Notes under the pieces: model-generated
Databases searched by the model: none
What the model was told of the DNA's origin: nothing
The model's input: only the letters and a program-made list of their open reading frames with translations
Shown: positions 1-32,053 of the stretch, piece after piece
Numbering within the stretch: the first letter of the stretch is position 1
Layout: the number at the start of each line of letters is the position of its first letter
Translations under genes and position numbers: made by a program
Assembly: GCA_964648835.1 (NCBI GenBank)
Contig: CAZYLR010000003.1
Coordinates: 1,302 to 33,354, forward strand
Length of the DNA: 32,053 nucleotides
Source: an uncultured Candidatus Saccharibacteria bacterium
GTDB lineage: Bacteria > Patescibacteriota > Minisyncoccia > Phycocordibacterales > Zambryskibacteraceae
Reading direction: 5' to 3'

Positions 1-174
1 GGTATTCTTTACCACTACTGTAGCGGGCTCTCCGTTGGTACCGCCAGACGTTGGCGAGTTTTCTTGATTGAGAGAGGAGGTACGATACTTGAGAAACAAC
101 AGGAAACCGGCGCCAAGAACCAAGAGGATAATAATGATGGCTGAAATTGTTTTTATTTGTGGCGGCTGTTCCAT
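1..174 (-). CDS. Membrane-anchored hypothetical protein, N-terminal part (runs off the window)
   Basis: Read by hand: ATG at 174, MEQPPQIKTISAIIIILLVLGAGFLLFLKYRTSSLNQENSPTSGG..., open to position 1, one hydrophobic N-terminal helix. Confidence 0.75.
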   Translation of the reverse strand, partial: MEQPPQIKTISAIIIILLVLGAGFLLFLKYRTSSLNQENSPTSGGTNGEPATVVVKNT

Positions 175-204
175 AACGCGAATTTTACGAATAAGCTTGA
201 GCGA

Positions 205-2100
205 CTAAAATTCTTCAAAATCAGGGTCGAAGTTAATCCGAACAGTACCAGCCGGACAATTTGCCGACACAGAATCTGTGTCAGTCACCGTGACGGTAGC
301 GGTCTTTTGGCCAATGGTGCTGTAGACAATGCTGAACGGGTTGGCGTTGGGAGCCGGACTGGTTGGAATATTGGTGCCGCTCCACGAATAGGTAAAAGGT
401 GGTACACCTCCGGTAACCGCGGCGGTCCAAGTGACTGTTTGCCCGAGCAGGGCTGGCGAAGGAGAAGCCGAGCAGGAGACTGAGAAGGGACTACCGGAGA
501 CGACTAGGTTAAATATTGTAGTTTTATTCGGAGTTCCCGCAGACGTGCCAGTAACAGTGATCGGATAAGTACCAACAGGAGTACTCGGGGGAACAGTGAA
601 GGTAATGGTGGAATTGTGGCCCGGGGACGGCGTGGGCGATGAGGGATTGGGCGCTATGGCATAAGTAACAGGTGATGGATGTCCAGAAACAGACAGAGTG
701 ACTAGTTGTGTCGTTCCTGAAGTGAGCGTTTTGGTAATGATGTTTGTGATGTAAGCGTCACCGCTCGCCTTGGTTACATTGGTTGGGTTGGGGTTATTGG
801 AAAGACTGTAGTTGAATGGGGGCGGTACAAGACTGAAGTTTGCTTTCGCGGTTTTATCGCCGTCCATATTAATACTGCAGGAAGTAGTTGTCAGGCCAGC
901 GCAAGCGGTACCGCTCGAATCCCAGCTGGTAAAAGAATACCCTGCAGACGGCGTGGCAAAGAGAGTTATCAAGGTGCCGGAGGGATAGGTTTCGTCACAG
1001 TCTCCCAGACAACTGATACCGGGGCCAGTAATGGTACCTGATCCGGAGTTAATTGAAGTGGTAATAGTGTAATTAACCACACTTAAAGTAAACGTAGCTG
1101 TTACAGATTTGGCGGCAGTCATACTGACTACGCAACTGCCTGAACCAGTACATGCTCCAGACCAACTAGTGAAAGTGGAGCCAGCGTCTGGAGTAGGAGT
1201 CAAGGTCACTGATGTACCGTCAGCATAGTTGGCTGAGCAAGTGGCACCGCAGTTTATGCCAAGAGGAGCCGATGTCACCGTACCAGTGCCAGTACCATCT
1301 TTAGAGACGCTTAGAGTAAAATCTCCCGGGGAAGGGGGCGGCGAAACATTTACCGCTACGTTATCGGAGGCGTCGCCTCCGGGACCAGTACAAGAAAGCG
1401 AATACGTTTTTGAAGAAGTAAGATTTCCGGACGGTGAAGAACCTGAAGTGCCTGTCCAACCATCGGGCGAAACTAAGCATGAGCTAGCATTGGTAGAAGA
1501 CCAAGAAATGGTGGCATCGGTATTGTATGGAATTATGATTGGTCCATCAGATCCATTGGCTTTTATATCGGCAGTCGGCAGTGGCGGTGGAGCGCAATTC
1601 GGGGTGGTGAATGTGCCGGAAGAAAAGGGCGCATTATGGCCGCTAGGTGCTGCGACATCCCAGGCGTAAGTCTTATTCGACAGGGGGGAAATAGGATCAG
1701 AACTCCCACTGCCGACAATCACTCTCGGAACGGCTGCGCTCCATTCGCCAACAGAGCCACAACCGCCTCCCACAATAACAAACACATAGCCCTGACTGGT
1801 ATTCATAACTTCGCCGCTCGGCCATACAATAGCTTCTTGTGTGGTTAAATGATCACAATCGCCGGTCACGGTAATCACTGGCGCATTGTTTGAGCAAGTC
1901 GTGGATATGCCCGAGGCAGAGCATGCTGGAACCGATACACCGGCGCCGGCATTCTGCGTCCATTGGGAAGCTTGTGAAGTAGCAAATGGCTGGGCATTGG
2001 CGAGATTTGCCGATATCAAAATACCAGCGGAGATTAGTAACCCGCCAATAAATATAACCGCGGGGATAATTAGTTTCTTAGACAAAAATGTGTTAACCAC
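205..2100 (-). CDS. Secreted/cell-surface protein with two InlB B-repeat-like domains and a C-terminal PKD/Ig-like domain
   Basis: Signal-like N-terminus (ANA-Q); two GTGTVT...C...C...GTSVTL...F.SW..AC...C...M...K...A.F repeats; S/T/P-rich; GGVPPFTYSWSG...G.KTATVTVTD motif. Confidence 0.8.
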   Translation of the reverse strand: MVNTFLSKKLIIPAVIFIGGLLISAGILISANLANAQPFATSQASQWTQNAGAGVSVPACSASGISTTCSNNAPVITVTGDCDHLTTQEAIVWPSGEVMNTSQGYVFVIVGGGCGSVGEWSAAVPRVIVGSGSSDPISPLSNKTYAWDVAAPSGHNAPFSSGTFTTPNCAPPPLPTADIKANGSDGPIIIPYNTDATISWSSTNASSCLVSPDGWTGTSGSSPSGNLTSSKTYSLSCTGPGGDASDNVAVNVSPPPSPGDFTLSVSKDGTGTGTVTSAPLGINCGATCSANYADGTSVTLTPTPDAGSTFTSWSGACTGSGSCVVSMTAAKSVTATFTLSVVNYTITTSINSGSGTITGPGISCLGDCDETYPSGTLITLFATPSAGYSFTSWDSSGTACAGLTTTSCSINMDGDKTAKANFSLVPPPFNYSLSNNPNPTNVTKASGDAYITNIITKTLTSGTTQLVTLSVSGHPSPVTYAIAPNPSSPTPSPGHNSTITFTVPPSTPVGTYPITVTGTSAGTPNKTTIFNLVVSGSPFSVSCSASPSPALLGQTVTWTAAVTGGVPPFTYSWSGTNIPTSPAPNANPFSIVYSTIGQKTATVTVTDTDSVSANCPAGTVRINFDPDFEEF

Positions 2101-2142
2101 TAACTAAAGTATACCAAAATACTTATTTAAAGCCCCTAACCG

Positions 2143-2151
2143 TTATCCACA
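2143..2151 (+). promoter_or_regulatory. DnaA-box consensus TTATCCACA
   Basis: Exact 9-mer, intergenic. Confidence 0.5.
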
Positions 2152-2152
2152 A

Positions 2153-2959
2153 CTACCTTTGACCCTCGGCGCGGCGAAGATTTTCGTCAATTGCTTGTAG
2201 AAAGGATGAAAGCCCTTCTTCGGCGGATGCCGGATTATTTCCCGGATAGGAACGGCGCCAGTCTTCTTCAGTCAGTCTCTCTGCTAGTTGTTTGGACTTT
2301 CCAAAAGATAATTCAGCGTTTTTATATTCTTTCAGATTCAGCTCGGCCACGCCGAGCGCGTTCCAAAGCCAGGGGTTATTTTTCGATTCTGAAATCTCGC
2401 GGAAAGCCGTCGCAATGGTCTCTTTAACTTCTTTATATTTTCTATGTTTGGATAAAATCCACGCCAAGTCGTTATAGCCAGCCCATTCACTGGGCGCCCA
2501 AAAGGTAAAGCGTCGGAAGTCCGCTTCGGCTTTGGCTAAATCTCCCGCCTGTCCGCGATAACCATAAATTAAGCCCCGCACATAAAGCGAGCGTAGATTT
2601 TCAGGGTTGGCTTTAAGCTCTTTCATGATTTCTGCAAGCGCTTGTTCATAATCCCCTTTCACAAACGCGATTCTTGAGAGTTGATAATGCCCCCACAAAA
2701 TTCTCGGATTTATAGAAACCGCTTTCTGATAAGCTTTCTCTGCGATATCGAGATTATATTCTCCGCCTCCTATGACACCATTAAAATAATAGTTGCCTAT
2801 AAACATCGCCAACTCGGCATTGCTCCTATCAAGAAATACCGCGACTTGAGGCGCACGGTATTTCTGCCAGACAAAAGATGCGAGTGAATCTCTACCTAGA
2901 TAGATAGAAACAAATACGATTATGACAAACACAAGTAAAAAACTCTGCCGCTGTTTCAT
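2153..2959 (-). CDS. Membrane-anchored TPR protein
   Basis: N-terminal TM; TPR-like helices (AEKAYQKAVSINP, LWNALGVAELNLKEYKNA). Confidence 0.85.
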   Translation of the reverse strand: MKQRQSFLLVFVIIVFVSIYLGRDSLASFVWQKYRAPQVAVFLDRSNAELAMFIGNYYFNGVIGGGEYNLDIAEKAYQKAVSINPRILWGHYQLSRIAFVKGDYEQALAEIMKELKANPENLRSLYVRGLIYGYRGQAGDLAKAEADFRRFTFWAPSEWAGYNDLAWILSKHRKYKEVKETIATAFREISESKNNPWLWNALGVAELNLKEYKNAELSFGKSKQLAERLTEEDWRRSYPGNNPASAEEGLSSFLQAIDENLRRAEGQR

Positions 2960-3089
2960 GATATTACCATCATATACTTATCTTCTATTTTCCCCCAAAT
3001 AGTTCATACTACTACTAGACAGCACGGAGGCCAAATACCATGGCCAAGGTTAGCTCACATCAACAACCATACCGAACTAGGAGGTAATC

Positions 3090-3428
3090 ATGAAAACTTT
3101 TCTTTGGATTGCGGCCATCTTGTCCATTACCCCCATCCACGCGTCATCGCAAGCCCAGCCCACTCTGAATCGTGAGGTAACAGGAAAAATCGGGATCCTT
3201 AATCCCAAAACCACTGTGGAGGAACGAAACGCAGCAAAGGAGACTCTAAAGTTCGAACCACGCAGGATGACCTACCCTGTCGCTCAAAGTACCGTAGAGA
3301 AGCCGCTCATGGGTGAAAGTGATTCAGAGCTTGAGTGGCTTGATGCGAGTATGAGAAAATTCTGCGACAACGAGTTTGCAGTCTATGATGATGTTAATCT
3401 GACGTGTGCAGTACCCCAAGACCCGTAG
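3090..3428 (+). CDS. Small secreted hypothetical protein
   Basis: SD AGGAGGT at 3079-3085; signal peptide (IHA-S); followed by a hairpin and T tract. Confidence 0.7.
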   Translation: MKTFLWIAAILSITPIHASSQAQPTLNREVTGKIGILNPKTTVEERNAAKETLKFEPRRMTYPVAQSTVEKPLMGESDSELEWLDASMRKFCDNEFAVYDDVNLTCAVPQDP

Positions 3429-3470
3429 TAGAATCGCGGTGAACAATTCCACTATACCCCCAAACCGACG

Positions 3471-3496
3471 GCCGGACGCTCTGCGTTCCGGCTTTT
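3471..3496 (+). terminator. Probable intrinsic terminator
   Basis: GCCGGA-CGC...GCG-T-TCCGGC followed by TTTT. Confidence 0.55.
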
Positions 3497-3517
3497 ATCA
3501 ATTCGCGAACGGAAAAT

Positions 3518-3709
3518 TTATTTATTCTGTCTGTAGAATTCTTTAACAGTCTTGCTTATTAATTTCACATCGTTCCTATCAGGTATTACCATCATTTCAG
3601 GCGCACGATATTGAAACCAAGCAATAGACGCGAGTCAAACTCGTCCCACCTATATAAAAACAAGAACAACCAAGACAACCACGAGCAAAAAACTTTGCCA
3701 CTGTTTCAT
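3518..3709 (-). pseudogene. Decayed 5' fragment of a paralog of the TPR gene at 2153-2959
   Basis: Translates as MKQWQSFLLVVVLVVLVFI*VGRV*LASIAWFQYRAPE..., colinear with MKQRQSFLLVFVIIVFVSIYLGRDSLASFVWQKYRAPQ; two in-frame stops. Confidence 0.85.
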
Positions 3710-3714
3710 GATAC

Positions 3715-4809
3715 TTAAATATCGTCCAATATTTTTTGAAACGCCTCGCGGTTGCGCATTACGTAAACATTTTTATCCTTAAACGCGTTTGTAACGTTCA
3801 TATACTGCTCTAAGTATTTTTTTGATTCAATTTTGTTATTTTTTGCCAGATACGATCGCGCTAGTACCTCAATACATGTAGAACTCGGGTAATCAAAAAT
3901 GGTGGTGCTTGCGATCTTTCCCTTTGCAATCTCGATAGCTTTTATGTAATCCGAGTTAAAGAAATAAATATTTGATAGAGTGCAAACAGACGAATCCTTA
4001 TGAATCGCTTCGGCTTTTTTGTATTCCCCTAGTGCCTTGGCTAAATTTTTTTCCTTAGCGAGCTGTATCGCAATATTGAGATACGCAATCTGCACGTTCG
4101 TACTTTTCTTATCCACCGCATTGTCAATAGCAAGTGTAGCGTATTGTTTTACGTCCAAAGAATTTCCGAAGTATGAAGAAAGACGAGTGAGCAAGGTATA
4201 GACGTCCCCGAAAACTCTTTTACTGGCGTCAAGGGAGTTTGGTGCCATCGTCAGAATTTCGAGCGCTTCCACGGGTTTATTGGATCGATTGAAATAATCA
4301 GATGCGGTCAAATAACGCGCCCAGAAAGAATCATCAGGGAACTGTTCAATTTGCTCGAGATATTTGCCAACTGCCTTGTCATACTCTTTTTGGCTCCAGT
4401 ATGAGTAACCGGCGAATTCCAAGGATTGTTTGTAGACGCCACGGTTTTTTGCGGTAGCCAATCCGAGTGAAAGGGCTTTTTCATAATACTCAATAGCCTT
4501 GACGAAATCGGCACTGGGAAAGGGCGTGTCACTTTCGGGGTTTGCATTGTCCAATCCTAGCGTAATATGTCCTAAATACGCGTATGCCACTGGGTTTCGC
4601 GGGTCTAGTTTCAGTACGATATTTAGGTTTTTTGTTGCGACCACGGCATCCTCATCATTTAAAGCAATTCGTGCTTTTTCAATAAAATAAGGCACCGCAA
4701 GTCCACGCGCGTACCATCCGCCCGCAAGAATAATAACGATCAAAACCGCTACCCATACGGGCCACTTTTTTGTATGTTGAGGTTCTATTACTCCAATTTC
4801 ATCTGGCAT
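3715..4809 (-). CDS. Membrane-anchored TPR protein
   Basis: N-terminal TM; LKLDPRNPVAYAYLG and KAIEYYEKAL TPR signatures. Confidence 0.85.
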   Translation of the reverse strand: MPDEIGVIEPQHTKKWPVWVAVLIVIILAGGWYARGLAVPYFIEKARIALNDEDAVVATKNLNIVLKLDPRNPVAYAYLGHITLGLDNANPESDTPFPSADFVKAIEYYEKALSLGLATAKNRGVYKQSLEFAGYSYWSQKEYDKAVGKYLEQIEQFPDDSFWARYLTASDYFNRSNKPVEALEILTMAPNSLDASKRVFGDVYTLLTRLSSYFGNSLDVKQYATLAIDNAVDKKSTNVQIAYLNIAIQLAKEKNLAKALGEYKKAEAIHKDSSVCTLSNIYFFNSDYIKAIEIAKGKIASTTIFDYPSSTCIEVLARSYLAKNNKIESKKYLEQYMNVTNAFKDKNVYVMRNREAFQKILDDI

Positions 4810-4813
4810 GGAT

Positions 4814-6283
4814 TTATTTATATGAACTTATTGATACAAGCTGACCGCGCCTCTTTTTGTCCTCGGCCGCTCGCTTAGTCTGCCAATCATCGGCGAATTG
4901 TCTATATTCTGGCCGGAGAGCGGTATAAAAACCGGAACTTTGAATCACGTATGTTTCCTTTTGGTCTTCACCGATGGGCATATTGGAAGCATCAAATTCC
5001 AGATCAACCACGTCACCCGTAACCATGTGAACATACTCACTCTCAGCATTATTTAATTCTCTCGTAACGTCTTTTTTCAGGCGATGGTGGTATGCTCGCG
5101 ACAGCCTAACTTCCTCTTGCGTAAACTGTTTTCCCTCCACATCTTTCATTTGCTGAGTTACACCCACAAATCCAAGTGTATGCCTCTTGGTGGATGTAAT
5201 CCGAAGTCGCAACTCTCCATCGGATAAAATAGATTCTTTCGGTAATCCGATAATTTCGTTATTATAGTGCCAAGCCCGTGGCTCACTAACCGCAACCTGT
5301 CGGTAACTCCCTTCGGCATCCTTGTATTCATATATAAGCGAGCAAACCTGATAACCAAAGAAAAACGGCGCTATTGCAATCGCTCCTTCGCCGAGACCTA
5401 TTTTATGAAGGAGCCAGAAACCCAAAAATATAGGCAGAAGAGCAGCTGTTTTTATGTTACCAAAGGGGCTACGCTGATGAAACAGAGCTACAAATGTATT
5501 GGAAATAGCCCAATCGTCGCTGTATCCTGGAATCCAGTCACGAAACCATGATTTAGTAACCAAAAACGGCGCCACATTTTTTTTGAGATTTTTGAAAATA
5601 ACCTCCACGCTATCATTCTTCTGGAAATGAATAGCGGTGTCTTTATCGTTATCCGATACTCCTTGTTGCCAGACTAGTTGTTGGTCAACAACCCGCGCGG
5701 CAATATCGACACCTTTTCTAGTCATAACCGCGGTTGGTAAAACTAAGCTTTCTTCAAACCCACGTCTTTTGAGAACGTAGAATTTGGTGTAATCCGAGTC
5801 CGCCACAATCTCGGTATTCTTGGGATGCACCACTCGTCGAAGTTTTAGCCACTTAAAGAAGCTTTCCTCAATTTCCCTTTCTTGTATTTGGAATAGAAGT
5901 TTGCCGTTCGTGGGTGTAACTTTTGCCGAAATTTTGTAAAGATCAGGCGAAACCAGACCGTCTTCGTATTTCTGTTTTGCTATTTCATATTTTGCGTTAA
6001 AACTCGTAGGCCGGCCAAACAGGATATCGTTTTCCAGCTTGTATTCCTTACCATCAAAATAAGCTAGAAATGGGGTGCTGGGGCTCCCCTTACCTCCTCC
6101 TGGGGCATCAGCGTTGGCGCTATCCGCCCCCCAAAGATTGTTATTGGAAGCGCTGTTATTATCATGATTTTTTTTACCTTTGACCAGATTGGAAACATTT
6201 ATATACATCCATCCGAAAACAAGCATCACAACGAGCAGTAGAGCTTTAGAAACGAACGCCATTGAACTTAGGAATTTTCTCAT
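4814..6283 (-). CDS. Membrane-associated hypothetical protein with a (C/T)PFL..FDG domain
   Basis: 489 aa ORF; N-terminal TM, ANADAP + Gly linker, then STPFLAYFDGKEY; one internal hydrophobic segment. Confidence 0.75.
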   Translation of the reverse strand: MRKFLSSMAFVSKALLLVVMLVFGWMYINVSNLVKGKKNHDNNSASNNNLWGADSANADAPGGGKGSPSTPFLAYFDGKEYKLENDILFGRPTSFNAKYEIAKQKYEDGLVSPDLYKISAKVTPTNGKLLFQIQEREIEESFFKWLKLRRVVHPKNTEIVADSDYTKFYVLKRRGFEESLVLPTAVMTRKGVDIAARVVDQQLVWQQGVSDNDKDTAIHFQKNDSVEVIFKNLKKNVAPFLVTKSWFRDWIPGYSDDWAISNTFVALFHQRSPFGNIKTAALLPIFLGFWLLHKIGLGEGAIAIAPFFFGYQVCSLIYEYKDAEGSYRQVAVSEPRAWHYNNEIIGLPKESILSDGELRLRITSTKRHTLGFVGVTQQMKDVEGKQFTQEEVRLSRAYHHRLKKDVTRELNNAESEYVHMVTGDVVDLEFDASNMPIGEDQKETYVIQSSGFYTALRPEYRQFADDWQTKRAAEDKKRRGQLVSISSYK

Positions 6284-6327
6284 AGTGTAATTAATGATAA
6301 CACTTCCTCGATTTTCCGCAAAAACGC

Positions 6328-6336
6328 TTATCCACA
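6328..6336 (+). promoter_or_regulatory. DnaA-box consensus TTATCCACA
   Basis: Exact 9-mer, intergenic, upstream of the 4814-6283 gene. Confidence 0.5.
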
Positions 6337-6363
6337 GTATACTAAGTTAAAATGGAAACAGGT

Positions 6364-7701
6364 CTAACCAGATTTCTCTATAACCCATGAAGACAAAGAT
6401 ATAGGATTCCCGAATCTATCAATATACTCGATCTTGTCACCGGAAAGAGGCCTGAATATATCCGTAATGGACACAGTACAATTTCGCGCCAAGAAAAATT
6501 CTCTTAACTTACTGCGACTAAGCATATTCCGGCAATAATGCGGCAGTTCTATCTCAACATGATCGGGGATATCTTTTTCTAAAAGAAAGTTGATGATGAT
6601 CGTCTTTTGGGCAACGCGCAGTAGCTCTTCCAACGCCATTCTAAGATTTTCCAATGGGATATATTCCAAAACTCGACTTGCTAATACCACATCAAAGTTA
6701 GCGGATGGGAACGGAAGTCTTAAGATATTTCCATGTTCGAAACGCACGCTCGGGTAAAACCGCCGACTTTCCGCTATATTTTTTTCTGCGATATCAAAAC
6801 CAGTATAATCAAAAAAATTGTGAAGCCCATCTTTCATAAAACCGCTAAAATAATTTCCGGGTCCGCAACCGGCGTCTAGAAGTGAAAGTTGCGCTATTCT
6901 CCCCTCATGTCTCCGATATATTTTATCAAGCCGACGTCCCTCGGTTGTAGCGATAAAGTCCTGAAACCAGTTTGCTAAAAAATTGTTATCGCCCCATTTT
7001 AGATTGAACGACCTGCTGTAAAGAAACGCGAGCCCATTGACAATTTTATTTTTGATTGATAGGTCGATGCCTGGATTTTTTTCGAGGACTTTTTTAATTA
7101 TCATCTCTCGAACGAAAAACTTTTGCGGATGGTAAAAAGGATAAAACCGATTGTACCGATTAGCGAAATCGCGGATATCTTGGTCATGCGTAAATTTGCC
7201 GACATTTTTTTGAATCCAATCGTCTAAATCCTCCATTGGGTTATAAGTAAGAGGGTTTTCCTCAGGCGTCGGCTTTTCAAAAATCCTGATGGTCATCTCA
7301 AAAAAATCTTTTTCCAGAGAGCTCCTTTCCTTGGTTTCTTGGTTAAGAAGCCATTTTTTTCTGACTTCCGCCGGAGAGGTATTGACATAAATCAGCTTGA
7401 AGTTTGCGCCCGCATTTTCTGCAACCCGTCTCGCGCCCTCTCTTTCGTGCTGGTACAGGTTACATGAATCAAATATTACTGTTCTACTGTCGGCAAGGAG
7501 TCTTTTTAACCTGCTGTATGTTTCTTGATACACGGAATTCCAATCCGCCGGCGACATCCGCTCAATCTTTTGCCATCGTTCGGCGATTATCTCATCCACT
7601 GATACCACGCCAAAGCCAAAGCGCTTCGCCAAAACGTGTCGGAGCGTCGTCTTCCCGGAGTAAGGCAAGCCAACCATGATATAAAGCATCGGTTTTGACA
7701 T
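6364..7701 (-). CDS. P-loop kinase (AAA_33-like) fused to a class I SAM-dependent methyltransferase
   Basis: Walker A GLPYSGKT; SAM motif LLDAGCGPG, GFDIA, LPFPSANFDVV. Confidence 0.85.
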   Translation of the reverse strand: MSKPMLYIMVGLPYSGKTTLRHVLAKRFGFGVVSVDEIIAERWQKIERMSPADWNSVYQETYSRLKRLLADSRTVIFDSCNLYQHEREGARRVAENAGANFKLIYVNTSPAEVRKKWLLNQETKERSSLEKDFFEMTIRIFEKPTPEENPLTYNPMEDLDDWIQKNVGKFTHDQDIRDFANRYNRFYPFYHPQKFFVREMIIKKVLEKNPGIDLSIKNKIVNGLAFLYSRSFNLKWGDNNFLANWFQDFIATTEGRRLDKIYRRHEGRIAQLSLLDAGCGPGNYFSGFMKDGLHNFFDYTGFDIAEKNIAESRRFYPSVRFEHGNILRLPFPSANFDVVLASRVLEYIPLENLRMALEELLRVAQKTIIINFLLEKDIPDHVEIELPHYCRNMLSRSKLREFFLARNCTVSITDIFRPLSGDKIEYIDRFGNPISLSSWVIEKSG

Positions 7702-7745
7702 GGCGGTTTGTATCCCTTTAGGCTTTCTGATTATATAATGAACCC

Positions 7746-8603
7746 GTGAAAAAAATACTTATCATCGGCGGGTCGCGGTTTATCGGGCCACTGCTTATAG
7801 ATGAATTCGTGAAAAGCGGCGACGAGGTGGCCGTGTTTAACCGTGGCCTAATCCAGTCAGAGTACGCAAGGGGCGTTAGGTTTATACAGGGCGATCGGGA
7901 TCAAGGTTTCGGCATTTCGGAACACTTCGACGTTGTCGTGGACACTTGCGCCTACCGCGGAGAGCAGACCAAAAGGGCGATTGAAGAATTACGTTTTGAT
8001 TTCTTCATACATATTGGCACGGCGGCTTCATATAGAAAATCTGGAATCTTTCCCATCAAAGAGGATTTTCAATTGGGTTATTGGCCGGTTTGGGGGAGTT
8101 ACGGCAATGGAAAACTGGAATGCGAAGAGGTTTTGGCAAATAGTAAAATCAAATTCGCAGTCATTCGACCAGTCTATATTTTGGGTTCAAATAACTATTG
8201 CGACAGAGAGCGATTTATATACTCAAGAATCAAGAATGGCGCCCCAATTATTTTGCCGGGCAACGGCCAAGCCCTAATCCAATTCGTTTTCGTCAAAGAC
8301 GTTGCGAGATCAATTGCACTAATCGCGGAGAAAAAAATCGTTGGAACTTTCAATTGCGCTGGTGATGAAACAAGTACGTTAGAAGGACTGGTTGAAGAAA
8401 TGGGGCGGATTATGCAACTTGAGCCGAAACTACGATATAATCATGAAACAGACGGCGAAAAGTTTGACATTTCCGAATTCCCCTTCGCCAACATCAATCT
8501 TGTATGCGATAACTCGAAGTTGAAGAATATGGGCATTGTTTTCGCGCCCTTTCAAAAGGGTTTGCAGGAAGATTACAAAAGTTATTACCAGCATGTCATT
8601 TGA
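7746..8603 (+). CDS. NAD-dependent epimerase/dehydratase (atypical extended SDR)
   Basis: IIGGSRFIG Rossmann motif; YGNGK (YxxxK); RPVYILG. Confidence 0.9.
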   Translation: MKKILIIGGSRFIGPLLIDEFVKSGDEVAVFNRGLIQSEYARGVRFIQGDRDQGFGISEHFDVVVDTCAYRGEQTKRAIEELRFDFFIHIGTAASYRKSGIFPIKEDFQLGYWPVWGSYGNGKLECEEVLANSKIKFAVIRPVYILGSNNYCDRERFIYSRIKNGAPIILPGNGQALIQFVFVKDVARSIALIAEKKIVGTFNCAGDETSTLEGLVEEMGRIMQLEPKLRYNHETDGEKFDISEFPFANINLVCDNSKLKNMGIVFAPFQKGLQEDYKSYYQHVI

Positions 8604-9372
8604 TAAGTCCTCGAAAGAAAAAAGGGGAGGAACGCGTAATTCTGTGGCTATTATCTTAGCGGCCGGCCGCGGTATACGACTAAGACCATTGTCCGATGCC
8701 TCCCCAAAATGTCTTATTCCTGTCGGCGAATTTTCCATACTTTATCGTCAAATCAAGTCTTTGCAAACGCACGGGATCAAAAAAATTATTCTAGTCGTGG
8801 GGTTTATGGCGGAGAAAATCAAGCGGTATACAGAAGAGGCATTTCCCGATCTAAAAATCCAATTTGTCTATAACCACCAATTTGAAGTTACCAACACTAT
8901 TTATTCACTAGCTCTTGCCGCAAAAACTGTTATGCCGGGTACTGAAGTGTTCCTGCTGAATGGCGACGTAGTATTCGATCCGAATATTATAAGCCTTTTA
9001 CAAAATGCTGAATGCGACGAAAGTTATGTTGCGGCGCAAATGGGTCTCTGCACCGAAGAAGAAATAAAAATAGAACTGGCCAGCGACAAATCGGTTGCGC
9101 GGCTTAGTAAAAAAATCCCGCCGACGCGGGCAATAGGAGAGGCTATTGGCATAAATAAATTTTCTCCAAAATTTTTTATAGAACTTAAAAAAAGCTTAAA
9201 ATCACTTAAAGACGCCTATCCGATGGAATACTTCGAATATGCTGTTGAACACGTCCTAAATAGCGGAGCAAAAATCTATCCGTTGGATATTAAAGAGCTT
9301 AAAGCAATTGAGATTGATTTTTTGGACGATCTTAATCGCGCACAAAACGAGGTTTTGCCATTCCTATCTTAA
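8593..9372 (+). CDS. Phosphocholine/sugar-phosphate cytidylyltransferase family (LicC-like NTP transferase)
   Basis: IILAAGRGIRLRP..PKCL, TNTIYSL, NGDVVF, EIDFLDDL; start moved to ATG 8593, overlapping the upstream stop. Confidence 0.85.
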   Translation: MSFDKSSKEKRGGTRNSVAIILAAGRGIRLRPLSDASPKCLIPVGEFSILYRQIKSLQTHGIKKIILVVGFMAEKIKRYTEEAFPDLKIQFVYNHQFEVTNTIYSLALAAKTVMPGTEVFLLNGDVVFDPNIISLLQNAECDESYVAAQMGLCTEEEIKIELASDKSVARLSKKIPPTRAIGEAIGINKFSPKFFIELKKSLKSLKDAYPMEYFEYAVEHVLNSGAKIYPLDIKELKAIEIDFLDDLNRAQNEVLPFLS

Positions 9373-10469
9373 TTTTTGGATTCTTGATAGAAGCGTCTTA
9401 TCTGATTTGTAATGTTAATGATTTTGTCTTGTACCAAAGAATAGTGCACTGGTAGCGACAAGGATTCCTCCGCAATTTCTTCAGCAATCGGAAAATCGCC
9501 GGTTTTGTATCCTAGGGTTTTAAAAGCGGGAAGATACGGCAACGAAACTGCATAAGGATTCATTATGCGTATCCCGAGCTTATGCAAAAAGTCTGTCAGC
9601 TCTTTTTTCCTTTTGGTGCGTATAGAGAAACGATATCCATTCGTGAAATAGTTGGAACGTTCTTTCGGTAGTATCAGATCACCGACTCTTTTAAGAAGTT
9701 CCTGATACAAAAAATAATTTTCGCGCTGTTTTATTACATGCGATTCAAGAAATGGAAACTGTACGTTCAAGACTGCCGCGTGAAACGAACTTAACCGACT
9801 TGCAACACCGATAATTGCGTTGTTTGAGTGGGATTCTTTCAGAGTCGGCGCGCCATAGGTACGCATCATGGATATTTTCTCCGCTAGAGCCTTATCATTC
9901 GTAAAGACCATTCCCCCATCACCGAACCCATTGAGGATCTTAGTGTGATTTAAACTCAAACATATTAAATCACCGAATTGCCCTATCGATTTATCTTTGT
10001 ATCGTGATCCGACGGCCTGTGCCGCGTCAACAATTACTCGCAAGCCATGCTTTCGCGCAATTTCCAGAATAGGATCCATGTCCACCATTTTGCCGTCTAG
10101 ATGAACCGGTAAAATGGCTTTAGTTTTTGGCGTAATAACTGCCTCTATTTTCGAAACATCAATGTTGAATGTTTCCAAATCTACATCAACAAAAACCGGT
10201 GTCGCGTTTACCCAAGCAATAGCGCTAGCAGATGAGAAAAACCCGACTGTCGGCGTAACCACCTCGTCTCCCGGCTCAATGTCGCAGGCCTTAAGCGAAA
10301 GTATGAGCGCGTCAGTCCCGCTCCCAACACCGAATGCGTATTCCGCGCCGCAAAACTTGGCCAATTTTGTTTCTATCTCTTGTACCTCCCTCCCAAGTAT
10401 AAAATCCTTCTGGCGGATAACAGTCCAGAAAGCTAGGAGAATTTTTAGGTTTAAAAATTGATTAATCAT
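9369..10469 (-). CDS. DegT/DnrJ/EryC1/StrS PLP-dependent sugar aminotransferase
   Basis: SGTDAL, PVFVDV, PVHL.G, DAAQAVG, SLNHTKILNGFGDGG (catalytic Lys). Confidence 0.93.
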   Translation of the reverse strand: MINQFLNLKILLAFWTVIRQKDFILGREVQEIETKLAKFCGAEYAFGVGSGTDALILSLKACDIEPGDEVVTPTVGFFSSASAIAWVNATPVFVDVDLETFNIDVSKIEAVITPKTKAILPVHLDGKMVDMDPILEIARKHGLRVIVDAAQAVGSRYKDKSIGQFGDLICLSLNHTKILNGFGDGGMVFTNDKALAEKISMMRTYGAPTLKESHSNNAIIGVASRLSSFHAAVLNVQFPFLESHVIKQRENYFLYQELLKRVGDLILPKERSNYFTNGYRFSIRTKRKKELTDFLHKLGIRIMNPYAVSLPYLPAFKTLGYKTGDFPIAEEIAEESLSLPVHYSLVQDKIINITNQIRRFYQESKN

Positions 10470-10513
10470 TAATATGTTATATGCACTTTTTATAGTTTGT
10501 TATACTAGCATTT

Positions 10514-12964
10514 ATGTACCATTTTAGCAGAGCGTTCAAGCTGTTCACAATGATCCAGAATAAGGGGACAACCTACAAAGAATTGATAGAATTCTTGTAT
10601 GGCGAGACCCCACCCACGAATCATGATTTTTTGGCAAGAATTAATCCGTCTGTGGTTACGGAAACAATTAAATCGAATGCTTACGACGAAAAGGTATGTT
10701 ATGAAGAAAATCCAAATCCGAACGCTACGATCGGATTCCTGATCGAATATCCCTTTCACTACTATATCTATAAAAACATTTATCCGCATTTACCTGAATC
10801 GGAATTTATCGTTGATGCGATTTGGATACGCAGGAATGTAAAAAATTGGGAGGAACTCATCGAGGGTTTTACAAAATTTCTTAATGTCGAAAAAGTGCGA
10901 TTTCGTATTTTTCATACCGGGCTGGACGCCGACGAATTTTTTAAGAATTACCAAATACTGGTTTCCAATACCAATAAACCCATTCTTGATCTACCCTGCA
11001 ACCAGAAGAAGAAAAAAGTTCGAGTGATGTACGGACATAGCAAAGACCTTTGGAACTTCGGCCCTTGGTCGCGCGTTTTTGATCTCGCGCTCGTTTACGG
11101 GCCATACAGCCACAAGTATGTCCGCAATTATACCCACAGCGTCGTAGTGGGAAACGCCCGGTTTGACGGCTGGTTTAGCGGTGAAGTAGATAAAGGCATT
11201 CCTGCAGATCTAAAAAAACGTTTAGATCCCCATAAAAAAACCATTTTATATTTACCCACCCACGGCAATCTTTGTTCTTTGGAGTTTATTACAGTAGCGA
11301 TGCCGGAGTTGCTTGCCAATTACAATTTCATCATTAAACCGCACCAATTGACCCTTTACGCTGACCCAGAGCGGCTCGATAAATTCCGCCAATTTATTAT
11401 AGATGACCCAAACAGCGAACGGATTATATGGGTGGATGACTACTCCGATCTTGTCGGTTTGCTTGCTGCCTCGGACGTAATCATCTCGGACAATAGCGGC
11501 GCCATCTTTGACGCGGTACTACTTGATAAGCCGATAGTGCTTATTGATACCTTGACTGATCAATTTTTCGAAAAAGAGATGTGGAACATCGAAAAGCGCG
11601 GCAAGGATGTTTGGGATATTCCCTTATCATATCCCGGTAGTATTGAACAGCAAATCAAGCATGATAAACAAATGCAAGTCGGTGAGAATGTCAGAGACGC
11701 TCAGGAACTGTCCGATGCTATCGCGCACGCGCTTTCCGGCATTGAACGTGAAGCAGGCCGCAGAAAACGTATCAAGGATCTAATTTTTTCTTATCGGGAC
11801 GGGTCATCGGGCCGGAGGTCGGCGAGTGCTATCAGATCTTTGGTGAAATCAGAATCGAGAGAGAAAACATTCCTAGCATTACAAGCCGAGATGGAGGTCT
11901 CGAGAAATACTATTTTTTTAAAAGAGATGATAGCTGATTTGCAGCGCGTCGCACGTTCATACTTTAGGGTATCCCCTTTATACGAAGAACGTGACGGTCT
12001 AAATTTAGTGCAGTTTAGTATTATTGTCCCAACTTTTAACAATTGTGAATCGTTGGAAGATACTCTAAATTCACTGGTGAGACAGCGTGATATAGAAAGG
12101 AGATCATTCGAAATTATTGTAGTTAATGACGGTTCCCATGATGCCACGACGGAAGTGGCGCGGAAATTTATTCGAGATCATCCGCAACAAAAAATCCTAT
12201 ATTTAAAATATCCTCAAAATAAAGGCGCGGGGTTTGCGAGAAATACGGGCATTTTGCGTGCGAGGGGAGATTATATCGCTTTCACCGATGATGATTGCAT
12301 AGTTCCACTCGATTGGCTGGTTAATTTCCAAAAGGATTTTGAAGAGAATCCAGAAGTTGTCGGCGTCGGCGGGTGGCATCAGTGGCACAAAACAGCGAAC
12401 GCAAAAAAGTTAAGCATAGTTGGAAAATATTTGGCATGGCAGGTGTCTCCGATGGAAAAACTTCCCAATAAATCTTTTAGATGGGCGGAGACTAATATTT
12501 GCGGGAATACTTCCAATGTTTGTTATCGTAAATCTGTGTTAAAAGAAGTTGGGGGGTTCAGTCACTACTATCCCGCAGCTACTGTGGAGGACACGGAATT
12601 GGCAATCCGAATTCATAAAGCAAAATTTCAACTACTTTACTTGCCGCGAATGGTTATGCATAAGAAAAAATATTCTTTACACGGTTTTGTAAAGAATAAT
12701 CTATTGCGTGGGTTAGCAAACCATATTACAAGTAAAATTCACCCTGATTATAATTATCTTTTCAATATTTCTGGCTGGAACGGACTGTTTATCTTGTGTA
12801 GAAACTTGATACATATCTTCAGTTCTAAATTCGGCGCGGCGCCTTTGCGTTTCCCCGAAAGATTTCTATTTGCTGGTATTTCTATACTAATGAATTTTTG
12901 CCTTGTAATTGGTAAATATTCCACTGCCATGGCTGTTCTCAAGAAAAAGACTCAGCCGCATTGA
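10514..12964 (+). CDS. CDP-glycerol glycerophosphotransferase (TagB/TagF-like) fused to a GT2 glycosyltransferase
   Basis: GNARFD, ILYLPT, IKPH, DVIISDNS motifs; then IIVPTFN, VNDGS, ARNTG, FTDDD, EDTEL. Confidence 0.88.
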   Translation: MYHFSRAFKLFTMIQNKGTTYKELIEFLYGETPPTNHDFLARINPSVVTETIKSNAYDEKVCYEENPNPNATIGFLIEYPFHYYIYKNIYPHLPESEFIVDAIWIRRNVKNWEELIEGFTKFLNVEKVRFRIFHTGLDADEFFKNYQILVSNTNKPILDLPCNQKKKKVRVMYGHSKDLWNFGPWSRVFDLALVYGPYSHKYVRNYTHSVVVGNARFDGWFSGEVDKGIPADLKKRLDPHKKTILYLPTHGNLCSLEFITVAMPELLANYNFIIKPHQLTLYADPERLDKFRQFIIDDPNSERIIWVDDYSDLVGLLAASDVIISDNSGAIFDAVLLDKPIVLIDTLTDQFFEKEMWNIEKRGKDVWDIPLSYPGSIEQQIKHDKQMQVGENVRDAQELSDAIAHALSGIEREAGRRKRIKDLIFSYRDGSSGRRSASAIRSLVKSESREKTFLALQAEMEVSRNTIFLKEMIADLQRVARSYFRVSPLYEERDGLNLVQFSIIVPTFNNCESLEDTLNSLVRQRDIERRSFEIIVVNDGSHDATTEVARKFIRDHPQQKILYLKYPQNKGAGFARNTGILRARGDYIAFTDDDCIVPLDWLVNFQKDFEENPEVVGVGGWHQWHKTANAKKLSIVGKYLAWQVSPMEKLPNKSFRWAETNICGNTSNVCYRKSVLKEVGGFSHYYPAATVEDTELAIRIHKAKFQLLYLPRMVMHKKKYSLHGFVKNNLLRGLANHITSKIHPDYNYLFNISGWNGLFILCRNLIHIFSSKFGAAPLRFPERFLFAGISILMNFCLVIGKYSTAMAVLKKKTQPH

Positions 12965-12967
12965 TTT

Positions 12968-14323
12968 CTAGTGAAAACTCTTAATAAAAATGGGTGTTTT
13001 CCCTTCTGTGTTTGGCAATATCTCCGAAACTTTATCAAGCTCGCAGGCAATTTCATTATTAAGCAACGATTGTAGTGTTTTTAGGAGCCGCTCACCAACC
13101 GCTGGAGAGTAGCGCACCGAAGGGATAAAGCGAAATACTAATTTATCCGGCGCGGTCTGCTCAAACTGGTAACGTGCAATCTCATCATGGAAATCTCTCG
13201 CCATAGCAGATGAAATGGCCAGAAACATTACCGATTTGCCACTAGGCATCTCGATACTGCCACCGGTACGTCCGGTGAACGTAATAGTCTTTGTCTGTCT
13301 TCCGCAAGAACACGGCTCTGAATTGATCATGCCCCTGTCTCCAATGTCATACCTAATAAAAGGCATGACTCTATTAAAAAAATAGGTAACCACCACATTT
13401 CCTTCTGAGTTACATGGAAGTGGTTCCCCATTGTTGCCTGTAATTTCAACATAATTTAGCCATGGAATAAGATGATTACCACCATATTTACATTGGAAAG
13501 CGATCATGGAACATTCCCTTGTCCCATAACTCGAAAAAATCTTACCTTCAAAAAATCTTGACAAATTCATTATTTCTTTTTGGTCAATGTATTCTCCGCG
13601 ATATAAAATATGTTCAAATTTTAATAAGACCCCATCTTCTTTAGAAAAATAAGCCAAACGCCGCAGGAGAGCGGGAGTTATAACGAGGATTTTTGGTTTC
13701 ACTTCTAAAATCCAGGGATAGAAAACTTGTTTCCGGTTCTTTTCTCCTTCAATCTGACTTCCTAGAAATTGCTTTCCAATTTTCTGCAAATAGTAATGGG
13801 TTTGTAAACCTACAATCGCGATTGATCCTTTTAGTGTACCGTTGAATCGAAGCTCCTCATAAAATGCCGCAGTCCTTGTTGCTAATTCTAAAGTATCTTG
13901 GTAAAAAGAAAGGGGTTCACCCGTAGAACCTGACGTTGAATTTGGAAGTAACCGACGAGGAGAAGTGGAATCTGTAAGCAGTTGCGTGAGCGGAAGTTTT
14001 TTTATTTTTCCACGAGTGATAATGGGTATATTTTTAAAATCTACTTGGTGATTATCTTCATCCGCTTTTCTGAAGAAGGTGGCATAGTAGTCGATATGTT
14101 CTTTCGCAAAGTGGATTATCTCATTTATTTTCCTAATCTGGATCGTTTCCCAATCGGTTCGCGAGAAATCGTCTGTTTGTCGAAGTGCCCACCCGATGGG
14201 GTATACTGCAAGGATAAAACGGTAAAGCCAAAGATTCCAGAAACTTATTTGAAGAGTTGGAAACCAGTAATCGATTAATTTCTTTGCCAAAAAAATTTTC
14301 AAGTGAACAAAAAATTGTCTCAT
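12968..14323 (-). CDS. Phenylacetate-CoA ligase family / CapK-like adenylating enzyme
   Basis: TSGSTGEP, YGTRE, PFIRYDIGD, GR motifs. Confidence 0.88.
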   Translation of the reverse strand: MRQFFVHLKIFLAKKLIDYWFPTLQISFWNLWLYRFILAVYPIGWALRQTDDFSRTDWETIQIRKINEIIHFAKEHIDYYATFFRKADEDNHQVDFKNIPIITRGKIKKLPLTQLLTDSTSPRRLLPNSTSGSTGEPLSFYQDTLELATRTAAFYEELRFNGTLKGSIAIVGLQTHYYLQKIGKQFLGSQIEGEKNRKQVFYPWILEVKPKILVITPALLRRLAYFSKEDGVLLKFEHILYRGEYIDQKEIMNLSRFFEGKIFSSYGTRECSMIAFQCKYGGNHLIPWLNYVEITGNNGEPLPCNSEGNVVVTYFFNRVMPFIRYDIGDRGMINSEPCSCGRQTKTITFTGRTGGSIEMPSGKSVMFLAISSAMARDFHDEIARYQFEQTAPDKLVFRFIPSVRYSPAVGERLLKTLQSLLNNEIACELDKVSEILPNTEGKTPIFIKSFH

Positions 14324-14330
14324 GAGAAAT

Positions 14331-14735
14331 TCAGTTGCTATCTTCGGGGGGGTTGTACAGAATGTACCACAACCCTGCCCTCTTACATAAATACATCACG
14401 CGTTGAGATGTCTGAGGAAGGAGATTGCCCAATATTTCTAGATAGCGTACAAAGAATACTTTGGCGGTCTCTTTGGTTACGGTTCGGATAATTATATCCT
14501 CAAAACAGAGTTCTTTCGTTCGAGGTGAGAAATTGCGGATGTTTTCAATAAACTTGTTTTTTTCTGGCTTGGTGTATTCTCCGGTTGACAAGCGGAAAAT
14601 GTACAAATCCGATAAGGTATCGAAATCGCGACCACGTATCGCGCTTATTAGTTTCTCCAGAAACTTAGCAACCCCCCGCTCATCTTCGGTGACCGGACGC
14701 TCAAGATAAGATAGTGAAACCCTCATATCACACAA
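14331..14735 (-). CDS. Small hypothetical protein, possibly NTF2/SnoaL-like fold
   Basis: AIRGRDFDTLSDLY helix and C-terminal K..G.WYI strand; start uncertain (alternative ATG 14726). Confidence 0.6.
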   Translation of the reverse strand: MCDMRVSLSYLERPVTEDERGVAKFLEKLISAIRGRDFDTLSDLYIFRLSTGEYTKPEKNKFIENIRNFSPRTKELCFEDIIIRTVTKETAKVFFVRYLEILGNLLPQTSQRVMYLCKRAGLWYILYNPPEDSN

Positions 14736-14786
14736 GTTTATTGATAGCTAGTATAGCACCACCTCGTGCTAATATAATAGGAGATC

Positions 14787-16160
14787 ATGAAATTCTCTGT
14801 TGCTCGATTATTAGCCGCTAGTTTTCTTACTGGAGAACCCGTTTCTCTTAAGTTGGGATTATTGAGTAACTCCACAACGGAAAATGTTGAAGTACTTCTG
14901 AACACGATTGCTTTAAAGCGAACGTGTTTTTGGGCTGAGCGTGAAATTTATGTCTTGCAGTTGGCAAAACTAAAACAGTTGCTTTATTGGGCAAAATCTG
15001 TCCCTTATTGGCAAGCGCATTTGCGGAGAATAAATTTTACCTCATTTTCCTCTTTGGGACAGATTTCTAAGTTACCGATTACAACAAGACAAAGTCTAAC
15101 CCTTGTTCCTCTCGAAAATAGAAGTGATGTAGCAAAAGCTAAAAACAGTAGGGCCGTAATCGGCACCACCTCGGGCTCCACGGGCCATCCTTTGCAATTT
15201 TATCGAAGTAAAATTTCTAAAATTAGGACTAGGGGAATTTACCAGTTAATCATGGAGCAGGCCGCGCATATGGGGGGTCTCGCTTGGGGAAACCCACGAG
15301 CTTTCAATCTCGGTATCCAGCGACAGCAGACCTTATACCCATGGGCGGAGTTCTTGTGGGGCACCAAATTGGAGGAGGCGCAGAAAAATCGGACAGAGTT
15401 TTATGAAATATTACGTTCTCGCAAGATCCAGATTTTATACACAAACGCTTCATATTTGAAACGTCTGTACTACTGGATGGATAAAGACAACGAGTTTTTC
15501 CAATTCCGATGTATTGTGTATATAGCACAGCAACTCAATAAGCGAGAACGGAGTGAACTTGAAAAATTTTTCAAATGTCCAACACTTTCTATTTACGGTA
15601 CCCAGGAGTGTTCGGTTATAGGAATAGAATGCTCGGAGCAACAAGAAGTATTCCACATGGTGCCAGAACTTGGTTATTTGGAAATAACTGATTACAGGAA
15701 ACGGGATCTTCCAATCGGACAAATCGGAGAAGTCACGTATACTTATTTTGAAAACGAGATTAGCCCTTTTATCCGATATCAAGTGGGTGATCAGGGAAAA
15801 ATCGAACCAAGAGGACGGTGTGCTTGCGGAAAAAGTGGCGAAGTATTATTTTTTGAGGGCAAAACGGCAGAAATCATTGATCTTCCTGATGGAAGCGGCG
15901 TTATTGTTAAGGCAATTTCTATCGCGATTGATGAGGCCTTAGCGGGAAGAATATACCAATTCCAACTTATTCAAGAAGGTCACAAAACGCTTCGGATCAA
16001 GATTATTCCCAAAGACGAATTCAATAATGAAGAAGAGGACTCTTTAGTCACAAAAATTACTTCAATGTTGCACTACTCTATGGACGTGGTAGTAGAAAAA
16101 GTCAAAGTAATACCGTCGGGACTCTTGGAAAAAACCCCACTTTTTATCAAATCCGTCTAA
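14787..16160 (+). CDS. Second phenylacetate-CoA ligase family / CapK-like adenylating enzyme
   Basis: TSGSTGHP, YGTQE, PFIRYQVGD. Confidence 0.88.
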   Translation: MKFSVARLLAASFLTGEPVSLKLGLLSNSTTENVEVLLNTIALKRTCFWAEREIYVLQLAKLKQLLYWAKSVPYWQAHLRRINFTSFSSLGQISKLPITTRQSLTLVPLENRSDVAKAKNSRAVIGTTSGSTGHPLQFYRSKISKIRTRGIYQLIMEQAAHMGGLAWGNPRAFNLGIQRQQTLYPWAEFLWGTKLEEAQKNRTEFYEILRSRKIQILYTNASYLKRLYYWMDKDNEFFQFRCIVYIAQQLNKRERSELEKFFKCPTLSIYGTQECSVIGIECSEQQEVFHMVPELGYLEITDYRKRDLPIGQIGEVTYTYFENEISPFIRYQVGDQGKIEPRGRCACGKSGEVLFFEGKTAEIIDLPDGSGVIVKAISIAIDEALAGRIYQFQLIQEGHKTLRIKIIPKDEFNNEEEDSLVTKITSMLHYSMDVVVEKVKVIPSGLLEKTPLFIKSV

Positions 16161-16167
16161 AAATAAT

Positions 16168-16205
16168 ACGCGGGTTACGACCTCTTGTTAGGTCGTAACC
16201 CGCGT
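16168..16205. terminator. Hairpin terminator between convergent genes
   Basis: Perfect 16-bp inverted repeat ACGCGGGTTACGACCT-cttgtt-AGGTCGTAACCCGCGT. Confidence 0.75.
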
Positions 16206-16222
16206 TTCCCGCTGGCCCTGGG

Positions 16223-16714
16223 TTACTTTTCCTTGTAAAACTTGCCGCTGATCGGCGCTCTCCCGCTGGGAGTGAATGTTCCGTCGAGCATCCCGCCGAA
16301 GACTGTGGAATAGGTGAGATCCCAGGCGCCCTCACCGAGCCGGATCCCCACCCTGATAACGCCCTTCTCGTTGCTTGCGACCAACTTGGCGTGAGGCACA
16401 TCCCTGCCGTTCACCTTGTAGTTCTTGATGACGGCGTTACCGTCGGCACCCACCGACACCGCCTCGAAAGTGGAGACGAAGCTCTGATTCGTGTCGTACT
16501 TCCACTTCCCAAGAAGAGGGTCGAGACCCTTCTTCTCTGACAGCGCGGCCGGCACGGCCTCCTTCGGGGCGTTCTGTGCGAGGACGGGCTTGTCGGTGGT
16601 TACCATCTGTTGCTGGGCGAGAGCCACGTCCGCATTGAACGTGGCGACGGGGCTCGTGAGCGTGAAGACGCCCACGAACACGAAGATGAGAACTGCCGCG
16701 AGATTCGCCTTCAT
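16223..16714 (-). CDS. GC-rich secreted hypothetical protein
   Basis: SD AAGGAGG, signal peptide (ALA-Q), upstream TTGACA-17bp-TATTCT; a sampled 60-nt line is about 63% GC. Confidence 0.75.
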   Translation of the reverse strand: MKANLAAVLIFVFVGVFTLTSPVATFNADVALAQQQMVTTDKPVLAQNAPKEAVPAALSEKKGLDPLLGKWKYDTNQSFVSTFEAVSVGADGNAVIKNYKVNGRDVPHAKLVASNEKGVIRVGIRLGEGAWDLTYSTVFGGMLDGTFTPSGRAPISGKFYKEK

Positions 16715-16792
16715 GGCTGCCTCCTTGGCTAGGGGTTAAAGTCTCGAGCCAGAACACACTACGGGGCAAGCATTCTTGTCCCTCTGAAGACC

Positions 16793-16821
16793 AGAATACA
16801 CGTATACAGGTTTATTGTCAA
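16793..16821 (-). promoter_or_regulatory. Sigma70-type promoter
   Basis: TTGACA-N17-TATTCT on the minus strand. Confidence 0.65.
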
Positions 16822-16909
16822 GAGGTTCTCGGTGGATATCTTGTGGATATCTTTAGATAAAGTTTGTTCCCGGGAAATATTTCTGTTACATTAAACTTAA
16901 CTCAAGTAT

Positions 16910-17683
16910 ATGCGAAACATCATCTCCTGGAATGTTAATGGGCTTAGGGCAGTACATCGCAAGGGAAACATCGAGCAGGTGTTACATATGAAACCGGATA
17001 TTCTCTGCATCCAGGAGACCAAATCACTACCTGAACAGCTATCGACAGAGTTAAAAGAGCCAGAGGGCTACTATTCGTACTTCCACTTCCCTACCCAGAA
17101 AAAGGGTTATAGCGGCGTAGCTATATATTCTAAAGAAGAGCCTTTAAAAGTTTCACGTGACATGGGTATAGAAGAATTTGACCAAGAAGGAAGGCTAATT
17201 ATAGCTGAATATAAGGATTTCACATTGATAAATTGTTATTTCCCCAATGGCGGAGGGGCCCCGGAGCGGCTCCGGTACAAGCTTGATTTTTATGATTATT
17301 TCCTAGAATTCATAAATAAGTTACACAAGAAACAACTGAATATTATCTTCTGCGGCGACTTGAATGTAGCCCACAAGCCAATAGATCTAGCCAGACCGAA
17401 AGAAAATGAAACTCATGTTGGTTTCCTACCAATAGAGAGAGCTTGGATAGATAAACTTATTTCTCATAATTGGATAGATGTCTTTCGACACTTTTACCCT
17501 GATCGGACGGAAGCTTATACATATTGGGATATGAAGACTTTTGCCCGAGAAAGAAATGTGGGATGGAGGATAGACTACTTTTTCTCTTCTCCGGAAATGC
17601 TAGGAAAAATAAAATCCATAGAAATACTTGACAACATTTTAGGTTCAGACCATTGCCCTATCCAACTAGTCCTAAAGGACTAG
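16910..17683 (+). CDS. xth: Exodeoxyribonuclease III / AP endonuclease
   Basis: SWNVNGLRA, CIQETK, KKGYSGVA, GDLNVAH, GWRIDY, GSDHCP. Confidence 0.97.
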   Translation: MRNIISWNVNGLRAVHRKGNIEQVLHMKPDILCIQETKSLPEQLSTELKEPEGYYSYFHFPTQKKGYSGVAIYSKEEPLKVSRDMGIEEFDQEGRLIIAEYKDFTLINCYFPNGGGAPERLRYKLDFYDYFLEFINKLHKKQLNIIFCGDLNVAHKPIDLARPKENETHVGFLPIERAWIDKLISHNWIDVFRHFYPDRTEAYTYWDMKTFARERNVGWRIDYFFSSPEMLGKIKSIEILDNILGSDHCPIQLVLKD

Positions 17684-17748
17684 TAAACCCTAAATTCTAA
17701 GCCCTAAATTCTAAATTTTAGGATTTAGAAATTAGGATTTAGGATTTA
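17684..17748. repeat. Inverted array of degenerate 7-mers
   Basis: About 5 x TAAATYC-like followed by about 4 x TAGGATT-like units. Confidence 0.8.
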
Positions 17749-17778
17749 AAAAGACAAGTTATCCACACCTTGTCTTTT
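17749..17778. promoter_or_regulatory. 10-bp hairpin with a DnaA box in its loop
   Basis: AAAAGACAAG-TTATCCACAC-CTTGTCTTTT. Confidence 0.6.
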
Positions 17779-17789
17779 ATATTTGTCCT

Positions 17790-18008
17790 TTATGAGATAG
17801 AGTAGACGCAGGCGCTTGGCGGGTATTCTCGGTTCTCTAATCGAGATTGGAATCCAAGCATGTGTTCTTGGAAGGCCATTCCAGTTGCCGGAAACTCATT
17901 CTGGTTTGGGAGTTTGGGCAAGGATGACGAACCCTCAACTTTATTTATTTTTGGTCCCGTGCATCCAGTAGTCCTGTTCTCTTTTTCTGGAATGATTTTC
18001 CTTGGCAT
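17790..18008 (-). CDS. Possible small hypothetical protein
   Basis: 72-aa ORF in an otherwise empty gap; no recognisable motif. Confidence 0.3.
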   Translation of the reverse strand: MPRKIIPEKENRTTGCTGPKINKVEGSSSLPKLPNQNEFPATGMAFQEHMLGFQSRLENREYPPSACVYSIS

Positions 18009-18143
18009 CCCGAAGCTCGCAAGAGCGAAGGATGCCCGATCTCGCTTAAGGCGGGACGAACCCGCTAGCAGATCGCCTGCTGGCGGTTTTTGTTCCGACG
18101 CAAACTGTCGTTTGGTCGGAATCCCGACCTGAGCGTCGGGATT
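18004..18143. repeat. Cluster of five consecutive GC-rich hairpins (REP-like or structured RNA)
   Basis: GGCATCC/GGATGCC, CTCGC/GCGGG, CCGCTAGCAG/CTGCTGGCGG+T5, TCCGAC/GTCGGA, AATCCCGAC/GTCGGGATT. Confidence 0.7.
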
Positions 18144-18239
18144 TATAAAAATTCTGTCTTTGACTAATTAACAAATAAAAACTGATGGATGTAAAAAGTT
18201 GTTTATTTAAAGGAAAACTAGACAATAAATTAGTCAGAC

Positions 18240-18248
18240 TGTGGATAA
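18240..18248 (-). promoter_or_regulatory. DnaA-box consensus (TGTGGATAA on +)
   Basis: Exact 9-mer upstream of yraN. Confidence 0.5.
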
Positions 18249-18362
18249 TTGTGTGGAAGATGGGGACTAAAAGACATAGTATAATGGTCAAATGTCCTTA
18301 CTTGCCTACCGGCAGACAGGATTTAAGCCCTTTTTTAAAATATAAGTTTCGCGTGAAACTTT

Positions 18363-18734
18363 ATGGTTAATAGAACAGAAAAAAGGAAGTTAGGAGATAT
18401 CGGGGAAAATATAGCTTGTGATTTTTTGAAAAGTAGGGGATTTGAAATTATAGAAAGAAATTATCTTAGAAAATGGGGGGAGATAGACATTGTCACCAGA
18501 AAGTCTAATCTTATTCATTTCATAGAAGTAAAGAGCGTTACACATGGAACATCTGAATACAGGCCTGAAGATAATATGCACCCATGGAAACTGAAGCGGT
18601 TATCACGAGCTATGCAAACGTATTTATTGGACAGAAAGCTAGATTGCGACTGGCAATTAGACCTCGTAACGGTCAAAATTGACCAACAAAACCGAAAGGC
18701 AAGGGTGGAAATAATCGAAAATGTGATTATCTAG
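18363..18734 (+). CDS. yraN: YraN family (UPF0102) PD-(D/E)XK protein
   Basis: G.IGE.IA..FL, ERNY..KWGEIDIV, FIEVK. Confidence 0.95.
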   Translation: MVNRTEKRKLGDIGENIACDFLKSRGFEIIERNYLRKWGEIDIVTRKSNLIHFIEVKSVTHGTSEYRPEDNMHPWKLKRLSRAMQTYLLDRKLDCDWQLDLVTVKIDQQNRKARVEIIENVII

Positions 18735-18805
18735 TGCGGGATACCGTAATCGAAACGGTGACTACAGTTTGGAAAACTGTCGTTTTGCCACTAAACTAAT
18801 CCCGC
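18735..18805 (-). tRNA. tRNA-Gly(TCC)
   Basis: Cloverleaf GCGGGAT/ATCCCGC, anticodon arm ACAGT-TTTCCAA-ACTGT; no encoded CCA. Confidence 0.93.
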
Positions 18806-18912
18806 GAGATTTAAATGTATCAGAATAAGAGTAGCCATTCAATTTATCGGATTAACTGAAGTTGAACTGTTGATAAATTACCCCGGTAAAAATGCTATGA
18901 TTTTAGAGTGTC

Positions 18913-18983
18913 CGGGCCATGGGGTAGTGGTAGCCTACATCTATGGGGTAGATGCAGCGGCGGTTCAATTCCGCCTGGCCCGA
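18913..18983 (+). tRNA. tRNA-Pro(GGG)
   Basis: CGGGCCA/TGGCCCG-A, anticodon arm CATCT-ATGGGGT-AGATG, T loop TTCAATT. Confidence 0.93.
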
Positions 18984-19850
18984 GTGAAAACAACAACGAT
19001 AAGATGTGCTTTTTGCAAGAGCAAATTTGTTCGACCGATAGGTCGATACAGAGAAGCTATTAAATTTAAATGGAAACAATACTGTTCCCCAAGCTGCAAA
19101 CACAAAATTAAAATTCGAGCTAAAGAGTTTAAATGTGGAAATCCAAATTGTAGTAATACAGTTTTTAAAACCCCATCAGATATTAGACGGAGTATATCTG
19201 GAAGAATGTACTGTTCTCAAACATGTGCAGCGATATATAACAATCACAACAGAGCCAAATATAACACTTGCAAACGTTGCGGAAAGACTATCTCTAGTTG
19301 GAATAAATACTGTTCCTCTAAATGTGCGGCAGACAATAGAAAAAAATCATTAGACCAAACTCGATTCGATGCTATTGCAAGGATAAGAAAGTTCTACAAA
19401 TCCTATAAACGAATTCCGGTGAAACGTGAGATGTATGGACTGTATAGAACAGCTAGAATTGCTTTTGGTTCTTGGAATAAAGCCGTAGAGGCATCGGGAT
19501 TTGATCCAAACCCAGTTTTATTTGCGAAAAGATTTGTTGCTAATGATGGGCATGCCTGTGATTCATTTGCTGAAAAGGTTATCGATGACTGGCTATTAGA
19601 AAATAATGTTCTGCATGAAAGACATTATCCTTATAGCAATCCGCGTTTCACGGCTGATTTCAAAATCGGTGATAATACCTTTGTTGAATATTTTGGCCTA
19701 GCTGGAGTACAAAGATCCTACGATGAAATCATTTCAAAAAAGAGAGCAATGTCAGACAAATCTGGGATTAGGTTAATTGAGTTGTACCCAAAGGATATTT
19801 ATCCAACAAGTAAACTTAAAAACATTTTAGATAGGCTTATTGAAATTTAA
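18984..19850 (+). CDS. Zn-finger protein with a homing-endonuclease-associated repeat and a C-terminal PD-(D/E)XK-like nuclease domain
   Basis: Three CxxC...YCSxxC fingers; FGSWNKAVEASG repeat; DGH.CDS.AE..ID.WL...ADF......VEYFG; start moved to GTG 18984 because the ORF-track 5' end overlaps a tRNA. Confidence 0.8.
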   Translation: MKTTTIRCAFCKSKFVRPIGRYREAIKFKWKQYCSPSCKHKIKIRAKEFKCGNPNCSNTVFKTPSDIRRSISGRMYCSQTCAAIYNNHNRAKYNTCKRCGKTISSWNKYCSSKCAADNRKKSLDQTRFDAIARIRKFYKSYKRIPVKREMYGLYRTARIAFGSWNKAVEASGFDPNPVLFAKRFVANDGHACDSFAEKVIDDWLLENNVLHERHYPYSNPRFTADFKIGDNTFVEYFGLAGVQRSYDEIISKKRAMSDKSGIRLIELYPKDIYPTSKLKNILDRLIEI

Positions 19851-19851
19851 T

Positions 19852-19922
19852 TCGGGCCGCTGGGAATCGAACCCAGTCCTTACGCTCCCAAAGCGCAAAT
19901 ACTACCGGTATACGACGGCCCG
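19852..19922 (-). tRNA. tRNA-Pro(TGG)
   Basis: CGGGCCG/CGGCCCG-A, loop TTTGGGA, GGTTCGATTCC. Confidence 0.95.
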
Positions 19923-19944
19923 CCTACGCCAAGGCTACGGCGGG
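19919..19944. repeat. REP-like hairpin abutting the tRNA 5' end
   Basis: CCCGCC-TAC-GCC-AA-GGC-TAC-GGCGGG. Confidence 0.55.
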
Positions 19945-19982
19945 TAAGCCCGCTTAACCTTTTCACTTCGGGATTTCAAAAT

Positions 19983-20053
19983 TCGGGCTGCCGAGAATCG
20001 AACTCGGGTCTCACACTCCCGAAGCGTGTATACTACCGCTGTACTACAGCCCG
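19983..20053 (-). tRNA. tRNA-Pro(CGG)
   Basis: CGGGCTG/CAGCCCG-A, anticodon arm CACGC-TTCGGGA-GTGTG. Confidence 0.95.
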
Positions 20054-20139
20054 TAATGAGGAACAGCGCTCATGCTCGCATGAGCATTGTTTCCGAACGC
20101 CCGGGCTGTATGTATTCATACAGCCCGTAATGAGAAACA
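20045..20139. repeat. 21-bp direct repeats flanking a palindromic insert at the tRNA-Pro(CGG) 5' end
   Basis: TACAGCCCGTAATGAG(G/A)AACA at 20045 and 20119; internal hairpins. Confidence 0.75.
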
Positions 20140-20214
20140 ATTTATCCTATCACGCAAGATAACGATTTCCAAATATCGATTTTTTATCTAAATAAGCTGT
20201 TATCTCTTCACTTT

Positions 20215-20340
20215 TCAGGAGCCGATAATCTGGTCATTCTTTGGGTGTGTTTTCTTCCACCAGCGAATCAACAATATCCGCAGACCATATGCCAGCAAAA
20301 GAGGAATGATAATGAAAATAAGCGCAATAATGAATCTCAT
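20215..20340 (-). CDS. 41-aa membrane peptide (below the ORF-track cut-off)
   Basis: MRFIIALIFIIIPLLLAYGLRILLIRWWKKTHPKNDQIIGS*, starting 12 nt after the upstream stop. Confidence 0.6.
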   Translation of the reverse strand: MRFIIALIFIIIPLLLAYGLRILLIRWWKKTHPKNDQIIGS

Positions 20341-20352
20341 ATATTTTGTAGT

Positions 20353-22158
20353 TTAAGGGGCACCACCGGCGCTGCCAGCGCCTCCGGGACCATCTCCAGC
20401 TCCTGCGCCATCTCCAGGTCCGCCACCAGCTCCGGCGCCACCTCCAGCGCCGGCACCACCACTAGTTCCTGCATCACCAGGGGGACCGCCCGGTTCGCCT
20501 GATTGACCACTTGTAGGACCTGTGGGACCGCTGACACCCGTATCTCCAGTTTCTCCAGTTTCTCCAGTTTCGCCCTGCTCGGCGGTAACGGCTGTATCAA
20601 TGTCTGCGGGAGTTAGGCCGGTATCGTCAGGATCATTCCCGCCACCCCTAGCACCCATAGGCCCAAAACCAAAGAAGCCTCTGACCCCATTTATTGCACT
20701 AGTAGCGAGATTTCCAAGCGCAGCTAACGCTCCGCCAAACGCGGCATTGATCGCACTGCTGATTGCGCCGTTAAAAGCAGCATCCGCGATTGAAACAACG
20801 CCTAGCGCCAATCCGAAGGGACCGAGGGCGAGAGCAGCTATTGCCAAAGCTATGTTAAGTCCGAACGCCGCATCACTGGTCGGACCAGTACCTAGTCCTA
20901 CTGCGCTGAGCGCTACACCAGTGACAGAGTTGTTTATTCCAAAACTAACCGCGTTGCTAAAAGAAAAACCACTAGATGTATCACTGCTTGATGGCGCCGT
21001 TCCGGTTCCGCCAGTCGCATCTGGACCATCTGGAGGAGCATTAGAACCAACATCTGGCGCGCCTACTCCTCCAGTAGGTGTGCCTGTAACTGCGCCGCCA
21101 GTCGCGTCCGGACCATCTGGGGGAGCGGCATCACCAGAAACGCCCGGGGCGCCTACTCCGGTAGGGGCAGATGGCCCTGTAGACCCGGTATCGCCATCCC
21201 CACCCGATGCCGTCGGTTCGGGAGCGGGCGCTGACGAAAGTTCCAAAACATCTTCAATGGACCATCCGTCGACGCCCGAATCGAAATTGACCTGATACCA
21301 ATTGTATCCGTTTGCCGCAGATGGCCCCGAGACGATTATGCCTAATATCCCAATGGATTGAGTGCCTAAAAGAGTTCCCGCGGTAGACGGAGTTGTTCTG
21401 ACATTGACGTTTTGAGTCACTCGCACCCTGTCTCCGACTCTAAATTTGGCGCTAAGTTCAGTGCTCGGAGCAGGAGCGGGAGAAAAAATCGAAGTCCCAT
21501 AGCCCGCAGACTGATAGACGGGCAGTTGAGCCGGGACACCCTGAAATGCGGCATAGTAATAGACGTCACCATTCCTATTATCCGTTAATCCGACTGTAAA
21601 ACTCCCTGTCGTCGTGCCACTCACAGTCGCAAAAAGCCAACCAGAGCTACCATCTCCCAACAAAGTGGTAGTGCGCTTCGTCCATACTAAACTCGGCTGG
21701 AAACCGGTTGTAATAACTCGCGATGCCGTGCCATCGCCCGTATACGAGCCGACGCATATCACACCTCCCGATGAACAATCAGAGCCAGCGAACGCGGTGT
21801 ACGTGTAGCTGACACTAGCGGTATTGACTTCTGGGTCTGGCGATACCGTAAATCCATCTGCTCCTAAGATGATTTCGGATCCCGTGCTACCAGAGGCGAG
21901 GGTAGCGGGCATAGCAGACGATTTCCACATTAAGTTCAGCGAGGCACCAGATTTTATAGTGACTACTTCCGGCGCGAATCCGAGCCCGGATATAGAGAGA
22001 CTCGAGCCGTTACCGTTGTAGGAGCCTGACTTAACCGCAAAAGCGACTGACGCCTCCGCGCTTGGAGCGGTAACGAGCGAGTAAATGCCCGTCGACGCCA
22101 CGGTAAGCGCAAAAATCATCCAAGCTGTGAACACCTTGTTTTTAACAATAGGAAACAT
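20353..22158 (-). CDS. Secreted/surface Gly-Pro-Ala-rich protein with a bacterial SH3 domain
   Basis: Signal (AEA-S); two GSY.G.G...I..GF.P..V..K repeats; SH3b-like VNVRTTPS...WYQV.F..GV.GW; hydrophobic Gly-zipper region; acidic Gly-rich tail. Confidence 0.8.
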   Translation of the reverse strand: MFPIVKNKVFTAWMIFALTVASTGIYSLVTAPSAEASVAFAVKSGSYNGNGSSLSISGLGFAPEVVTIKSGASLNLMWKSSAMPATLASGSTGSEIILGADGFTVSPDPEVNTASVSYTYTAFAGSDCSSGGVICVGSYTGDGTASRVITTGFQPSLVWTKRTTTLLGDGSSGWLFATVSGTTTGSFTVGLTDNRNGDVYYYAAFQGVPAQLPVYQSAGYGTSIFSPAPAPSTELSAKFRVGDRVRVTQNVNVRTTPSTAGTLLGTQSIGILGIIVSGPSAANGYNWYQVNFDSGVDGWSIEDVLELSSAPAPEPTASGGDGDTGSTGPSAPTGVGAPGVSGDAAPPDGPDATGGAVTGTPTGGVGAPDVGSNAPPDGPDATGGTGTAPSSSDTSSGFSFSNAVSFGINNSVTGVALSAVGLGTGPTSDAAFGLNIALAIAALALGPFGLALGVVSIADAAFNGAISSAINAAFGGALAALGNLATSAINGVRGFFGFGPMGARGGGNDPDDTGLTPADIDTAVTAEQGETGETGETGDTGVSGPTGPTSGQSGEPGGPPGDAGTSGGAGAGGGAGAGGGPGDGAGAGDGPGGAGSAGGAP

Positions 22159-22306
22159 GTACTTAATATTGTACTACTTTTTTATAAAGTGAAATATAAA
22201 TCAAATCACGCAAGTTGGGGACAACCAAATATAAATAAGTAGATTTTTAAAGGAAAAAATGTTAATTTGGATGGGCCTATTGGCAAAAGATCTTTTGAAA
22301 AATGAA

Positions 22307-22377
22307 GCGGGTATGGTTTAGTGGTAGAACAGTTGGTTGCCAATCAGCTGGCGGGAGTTCGATTCTCCCTACCCGCA
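22307..22377 (+). tRNA. tRNA-Gly(GCC)
   Basis: GCGGGTA/TACCCGC-A, loop TTGCCAA, GTTCGATTC. Confidence 0.95.
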
Positions 22378-22406
22378 CAATTTAATAGAGGTCTGATAAT
22401 AAAATT

Positions 22407-22478
22407 GCCCCCATAGCTTAACGGATAAAGTACCCGTCTTCGGAACGGGTGATCTGGGTTCGATTCCTGGTGGGGGCA
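22407..22478 (+). tRNA. tRNA-Arg(TCG)
   Basis: GCCCCCA/TGGGGGC-A, anticodon arm CCCGT-CTTCGGA-ACGGG, A20 present. Confidence 0.93.
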
Positions 22479-22502
22479 TTTGAGAAAAATGTCTAATTTA
22501 TA

Positions 22503-23978
22503 ATGACTAATGCTAAATTAAAATTCACGATACCAGAAGAAGTGAAAGATATTTCGCGGGTATTTAGCGCTGCCGGATTTGAAAATTTTCTAGTGGGTGG
22601 ATGCGTACGCGATTTAGTGATAGGAAGAACACCTAAGGATTGGGACGTCGCCACGAAAGCGAAACCGGAGGAGATAATCAAACTTTTCCCAAAAACATTT
22701 TACGAAAATGAGTACGGCACGGTAGGAGTAGTCAACGAGCAAACGAGTGACAAAACTCTCAAGGTGGTTGAGGTGACCCCATACCGGCTCGAATCTGGCT
22801 ATTCGGACTTCCGCCGACCGGACAAAGTGGAGTGGGGCAAGACTATAGAAGATGATTTGGCGCGCAGAGACTTCAGTATGAACGCGCTGGCCTATAATAT
22901 TGAGACGGAAGAATTGCTTGACCCATTTGGGGGCAAGGCGGATATCGAGAAAAAACTTATCCGCACCGTGGGACTGCCGGAGGAAAGGTTTGGCGAGGAT
23001 GCTCTCCGGATGTTTCGAGCATTGCGTCTCGCGAGCGAATTAAACTTCGCGATAGAACACGAAACTCAAACGGCGATAACGAAACACGCCGGACTTTTGG
23101 AGCACATCTCCCGCGAACGCGTGCATGACGAGTTTGCAAAAATTATCATGTCGGATACGCCTGCGCTCGCCTTTGACTTGGCCGCCCGTCTCGGGCTTCT
23201 GAATTTTATCTCACCGGAGTTTGAAAAGGGGATAGGGGTGGAACAAAATCAAGCGCACGCCTACACGGTCTGGGAACATTTACTCCGAACTCTTAACCAC
23301 GCCGCCAAGAAGAATTTTCCGCTCCATGTGCGTTTGGCCGCATTCATCCACGACGTGGCTAAACCTCACACGAGAAAGTGGCTCAAAGGTCAGTGGACCT
23401 TCTACAACCACGAGGTTATGGGAGCGCGGCTGGCGAGAGTCATTCTCTCAGACCTGCGATTTCCAAAAGAAATTATTGAAAAAGTGGTTAAGCTCGTACG
23501 CTGGCACATGTTTTTCTCTGATACTGAAAAGATTACGCTAAGCGCTGTGCGCCGTATTGTGAGAAATGTCGGGGTTGATCTCATCTGGGATCTTGTTGAT
23601 TTGCGCGTCTGCGATAGGATTGGTACTGGTCGCCCCAAGGAAACACCTTTCCGCCTGCGTAAATATAAGTCGATGATTGAAGAAGTGTTGCGCGATCCCA
23701 TTTCTGTTAAACAACTTGCTATAAATGGTGAAAATATAATGAAACTCACAGAGACTGGTCCAGGCCCTCACATCGGTTTCATCCTGGAAATTCTCCTCTC
23801 CGAAGTACTAGAGCATCCTGAACTAAACACGCGTGAGTACTTAGAGCAAAGAGTGGGGGAATTACATGCTCTCAAACCTGATGAATTAGTTGAACTGGGC
23901 AAAACCGCTCGATCTAAAAATGAAAACGAGGAAGAAAAAGAAATAGAAAAAATACGGGAAGAGTATAAAGTTCAGTAG
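22503..23978 (+). CDS. cca: CCA tRNA nucleotidyltransferase (class II) with HD domain
   Basis: LVGGCVRD, DWDVAT, DLARRDFSMNA, EDALRMFR, HDVAKP, HEVMGA. Confidence 0.93.
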   Translation: MTNAKLKFTIPEEVKDISRVFSAAGFENFLVGGCVRDLVIGRTPKDWDVATKAKPEEIIKLFPKTFYENEYGTVGVVNEQTSDKTLKVVEVTPYRLESGYSDFRRPDKVEWGKTIEDDLARRDFSMNALAYNIETEELLDPFGGKADIEKKLIRTVGLPEERFGEDALRMFRALRLASELNFAIEHETQTAITKHAGLLEHISRERVHDEFAKIIMSDTPALAFDLAARLGLLNFISPEFEKGIGVEQNQAHAYTVWEHLLRTLNHAAKKNFPLHVRLAAFIHDVAKPHTRKWLKGQWTFYNHEVMGARLARVILSDLRFPKEIIEKVVKLVRWHMFFSDTEKITLSAVRRIVRNVGVDLIWDLVDLRVCDRIGTGRPKETPFRLRKYKSMIEEVLRDPISVKQLAINGENIMKLTETGPGPHIGFILEILLSEVLEHPELNTREYLEQRVGELHALKPDELVELGKTARSKNENEEEKEIEKIREEYKVQ

Positions 23979-24020
23979 TTTCACAAGACTTTGGCTACAT
24001 ATTATCCTAAGTTTAGTCTC

Positions 24021-24056
24021 TACATCTAATTCATACTATCGTGAGTTATAGATGTA
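24021..24056. repeat. 36-bp palindromic repeat, copy 1
   Basis: TACATCTAATTCATACTATCGTGAGTTATAGATGTA. Confidence 0.85.
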
Positions 24057-24084
24057 TGGGTAAAGAGACAACTAAGAGATTGAT

Positions 24085-24651
24085 TTATAAGAGACCGAAA
24101 TATTCTCGTAAATGTTTGTCGTTCTCAATTTCATCGACAATCATATAGAGAAGGTCTTTCCCAATACCAATATCTGTTTTCAAAAGTCCCACAATGTCTT
24201 CACAATCATATGGATAAACCCAGACACTATCTTGCAAACGATAGAAGCCAGCCGAAATAAAGACACTACGAATTTGATCACGTGCTTTTCTTTTTTTCTC
24301 CGGAATATCAAAGATAACAACTCGCCATTTCTTGTCCCACTTAGGCGGACGTTTGAATTTATAATCTTCAAGTTCCCAATGCCTTAATTTCTTTTCTCCC
24401 ACCTCGGTCAGTTTATATCTGTTGTCTTGGTACATGAGCAACCCCTTTTTCACCAATTTACTTGCTGAAGAACGCACAATCTCTTCTTGACGTTTGTTGG
24501 GGAGAAGGCCGAGTTTTCCCATAGCCCCTATCACTTGAGGAGCAACTAACCCAATACTCAAAACCCCAGCAAGTTTCACCGAGTCTAGAATTAACTTCTG
24601 AATTTCCCCGCGCCTAACTCTTCTCTTATTATTTTCCTCTAGTTTGCCCAT
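24085..24651 (-). CDS. PaaX-like regulator (wHTH plus Cas2-like ferredoxin-fold domain)
   Basis: YKLTEVG wHTH; WDKKWRVVIFDIPE...RD.IR..F...GF.RLQDSVWVYPYDC; ATG 24651 preferred. Confidence 0.85.
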   Translation of the reverse strand: MGKLEENNKRRVRRGEIQKLILDSVKLAGVLSIGLVAPQVIGAMGKLGLLPNKRQEEIVRSSASKLVKKGLLMYQDNRYKLTEVGEKKLRHWELEDYKFKRPPKWDKKWRVVIFDIPEKKRKARDQIRSVFISAGFYRLQDSVWVYPYDCEDIVGLLKTDIGIGKDLLYMIVDEIENDKHLREYFGLL

Positions 24652-24686
24652 ACATCTATAATACACGATCGTGAGTTATAAATGTA
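24651..24686. repeat. 36-bp palindromic repeat, copy 2 (overlaps the PaaX-like -10 and start)
   Basis: TACATCTATAATACACGATCGTGAGTTATAAATGTA, 15/18 dyad matches. Confidence 0.85.
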
Positions 24687-24733
24687 GAGATGATGGTGTA
24701 GATATTAGATGGTTAATTTAATTTGATATGTGA

Positions 24734-25507
24734 CTATGCCGCTTGTGTTTTTTGTGCCTCATTTCCAAGAACTGATTCTTCACGAGACTTCCAGACCATT
24801 TCAAAAATTTGCCGCATAGTTTCTGCAATCGCTTCATTTTCGATAATAACACCCTGCAAATCTTTAAAGGCCATGATGCGTACAAAAGTGTCCCCGATTT
24901 CAATTGAATTTCTTGCGGAATAAGTCGTGGGAGGAACTATTTTCATAGTCCGACCGTATTCTTTATCAGTATCACGCCAGCGTTTGAGATTTGGATTATC
25001 AGGCACAATACCACGCACCGTGATGTGATCTTGCTTTAATCTCTCATTATAATCATCGAAAATCTTTAAAAGCTCAGGAGACGCGTCAGTTGCTTCAGCA
25101 TAGAATCCGACAATCTCTTTGTCCTTCATTCTCTCCACGCCATAAAGTGCAATATCTTCGATACCTCGTAACCCCTCAAAATAAAGTGTCTTCGGTTTTT
25201 CTCCACCAGAAGTCAAGGCCAAGAGTTCTGGCAGAGATTGTTTTGCGATTCTAAGACGCTCTTCGGCCTCACCGAAGAACTCTTCCGGCGACTTTGCCGT
25301 AAAGACTTGCTTCTTCGCATTGGGGATTTTGAGCACCAAGCCTTTCTTTCTAAGATCATCGAGCACCACATATACTGTCGGTCGTTTTAAGCCACTTTTC
25401 TCGGCCACGGCATAGGCGGTGGTTTGACCAAGACTAAGCAGAGCCAGATACACCTCGCTCTCTTTGGCACTAAGTCCTAGACTTCGTAAAGATTCTTCTA
25501 TTCTCAT
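24734..25507 (-). CDS. TrmB-family HTH transcriptional regulator 1
   Basis: LGLSAKESEVYLALL..G...A..VA..SGLKRPTVY..L..L..KGLV; YFEGLRGI; C-terminal A.TM.QIFE.VW; promoter TTGACT-N17-TACAAT. Confidence 0.9.
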   Translation of the reverse strand: MRIEESLRSLGLSAKESEVYLALLSLGQTTAYAVAEKSGLKRPTVYVVLDDLRKKGLVLKIPNAKKQVFTAKSPEEFFGEAEERLRIAKQSLPELLALTSGGEKPKTLYFEGLRGIEDIALYGVERMKDKEIVGFYAEATDASPELLKIFDDYNERLKQDHITVRGIVPDNPNLKRWRDTDKEYGRTMKIVPPTTYSARNSIEIGDTFVRIMAFKDLQGVIIENEAIAETMRQIFEMVWKSREESVLGNEAQKTQAA

Positions 25508-25626
25508 AAGCAACTGTATTGTATGTTATAGCAATAAAATAGTCAAGTTTTATGACTACTATATGAATAGTACTACAAAACACTCTATTTTATAAGCTTT
25601 TTTAGCTATATAGTCATAAGTAGTTA

Positions 25627-25655
25627 TTGACTATTAGCTTTGAATAGTATATAAT
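25627..25655 (+). promoter_or_regulatory. Sigma70 promoter, unit 1
   Basis: TTGACT-N17-TATAAT. Confidence 0.8.
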
Positions 25656-25722
25656 GTTTGCAGACTGAACATTGAAAGCCGATAAGCCCTGACCAGTAAT
25701 GGCAGGCACGGTACAGGAGACC
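25650..25722 (+). ncRNA. Conserved structured 5' leader, copy 1 (includes the -10 box)
   Basis: 70/73 identical to 27189-27260; GNRA-capped stem; ends in SD AGGAG. Confidence 0.6.
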
Positions 25723-25726
25723 AGTC

Positions 25727-26134
25727 ATGGACCTAAACAAGATCAGTTTTTTCAGGCCAGTTGTGGGCAAGACTCTTCGCGAGCAGCTCGAGGGCAAGAA
25801 CCTCGCAGGCCGCGAAGTGGTTGAATACCTTCGCTCCATAGGGGGCGAACGGTACGCGGAGTTCACTCCGCCCGCGCATTGGGAGAAGCCCTTCGGTCCT
25901 TCCAGCATGCAGTCTGGGGATCGCTGGGGTATCGACCTCCAGTGGATCTACGGCTTCTCTCTGACCCATTTGGACCCGCGCTCTCACAACACGGGGCGTC
26001 GTGTGAACGGGTTCGTCTGGACGGAGAAGTGGGGCTTCTCCTCTCATTACCGCCACTTTGAGGGCGACCCCCTCGATATGGTGGTAGGGAGAGAGTGGGA
26101 AGAGGGTGACTGGATCCTTGTCATTGACCCTTGA
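25727..26134 (+). CDS. GC-rich hypothetical cargo protein 1
   Basis: SD AGGAG, ATG, 135 aa, Trp/Gly-rich; a sampled line is about 63% GC. Confidence 0.75.
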   Translation: MDLNKISFFRPVVGKTLREQLEGKNLAGREVVEYLRSIGGERYAEFTPPAHWEKPFGPSSMQSGDRWGIDLQWIYGFSLTHLDPRSHNTGRRVNGFVWTEKWGFSSHYRHFEGDPLDMVVGREWEEGDWILVIDP

Positions 26135-26270
26135 CCACACGTAGTGTGAGCTACGTTAAAAATCTCACGGCGAAGTGCAATGCTTCGCCCGCTGTTCCGA
26201 GAGACTAATTCAAATTGGTTTTTCAGAAGAGCGAACCAAAAAATCTCTTTAAATCTCTTTGTTTCACCCA

Positions 26271-26306
26271 TACATCTAATTTGTACGACCGTGAGTTATA
26301 AATGTA
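26271..26306. repeat. 36-bp palindromic repeat, copy 3
   Basis: TACATCTAATTTGTACGACCGTGAGTTATAAATGTA. Confidence 0.85.
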
Positions 26307-26314
26307 GAGGATGA

Positions 26315-27091
26315 TTATGGATTTTTTTCAGCCATATTCCAGAGCATCATGAAAAACTGTTTATAGTTTTCGGCTACTGTTTCGGATTTAATGACATAGA
26401 CAAGTGGGGGAGTTAGAAAGCTATAGAATAGTACCAAATCTTTCCTTATAACCATATGCGTCACTCCTTGGGGCAAATCCTTCATAAACCTATGCTCCTG
26501 ATTTGACGGACGACCTATAACCTTCTCGTATAGTTCTCTTTCACTCTCATGACCTAAATAATAGACCTTGATATCTTTTTTATTCTTTTCCTCTAAATAC
26601 TCCTCGAGTTCGTCGCCCATAAGATCGGTAAATCCTCTAGAGTGTCCGCCTATAATAAACTCTTCGCCTCCTTTTTCGCTCTCATATACGTAATCCATCT
26701 CAAATTGTTGTATCTGTTTGGCTCCTTGCAGCACTTCAAAATCTTGGTCATTGTGAATGGCACTTATCTTATTGAGTTCATAGATAAGGTCGTTTGCCGC
26801 AATGCTTCTTTTGCGCGTAATCTTCTCAATCTCAAGAGGAGAGCGTGCTTTATACTTTTTATGCTTGCCGGAAGTAACCGCTTCGACCAAATTCAGATTC
26901 ATCAATTTTTCTAGAGCGACATAAACGTATTGTCTATGTAACCCGGTGCCGATAGCGATCTTGGATCCGCCGCTTTCACCGTTCTTTTGAAGTAAATACA
27001 GATACACTTCTGCTTCCGATCTTGAAAGACCCCAAGCAGTAAGGGTACTTACTAGGGGGTTGTTTTCTTTCTGTAATTTTCTATTTGTCAT
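26315..27091 (-). CDS. TrmB-family HTH transcriptional regulator 2
   Basis: GLSRSEAEVYLYLL, IA.GTGLHRQYVY.AL.KL..L.LV; C-terminal IKSETVAENYKQFF.MLW. Confidence 0.88.
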   Translation of the reverse strand: MTNRKLQKENNPLVSTLTAWGLSRSEAEVYLYLLQKNGESGGSKIAIGTGLHRQYVYVALEKLMNLNLVEAVTSGKHKKYKARSPLEIEKITRKRSIAANDLIYELNKISAIHNDQDFEVLQGAKQIQQFEMDYVYESEKGGEEFIIGGHSRGFTDLMGDELEEYLEEKNKKDIKVYYLGHESERELYEKVIGRPSNQEHRFMKDLPQGVTHMVIRKDLVLFYSFLTPPLVYVIKSETVAENYKQFFMMLWNMAEKNP

Positions 27092-27165
27092 AATATATAT
27101 GACAGTATATCAGAATATCTATAATATGCAATAATTTATGTCATAAATTAGTGTCATAATCTATA

Positions 27166-27194
27166 TTGACACATCAAGCCAGTTAGTCTATAAT
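27166..27194 (+). promoter_or_regulatory. Perfect-consensus sigma70 promoter, unit 2
   Basis: TTGACA-N17-TATAAT. Confidence 0.85.
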
Positions 27195-27260
27195 GTTTGC
27201 AGACTGAACATTGAAAGCCGATAAGTCCTGACCAGCAATGGCAGGCACGGTAAGGAGACC
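27189..27260 (+). ncRNA. Conserved structured 5' leader, copy 2 (includes the -10 box)
   Basis: Near-identical to 25650-25722. Confidence 0.6.
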
Positions 27261-27264
27261 GCAG

Positions 27265-27729
27265 ATGAAGATCCTGGTAATCGAAGACGACCCGAAGCAC
27301 ATGACCGACGCGAAGCAGTTTTTCGCGAGCCAAACCGGGGTCGAAGTCTCCTACCTGAAGCGTACGCCCTATCACCCGGTGTACGATGGGAGAGAACTTC
27401 AGCCTGGGAAGTACGACGGCGTCCTCTGCGACATCTACTTCTACGATGAACCGCACGGGGTCGCGGTCATGATGACCTGCAGGGAGCGCAACATTCCCTG
27501 CATCATGGTGACGGCGGGCTACCATCACGGCGATCGCTATAACTGGATCTGTATGATGGCCCGTGAGCTCCGTTGCCCTGAGATGGTCGACGCCTCGTCT
27601 GATCGTGAAAAGGAGGCCGACCGGAAAGATTGGGCGGAGGCCTTCGGTCAGCTGAAAAAGCTGATCGAGCGCGGCCCCTGCGGTGAACACGCAAGGTATG
27701 ACCGGTGCGTGTTTCACTCCTCCCTTTAG
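27265..27729 (+). CDS. GC-rich cargo protein 2: single-domain response-regulator receiver-like protein
   Basis: MKILVIEDD, VLCDIYF (acceptor Asp), IMVTA, later Lys; ATG 27265 follows SD AAGGAG. Confidence 0.75.
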   Translation: MKILVIEDDPKHMTDAKQFFASQTGVEVSYLKRTPYHPVYDGRELQPGKYDGVLCDIYFYDEPHGVAVMMTCRERNIPCIMVTAGYHHGDRYNWICMMARELRCPEMVDASSDREKEADRKDWAEAFGQLKKLIERGPCGEHARYDRCVFHSSL

Positions 27730-27750
27730 CTCAGCGAGCGCAATGCTCGC

Positions 27751-27781
27751 ACCACCGAATGAAGTTCGTTCGGTGGTTTTT
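27751..27781 (+). terminator. Intrinsic terminator after cargo 2
   Basis: ACCACCGAA...TTCGGTGGT followed by a T tract. Confidence 0.7.
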
Positions 27782-27795
27782 GTTTTTAAACAATC

Positions 27796-27850
27796 AAAAA
27801 ATCCCCTGAGCTCGTCCCGCTATGGCGGGGCAAGTCGAGGGGGATTTTTT
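27796..27850 (-). terminator. Terminator of hup (probably bidirectional) with an inner REP-like hairpin
   Basis: AAAAAATCCCC...GGGGATTTTTT enclosing CCCGC-TATG-GCGGG. Confidence 0.65.
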
Positions 27851-27868
27851 GATTTTCCAGCTGGAAAA

Positions 27869-28141
27869 TTATTTAACTGCTTCCTTCAATGCCTTAGCCG
27901 GGCGAAACTTCGGTACTCGCATGGATGGAACAGAAATGGCCTGCCCTGTACGAGGGTTTCGAGCCTGGCGGGCGGCACGGACTTTGGTCGAGAAGATGCC
28001 GAGACCAGCAATTGAAACTTCGCCGCCTTTCTTGAGAGTAGAGACGATTGAATCAATGACAATATCGACAACCTCCTCTGCCTGCGCTTTCGTGCCATTG
28101 AGCTTTCCGTGCACTGCATTTGCAATATCTACCTTATTCAT
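27869..28141 (-). CDS. hup: DNA-binding protein HU
   Basis: MNK.D, GLGIF, RAARQARNPRTG, PKFRPAKALK. Confidence 0.97.
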   Translation of the reverse strand: MNKVDIANAVHGKLNGTKAQAEEVVDIVIDSIVSTLKKGGEVSIAGLGIFSTKVRAARQARNPRTGQAISVPSMRVPKFRPAKALKEAVK

Positions 28142-28222
28142 TATTTATTATCTAATATTTTATTTGATAATTCTGACTCTATAACATCTATAGACTCGTG
28201 TTTGATTATATACTAAGCCATT

Positions 28223-29752
28223 TTATCTAGCAAACTCTATGGAGCGGGCCTCTCGGATGACATTAACCTTAATCTCACCCGGATATTTAAGCTCCTCTTC
28301 GATGCGAATAGCTATATCTCTAGCCATTTTTTTGGCCTCTAGGTCGGAGACTTTGTCCGGCAGGACGAAGACACGAACCTCACGACCAGCGGCCAGAGCA
28401 TAAGCCTTCTCCACACCTTCGTATGAAAGGGCGATCGCTTCTAGGTCTCCAAGACGTTTGAGATAGCGTTCGGCGGTATCCCGCCGAGCCCCAGGTCTTC
28501 CTCCCGAGATGGCGTCCGCCGTCTGCACAATAACAGATTCAACAGTTTCATACGGATATTCCTCGTGATGCGACTGCATCGCCTTGATAATATCTTCGGA
28601 AATATTAAACTTGGCTAAAATCTTGCGACCGATATCGACGTGCGTGCCGGAGACCTCATGGTCGAGAGCCTTGCCAATGTCGTGGAGCAGGGCACCAGCT
28701 CTAGCAACCGAGACATCCGCCCCGACTTCACCGGCAATCATGCCGGCCAAATGGCTCATCTCTATCGAATGGTCGAGGACGTTCTGGCTGTAACTGGAGC
28801 GGAAGTGGAGACGACCCAAGAGTGAGACTAGTTTAGGATCAAGGTTGTAGACCTCACACTCAATGACTGCCTGCTCACCCTTCTCCTTGATAATCTTATT
28901 TATCTCGGCCGCGGCCCTCTCCACAAATTCTTCAATCTTGGCCGGCTGAATACGCCCATCGAGAATCAGATTATCCAGCGCCAGTTTAGCTACAGCTCTG
29001 CGCACCGGGTCAAAAGAGGAGAGAGTGATGGAGTTGGGAGTGTCGTCCACTATCACCTCCACACCGGCGGCACGTTCAAAGGCTTTAATATTTCTACCTT
29101 CTTTGCCGATAATTTTGCCCTTCAGTTCATCTGATGGTAAAGAAACTGTTGTGCCCATCATCGCACTGGCAGTCGAGACAGCCAATCTCTGAATCGCGGT
29201 GGAAAGAATTTCCTTGGCGCGAGTATCAAGACGGTCTTCTCCTTCGGTTTCGAGTCTTTGCATGCGTATGAGAAGGTCTTCTTCAGCTTCCTTTTGTACC
29301 GTTTCCAAGAGCTCGTTTTTAGCTTCGCTATGAGAAAGAGCGGCCACCTTAGAGAGCTCCATCTGACGGGCCTCAACAAGTGTTTCTGCCTTCTCTCGGA
29401 GAGAAAGTATTTCCGCGGCTTTTTCCTTTACATGTTCGGCTTCTTTGTCCAAGTCAAGCACGCGCTTGTCGAGAAATTCCTCTTTTTTCACCAGGCGGTC
29501 TTCGGTTTTCTTTGCCCGATCCTCGCGTTCTTTGAACTCTATTTGGGTTTTCTTGGCAATTTCTTCCGCTTGAGTCTCCGCTTCCGAGATAATCCGCCGA
29601 GCTTCCTCTTTGGAAGCGAGCTCCATCTGCTTGATGTCGAGCTCCATCGAACCCTTCTTACCAAGAGAGATTAAGAGGCGCAGTAAATAACCAAAGCCGA
29701 TACCGGCAGATGCGGCAAGCAAGGCTAAAAGTAGCGCTAATTTAAGAGACAT
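28223..29752 (-). CDS. rny: Ribonuclease Y
   Basis: N-terminal TM, coiled coil, KH GKIIGKEGRNI, HD LLHDIGK, RPGARR, KYPGEIKV. Confidence 0.97.
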   Translation of the reverse strand: MSLKLALLLALLAASAGIGFGYLLRLLISLGKKGSMELDIKQMELASKEEARRIISEAETQAEEIAKKTQIEFKEREDRAKKTEDRLVKKEEFLDKRVLDLDKEAEHVKEKAAEILSLREKAETLVEARQMELSKVAALSHSEAKNELLETVQKEAEEDLLIRMQRLETEGEDRLDTRAKEILSTAIQRLAVSTASAMMGTTVSLPSDELKGKIIGKEGRNIKAFERAAGVEVIVDDTPNSITLSSFDPVRRAVAKLALDNLILDGRIQPAKIEEFVERAAAEINKIIKEKGEQAVIECEVYNLDPKLVSLLGRLHFRSSYSQNVLDHSIEMSHLAGMIAGEVGADVSVARAGALLHDIGKALDHEVSGTHVDIGRKILAKFNISEDIIKAMQSHHEEYPYETVESVIVQTADAISGGRPGARRDTAERYLKRLGDLEAIALSYEGVEKAYALAAGREVRVFVLPDKVSDLEAKKMARDIAIRIEEELKYPGEIKVNVIREARSIEFAR

Positions 29753-29884
29753 GATTTGCTGAACGGGACTTCGCCACGCCGAAGCGGGCTATGTCCTCGC
29801 GAAGGCGGGCGAGCAGAACGGTCAGGCGGGAGCTAAGAAACGTTTTAAACTATTTTTTAAGTGAACTACCGAAGTGTATCACAT

Positions 29885-30460
29885 TTACAAAATCTTGTCG
29901 ATTATCCCGTACTTTTTAGCCTCTTCGGCATTCATGAAGAAATCTCTGTCAATATCTTTTTGAATTTGGGCAAGACTCTGGCCGGTATTCTTAGCCATCA
30001 TTTTGGCAAGACTTTCCCGTAATTTCAGAATCTGTTTGGCGCGAATTTCAATATCAGATGCCTGACCTTCAGCGCCTCCTAAAGGCTGATGAATCATTAT
30101 TTCGGCGTTGGGAAGGGCGAACCTTTTCCCCTTAGTCCCAGCAGAAAGAAGCCATGCGCCGCCGGAAGCAGCCATGCCGATACAGACAGTAGAAACATCC
30201 GGCTTAATGTGATTCATAGTATCAATCACGGCCAGCGTGGCCGAGGCTGACCCGCCCGGAGAATTTACGTAAAGAGAAATATCTTTCTTAGGGTCTTCAA
30301 ACTGAAGAAAAAGAAGCTGGGCAATGACAATATTGGCGATATCGTCATCAATCGGTCCAGCGAGAAACACCACGCGCTCGCGGAGAAGCCTTGAATAAAT
30401 ATCATACGCTCGTTCCCCGAACTGTGATTTCTCAATTACTGTTGGTATCAGATAACTCAT
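29885..30460 (-). CDS. clpP: ATP-dependent Clp protease proteolytic subunit
   Basis: [31 protein letters not shown]; ATG 30460. Confidence 0.97.
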
Positions 30461-30476
30461 GCCGAGTAGAGTATAA

Positions 30477-30511
30477 CAAAGAGCCCGACAGTGCAACTGT
30501 CGGGCTCTTTG
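30477..30511. terminator. Intrinsic terminator hairpin
   Basis: CAAAGAGCCCGACAGT-gca-ACTGTCGGGCTCTTTG. Confidence 0.75.
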
Positions 30512-30531
30512 AATATTTCTAGACTAGCAAT

Positions 30532-30801
30532 TTACGATGCATTTAGTTCAACATCCAGATTTTCTATATCTGTGGCATCGAGGTCTGCCTCGATAGAATC
30601 GGTGTCATCCGCCCCACTCTGCATATTGATATTCTCGATAGCTTCATCGGTCGGCACCCCTTCACCAGCACGTTGGTTCCAAAAGTAGAGGCCACCCAAG
30701 ATAACAATCGCGAGGATAACTATCGCGCCGATGATTGGGCCGCTTAAACCTCCTCCGCCCTTTCCTACTTCCGCATTAACATTGTTTTGTTCTCCTTCCA
30801 T
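30532..30801 (-). CDS. Small single-TM protein with an acidic tail
   Basis: GPIIGAIVILAIVILGGLYFW; S..DD..SIEADL. Confidence 0.8.
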   Translation of the reverse strand: MEGEQNNVNAEVGKGGGGLSGPIIGAIVILAIVILGGLYFWNQRAGEGVPTDEAIENINMQSGADDTDSIEADLDATDIENLDVELNAS

Positions 30802-30823
30802 ATTAGTGATTGATTAACAATAA

Positions 30824-31414
30824 TTACTCCTCTTGCGAATCAGATGTCGATGTGGCGGTCCTTTGTCCAGGCTTGAGTGAACGAATCGCTTTCATCAAAC
30901 TGGTGTGAGCTTCGCGAATATGACCTTTGACTTCTGCGGCCACCGCGCGAACTCTCTCGAAATTATCTCGGGCTTTGTTCCCAGAAAGCTCGATTGAAGA
31001 GAAGGTGATGATGCTCAACTTGGCGAGCGAGAGATGATTCTTAGCTTCTGCTACAAAAGATTCGGTTTCGGTAGTGACCCCGCCAAGGGCTTTGACTTTA
31101 GCGATTCTTGATTCAAGACGGACAATAATCTTCTCCAAACGTTCTATCGTAGCGGTAAGTACCCGCGCGGTATGCTCGGCCTTCCTCTCGGCTAAGTTTC
31201 TCTGTATCTCGACTCGGCGCTCGGTCGAAGAAGCCCTGCGTTCCGTAGTCGAAGCTTTTTTTACTTCCACATTCGCCCTAACATTAGCCCTGATTGGGGT
31301 ACCCGTGGCTCCGCCCGAAACGTTAGCTCTAATATCTTGGGCTAAGACCGGTGTAGCAACCGCGACAACCGCAAGCGTCAAGAAAAGAGAAACAGAAAGA
31401 TATTGTTTTTTCAT
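30824..31414 (-). CDS. Secreted coiled-coil hypothetical protein
   Basis: Signal peptide (VLA-Q); ASTTERR/ASSTERR repeat; heptad helices; ATG overlaps the ppa stop. Confidence 0.8.
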   Translation of the reverse strand: MKKQYLSVSLFLTLAVVAVATPVLAQDIRANVSGGATGTPIRANVRANVEVKKASTTERRASSTERRVEIQRNLAERKAEHTARVLTATIERLEKIIVRLESRIAKVKALGGVTTETESFVAEAKNHLSLAKLSIITFSSIELSGNKARDNFERVRAVAAEVKGHIREAHTSLMKAIRSLKPGQRTATSTSDSQEE

Positions 31415-31941
31415 TACTTTATCTTATATTGTTTAGCGTATAATTCAAGTCCCTCCTCAAACGCGGTTTGGGCCTCTTTCTTGCCCTTAAAACCCTTCAC
31501 CTCCACCTCTTTGTTCTGTAGTTTCTTGTAAGTGCTATAAAAATGCTCAATCTCTTTAAGTGTGTGCGGATTAATATCGCCGAGATCGGTAACATTATCA
31601 AAACGTGGGTCGTCCTTAGGCACCGCGATAATTTTGTCATCCACATCACCAGAATCAATCATATTCATGAGCGCAATAGGACGTGCTCTTACCAGAATGC
31701 CCGGTAAGAGCGGGTGGGTAGTCAAGAGCACAACATCAAGGGCATCTTTGTCATACCAAAGCGAACGCGGCACGAAACCGTAGTCAAAAGGAAAGTCCTG
31801 CGCGGTATGGGCGACACGGTCGAGGGCAATCAGGCCGGTTTCCTTGTCTATCTCGTACTTGTTCTTAGAACCCTTGTTTATCTCAACAATTACGTTCATC
31901 ACCTCTTTGGTACCGGGTTCTATGTCATGCCATAAATTCAT
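31414..31941 (-). CDS. ppa: Inorganic pyrophosphatase (family I)
   Basis: KNKYE, LDR, YGFVP, DKDALDV, DDKII, YK.L. Confidence 0.97.
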   Translation of the reverse strand: MNLWHDIEPGTKEVMNVIVEINKGSKNKYEIDKETGLIALDRVAHTAQDFPFDYGFVPRSLWYDKDALDVVLLTTHPLLPGILVRARPIALMNMIDSGDVDDKIIAVPKDDPRFDNVTDLGDINPHTLKEIEHFYSTYKKLQNKEVEVKGFKGKKEAQTAFEEGLELYAKQYKIK

Positions 31942-32053
31942 ATTGTCTTATTATCTTCTGGAACATCGCCAACTGCAAGCTCTTCGCCCTTGGCAGACTG
32001 GATATCAATCCTCCAGCCGGTGAGCTTAGCCGCCAAGCGCACGTTTTGCCCGC
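31938..32053 (-). CDS. nusA: Transcription factor NusA, 3' end (partial)
   Basis: GQNVRLAAKLTGWRIDI KH2 motif; TGA overlaps the ppa ATG. Confidence 0.93.
   Translation of the reverse strand, partial: GQNVRLAAKLTGWRIDIQSAKGEELAVGDVPEDNKTI

What the first reader, a model, noticed from the sequence alone, without database searches (positions are those of the whole stretch)
24021..27781. Tandem modular expression cassettes: TrmB regulator, shared leader and interchangeable cargo gene, punctuated by 36-bp palindromes
Seen: two adjacent units have the same layout. Each runs 36-bp palindrome, TrmB-like gene on minus, near-consensus promoter, ~73-nt leader on plus, GC-rich ORF, then a GCAAT-loop hairpin. 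The two TrmB proteins are only distantly alike and the two cargo ORFs are unrelated, yet the non-coding scaffold is almost identical. A simple old duplication would predict the opposite pattern. A PaaX/Cas2-fold gene bracketed by the same palindromes heads the array. Inference: a cassette system in which regulator and cargo are swapped around a fixed non-coding chassis. I know of no named system with this layout. No recombinase or RT is visible in the window.
Basis: partly seen in the sequence, partly recalled or inferred. Interest (0 to 1): 0.85.

Follow-up and report, generated by a model that had tools for sequence, protein, structure and literature searches.

The report
Swappable regulated gene cassettes in CPR bacterium
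Between two housekeeping genes, a tiny groundwater bacterium keeps one or two plug-in units, each a repressor gene, a strong promoter and a small folded RNA leader, behind which related strains carry quite different small genes, and the same RNA leader also sits in front of many genes on conjugative plasmids.

Summary
The window holds three 36-40 nt palindromes, two TrmB genes (26% identical), two near-consensus promoters, a leader 95-96% identical in its two copies, two unrelated GC-rich ORFs and two GCAAT-loop hairpins.

The cassette reading is supported by related sequences. In 16 metagenome stretches from close relatives, the same locus (cca, PaaX-like gene, TrmB, promoter, leader, cargo, hup) carries 11 different first ORFs behind the same leader. 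One relative is 99.4% identical to the window from 26184 rightwards but has a different cargo to the left.

TrmB1 is itself a mosaic. Its DNA-binding domain is 91-94% identical to those relatives, its sensor domain only 40-48%.

The leader core (25672-25720, 27211-27259) is a three-helix hairpin with covariation, placed just before the Shine-Dalgarno sequence. It is not in Rfam 15. A model of it finds 169 copies, mostly on GC-rich F-type conjugative elements.

The palindromes flank the PaaX-like gene and mark cassette junctions. They are most likely its operator.

Best reading: a variable accessory-gene hotspot of repressor-controlled expression slots, whose cargo is exchanged by recombination at conserved non-coding boundaries. 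Cargo functions, expression and the recombination mechanism are not shown.

The parts
22503..23978 (+). cca (CCA-adding enzyme), conserved left flank of the hotspot
   Evidence: Pfam PolyA_pol E 2.6e-36 plus HD domain. In 21 of 29 genus loci, hup follows cca without a PaaX-like or TrmB gene.
24017..24060 (.). palindrome PAL1, downstream of the PaaX-like gene
   Evidence: It forms a 48-nt inverted pair with PAL2 (79% complementary).
24085..24654 (-). PaaX-like gene (winged helix plus Cas2-like middle domain), 189 aa
   Evidence: PaaX_M 73.2 bits (cut-off 24). 77-93% identical in 9 metagenome relatives. A 62% paralogue on C40 has its own palindrome variant.
24643..24690 (.). palindrome PAL2, overlapping the start codon and upstream region of the PaaX-like gene; probable operator
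24734..25507 (-). TrmB1 regulator, a mosaic of a conserved DNA-binding domain and a swapped sensor domain
   Evidence: Pfam TrmB 64.9 bits. Residues 1-85 are 91-94% identical to L097/L113/L116/L143; residues 86-257 are 40-48% identical.
25534..25564 (.). inverted repeat (TAGTCA..TGACTA type), candidate TrmB1 operator
   Evidence: I2
25624..25655 (+). cassette 1 promoter (25627-25655) overlapped by a second TAGTCA/TGACTA-type inverted repeat
   Evidence: (I3). The same operator-promoter block is conserved in relatives.
25672..25720 (+). leader hairpin, copy 1 (model R1); three stacked helices ending 2-4 nt before the Shine-Dalgarno sequence
   Evidence: R1 59.8 bits. Covariation shown.
25727..26134 (+). 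cargo 1, 135 aa, no known family or fold
   Evidence: 12 homologue clusters among 5.8 billion sequences. No Pfam, NCBIfam, PADLOC or PHROG hit. Model pLDDT 80 without a fold match.
26169..26189 (+). GCAAT-loop hairpin; right boundary of the swapped cargo segment
   Evidence: 99.4% identity with L160 starts at 26184. A homologous hairpin occurs in G004.
26217..26250 (+). degenerate remnant of an intercistronic hairpin module seen intact in relatives
26263..26310 (.). palindrome PAL3 with a stub resembling the 5' end of the PaaX-like gene; junction between the two cassettes
   Evidence: Both structural variants in public contigs end next to it.
26315..27091 (-). TrmB2 regulator
   Evidence: Pfam TrmB 46.2 bits. 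86-88% orthologues in L104/L127/L120 have other cargos.
27166..27194 (+). cassette 2 promoter, 12 of 12 consensus, preceded by GTGTCA/TGACAC-type repeats (27095-27158)
27211..27259 (+). leader hairpin, copy 2 (model R1)
   Evidence: R1 56.5 bits
27265..27729 (+). cargo 2, 154 aa, stand-alone receiver-like domain
   Evidence: Pfam Response_reg 20.9 bits, below the cut-off of 30.2. The model matches receiver domains: 101 PDB chains at E<=1e-3. D8, D56 and T83 are invariant in 6 sequences.
27734..27777 (+). GCAAT-loop hairpin followed by an intrinsic terminator
27869..28141 (-). hup (HU), conserved right flank
   Evidence: Pfam Bac_DNA_binding E 1.6e-29

Best explanation
The cca-hup interval of this small-genome (CPR-type) bacterium is a variable accessory-gene hotspot built from self-contained, repressor-controlled expression slots.

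Each slot has five parts:
1. A TrmB-family gene on the minus strand.
2. Its inverted-repeat operator, overlapping a divergent near-consensus sigma-70 promoter.
3. A short 5' leader whose core is a three-helix hairpin ending just before the Shine-Dalgarno sequence.
4. One to several small cargo ORFs.
5. A closing hairpin or terminator.

Inferred working, in four steps:
- TrmB represses the cargo promoter until its C-terminal domain senses a signal.
- The leader hairpin acts on the mRNA as a context-independent start module. It may keep the ribosome site free, stabilise the 5' end, or bind a factor. This would let any ORF placed behind it be expressed.
- Cargo, and even the sensor half of TrmB, are replaced by recombination within the conserved non-coding boundaries: the leader on the left, and the hairpins or palindrome on the right. 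The exchange is between related strains and, given the shared leader, probably with conjugative elements whose DNA is taken up.
- The 36-nt palindromes are the operator of the adjacent PaaX-like winged-helix protein. Copies of its 5' region are left at cassette junctions.

Shown: the anatomy, the recurrence of the locus, cargo and domain swapping, leader structure and covariation, and the leader's presence on conjugative elements.

Inferred: repression, function at the RNA level, the route of exchange, and the role of the palindromes. Cargo functions are unknown, except that one recurrent type is receiver-like.
For: Hotspot. Of 29 genus loci, 21 have cca followed by hup, 2 have cca-PaaX-hup, 3 have cca-PaaX-TrmB-other cargo-hup, and 3 are cut by contig ends.

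Same layout in 16 metagenome stretches, with 11 distinct first ORFs behind the same promoter and leader.

Sharp breakpoints. Compared with L160, identity is 85% across promoter and leader up to 25720. There is no match across cargo 1. Identity is then 99.4% from 26184 onward.

Cargo is independent of TrmB type, and TrmB1 is a domain mosaic.

Forms lacking either cassette occur in public contigs: joints 24817>26315 and 26245>27833.

Operators. Inverted repeats overlap both promoters, and they differ between the two TrmB types.

Leader. 93.8% of cells are paired in 11 sequences and 97% in 50 distinct sequences. None of 500 shuffles reaches these values, and the slid controls fall to 22-47%. There are 25 G.U cells against 4 A.C cells, so it is the sense strand that folds. 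In 47 of 58 distinct sites a Shine-Dalgarno sequence and a start codon follow directly. Three relatives' genomes have weaker copies. By my reading of the printed sequences, their outer helix is changed on both sides.

Spread. 169 model hits in 68 sources. Many lie on contigs with TraG, TraN, TraU, TrbC, ParM-like, ParB and DUF3150 genes.

Palindromes. They flank the PaaX-like gene in G000, G017, G018, G033 and G006. Their centre differs between genomes, and between the two PaaX paralogues of this genome.
Against: No expression data exist; no RNA run holds the locus.

No donor of any cargo was found. Cargo proteins gave 0 hits in the conjugative-element stretches at hand and 0 in viral contigs.

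High GC is not proof of foreign origin. 64 GC-rich windows exist in this genome, and the cargo behind the R1-like leader in G017 has GC 0.37.

The 3' punctuation hairpins of the relatives are absent from the conjugative elements (0 in 340 kb). Only the leader links the two.

The two joints each rest on a single contig, laid at 92% likeness in mixed communities. They show strain variants, not excision.

Tandem leader hairpins without ORFs occur in L149, so the hairpin does not always serve a start codon.

The genome encodes three large serine recombinases, which could act on the palindromes. Binding of TrmB or the PaaX-like protein to the repeats is untested.
Confidence: 0.6

Rival explanations
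1. An integron-like, site-specific capture system. The palindrome is the recombination site, the PaaX/Cas2-like gene or one of the genome's serine recombinases is the enzyme, and cassettes are inserted and excised as circles.
For: Palindromes sit at cassette junctions: PAL2, PAL3, and twice after cargo ORFs on C15. The head gene is divergent, as intI is in an integron. PAL3 and a copy in G017 carry a stub of the PaaX-like gene's 5' end. In G006 a 144-nt direct repeat (the cca 3' end plus the palindrome, 95% identical) flanks the PaaX-like gene. L143 has a partial hup duplication at an insertion. The genome holds three large serine recombinases. From general knowledge, their att sites are imperfect palindromes of about 40-50 bp.
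Against: There is no recombinase in the window. The one tyrosine recombinase is on C33 and no Cas1 was found. The palindrome overlaps the start and upstream region of the PaaX-like gene, and it changes together with the paralogue, as an operator would. Cassette 2 has no palindrome at its far end. The mapped breakpoints lie at the leader and the 3' hairpin, not inside the palindrome. Each cassette has its own promoter.
Confidence: 0.2
2. The leader hairpin works at the DNA level, for example as a single-strand promoter, a nicking site or an attC-like folded site of conjugative elements. On this view its place before start codons is secondary.
For: It is commonest on conjugative elements, which enter cells as single strands. 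It can stand in tandem without ORFs. Its form, two short helices with an unpaired bulge and a variable tip, recalls folded attC sites (resemblance recalled, not tested).
Against: It always lies in the sense orientation of the gene that follows. 47 of 58 distinct sites have a Shine-Dalgarno sequence and a start codon directly behind. G.U pairs outnumber A.C by 25 to 4, which fits a transcript or the sense strand only. In the window it lies downstream of consensus sigma-70 promoters. In other contigs, by my reading of the printed sequences, it follows sigma-54-like -24/-12 boxes.
Confidence: 0.12
3. An ordinary local duplication followed by gene conversion. The two units are diverged paralogues, and only the leader was homogenised.
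For: The two units are adjacent and have the same layout. The two leader copies are 95-96% identical.
Against: The cargos are unrelated in sequence and in predicted fold. The same leader precedes 11 different ORFs in relatives and many plasmid genes. Cassette 2 is 99.4% identical in a strain whose cassette 1 differs. TrmB1 is a domain mosaic.
Confidence: 0.04
4. An assembly or binning artefact that joins GC-rich foreign fragments to a low-GC genome.
For: The genome is a draft of 82 contigs. GC jumps from about 0.40 to 0.60 at the cargo.
Against: The same junctions occur in an independent metagenome contig (L140, 99.5% over 4165 nt). They also occur in contigs from runs of several studies that bridge promoter and cargo, for example X1 record 5 covering 25657-27218.
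Confidence: 0.02

Closest known systems
Integron gene-cassette arrays (intI, attI, ORF plus attC)
   Same: An array of exchangeable small ORFs, mostly of unknown function, punctuated by structured imperfect palindromes. A divergently oriented gene heads the array. Cassette content differs between close strains.
   Different: No IntI-type recombinase lies at the locus. Every unit brings its own regulator and promoter. The conserved structured element lies 5' of the ORF on the sense strand, next to the ribosome site. No attC core was sought with a dedicated model.
Start-associated sequences (SAS/ESAS) of Cluster K mycobacteriophages (PMC3203893, passages read)
   Same: A repeated asymmetric motif that includes the ribosome-binding region, placed immediately upstream of the start codons of many unrelated genes and often joined to an inverted repeat with a variable spacer. 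The function is unknown and is thought to concern translation initiation.
   Different: The sequence and architecture differ: here there are three stacked helices with a conserved internal loop. Here the motif occurs on conjugative elements and inside a cellular chromosome, behind host-type promoters.
Phage 'morons' and boundary-sequence mosaicism (recalled from the literature, not read here)
   Same: Autonomous promoter-ORF-terminator units whose base composition deviates from their surroundings, inserted between conserved genes. Exchange occurs at short conserved boundary sequences.
   Different: This locus is chromosomal, and no prophage genes were seen in the stretch examined. Each unit is coupled to a dedicated repressor and a common structured leader.
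TrmB-family transcriptional regulators
   Same: An N-terminal TrmB winged helix above Pfam's cut-off in both proteins, followed by a C-terminal domain of about 170 aa. Inverted-repeat sites overlap the target promoter.
   Different: No match to the sugar-binding C-terminal family, and far below the TrmB/TrmBL equivalog cut-offs. The targets are small variable genes, not sugar metabolism.
PaaX repressor / Cas2
   Same: A PaaX_M (Cas2-like) domain after a winged helix. It is adjacent to long palindromes, as a repressor with its operator would be.
   Different: Only 189 aa. It scores 45 bits against an equivalog cut-off of 264.55. There are no paa genes. No Cas1 was found in the genome, so it is not a CRISPR adaptation module.
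Accessory or defence-island hotspots between conserved core genes
   Same: A fixed chromosomal site flanked by conserved genes, empty in most relatives and filled with different small modules in others. One module is a pair that looks like a RelE/ParE-type toxin-antitoxin pair in L160 (name recalled from sequence features, not tested).
   Different: No cargo matches a PADLOC defence model. Only the winged-helix and Cas2-like parts give weak hits. The modules share a common expression scaffold.

Membership tests
Integron | IntI-type tyrosine recombinase next to the array | tested here: not met
   PF00589 gives one hit in the whole draft genome, on contig C33, and none in the window. The genome is 78% complete.
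Integron | Promoterless cassettes expressed from a common Pc promoter | tested here: not met
   Each unit has its own 11/12 or 12/12 sigma-70 promoter.
Integron | attC sites with R/L boxes at the 3' end of each cassette | not tested
   No attC model was available. The palindromes were compared only by eye.
TrmB family | TrmB winged-helix domain (PF01978) above the gathering score | tested here: met
   64.9 and 46.2 bits against a cut-off of 25.6.
TrmB family | Equivalence to the characterised sugar-sensing TrmB/TrmBL proteins | tested here: not met
   Best NCBIfam score is 31.6 bits against cut-offs of 500-650.
PaaX | PaaX_M central Cas2-like domain | tested here: met
   73.2 bits against a cut-off of 24. 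Atlas neighbours are 100% PF20803.
PaaX | Full-length PaaX equivalog | tested here: not met
   TIGR02277 scores 45 bits against a cut-off of 264.55.
CRISPR adaptation module (Cas1-Cas2) | Cas1 partner | tested here: not met
   PF01867 gives no match in the draft genome (78% complete). No CRISPR array was searched for. Palindrome spacings in the window are 630 and 1620 nt.
Response-regulator receiver domain (cargo 2) | PF00072 above the gathering score | tested here: not met
   20.9 bits against 30.2. Three related cargos score 17.6-23.5 bits.
Response-regulator receiver domain (cargo 2) | Receiver fold with conserved acidic pocket residues | tested here: met
   Foldseek finds 101 PDB chains at E<=1e-3, the best of them receiver domains (model pLDDT 74.8). 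D8, D56 and T83 are invariant in 6 sequences. Phosphorylation was not tested.
Any Rfam 15 family (leader) | Match to a curated covariance model | tested here: not met
   No hit on the leader at gathering scores or at E<=5. None on 7 related loci at gathering scores.
SAS/ESAS of Cluster K phages | The 13-nt SAS consensus given in the paper | tested here: not met
   The consensus quoted in PMC3203893 is not the sequence of the leader read. The two are alike in position and layout only.
Moron | Own promoter, ORF, terminator and deviating composition | tested here: met
Moron | Located within a prophage | tested here: not met
   The flanks are cca, hup and rny. The five island proteins give no confident PHROG match, best E 2.8e-4.

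The most novel reading that the evidence does not exclude
A gene-capture and expression platform specific to small-genome CPR bacteria. On this reading the structured leader is a portable adaptor shared with conjugative plasmids. It would serve both as the ribosome-entry or stability module and as the homology handle by which plasmid genes, taken up as DNA, are slotted behind a signal-responsive TrmB promoter. The PaaX-like protein and its palindrome would set, or even catalyse, the cassette boundaries. This would be a functional analogue of an integron that works without an IntI recombinase.
Probability: 0.22. Interest if true: 0.9.

Novelty: new variant of a known kind. Interest (0 to 1): 0.74.

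Why it matters
CPR/Patescibacteria have tiny genomes and no genetic system, and it is poorly understood how they gain and regulate accessory genes. This locus would matter in four ways.

First, it is a defined natural 'landing pad' with known boundaries. It has at least three sensor types and a standard leader, so it makes testable predictions about regulation and about gene flow between plasmids and episymbionts.

Second, the leader hairpin is a candidate new RNA motif. It has 50 distinct sequences, clear covariation and no Rfam match. It precedes dozens of unrelated genes on F-type conjugative elements. A shared start module of this kind bears on how mobile elements secure expression in new hosts.

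Third, the recurrence of stand-alone receiver-like cargos hints at interference with signalling.

Fourth, if the parts behave as inferred, they are ready-made insulated expression parts for organisms that lack genetic tools.

Tried and rejected
1. Known RNA families. Rfam gave nothing on the leader at gathering scores or at E<=5. The only weak hit, Ms_IGR-7 at 25.8 bits against a cut-off of 45, lies on the hup terminator.

2. Defence and phage libraries. PADLOC and PHROGs gave only weak winged-helix or Cas2-like hits and nothing for the cargos.

3. Cargo 1 fold. There was no Foldseek match in PDB or BFVD at E<=0.001. The wide VIA search gave at best Z 4.0, mostly C-type-lectin-like chains. That is too weak to use.

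4. Cargo relatives in viral contigs: none. Cargo relatives in the conjugative-element stretches: none. These were partial contigs, so this does not exclude a plasmid origin.

5. First leader pattern in the species-representative genomes: 0 hits. The relaxed pattern gave 3 stretches. One of them, L091, is a GC-rich element binned with a Saccharibacteria MAG. The other two score only 23-26 bits.

6. PLSDB held no DNA match to the leader region of L091.

7. I considered that the TrmB sensor domain might recognise its own cargo protein. I rejected this because cargo does not follow sensor type.

8. I considered GC content as proof of foreign origin and weakened that argument.

9. Expression. No RNA holder was listed among the 20 runs, so nothing can be said about expression.

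10. Parts of the laid stretch without contig cover in runs X16 and X18 are not used as evidence.

Supplementary files were not requested.

12. Literature. Searches for TrmB, Parcubacteria and genomic island, and for PaaX, Cas2-like and Patescibacteria, found no description of this layout. These two searches are narrow and do not show that it is unpublished. PMC3203893 and PMC12455944 were read as passages only. The other papers were seen only as listings.

Full report
WHAT IS IN THE WINDOW

One search finds the three palindrome copies (cores about 24017-24060, 24643-24690 and 26263-26310) and the leader repeat (25645-25713 against 27184-27252, 96% identical).

One search finds the two best sigma-70 promoter matches of the region exactly upstream of the leaders: 25627-25655 (11 of 12) and 27166-27194 (12 of 12).

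folds the two GCAAT-loop hairpins. The second is followed by a strong terminator (z -5.5).

Pfam names the genes: cca, a PaaX_M/Cas2-like protein, two TrmB-family proteins and hup. The two TrmB proteins are homologous over their full length but only 26% identical. The two cargo ORFs are unrelated.

The cargo segments are about 0.60 GC in a 0.44 GC genome. GC-rich windows are not rare in this genome, though.

THE LOCUS IS A HOTSPOT

The window lies in a 540-kb, 82-contig draft genome that is 78% complete. I compared the cca neighbourhood in 29 loci from genomes of the same genus:
- 21 have hup right after cca.
- 2 have only the PaaX-like gene in between.
- 3 (G004, G017, G018) have cca, PaaX-like gene, a TrmB only 26-33% identical to TrmB1, a different cargo, then hup (G017's contig ends before hup).
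- 3 are cut by contig ends.

G017 keeps a stub of a TrmB1-type 3' end beside a different TrmB gene. It also has a third palindrome, with a PaaX 5' stub, after its cargo.

So modules are replaced here. They have not diverged in place.

THE LEADER

Only two copies exist in the own genome. An exact pattern of its hairpin found nothing in the species-representative genomes. It did find two overlapping IMG/VR contigs of 0.58-0.60 GC. In those contigs the same motif precedes several genes and its inner hairpin differs in a compensating way.

An alignment of 11 copies supports three stacked helices:
- P1: GCCG pairing with CGGY.
- A conserved internal loop.
- P2: CCUG pairing with CAGG.
- A bulged A.
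- A variable P3.

In that alignment 93.8% of cells are paired, none of 500 shuffles does as well, and the slid controls fall to 26-43%.

I built a covariance model, R1. A relaxed pattern then found 66 metagenome stretches. R1 finds 169 matches in these stretches plus the window and L091. Among the 150 best there are 50 distinct sequences. These are 97% paired, with both-side changes in 5 pairs. The caveat is that this alignment was fitted to the model.

Three observations point to function on the transcript:
- G.U cells outnumber A.C cells 25 to 4.
- 47 of 58 distinct sites have a Shine-Dalgarno sequence and a start codon directly behind the motif.
- The motif stands behind sigma-70 promoters here and, by my reading, behind sigma-54-like boxes in other contigs.

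Rfam 15 has no match.

TWO KINDS OF CARRIER

Sixteen of the 66 stretches are chromosomal relatives of the window, with GC 0.39-0.49. Of these, 14 hold homologues of at least one of cca, the PaaX-like gene, hup or rny at 77-100% identity. L124 and L147 match only TrmB.

Forty of the others have GC 0.53-0.65 and carry 1 to 6 copies each. The longer ones encode TraG_N, TraN, TraU, TrbC, a ParM-like actin, ParB, a primase, CbbQ/CobT and DUF3150. The IMG/VR contigs encode a Cas4-type exonuclease, a Gp3-like protein and RadC. One also holds HEARO RNA and one int-alpA RNA.

I read these as F-type conjugative elements. Their nearest named relatives are Geobacter and Pelobacter plasmids, at about 40% protein identity.

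The relatives' other punctuation elements are three 3' hairpins and a short tail motif. These occur only in the chromosomal class: 28, 18, 6 and 9 copies in 81 kb, against 0 in 340 kb of the others.

CARGO SWAPPING

In the chromosomal relatives the same operator, promoter and leader block is followed by 11 different first ORFs:
- 135 aa
- 154 aa
- 166 aa
- 86 aa (two unrelated kinds)
- 103 aa
- 213 aa
- 259 aa
- 87 aa
- 60 aa
- 101 aa

Often further small ORFs follow, separated by structured spacers. Four of the 11 are receiver-like. The cargo 2 model matches receiver domains.

L140 is the window's own type (99.5% identical over 4165 nt). L160 is 99.4% identical from 26184 to 29800. That stretch covers PAL3, TrmB2, cargo 2, hup and rny. 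Its cassette 1 differs: another cargo, promoter and leader 85% identical, and the first 254 nt of TrmB 87% identical.

So the swapped segment runs from the end of the leader (25720) to the right arm of the GCAAT hairpin (26184).

TrmB1 is a chimera. Residues 1-85 are 91-94% identical to L097, L113, L116 and L143. Residues 86-257 are only 40-48% identical.

Three sensor types exist, and within each type the cargos differ. The same 86-aa cargo occurs with two TrmB types. Hence the sensor does not go with the cargo.

Contigs of public groundwater and soil runs contain two variant forms:
- 24817 joined to 26315, so cassette 1 is missing (run X18).
- 26245 joined to 27833, so cassette 2 is missing (run X14).

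Each rests on a single contig laid at 92% likeness. I take them as strain variants, not as excision events.

THE PALINDROMES

There are eight copies in the genome:
- The three in the window.
- Two on C15, each after a GC-rich ORF and its terminator.
- One each on C11 and C24.
- A variant on C40 beside a second PaaX-like gene (62% identical). That gene has the variant on both sides.

Further copies of the variant lie on C3 (outside the window), C16 and C72.

In G033, G006, G004 and G018 the palindrome's centre is different.

PAL2 overlaps the start codon and upstream region of the PaaX-like gene. The simplest reading is a repressor with its operator. On that reading, copies at junctions are leftovers of recombination in that region.

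A recombination-site role cannot be excluded:
- G006 has a 144-nt direct repeat (the cca 3' end plus the palindrome) on both sides of the PaaX-like gene.
- L143 has a duplicated hup 3' end at an insertion.
- The genome encodes three large serine recombinases. No Cas1 was found, and there is one tyrosine recombinase, elsewhere in the genome.

A THIRD UNIT AND WEAKER COPIES

Just outside the window, at own contig C3:34684-36650, lies a third unit. It has a variant palindrome, a 276-aa winged-helix-like gene on the minus strand, a promoter, the 5' part of the leader without the hairpin, and two GC-rich ORFs.

R1 also finds weaker copies in 3 of 120 relatives' genomes. One of them, in G017, lies in a TrmB-promoter-leader-77-aa unit beside nusA. 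By my reading of the printed sequences, the outer helix there is changed on both sides.

WHAT IT MOST LIKELY IS

I read the locus as a variable accessory-gene hotspot made of repressor-controlled expression slots that share a structured leader. Cargo, and even the regulator's sensor half, are exchanged at conserved non-coding boundaries. The boundaries and the swapping are shown.

Four things are inferred:
- Repression by TrmB.
- The leader's role at the RNA level.
- Uptake of plasmid DNA as a source of cargo.
- The operator role of the palindrome.

Passages of PMC12455944 report frequent gene transfer and proposed DNA uptake by competence in groundwater Patescibacteria. This fits the proposed route but does not test it.

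COMPARISON WITH KNOWN SYSTEMS AND VERDICT

The locus works like an integron array and like phage morons. Its leader works like the start-associated sequences of Cluster K mycobacteriophages. It meets the defining features of none of these (see the membership table).

I rate it a new variant of a known kind, with a candidate new RNA motif as its most solid new piece. Cargo functions remain unknown.

Noticed in passing
own genome contig C3:34684-36650 (about 1.3 kb beyond the window's right end; locus L162): A third unit of the same layout. It has a variant palindrome, a 276-aa winged-helix-like gene on the minus strand, a promoter, the 5' part of the leader without the hairpin, two GC-rich ORFs (135 and 158 aa, no Pfam hit) and a terminator. 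It lies between nusA and rpsO.
   Followed up: partly
own genome contig C15:6420-8035: Two GC-rich ORFs (104-aa membrane protein, 174 aa) between dprA and topA. Each ends with a terminator and the same palindrome. No TrmB gene and no leader hairpin are present.
   Followed up: partly
L049 (G006):600-743 and 1407-1550: A 144-nt direct repeat, 95% identical, made of the cca 3' end plus the palindrome. It flanks the PaaX-like gene on both sides, as after a single-crossover or site-specific insertion.
   Followed up: partly
L143 (reverse strand) about 6574-7637; the same in L126 and L128: A partial copy of hup (residues 44-90) and a full hup gene flank an ORF6N-domain gene (Pfam E 4e-26). This is a second case of a duplicated flank at an insertion in this hotspot.
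   Followed up: no
L160:1252-1744; also L058 (G025): A small two-gene pair (75 aa and 95 aa) that looks like a RelE/ParE-type toxin-antitoxin pair sits between the palindrome and TrmB. A similar 95-aa ORF lies in the cca-hup gap of G025. The name is recalled from sequence features and was not tested.
   Followed up: no
L149 (reverse strand) about 6818-7070; the same in L110, L145 and L158: Five tandem copies of the leader hairpin, of which only the last has a ribosome site (before a 23-aa ORF). Further copies precede a 38-aa ORF and a cca-like gene (30-37% identical to the window's cca).
   Followed up: partly
L106, L111, L157, L161 (GC 0.41-0.48): Here the leader hairpin follows what reads as a sigma-54-type -24/-12 promoter (my reading of the printed sequence). 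It also stands between consecutive small genes, directly after the previous stop codon.
   Followed up: no
own genome contigs C16:2930-4549, C8:9715-11433, C6:13999-15597: Three large serine recombinase genes (532-572 aa) in a 540-kb genome. On C16 a variant palindrome lies directly after what reads as a tRNA 3' end (by eye, not tested), 1.8 kb from the recombinase gene.
   Followed up: no
L153:7357-7580 and L103:13965-14034: HEARO RNA (98.9 bits), next to an HNH-type ORF, and int-alpA RNA (42.3 bits), both on the conjugative-element contigs.
   Followed up: no
L090 (reverse strand) 1900-2030, also L091 and L149: A conserved segment of about 130 nt, ending in a hairpin plus T-run, precedes the first leader hairpins of the conjugative elements (89% identical between L091 and L090). 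It may be a small RNA or an attenuator.
   Followed up: no

Follow-up and report, generated by a model that had tools for sequence, protein, structure and literature searches.

A covarying hairpin in the leaders of unrelated accessory genes of CPR bacteria and mobile-element-like contigs

Two near-identical leaders stand ahead of two small genes whose proteins show no similarity to each other, and the question raised by this locus is what has been kept in common: a piece of DNA, a promoter or a structured RNA. The window, which is the whole stretch of 32,053 nucleotides that was analysed, comes from an uncultured CPR (Patescibacteria) bacterium. To our knowledge, these bacteria account for a large part of bacterial diversity, none has yet been grown alone, and almost nothing is known of their gene regulation. 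The two copies of the repeat are placed as follows.

25645..25722, + strand: repeat copy 1, with -10 box, 5' leader, hairpin and Shine-Dalgarno sequence (SD)
27184..27260, + strand: repeat copy 2

A gap-free comparison of 25645-25713 with 27184-27252 gives 96% identity, and the wider span of 25645-25722 against 27184-27260 gives about 96%, which bears out the sequence-only reading that a near-identical leader is present twice. That reading had the identity start exactly at the -10 box; it begins instead 5 nt upstream of it (TAGT[A/C]TATAAT) and runs on to AGGAGACC at 25722 and 27260, with one additional C in copy 1. Inside the 73-nt repeat, the differences amount to two substitutions (C/T at 25687, T/C at 25697) and one indel (25714). 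The -35 boxes and their spacers are unlike between the two copies, and the two divergent TrmB genes are 26% identical to each other. Full copies of the repeat are limited to these two in the genome assembly (540,597 bases in 82 contigs, 78% complete), and a BLAST search with the 86-nt repeat against 60 relatives gave no full-length match, the best being 25 nt long (E 0.0015). On one side of each copy is a divergent TrmB-family regulator gene and on the other an unrelated small G+C-rich gene; the neighbours are as follows.

24734..25513, - strand: TrmB-family regulator gene 1 (Pfam PF01978, E 6e-18), divergent from cassette 1
25627..25655, + strand: promoter of cassette 1, TTGACT, 17 nt, TATAAT (11 of 12 consensus matches)
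25715..25719, + strand: Shine-Dalgarno AGGAG of cargo gene 1, with the hairpin ending 2 nt before it and ATG 7 nt after it
25727..26134, + strand: cargo gene 1 (135 aa, G+C 0.58, GC3 0.72)
26315..27091, - strand: TrmB-family regulator gene 2 (PF01978, E 4e-12), divergent from cassette 2
27166..27194, + strand: promoter of cassette 2, TTGACA, 17 nt, TATAAT (12 of 12 consensus matches)
27253..27257, + strand: Shine-Dalgarno AGGAG of cargo gene 2, as read from the sequence
27265..27729, + strand: cargo gene 2 (154 aa, G+C 0.58, weak receiver-domain likeness)

Judged by sequence, both cassette promoters appear to be near-perfect sigma-70-type promoters, and transcription is predicted to start near 25662 (AGAC) in cassette 1 and near 27201 in cassette 2. 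The string TATAAT-N6-AGAC is recurrent ahead of many G+C-rich genes in the source genome. TrmB genes 1 and 2 are the only PF01978 matches in the whole genome; close homologues of gene 1 are divergent and upstream of the same leader at two other loci (L155 and L181), and a homologue of gene 2 is similarly placed at a third (L190). A full-text literature search found no paper naming TrmB together with Patescibacteria or candidate phyla radiation. The combination of divergent TrmB gene, near-consensus promoter and G+C-rich cargo is present at both window copies and at 7 further CPR-type loci, and other CPR-like contigs share TATAAT-GTTTGC-AGAC, hairpin and SD ahead of different genes. The promoter-leader cassette is common to other CPR contigs, and the near-identity from the -10 box onward reflects reuse of the whole cassette and not RNA constraint alone. 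The two window copies are probably so alike because recombination recently copied the cassette, from -10 region to SD, ahead of two different genes or made it converge there. Reuse of promoters, with highly similar 5' regulatory regions ahead of non-homologous genes in one genome, has been described in prokaryotes (PMC3575422), and the window copies are of this kind. The concept concerns DNA promoters and leaves unexplained the compensatory conservation of a hairpin far outside this genome.

The hairpin lies in the 3' part of each copy and is recognized by two covariance models, R1 and R2.

25678..25712, + strand: hairpin copy 1, GCCG-AUAAG-C-CCUG-A-CCA-GUAA-UGG-CAGG-C-A-CGGU (R1 62.1 bits, R2 48.2 bits)
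27217..27251, + strand: hairpin copy 2, GCCG-AUAAG-U-CCUG-A-CCA-GCAA-UGG-CAGG-C-A-CGGU (R1 63.1 bits, R2 48.8 bits)

The fold first drawn by eye (GCCG/CGGU, CCUG/CAGG, bulged A, CCA/UGG and a GNRA loop) is contained in the minimum-free-energy structure of copy 1. The folding energies of the window copies are unremarkable (z of -2.1 and -0.8), and support for the fold comes from covariation in homologues rather than from energy. The GNRA loop, which both window copies fit, is no conserved trait of the family, in which loops are variable (UAAC, UCAC, ACA, AUC). The three differences between the copies do fall in unpaired sites, as had been proposed (in the bulged N, at the second loop position and in the linker that follows the basal helix, P1), and the same three sites are variable in the wider family. 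Nor does the hairpin have a counterpart among the Rfam families: Rfam 15 placed no family on the repeat at gathering thresholds in a scan of the whole window, no match at E<=10 in 25500-27400, nothing at E<=5 in nine related loci except unrelated tmRNA and tRNA, and no match at E<=1 in L024-L027, L010 and L003. Likenesses to a K-turn, a hammerhead and group II domain 5 were dropped on comparison by eye with their consensus and on the Rfam scans. A literature search by motif sequence strings returned, among the matches listed, only unrelated primers and similar.

Together, a pattern scan and the two covariance models brought the number of distinct copies in metagenome and IMG/VR contigs to about 60. 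The pattern TAAGNCCTGAN{5,25}CAGGCNCGGN{2,10}GGAG matched 8 stretches in 3 IMG/VR contigs and 117 stretches in metagenomes (151 instances, 74 distinct). A P3 stem of at least 3 bp is present in 47 of these 74 distinct matches, whereas 1000 shuffles gave such a stem in 9.1 on average and in 19 at most; a 5' CCG for P1 occurs in 48, and an ATG 3-11 nt past the GGAG likewise in 48. All three of these pattern-free features are combined in 41 of the 74 and none of them is found in 19, and rows with neither a 5' CCG nor an ATG were excluded from the list of 46 members. Model R1 at E<=1e-3 gave 72 matches from 43 sources (62 distinct), including copies missed by the pattern. The first IMG/VR pattern, of 19 nt, gave 5 stretches, only two of which (L032 and L033) extend past the pattern; the others (L031, L034 and L035) share nothing beyond it and are chance-like. 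A looser core pattern in IMG/VR gave 107 stretches with 109 instances, mostly by chance and convincing in 3 contigs only. One candidate member, L168, proved to be an alphaproteobacterial tmRNA, a single locus having been scanned of its look-alike class.

Among 400 genomes of the phylum, the core pattern matched 27 times, in 25 other genomes, and the reversed control about 22 times; such matches are at chance level except for one convincing case, L297. The motif is rare: under strict filters, none of 150 other genomes from the order had it. Two matches in the genus (G005 and G020) were unconvincing once inspected.

The family consensus is P1 (4 bp) - R-UAAG-N-CCUG-A - variable P3 hairpin - CAGG-C-N - P1', with AGGAG 1-8 nt downstream and then ATG. 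P1 is free in sequence and is followed by an asymmetric internal loop that does not vary, with R-UAA facing a single base; above this loop are a G-C pair, a one-base bulge, the invariant CCUG/CAGG helix (P2), a bulged A and the variable capping hairpin. The outer and apical helices covary (GCCG/CGGC, AUCC/GGAU and CUCU/AGAG in P1; CCA/UGG, CUA/UAG, CCC/GGG and CAUC/GAUG in P3), and P2 together with the loop and bulge bases shows no variation across the family. Most members were gathered by a pattern that fixes the core, so that UAAG, CCUGA and CAGGC are invariant in part by construction; a freer test comes only from copies that the models found (L272, L274 and the array members) and from L297, a match to the core pattern with P1 unconstrained. 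In the genomes of the same genus, found with model R2, P1 is fully compensated (AUCC/GGAU in L274, CUCU/AGAG in L272), and in L297, a genome from another part of the phylum, P1 is GUCU/GGGC. In alignment A4, which is itself fitted to a covariance model, 98.2% of 824 cells are paired, against 22-42% with the partner slid. Its outer P1 pair is GC 41, CG 8, UA 8, GU 7, UG 2 and AU 1, its third P3 pair is AU 17, CG 16 and GC 2, and its covariation score was reached by 0 of 500 shuffles. The paired cells include 15 G·U against 2 A·C, an excess that points to the sense strand acting as RNA. The search for homologues thus establishes that the hairpin is one of a family of structured elements, conserved in mRNA leaders, that matches no Rfam 15 family. 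Its covariation around invariant unpaired bases, with the lack of any Rfam 15 match, supports the earlier proposal of a cis-regulatory RNA.

The family is common to some CPR groundwater bacteria and to phage- or plasmid-like contigs, with a G+C content of 0.40-0.50 in the CPR contigs that carry the motif and 0.56-0.60 in the phage-like ones. Single copies precede unrelated genes, mostly within operons and right before the SD. Only 9 of 41 downstream genes have a Pfam match (3 receiver-like, AAA_5, Gp3-like, primase, DUF3150, CobT-like and DUF7568), and 32 have none. Tandem arrays of 3-5 hairpins are found in mobile-element-like contigs: L175 has 5 hairpins at a period of about 50 nt, L227 has 4, and L182 has 3, which precede a tRNA gene and not an SD. 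Not all copies can therefore be explained by a role in translation alone. Termination-reinitiation was discarded, as only 4 of the 46 cases have an upstream ORF that stops at the UAA or UGA of the motif. One motif-rich contig (L186) has no DNA relatives among cultured phages or plasmids, and by protein its one match, a distant one, is to a Salmonella record.

The best explanation, to which a probability of about 0.45 may be given, is that the hairpin is a candidate site for a trans-acting RNA-binding factor controlling translation or processing. According to this explanation, a near-consensus sigma-70 promoter gated by the divergent TrmB-family regulator would produce a short 5' leader, in which the 35-nt RNA hairpin would lead into the SD of a swappable G+C-rich accessory gene. 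The invariant unpaired bases would serve as the recognition surface for the factor, most likely a protein, and once bound beside the SD it would govern how translation starts and/or how the RNA is locally processed and stabilised; hairpins in tandem may then be cooperative or decoy sites. The SD lies outside the helix, and simple occlusion by the RNA alone is therefore not evident. Phage translational operators, such as the T4 gp43 operator, the RegA targets and the MS2 coat-protein hairpin with its bulged A, are small hairpins with essential unpaired bases at or beside the SD that are read by a protein for repression, RegA acting on many genes. The present hairpin may be likened to these operators in its size, unpaired bases and adjacency to the SD, but it differs from them in sequence and architecture, and its arrays and chromosomal CPR cassettes have no known counterpart there.

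Several other accounts of the hairpin deserve consideration. It could be a generic element of the reused cassette, an mRNA stabiliser or SD insulator without a specific partner, conserved mainly through recent common descent of a mobile cassette. This would suit the window identity, which spans the -10 box and the entire leader beyond the hairpin, the TATAATGTTTGCAGAC and leader common to CPR-type copies across contigs, the stable helix adjoining the SD in nearly every copy, and the documented reuse of promoters ahead of non-homologous genes (PMC3575422). Descent alone, however, would not predict a fixed core amid compensated helices, and between CPR and phage-like contigs P1 and P3 are fully replaced with compensation around an unpaired R-UAA, a bulged A and a P2 that do not change. 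Furthermore, the CPR cassettes have 8-22 nt of single strand between the predicted start and the hairpin, which is therefore not a 5'-terminal protective hairpin, and the generic account is regarded as unlikely. A position 8-22 nt past the predicted start might also befit a promoter-proximal signal that modifies RNA polymerase (processive antitermination, nut/put-like) or marks an endonuclease processing site, as might the arrays of L175 and L182, which lie 3' of a promoter-like TATATA box and a long T-run hairpin and 5' of tRNA and genes. Such a signal is the least probable of the accounts considered, given that most copies are within operons right before an SD, a setting not needed by nut or put, and that the arrays are downstream, not upstream, of the terminator-like hairpin.

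Small translational riboswitches usually present invariant loop or bulge bases between covarying helices before the SD, and the hairpin has this anatomy in a 5' leader and fits no known Rfam class. It could accordingly be imagined as a small aptamer that responds to a general cellular signal by adjusting how the next gene is translated. The downstream genes are nevertheless incoherent in function, with no common metabolic or transport theme; conserved alternative pairing with the SD is absent, the base before CCUG being U, C or A; and arrays of 3-5 copies ahead of one gene or tRNA are unlike the riboswitch arrangements known to us. An aptamer is thus quite improbable. A similarly slight chance is given to the other option of the sequence-only reading, a recombination handle, by which folded single-stranded DNA or a homology patch would allow exchange of cargo at cassette junctions. 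Integron attC sites are likewise hairpins in which extrahelical bases are conserved and the tip varies, and they have R''/R' core sites (RYYYAAC ... GTTRRRY) and an integron integrase nearby; no GTTRRRY/RYYYAAC pair was seen in the motif consensus, and no obvious integrase or recombinase was seen among window ORFs of at least 90 aa read by eye. Many copies do mark the 5' junction of genes that are unrelated and evolve fast, the same cargo occurs behind different upstream regions (L242 versus L164) and the same leader ahead of different genes, and homologues of the 135-aa cargo elsewhere (L024, L025, L026 and L027) have other leaders, in which models R1 and R2 give no match. Comparable shuffling is mediated by PeSLs in T4-like phages (PMC2839356). 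Against a handle of this nature are the G·U to A·C ratio of 15 to 2, the strict co-orientation with the downstream gene, the set spacing of 1-8 nt from the SD and the confinement of arrays to single leaders.

Two phage systems bear the closest comparison with the cassettes and with the hairpin as a candidate factor-binding site. PeSLs are described as composite cassettes, about 100 bp long, in which a strong sigma-70-type promoter and a stem-loop are combined with a 3'-terminal SD and start codon; they recur ahead of ORFans and are tied to cargo shuffling (PMC2839356). The window cassettes share the strong sigma-70-type promoter, the 3' SD and ATG and the position before unrelated genes. The stem-loops differ: those of PeSLs are described there as G-tract/C-tract terminators, variably placed around the -35 and -10 boxes, that act through DNA homology, whereas the present hairpin is fixed before the SD, is followed by no T-run and has the core UAAG-N-CCUGA...CAGGC. 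Unlike PeSLs, the hairpin family also has invariant unpaired bases, covarying helices and many promoterless copies. The SAS/ESAS repeats of Cluster K mycobacteriophages occur a few bases upstream of many non-homologous, non-structural gene starts in one orientation; SAS is an SD-containing box after an imperfect inverted repeat with variable spacer, and a role in translation initiation via a host or phage factor was proposed (PMC3203893). The likeness lies in the imperfect inverted repeat before an SD, near the starts of unrelated genes and co-oriented with them. SAS membership is defined there by a 13-bp box, GGGATAGGAGCCC, with at most 2 deviations and 3-7 bp before the start codon; the window copies, GGTACAGGAGACC and CGGTAAGGAGACC, deviate at 3 and 4 positions (10 and 9 of 13 matches), matching mostly through AGGAG, after which other members of the hairpin family diverge. 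ESAS arms are given as imperfect inverted repeats of 17 bp, adjoining the SAS on its upstream side and with a consensus particular to the cluster, compared with arms of 12-15 nt here, and SAS/ESAS are limited in that account to one Mycobacterium phage cluster (PMC3203893), whereas the present motif covaries and occurs in CPR chromosomes and uncultured mobile-element contigs.

A broader version of the factor-binding explanation is offered tentatively. The hairpin may be the address label of a post-transcriptional control system common to ultra-small CPR bacteria and to mobile elements or phages, in which a putative factor would read the UAA loop and bulged A at each labelled gene and arrays of 3-5 labels, transcribed early, would be expression-timing decoys. 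CPR chromosomes would have domesticated the label in TrmB-gated plug-in cassettes that serve G+C-rich genes gained by horizontal transfer. As a covarying small RNA, the element provides a concrete handle on accessory-gene expression in CPR bacteria and their mobile elements; at 35-40 nt it is short enough for direct reporter and pull-down tests, and the motif could flag accessory or mobile genes within metagenomes.

The protein of cargo gene 1 has no Pfam, NCBIfam or PHROG family, and its AlphaFold2 model (pLDDT 80) has no fold match at E<=0.001 in PDB or BFVD; its relatives form a small family of 12 protein clusters. Cargo gene 2 matches PF00072 at E 4e-4, under the curated cut-off, and its relatives in L155, L190 and L201 have the same leader hairpin. 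A terminator-like hairpin lies 3' of cargo gene 2, at 27751-27777.

A conserved, covarying RNA hairpin adjoins the SD of unrelated genes, and in the window it sits inside a reused promoter cassette flanked by TrmB-family genes. The sequence-only reading had proposed a novel structured leader RNA present in two copies, and both copies are confirmed: 25645-25713 and 27184-27252 align without gaps at 96% identity when the window is compared with itself. The match extends to AGGAGACC (25722/27260), with one additional C in copy 1, and these are the only full copies of the repeat in the source assembly (540,597 bases in 82 contigs, G+C 0.445, 78% complete).

Features of the two cassettes in the window
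24734-25513 (-), TrmB-family gene diverging from cassette 1
25678-25712 (+), hairpin, copy 1
25727-26134 (+), cargo gene 1, 135 aa
26315-27091 (-), TrmB-family gene diverging from cassette 2
27217-27251 (+), hairpin, copy 2
27265-27729 (+), cargo gene 2, 154 aa

The flanks of the two copies are unrelated in both their upstream and downstream genes. More specifically, the divergent upstream genes both encode TrmB-family regulators, the only PF01978 matches in the genome, with a mutual identity of just 26%, and pairwise comparison found no similarity between the 135-aa and 154-aa downstream proteins. Both promoters are near-perfect (11 of 12 and 12 of 12 consensus matches, spacer 17 nt), and the cargo genes are G+C-rich (0.58, GC3 0.72-0.76) relative to the genome (0.445). 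The identity from the -10 box onward is real as a repeat, but its promoter part reflects promoter grammar and not an RNA motif, because TATAAT-N6-AGAC is frequent ahead of G+C-rich genes in this genome. A third site, on contig 10, has only the -10 box and the opening bases after it in common with the repeat (TATAATGT..G.AGACTGAACATT), again before a G+C-rich gene. The near-identity of the window copies from the -10 region onward is best read as recent cassette copying, a form of promoter reuse (excerpt of PMC3575422).

At the contig 10 site (locus L003, about 9768-10993), promoter and first transcribed bases drive a 388-aa G+C-rich membrane protein that has, by eye only, a lytic-transglycosylase-like stretch; a small ORF, pilin-like by eye only, adjoins it. 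Small genes with GC3 of 0.7-0.8 are numerous and dispersed across this 0.445 G+C genome, and TTGACA-17-TATAAT-N6-AGAC-type promoters precede most of them. Another genome of the same order (L010; G056:C32, about 800-990, minus strand) has TTGACA-17-TATAAT-N6-AGATTGAACATTGAAG, a perfect 14-bp hairpin, a long leader and a G+C-rich gene; in its first transcribed bases it is similar to the window cassettes, and part of its leader reads N.

Folding energy of the window copies was little informative (z -2.1 and -0.8). The repeat matched no Rfam 15 family, in keeping with the novelty proposed for it, and had no full-length BLAST match in 60 relatives. Searching IMG/VR for the 19-nt hairpin tip returned 5 stretches, and in two overlapping contigs (L032 and L033, G+C about 0.58) the match reaches far past the 19-nt pattern; these contigs hold additional copies whose tip helix is exchanged for other sequences while pairing is kept. 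The pattern derived from them, TAAGNCCTGAN{5,25}CAGGCNCGGN{2,10}GGAG, found 8 stretches on 3 contigs in IMG/VR and 117 stretches in metagenomes (151 instances, 74 distinct). Three features not forced by the pattern were scored in the distinct matches: a tip stem of at least 3 bp in 47 of 74 (shuffling the inner segment 1000 times gave a mean of 9.1 and a maximum of 19), CCG positioned for the outer helix P1 in 48, and ATG 3-11 nt past GGAG, likewise in 48. All three occur together in 41 and none in 19. The single scanned locus of the remaining look-alike class (L168) is a chance match to the pattern, in an alphaproteobacterial tmRNA. A covariance model built on 12 CPR-type copies gave 90 matches at E<=1 in 75 sources and 72 at E<=1e-3 in 43 sources (62 of the 72 distinct), many model matches being copies overlooked by the pattern.

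The structural claim of the earlier reading is upheld by these homologues, since P1 and the tip helix P3 covary among them. The consensus is P1 (4 bp)-R-UAA-(G-C pair)-N bulge-CCUG/CAGG (P2)-A bulge-variable hairpin, with one base facing the UAA loop. Among 46 rows with both CCG and ATG, tip helices include CCA/UGG, CUA/UAG, CCC/GGG, CCUC/GAGG, CAUC(C)/(G)GAUG, CCUUC/GAAGG, CGUCC/GGACG and ACCG/CGG, closed by GNRA or other loops. In the 90-hit alignment, itself fitted to the covariance model, pairing holds in 98.2% of 824 cells and drops to 22-42% once partners are slid. The outer P1 pair is GC 41, CG 8, UA 8, GU 7, UG 2 and AU 1 times, and the third P3 pair AU 17, CG 16 and GC 2. The two sides of P2 never changed together, an invariance of the core that is partly imposed, as most rows come from the pattern that fixes it. 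The freest tests of the core are three genome copies with P1 unconstrained. Two belong to the same genus: L272 has P1 CUCU/AGAG, and L274 has AUCC/GGAU together with TTGACA-17-TATAAT and a TrmB-like gene of 252 aa in divergent orientation. The third, L297, comes from elsewhere in the phylum via the core pattern and has GUCU/GGGC. All three retain UAAG-N-CCUGA ... CAGGC, then AGGAG and ATG. The excess of G·U over A·C among paired cells (15 vs 2) agrees with RNA, or at least sense-strand, structure.

Loci carrying the hairpin
L155, L181, L184, L190, L201, L203, L242, L247, L274: CPR-like contigs, G+C 0.40-0.50
L232, L267: CPR-like, identical to the window copies across the stretch compared
Mobile-element-like contigs: G+C 0.56-0.60, one at 0.42
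L175:590-900 (-) region: tandem array of five hairpins, period about 50 nt, before a 23-codon hydrophobic ORF
L227: tandem array of four hairpins
L182:1540-1760 (-) region: tandem array of three hairpins, then a tRNA gene

The CPR-like contigs carry TTGAC(A/T)-17-TATAAT, usually GTTTGCAGAC; the hairpin follows after 8-22 nt, and behind it come the SD and small, unrelated, G+C-rich genes. A divergent TrmB gene is present in 7 of these contigs. In the mobile-element-like contigs, three of which are IMG/VR records of 9-16% CheckV completeness, the hairpin precedes primase, DUF3150, CobT-like, AAA_5 and Gp3-like genes and many small ORFs; up to 4 pattern matches fall within one 6-kb stretch (L186). 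Directly upstream of the two arrays read, in the mobile-element-like contigs L175 and L182, lies a long conserved hairpin with a T-run (GGCGCAAGTCGCCATTG...TTTGCGCCTTTTTT). The distribution of the motif is sporadic: among other genomes, convincing cases number 2 of 36 in the genus and none of 150 in the order under strict filters, and about one turned up in 400 genomes from across the phylum, where raw pattern counts equalled the reversed control.

The leader does not travel with its cargo gene: elsewhere, the 135-aa gene has homologues with other leaders, and L242 and L164 share gene and hairpin with differing upstream regions. In two distant CPR genomes such homologues share another leader (L024:2865-3003 and L027:2872-3003), consisting of AGTTCTTTGAAAG and then a roughly 80-nt hairpin (AGTTGAGT...ACTCAAC), which folds much more stably than shuffled sequences (z -4.5, 0/200) and has no Rfam match. 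Downstream of the L024 homologue, 4272-4331 (-) gives a near-threshold DUF3800-IX RNA match (32.6 bits, gathering score 36.8), adjoined by a 250-aa ORF with a DUF3800-like beginning.

Sequence comparison suggests that the hairpin may be a protein-bound translational or processing operator (probability about 0.45), in which a trans-acting factor would read the invariant unpaired bases. This reading is favoured because the regulated genes share no theme (Pfam match in 9 of 41), because the position of the hairpin relative to the SD is tight, because its arrays would suit cooperative or decoy binding, and because no conserved alternative pairing with the SD was found in the family copies examined. 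A generic stabiliser or insulator riding on the mobile cassette is an unlikely account. A riboswitch is more doubtful still, as is, to the same degree, a recombination handle at the DNA level, and an antitermination or processing signal is slightly less probable again. Termination-reinitiation was rejected, an upstream ORF stopping at the motif's stop triplets in just 4 of 46 cases.

The closest analogues to this putative operator, as described in excerpts of the two papers, are the SAS/ESAS of Cluster K mycobacteriophages (PMC3203893) and the PeSL cassettes of T4-like phages (PMC2839356). The former share the placement and a postulated factor, but the hairpin family does not match the 13-bp SAS box; the latter share the promoter-stem-loop-SD layout and a tie to ORFan shuffling, but their stem-loops are terminators in variable position. 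The hairpin family, like its occurrence in phage-like contigs, appears to be new. Literature searches found no paper joining TrmB with Patescibacteria or the candidate phyla radiation, and the motif strings returned unrelated papers only, among the matches listed.

A second repeat family, with three copies of 67-74% identity (23994-24059, 24624-24689 and 26244-26309), sits 3' of each minus-strand regulator gene in the window, one copy overlapping the start of a PaaX-like gene (24085-24666). The family carries an inverted repeat, TACATCTA ... TAAATGTA/TAGATGTA, with arms about 24 nt apart, and could be a relic of an operator or promoter, or mark the edge of a module. Further upstream, 18734-22479 holds a 4-kb cluster of six tRNA genes, interleaved with small genes, that comprises all three tRNA-Pro isoacceptors (GGG, UGG, CGG), two tRNA-Gly and one tRNA-Arg.
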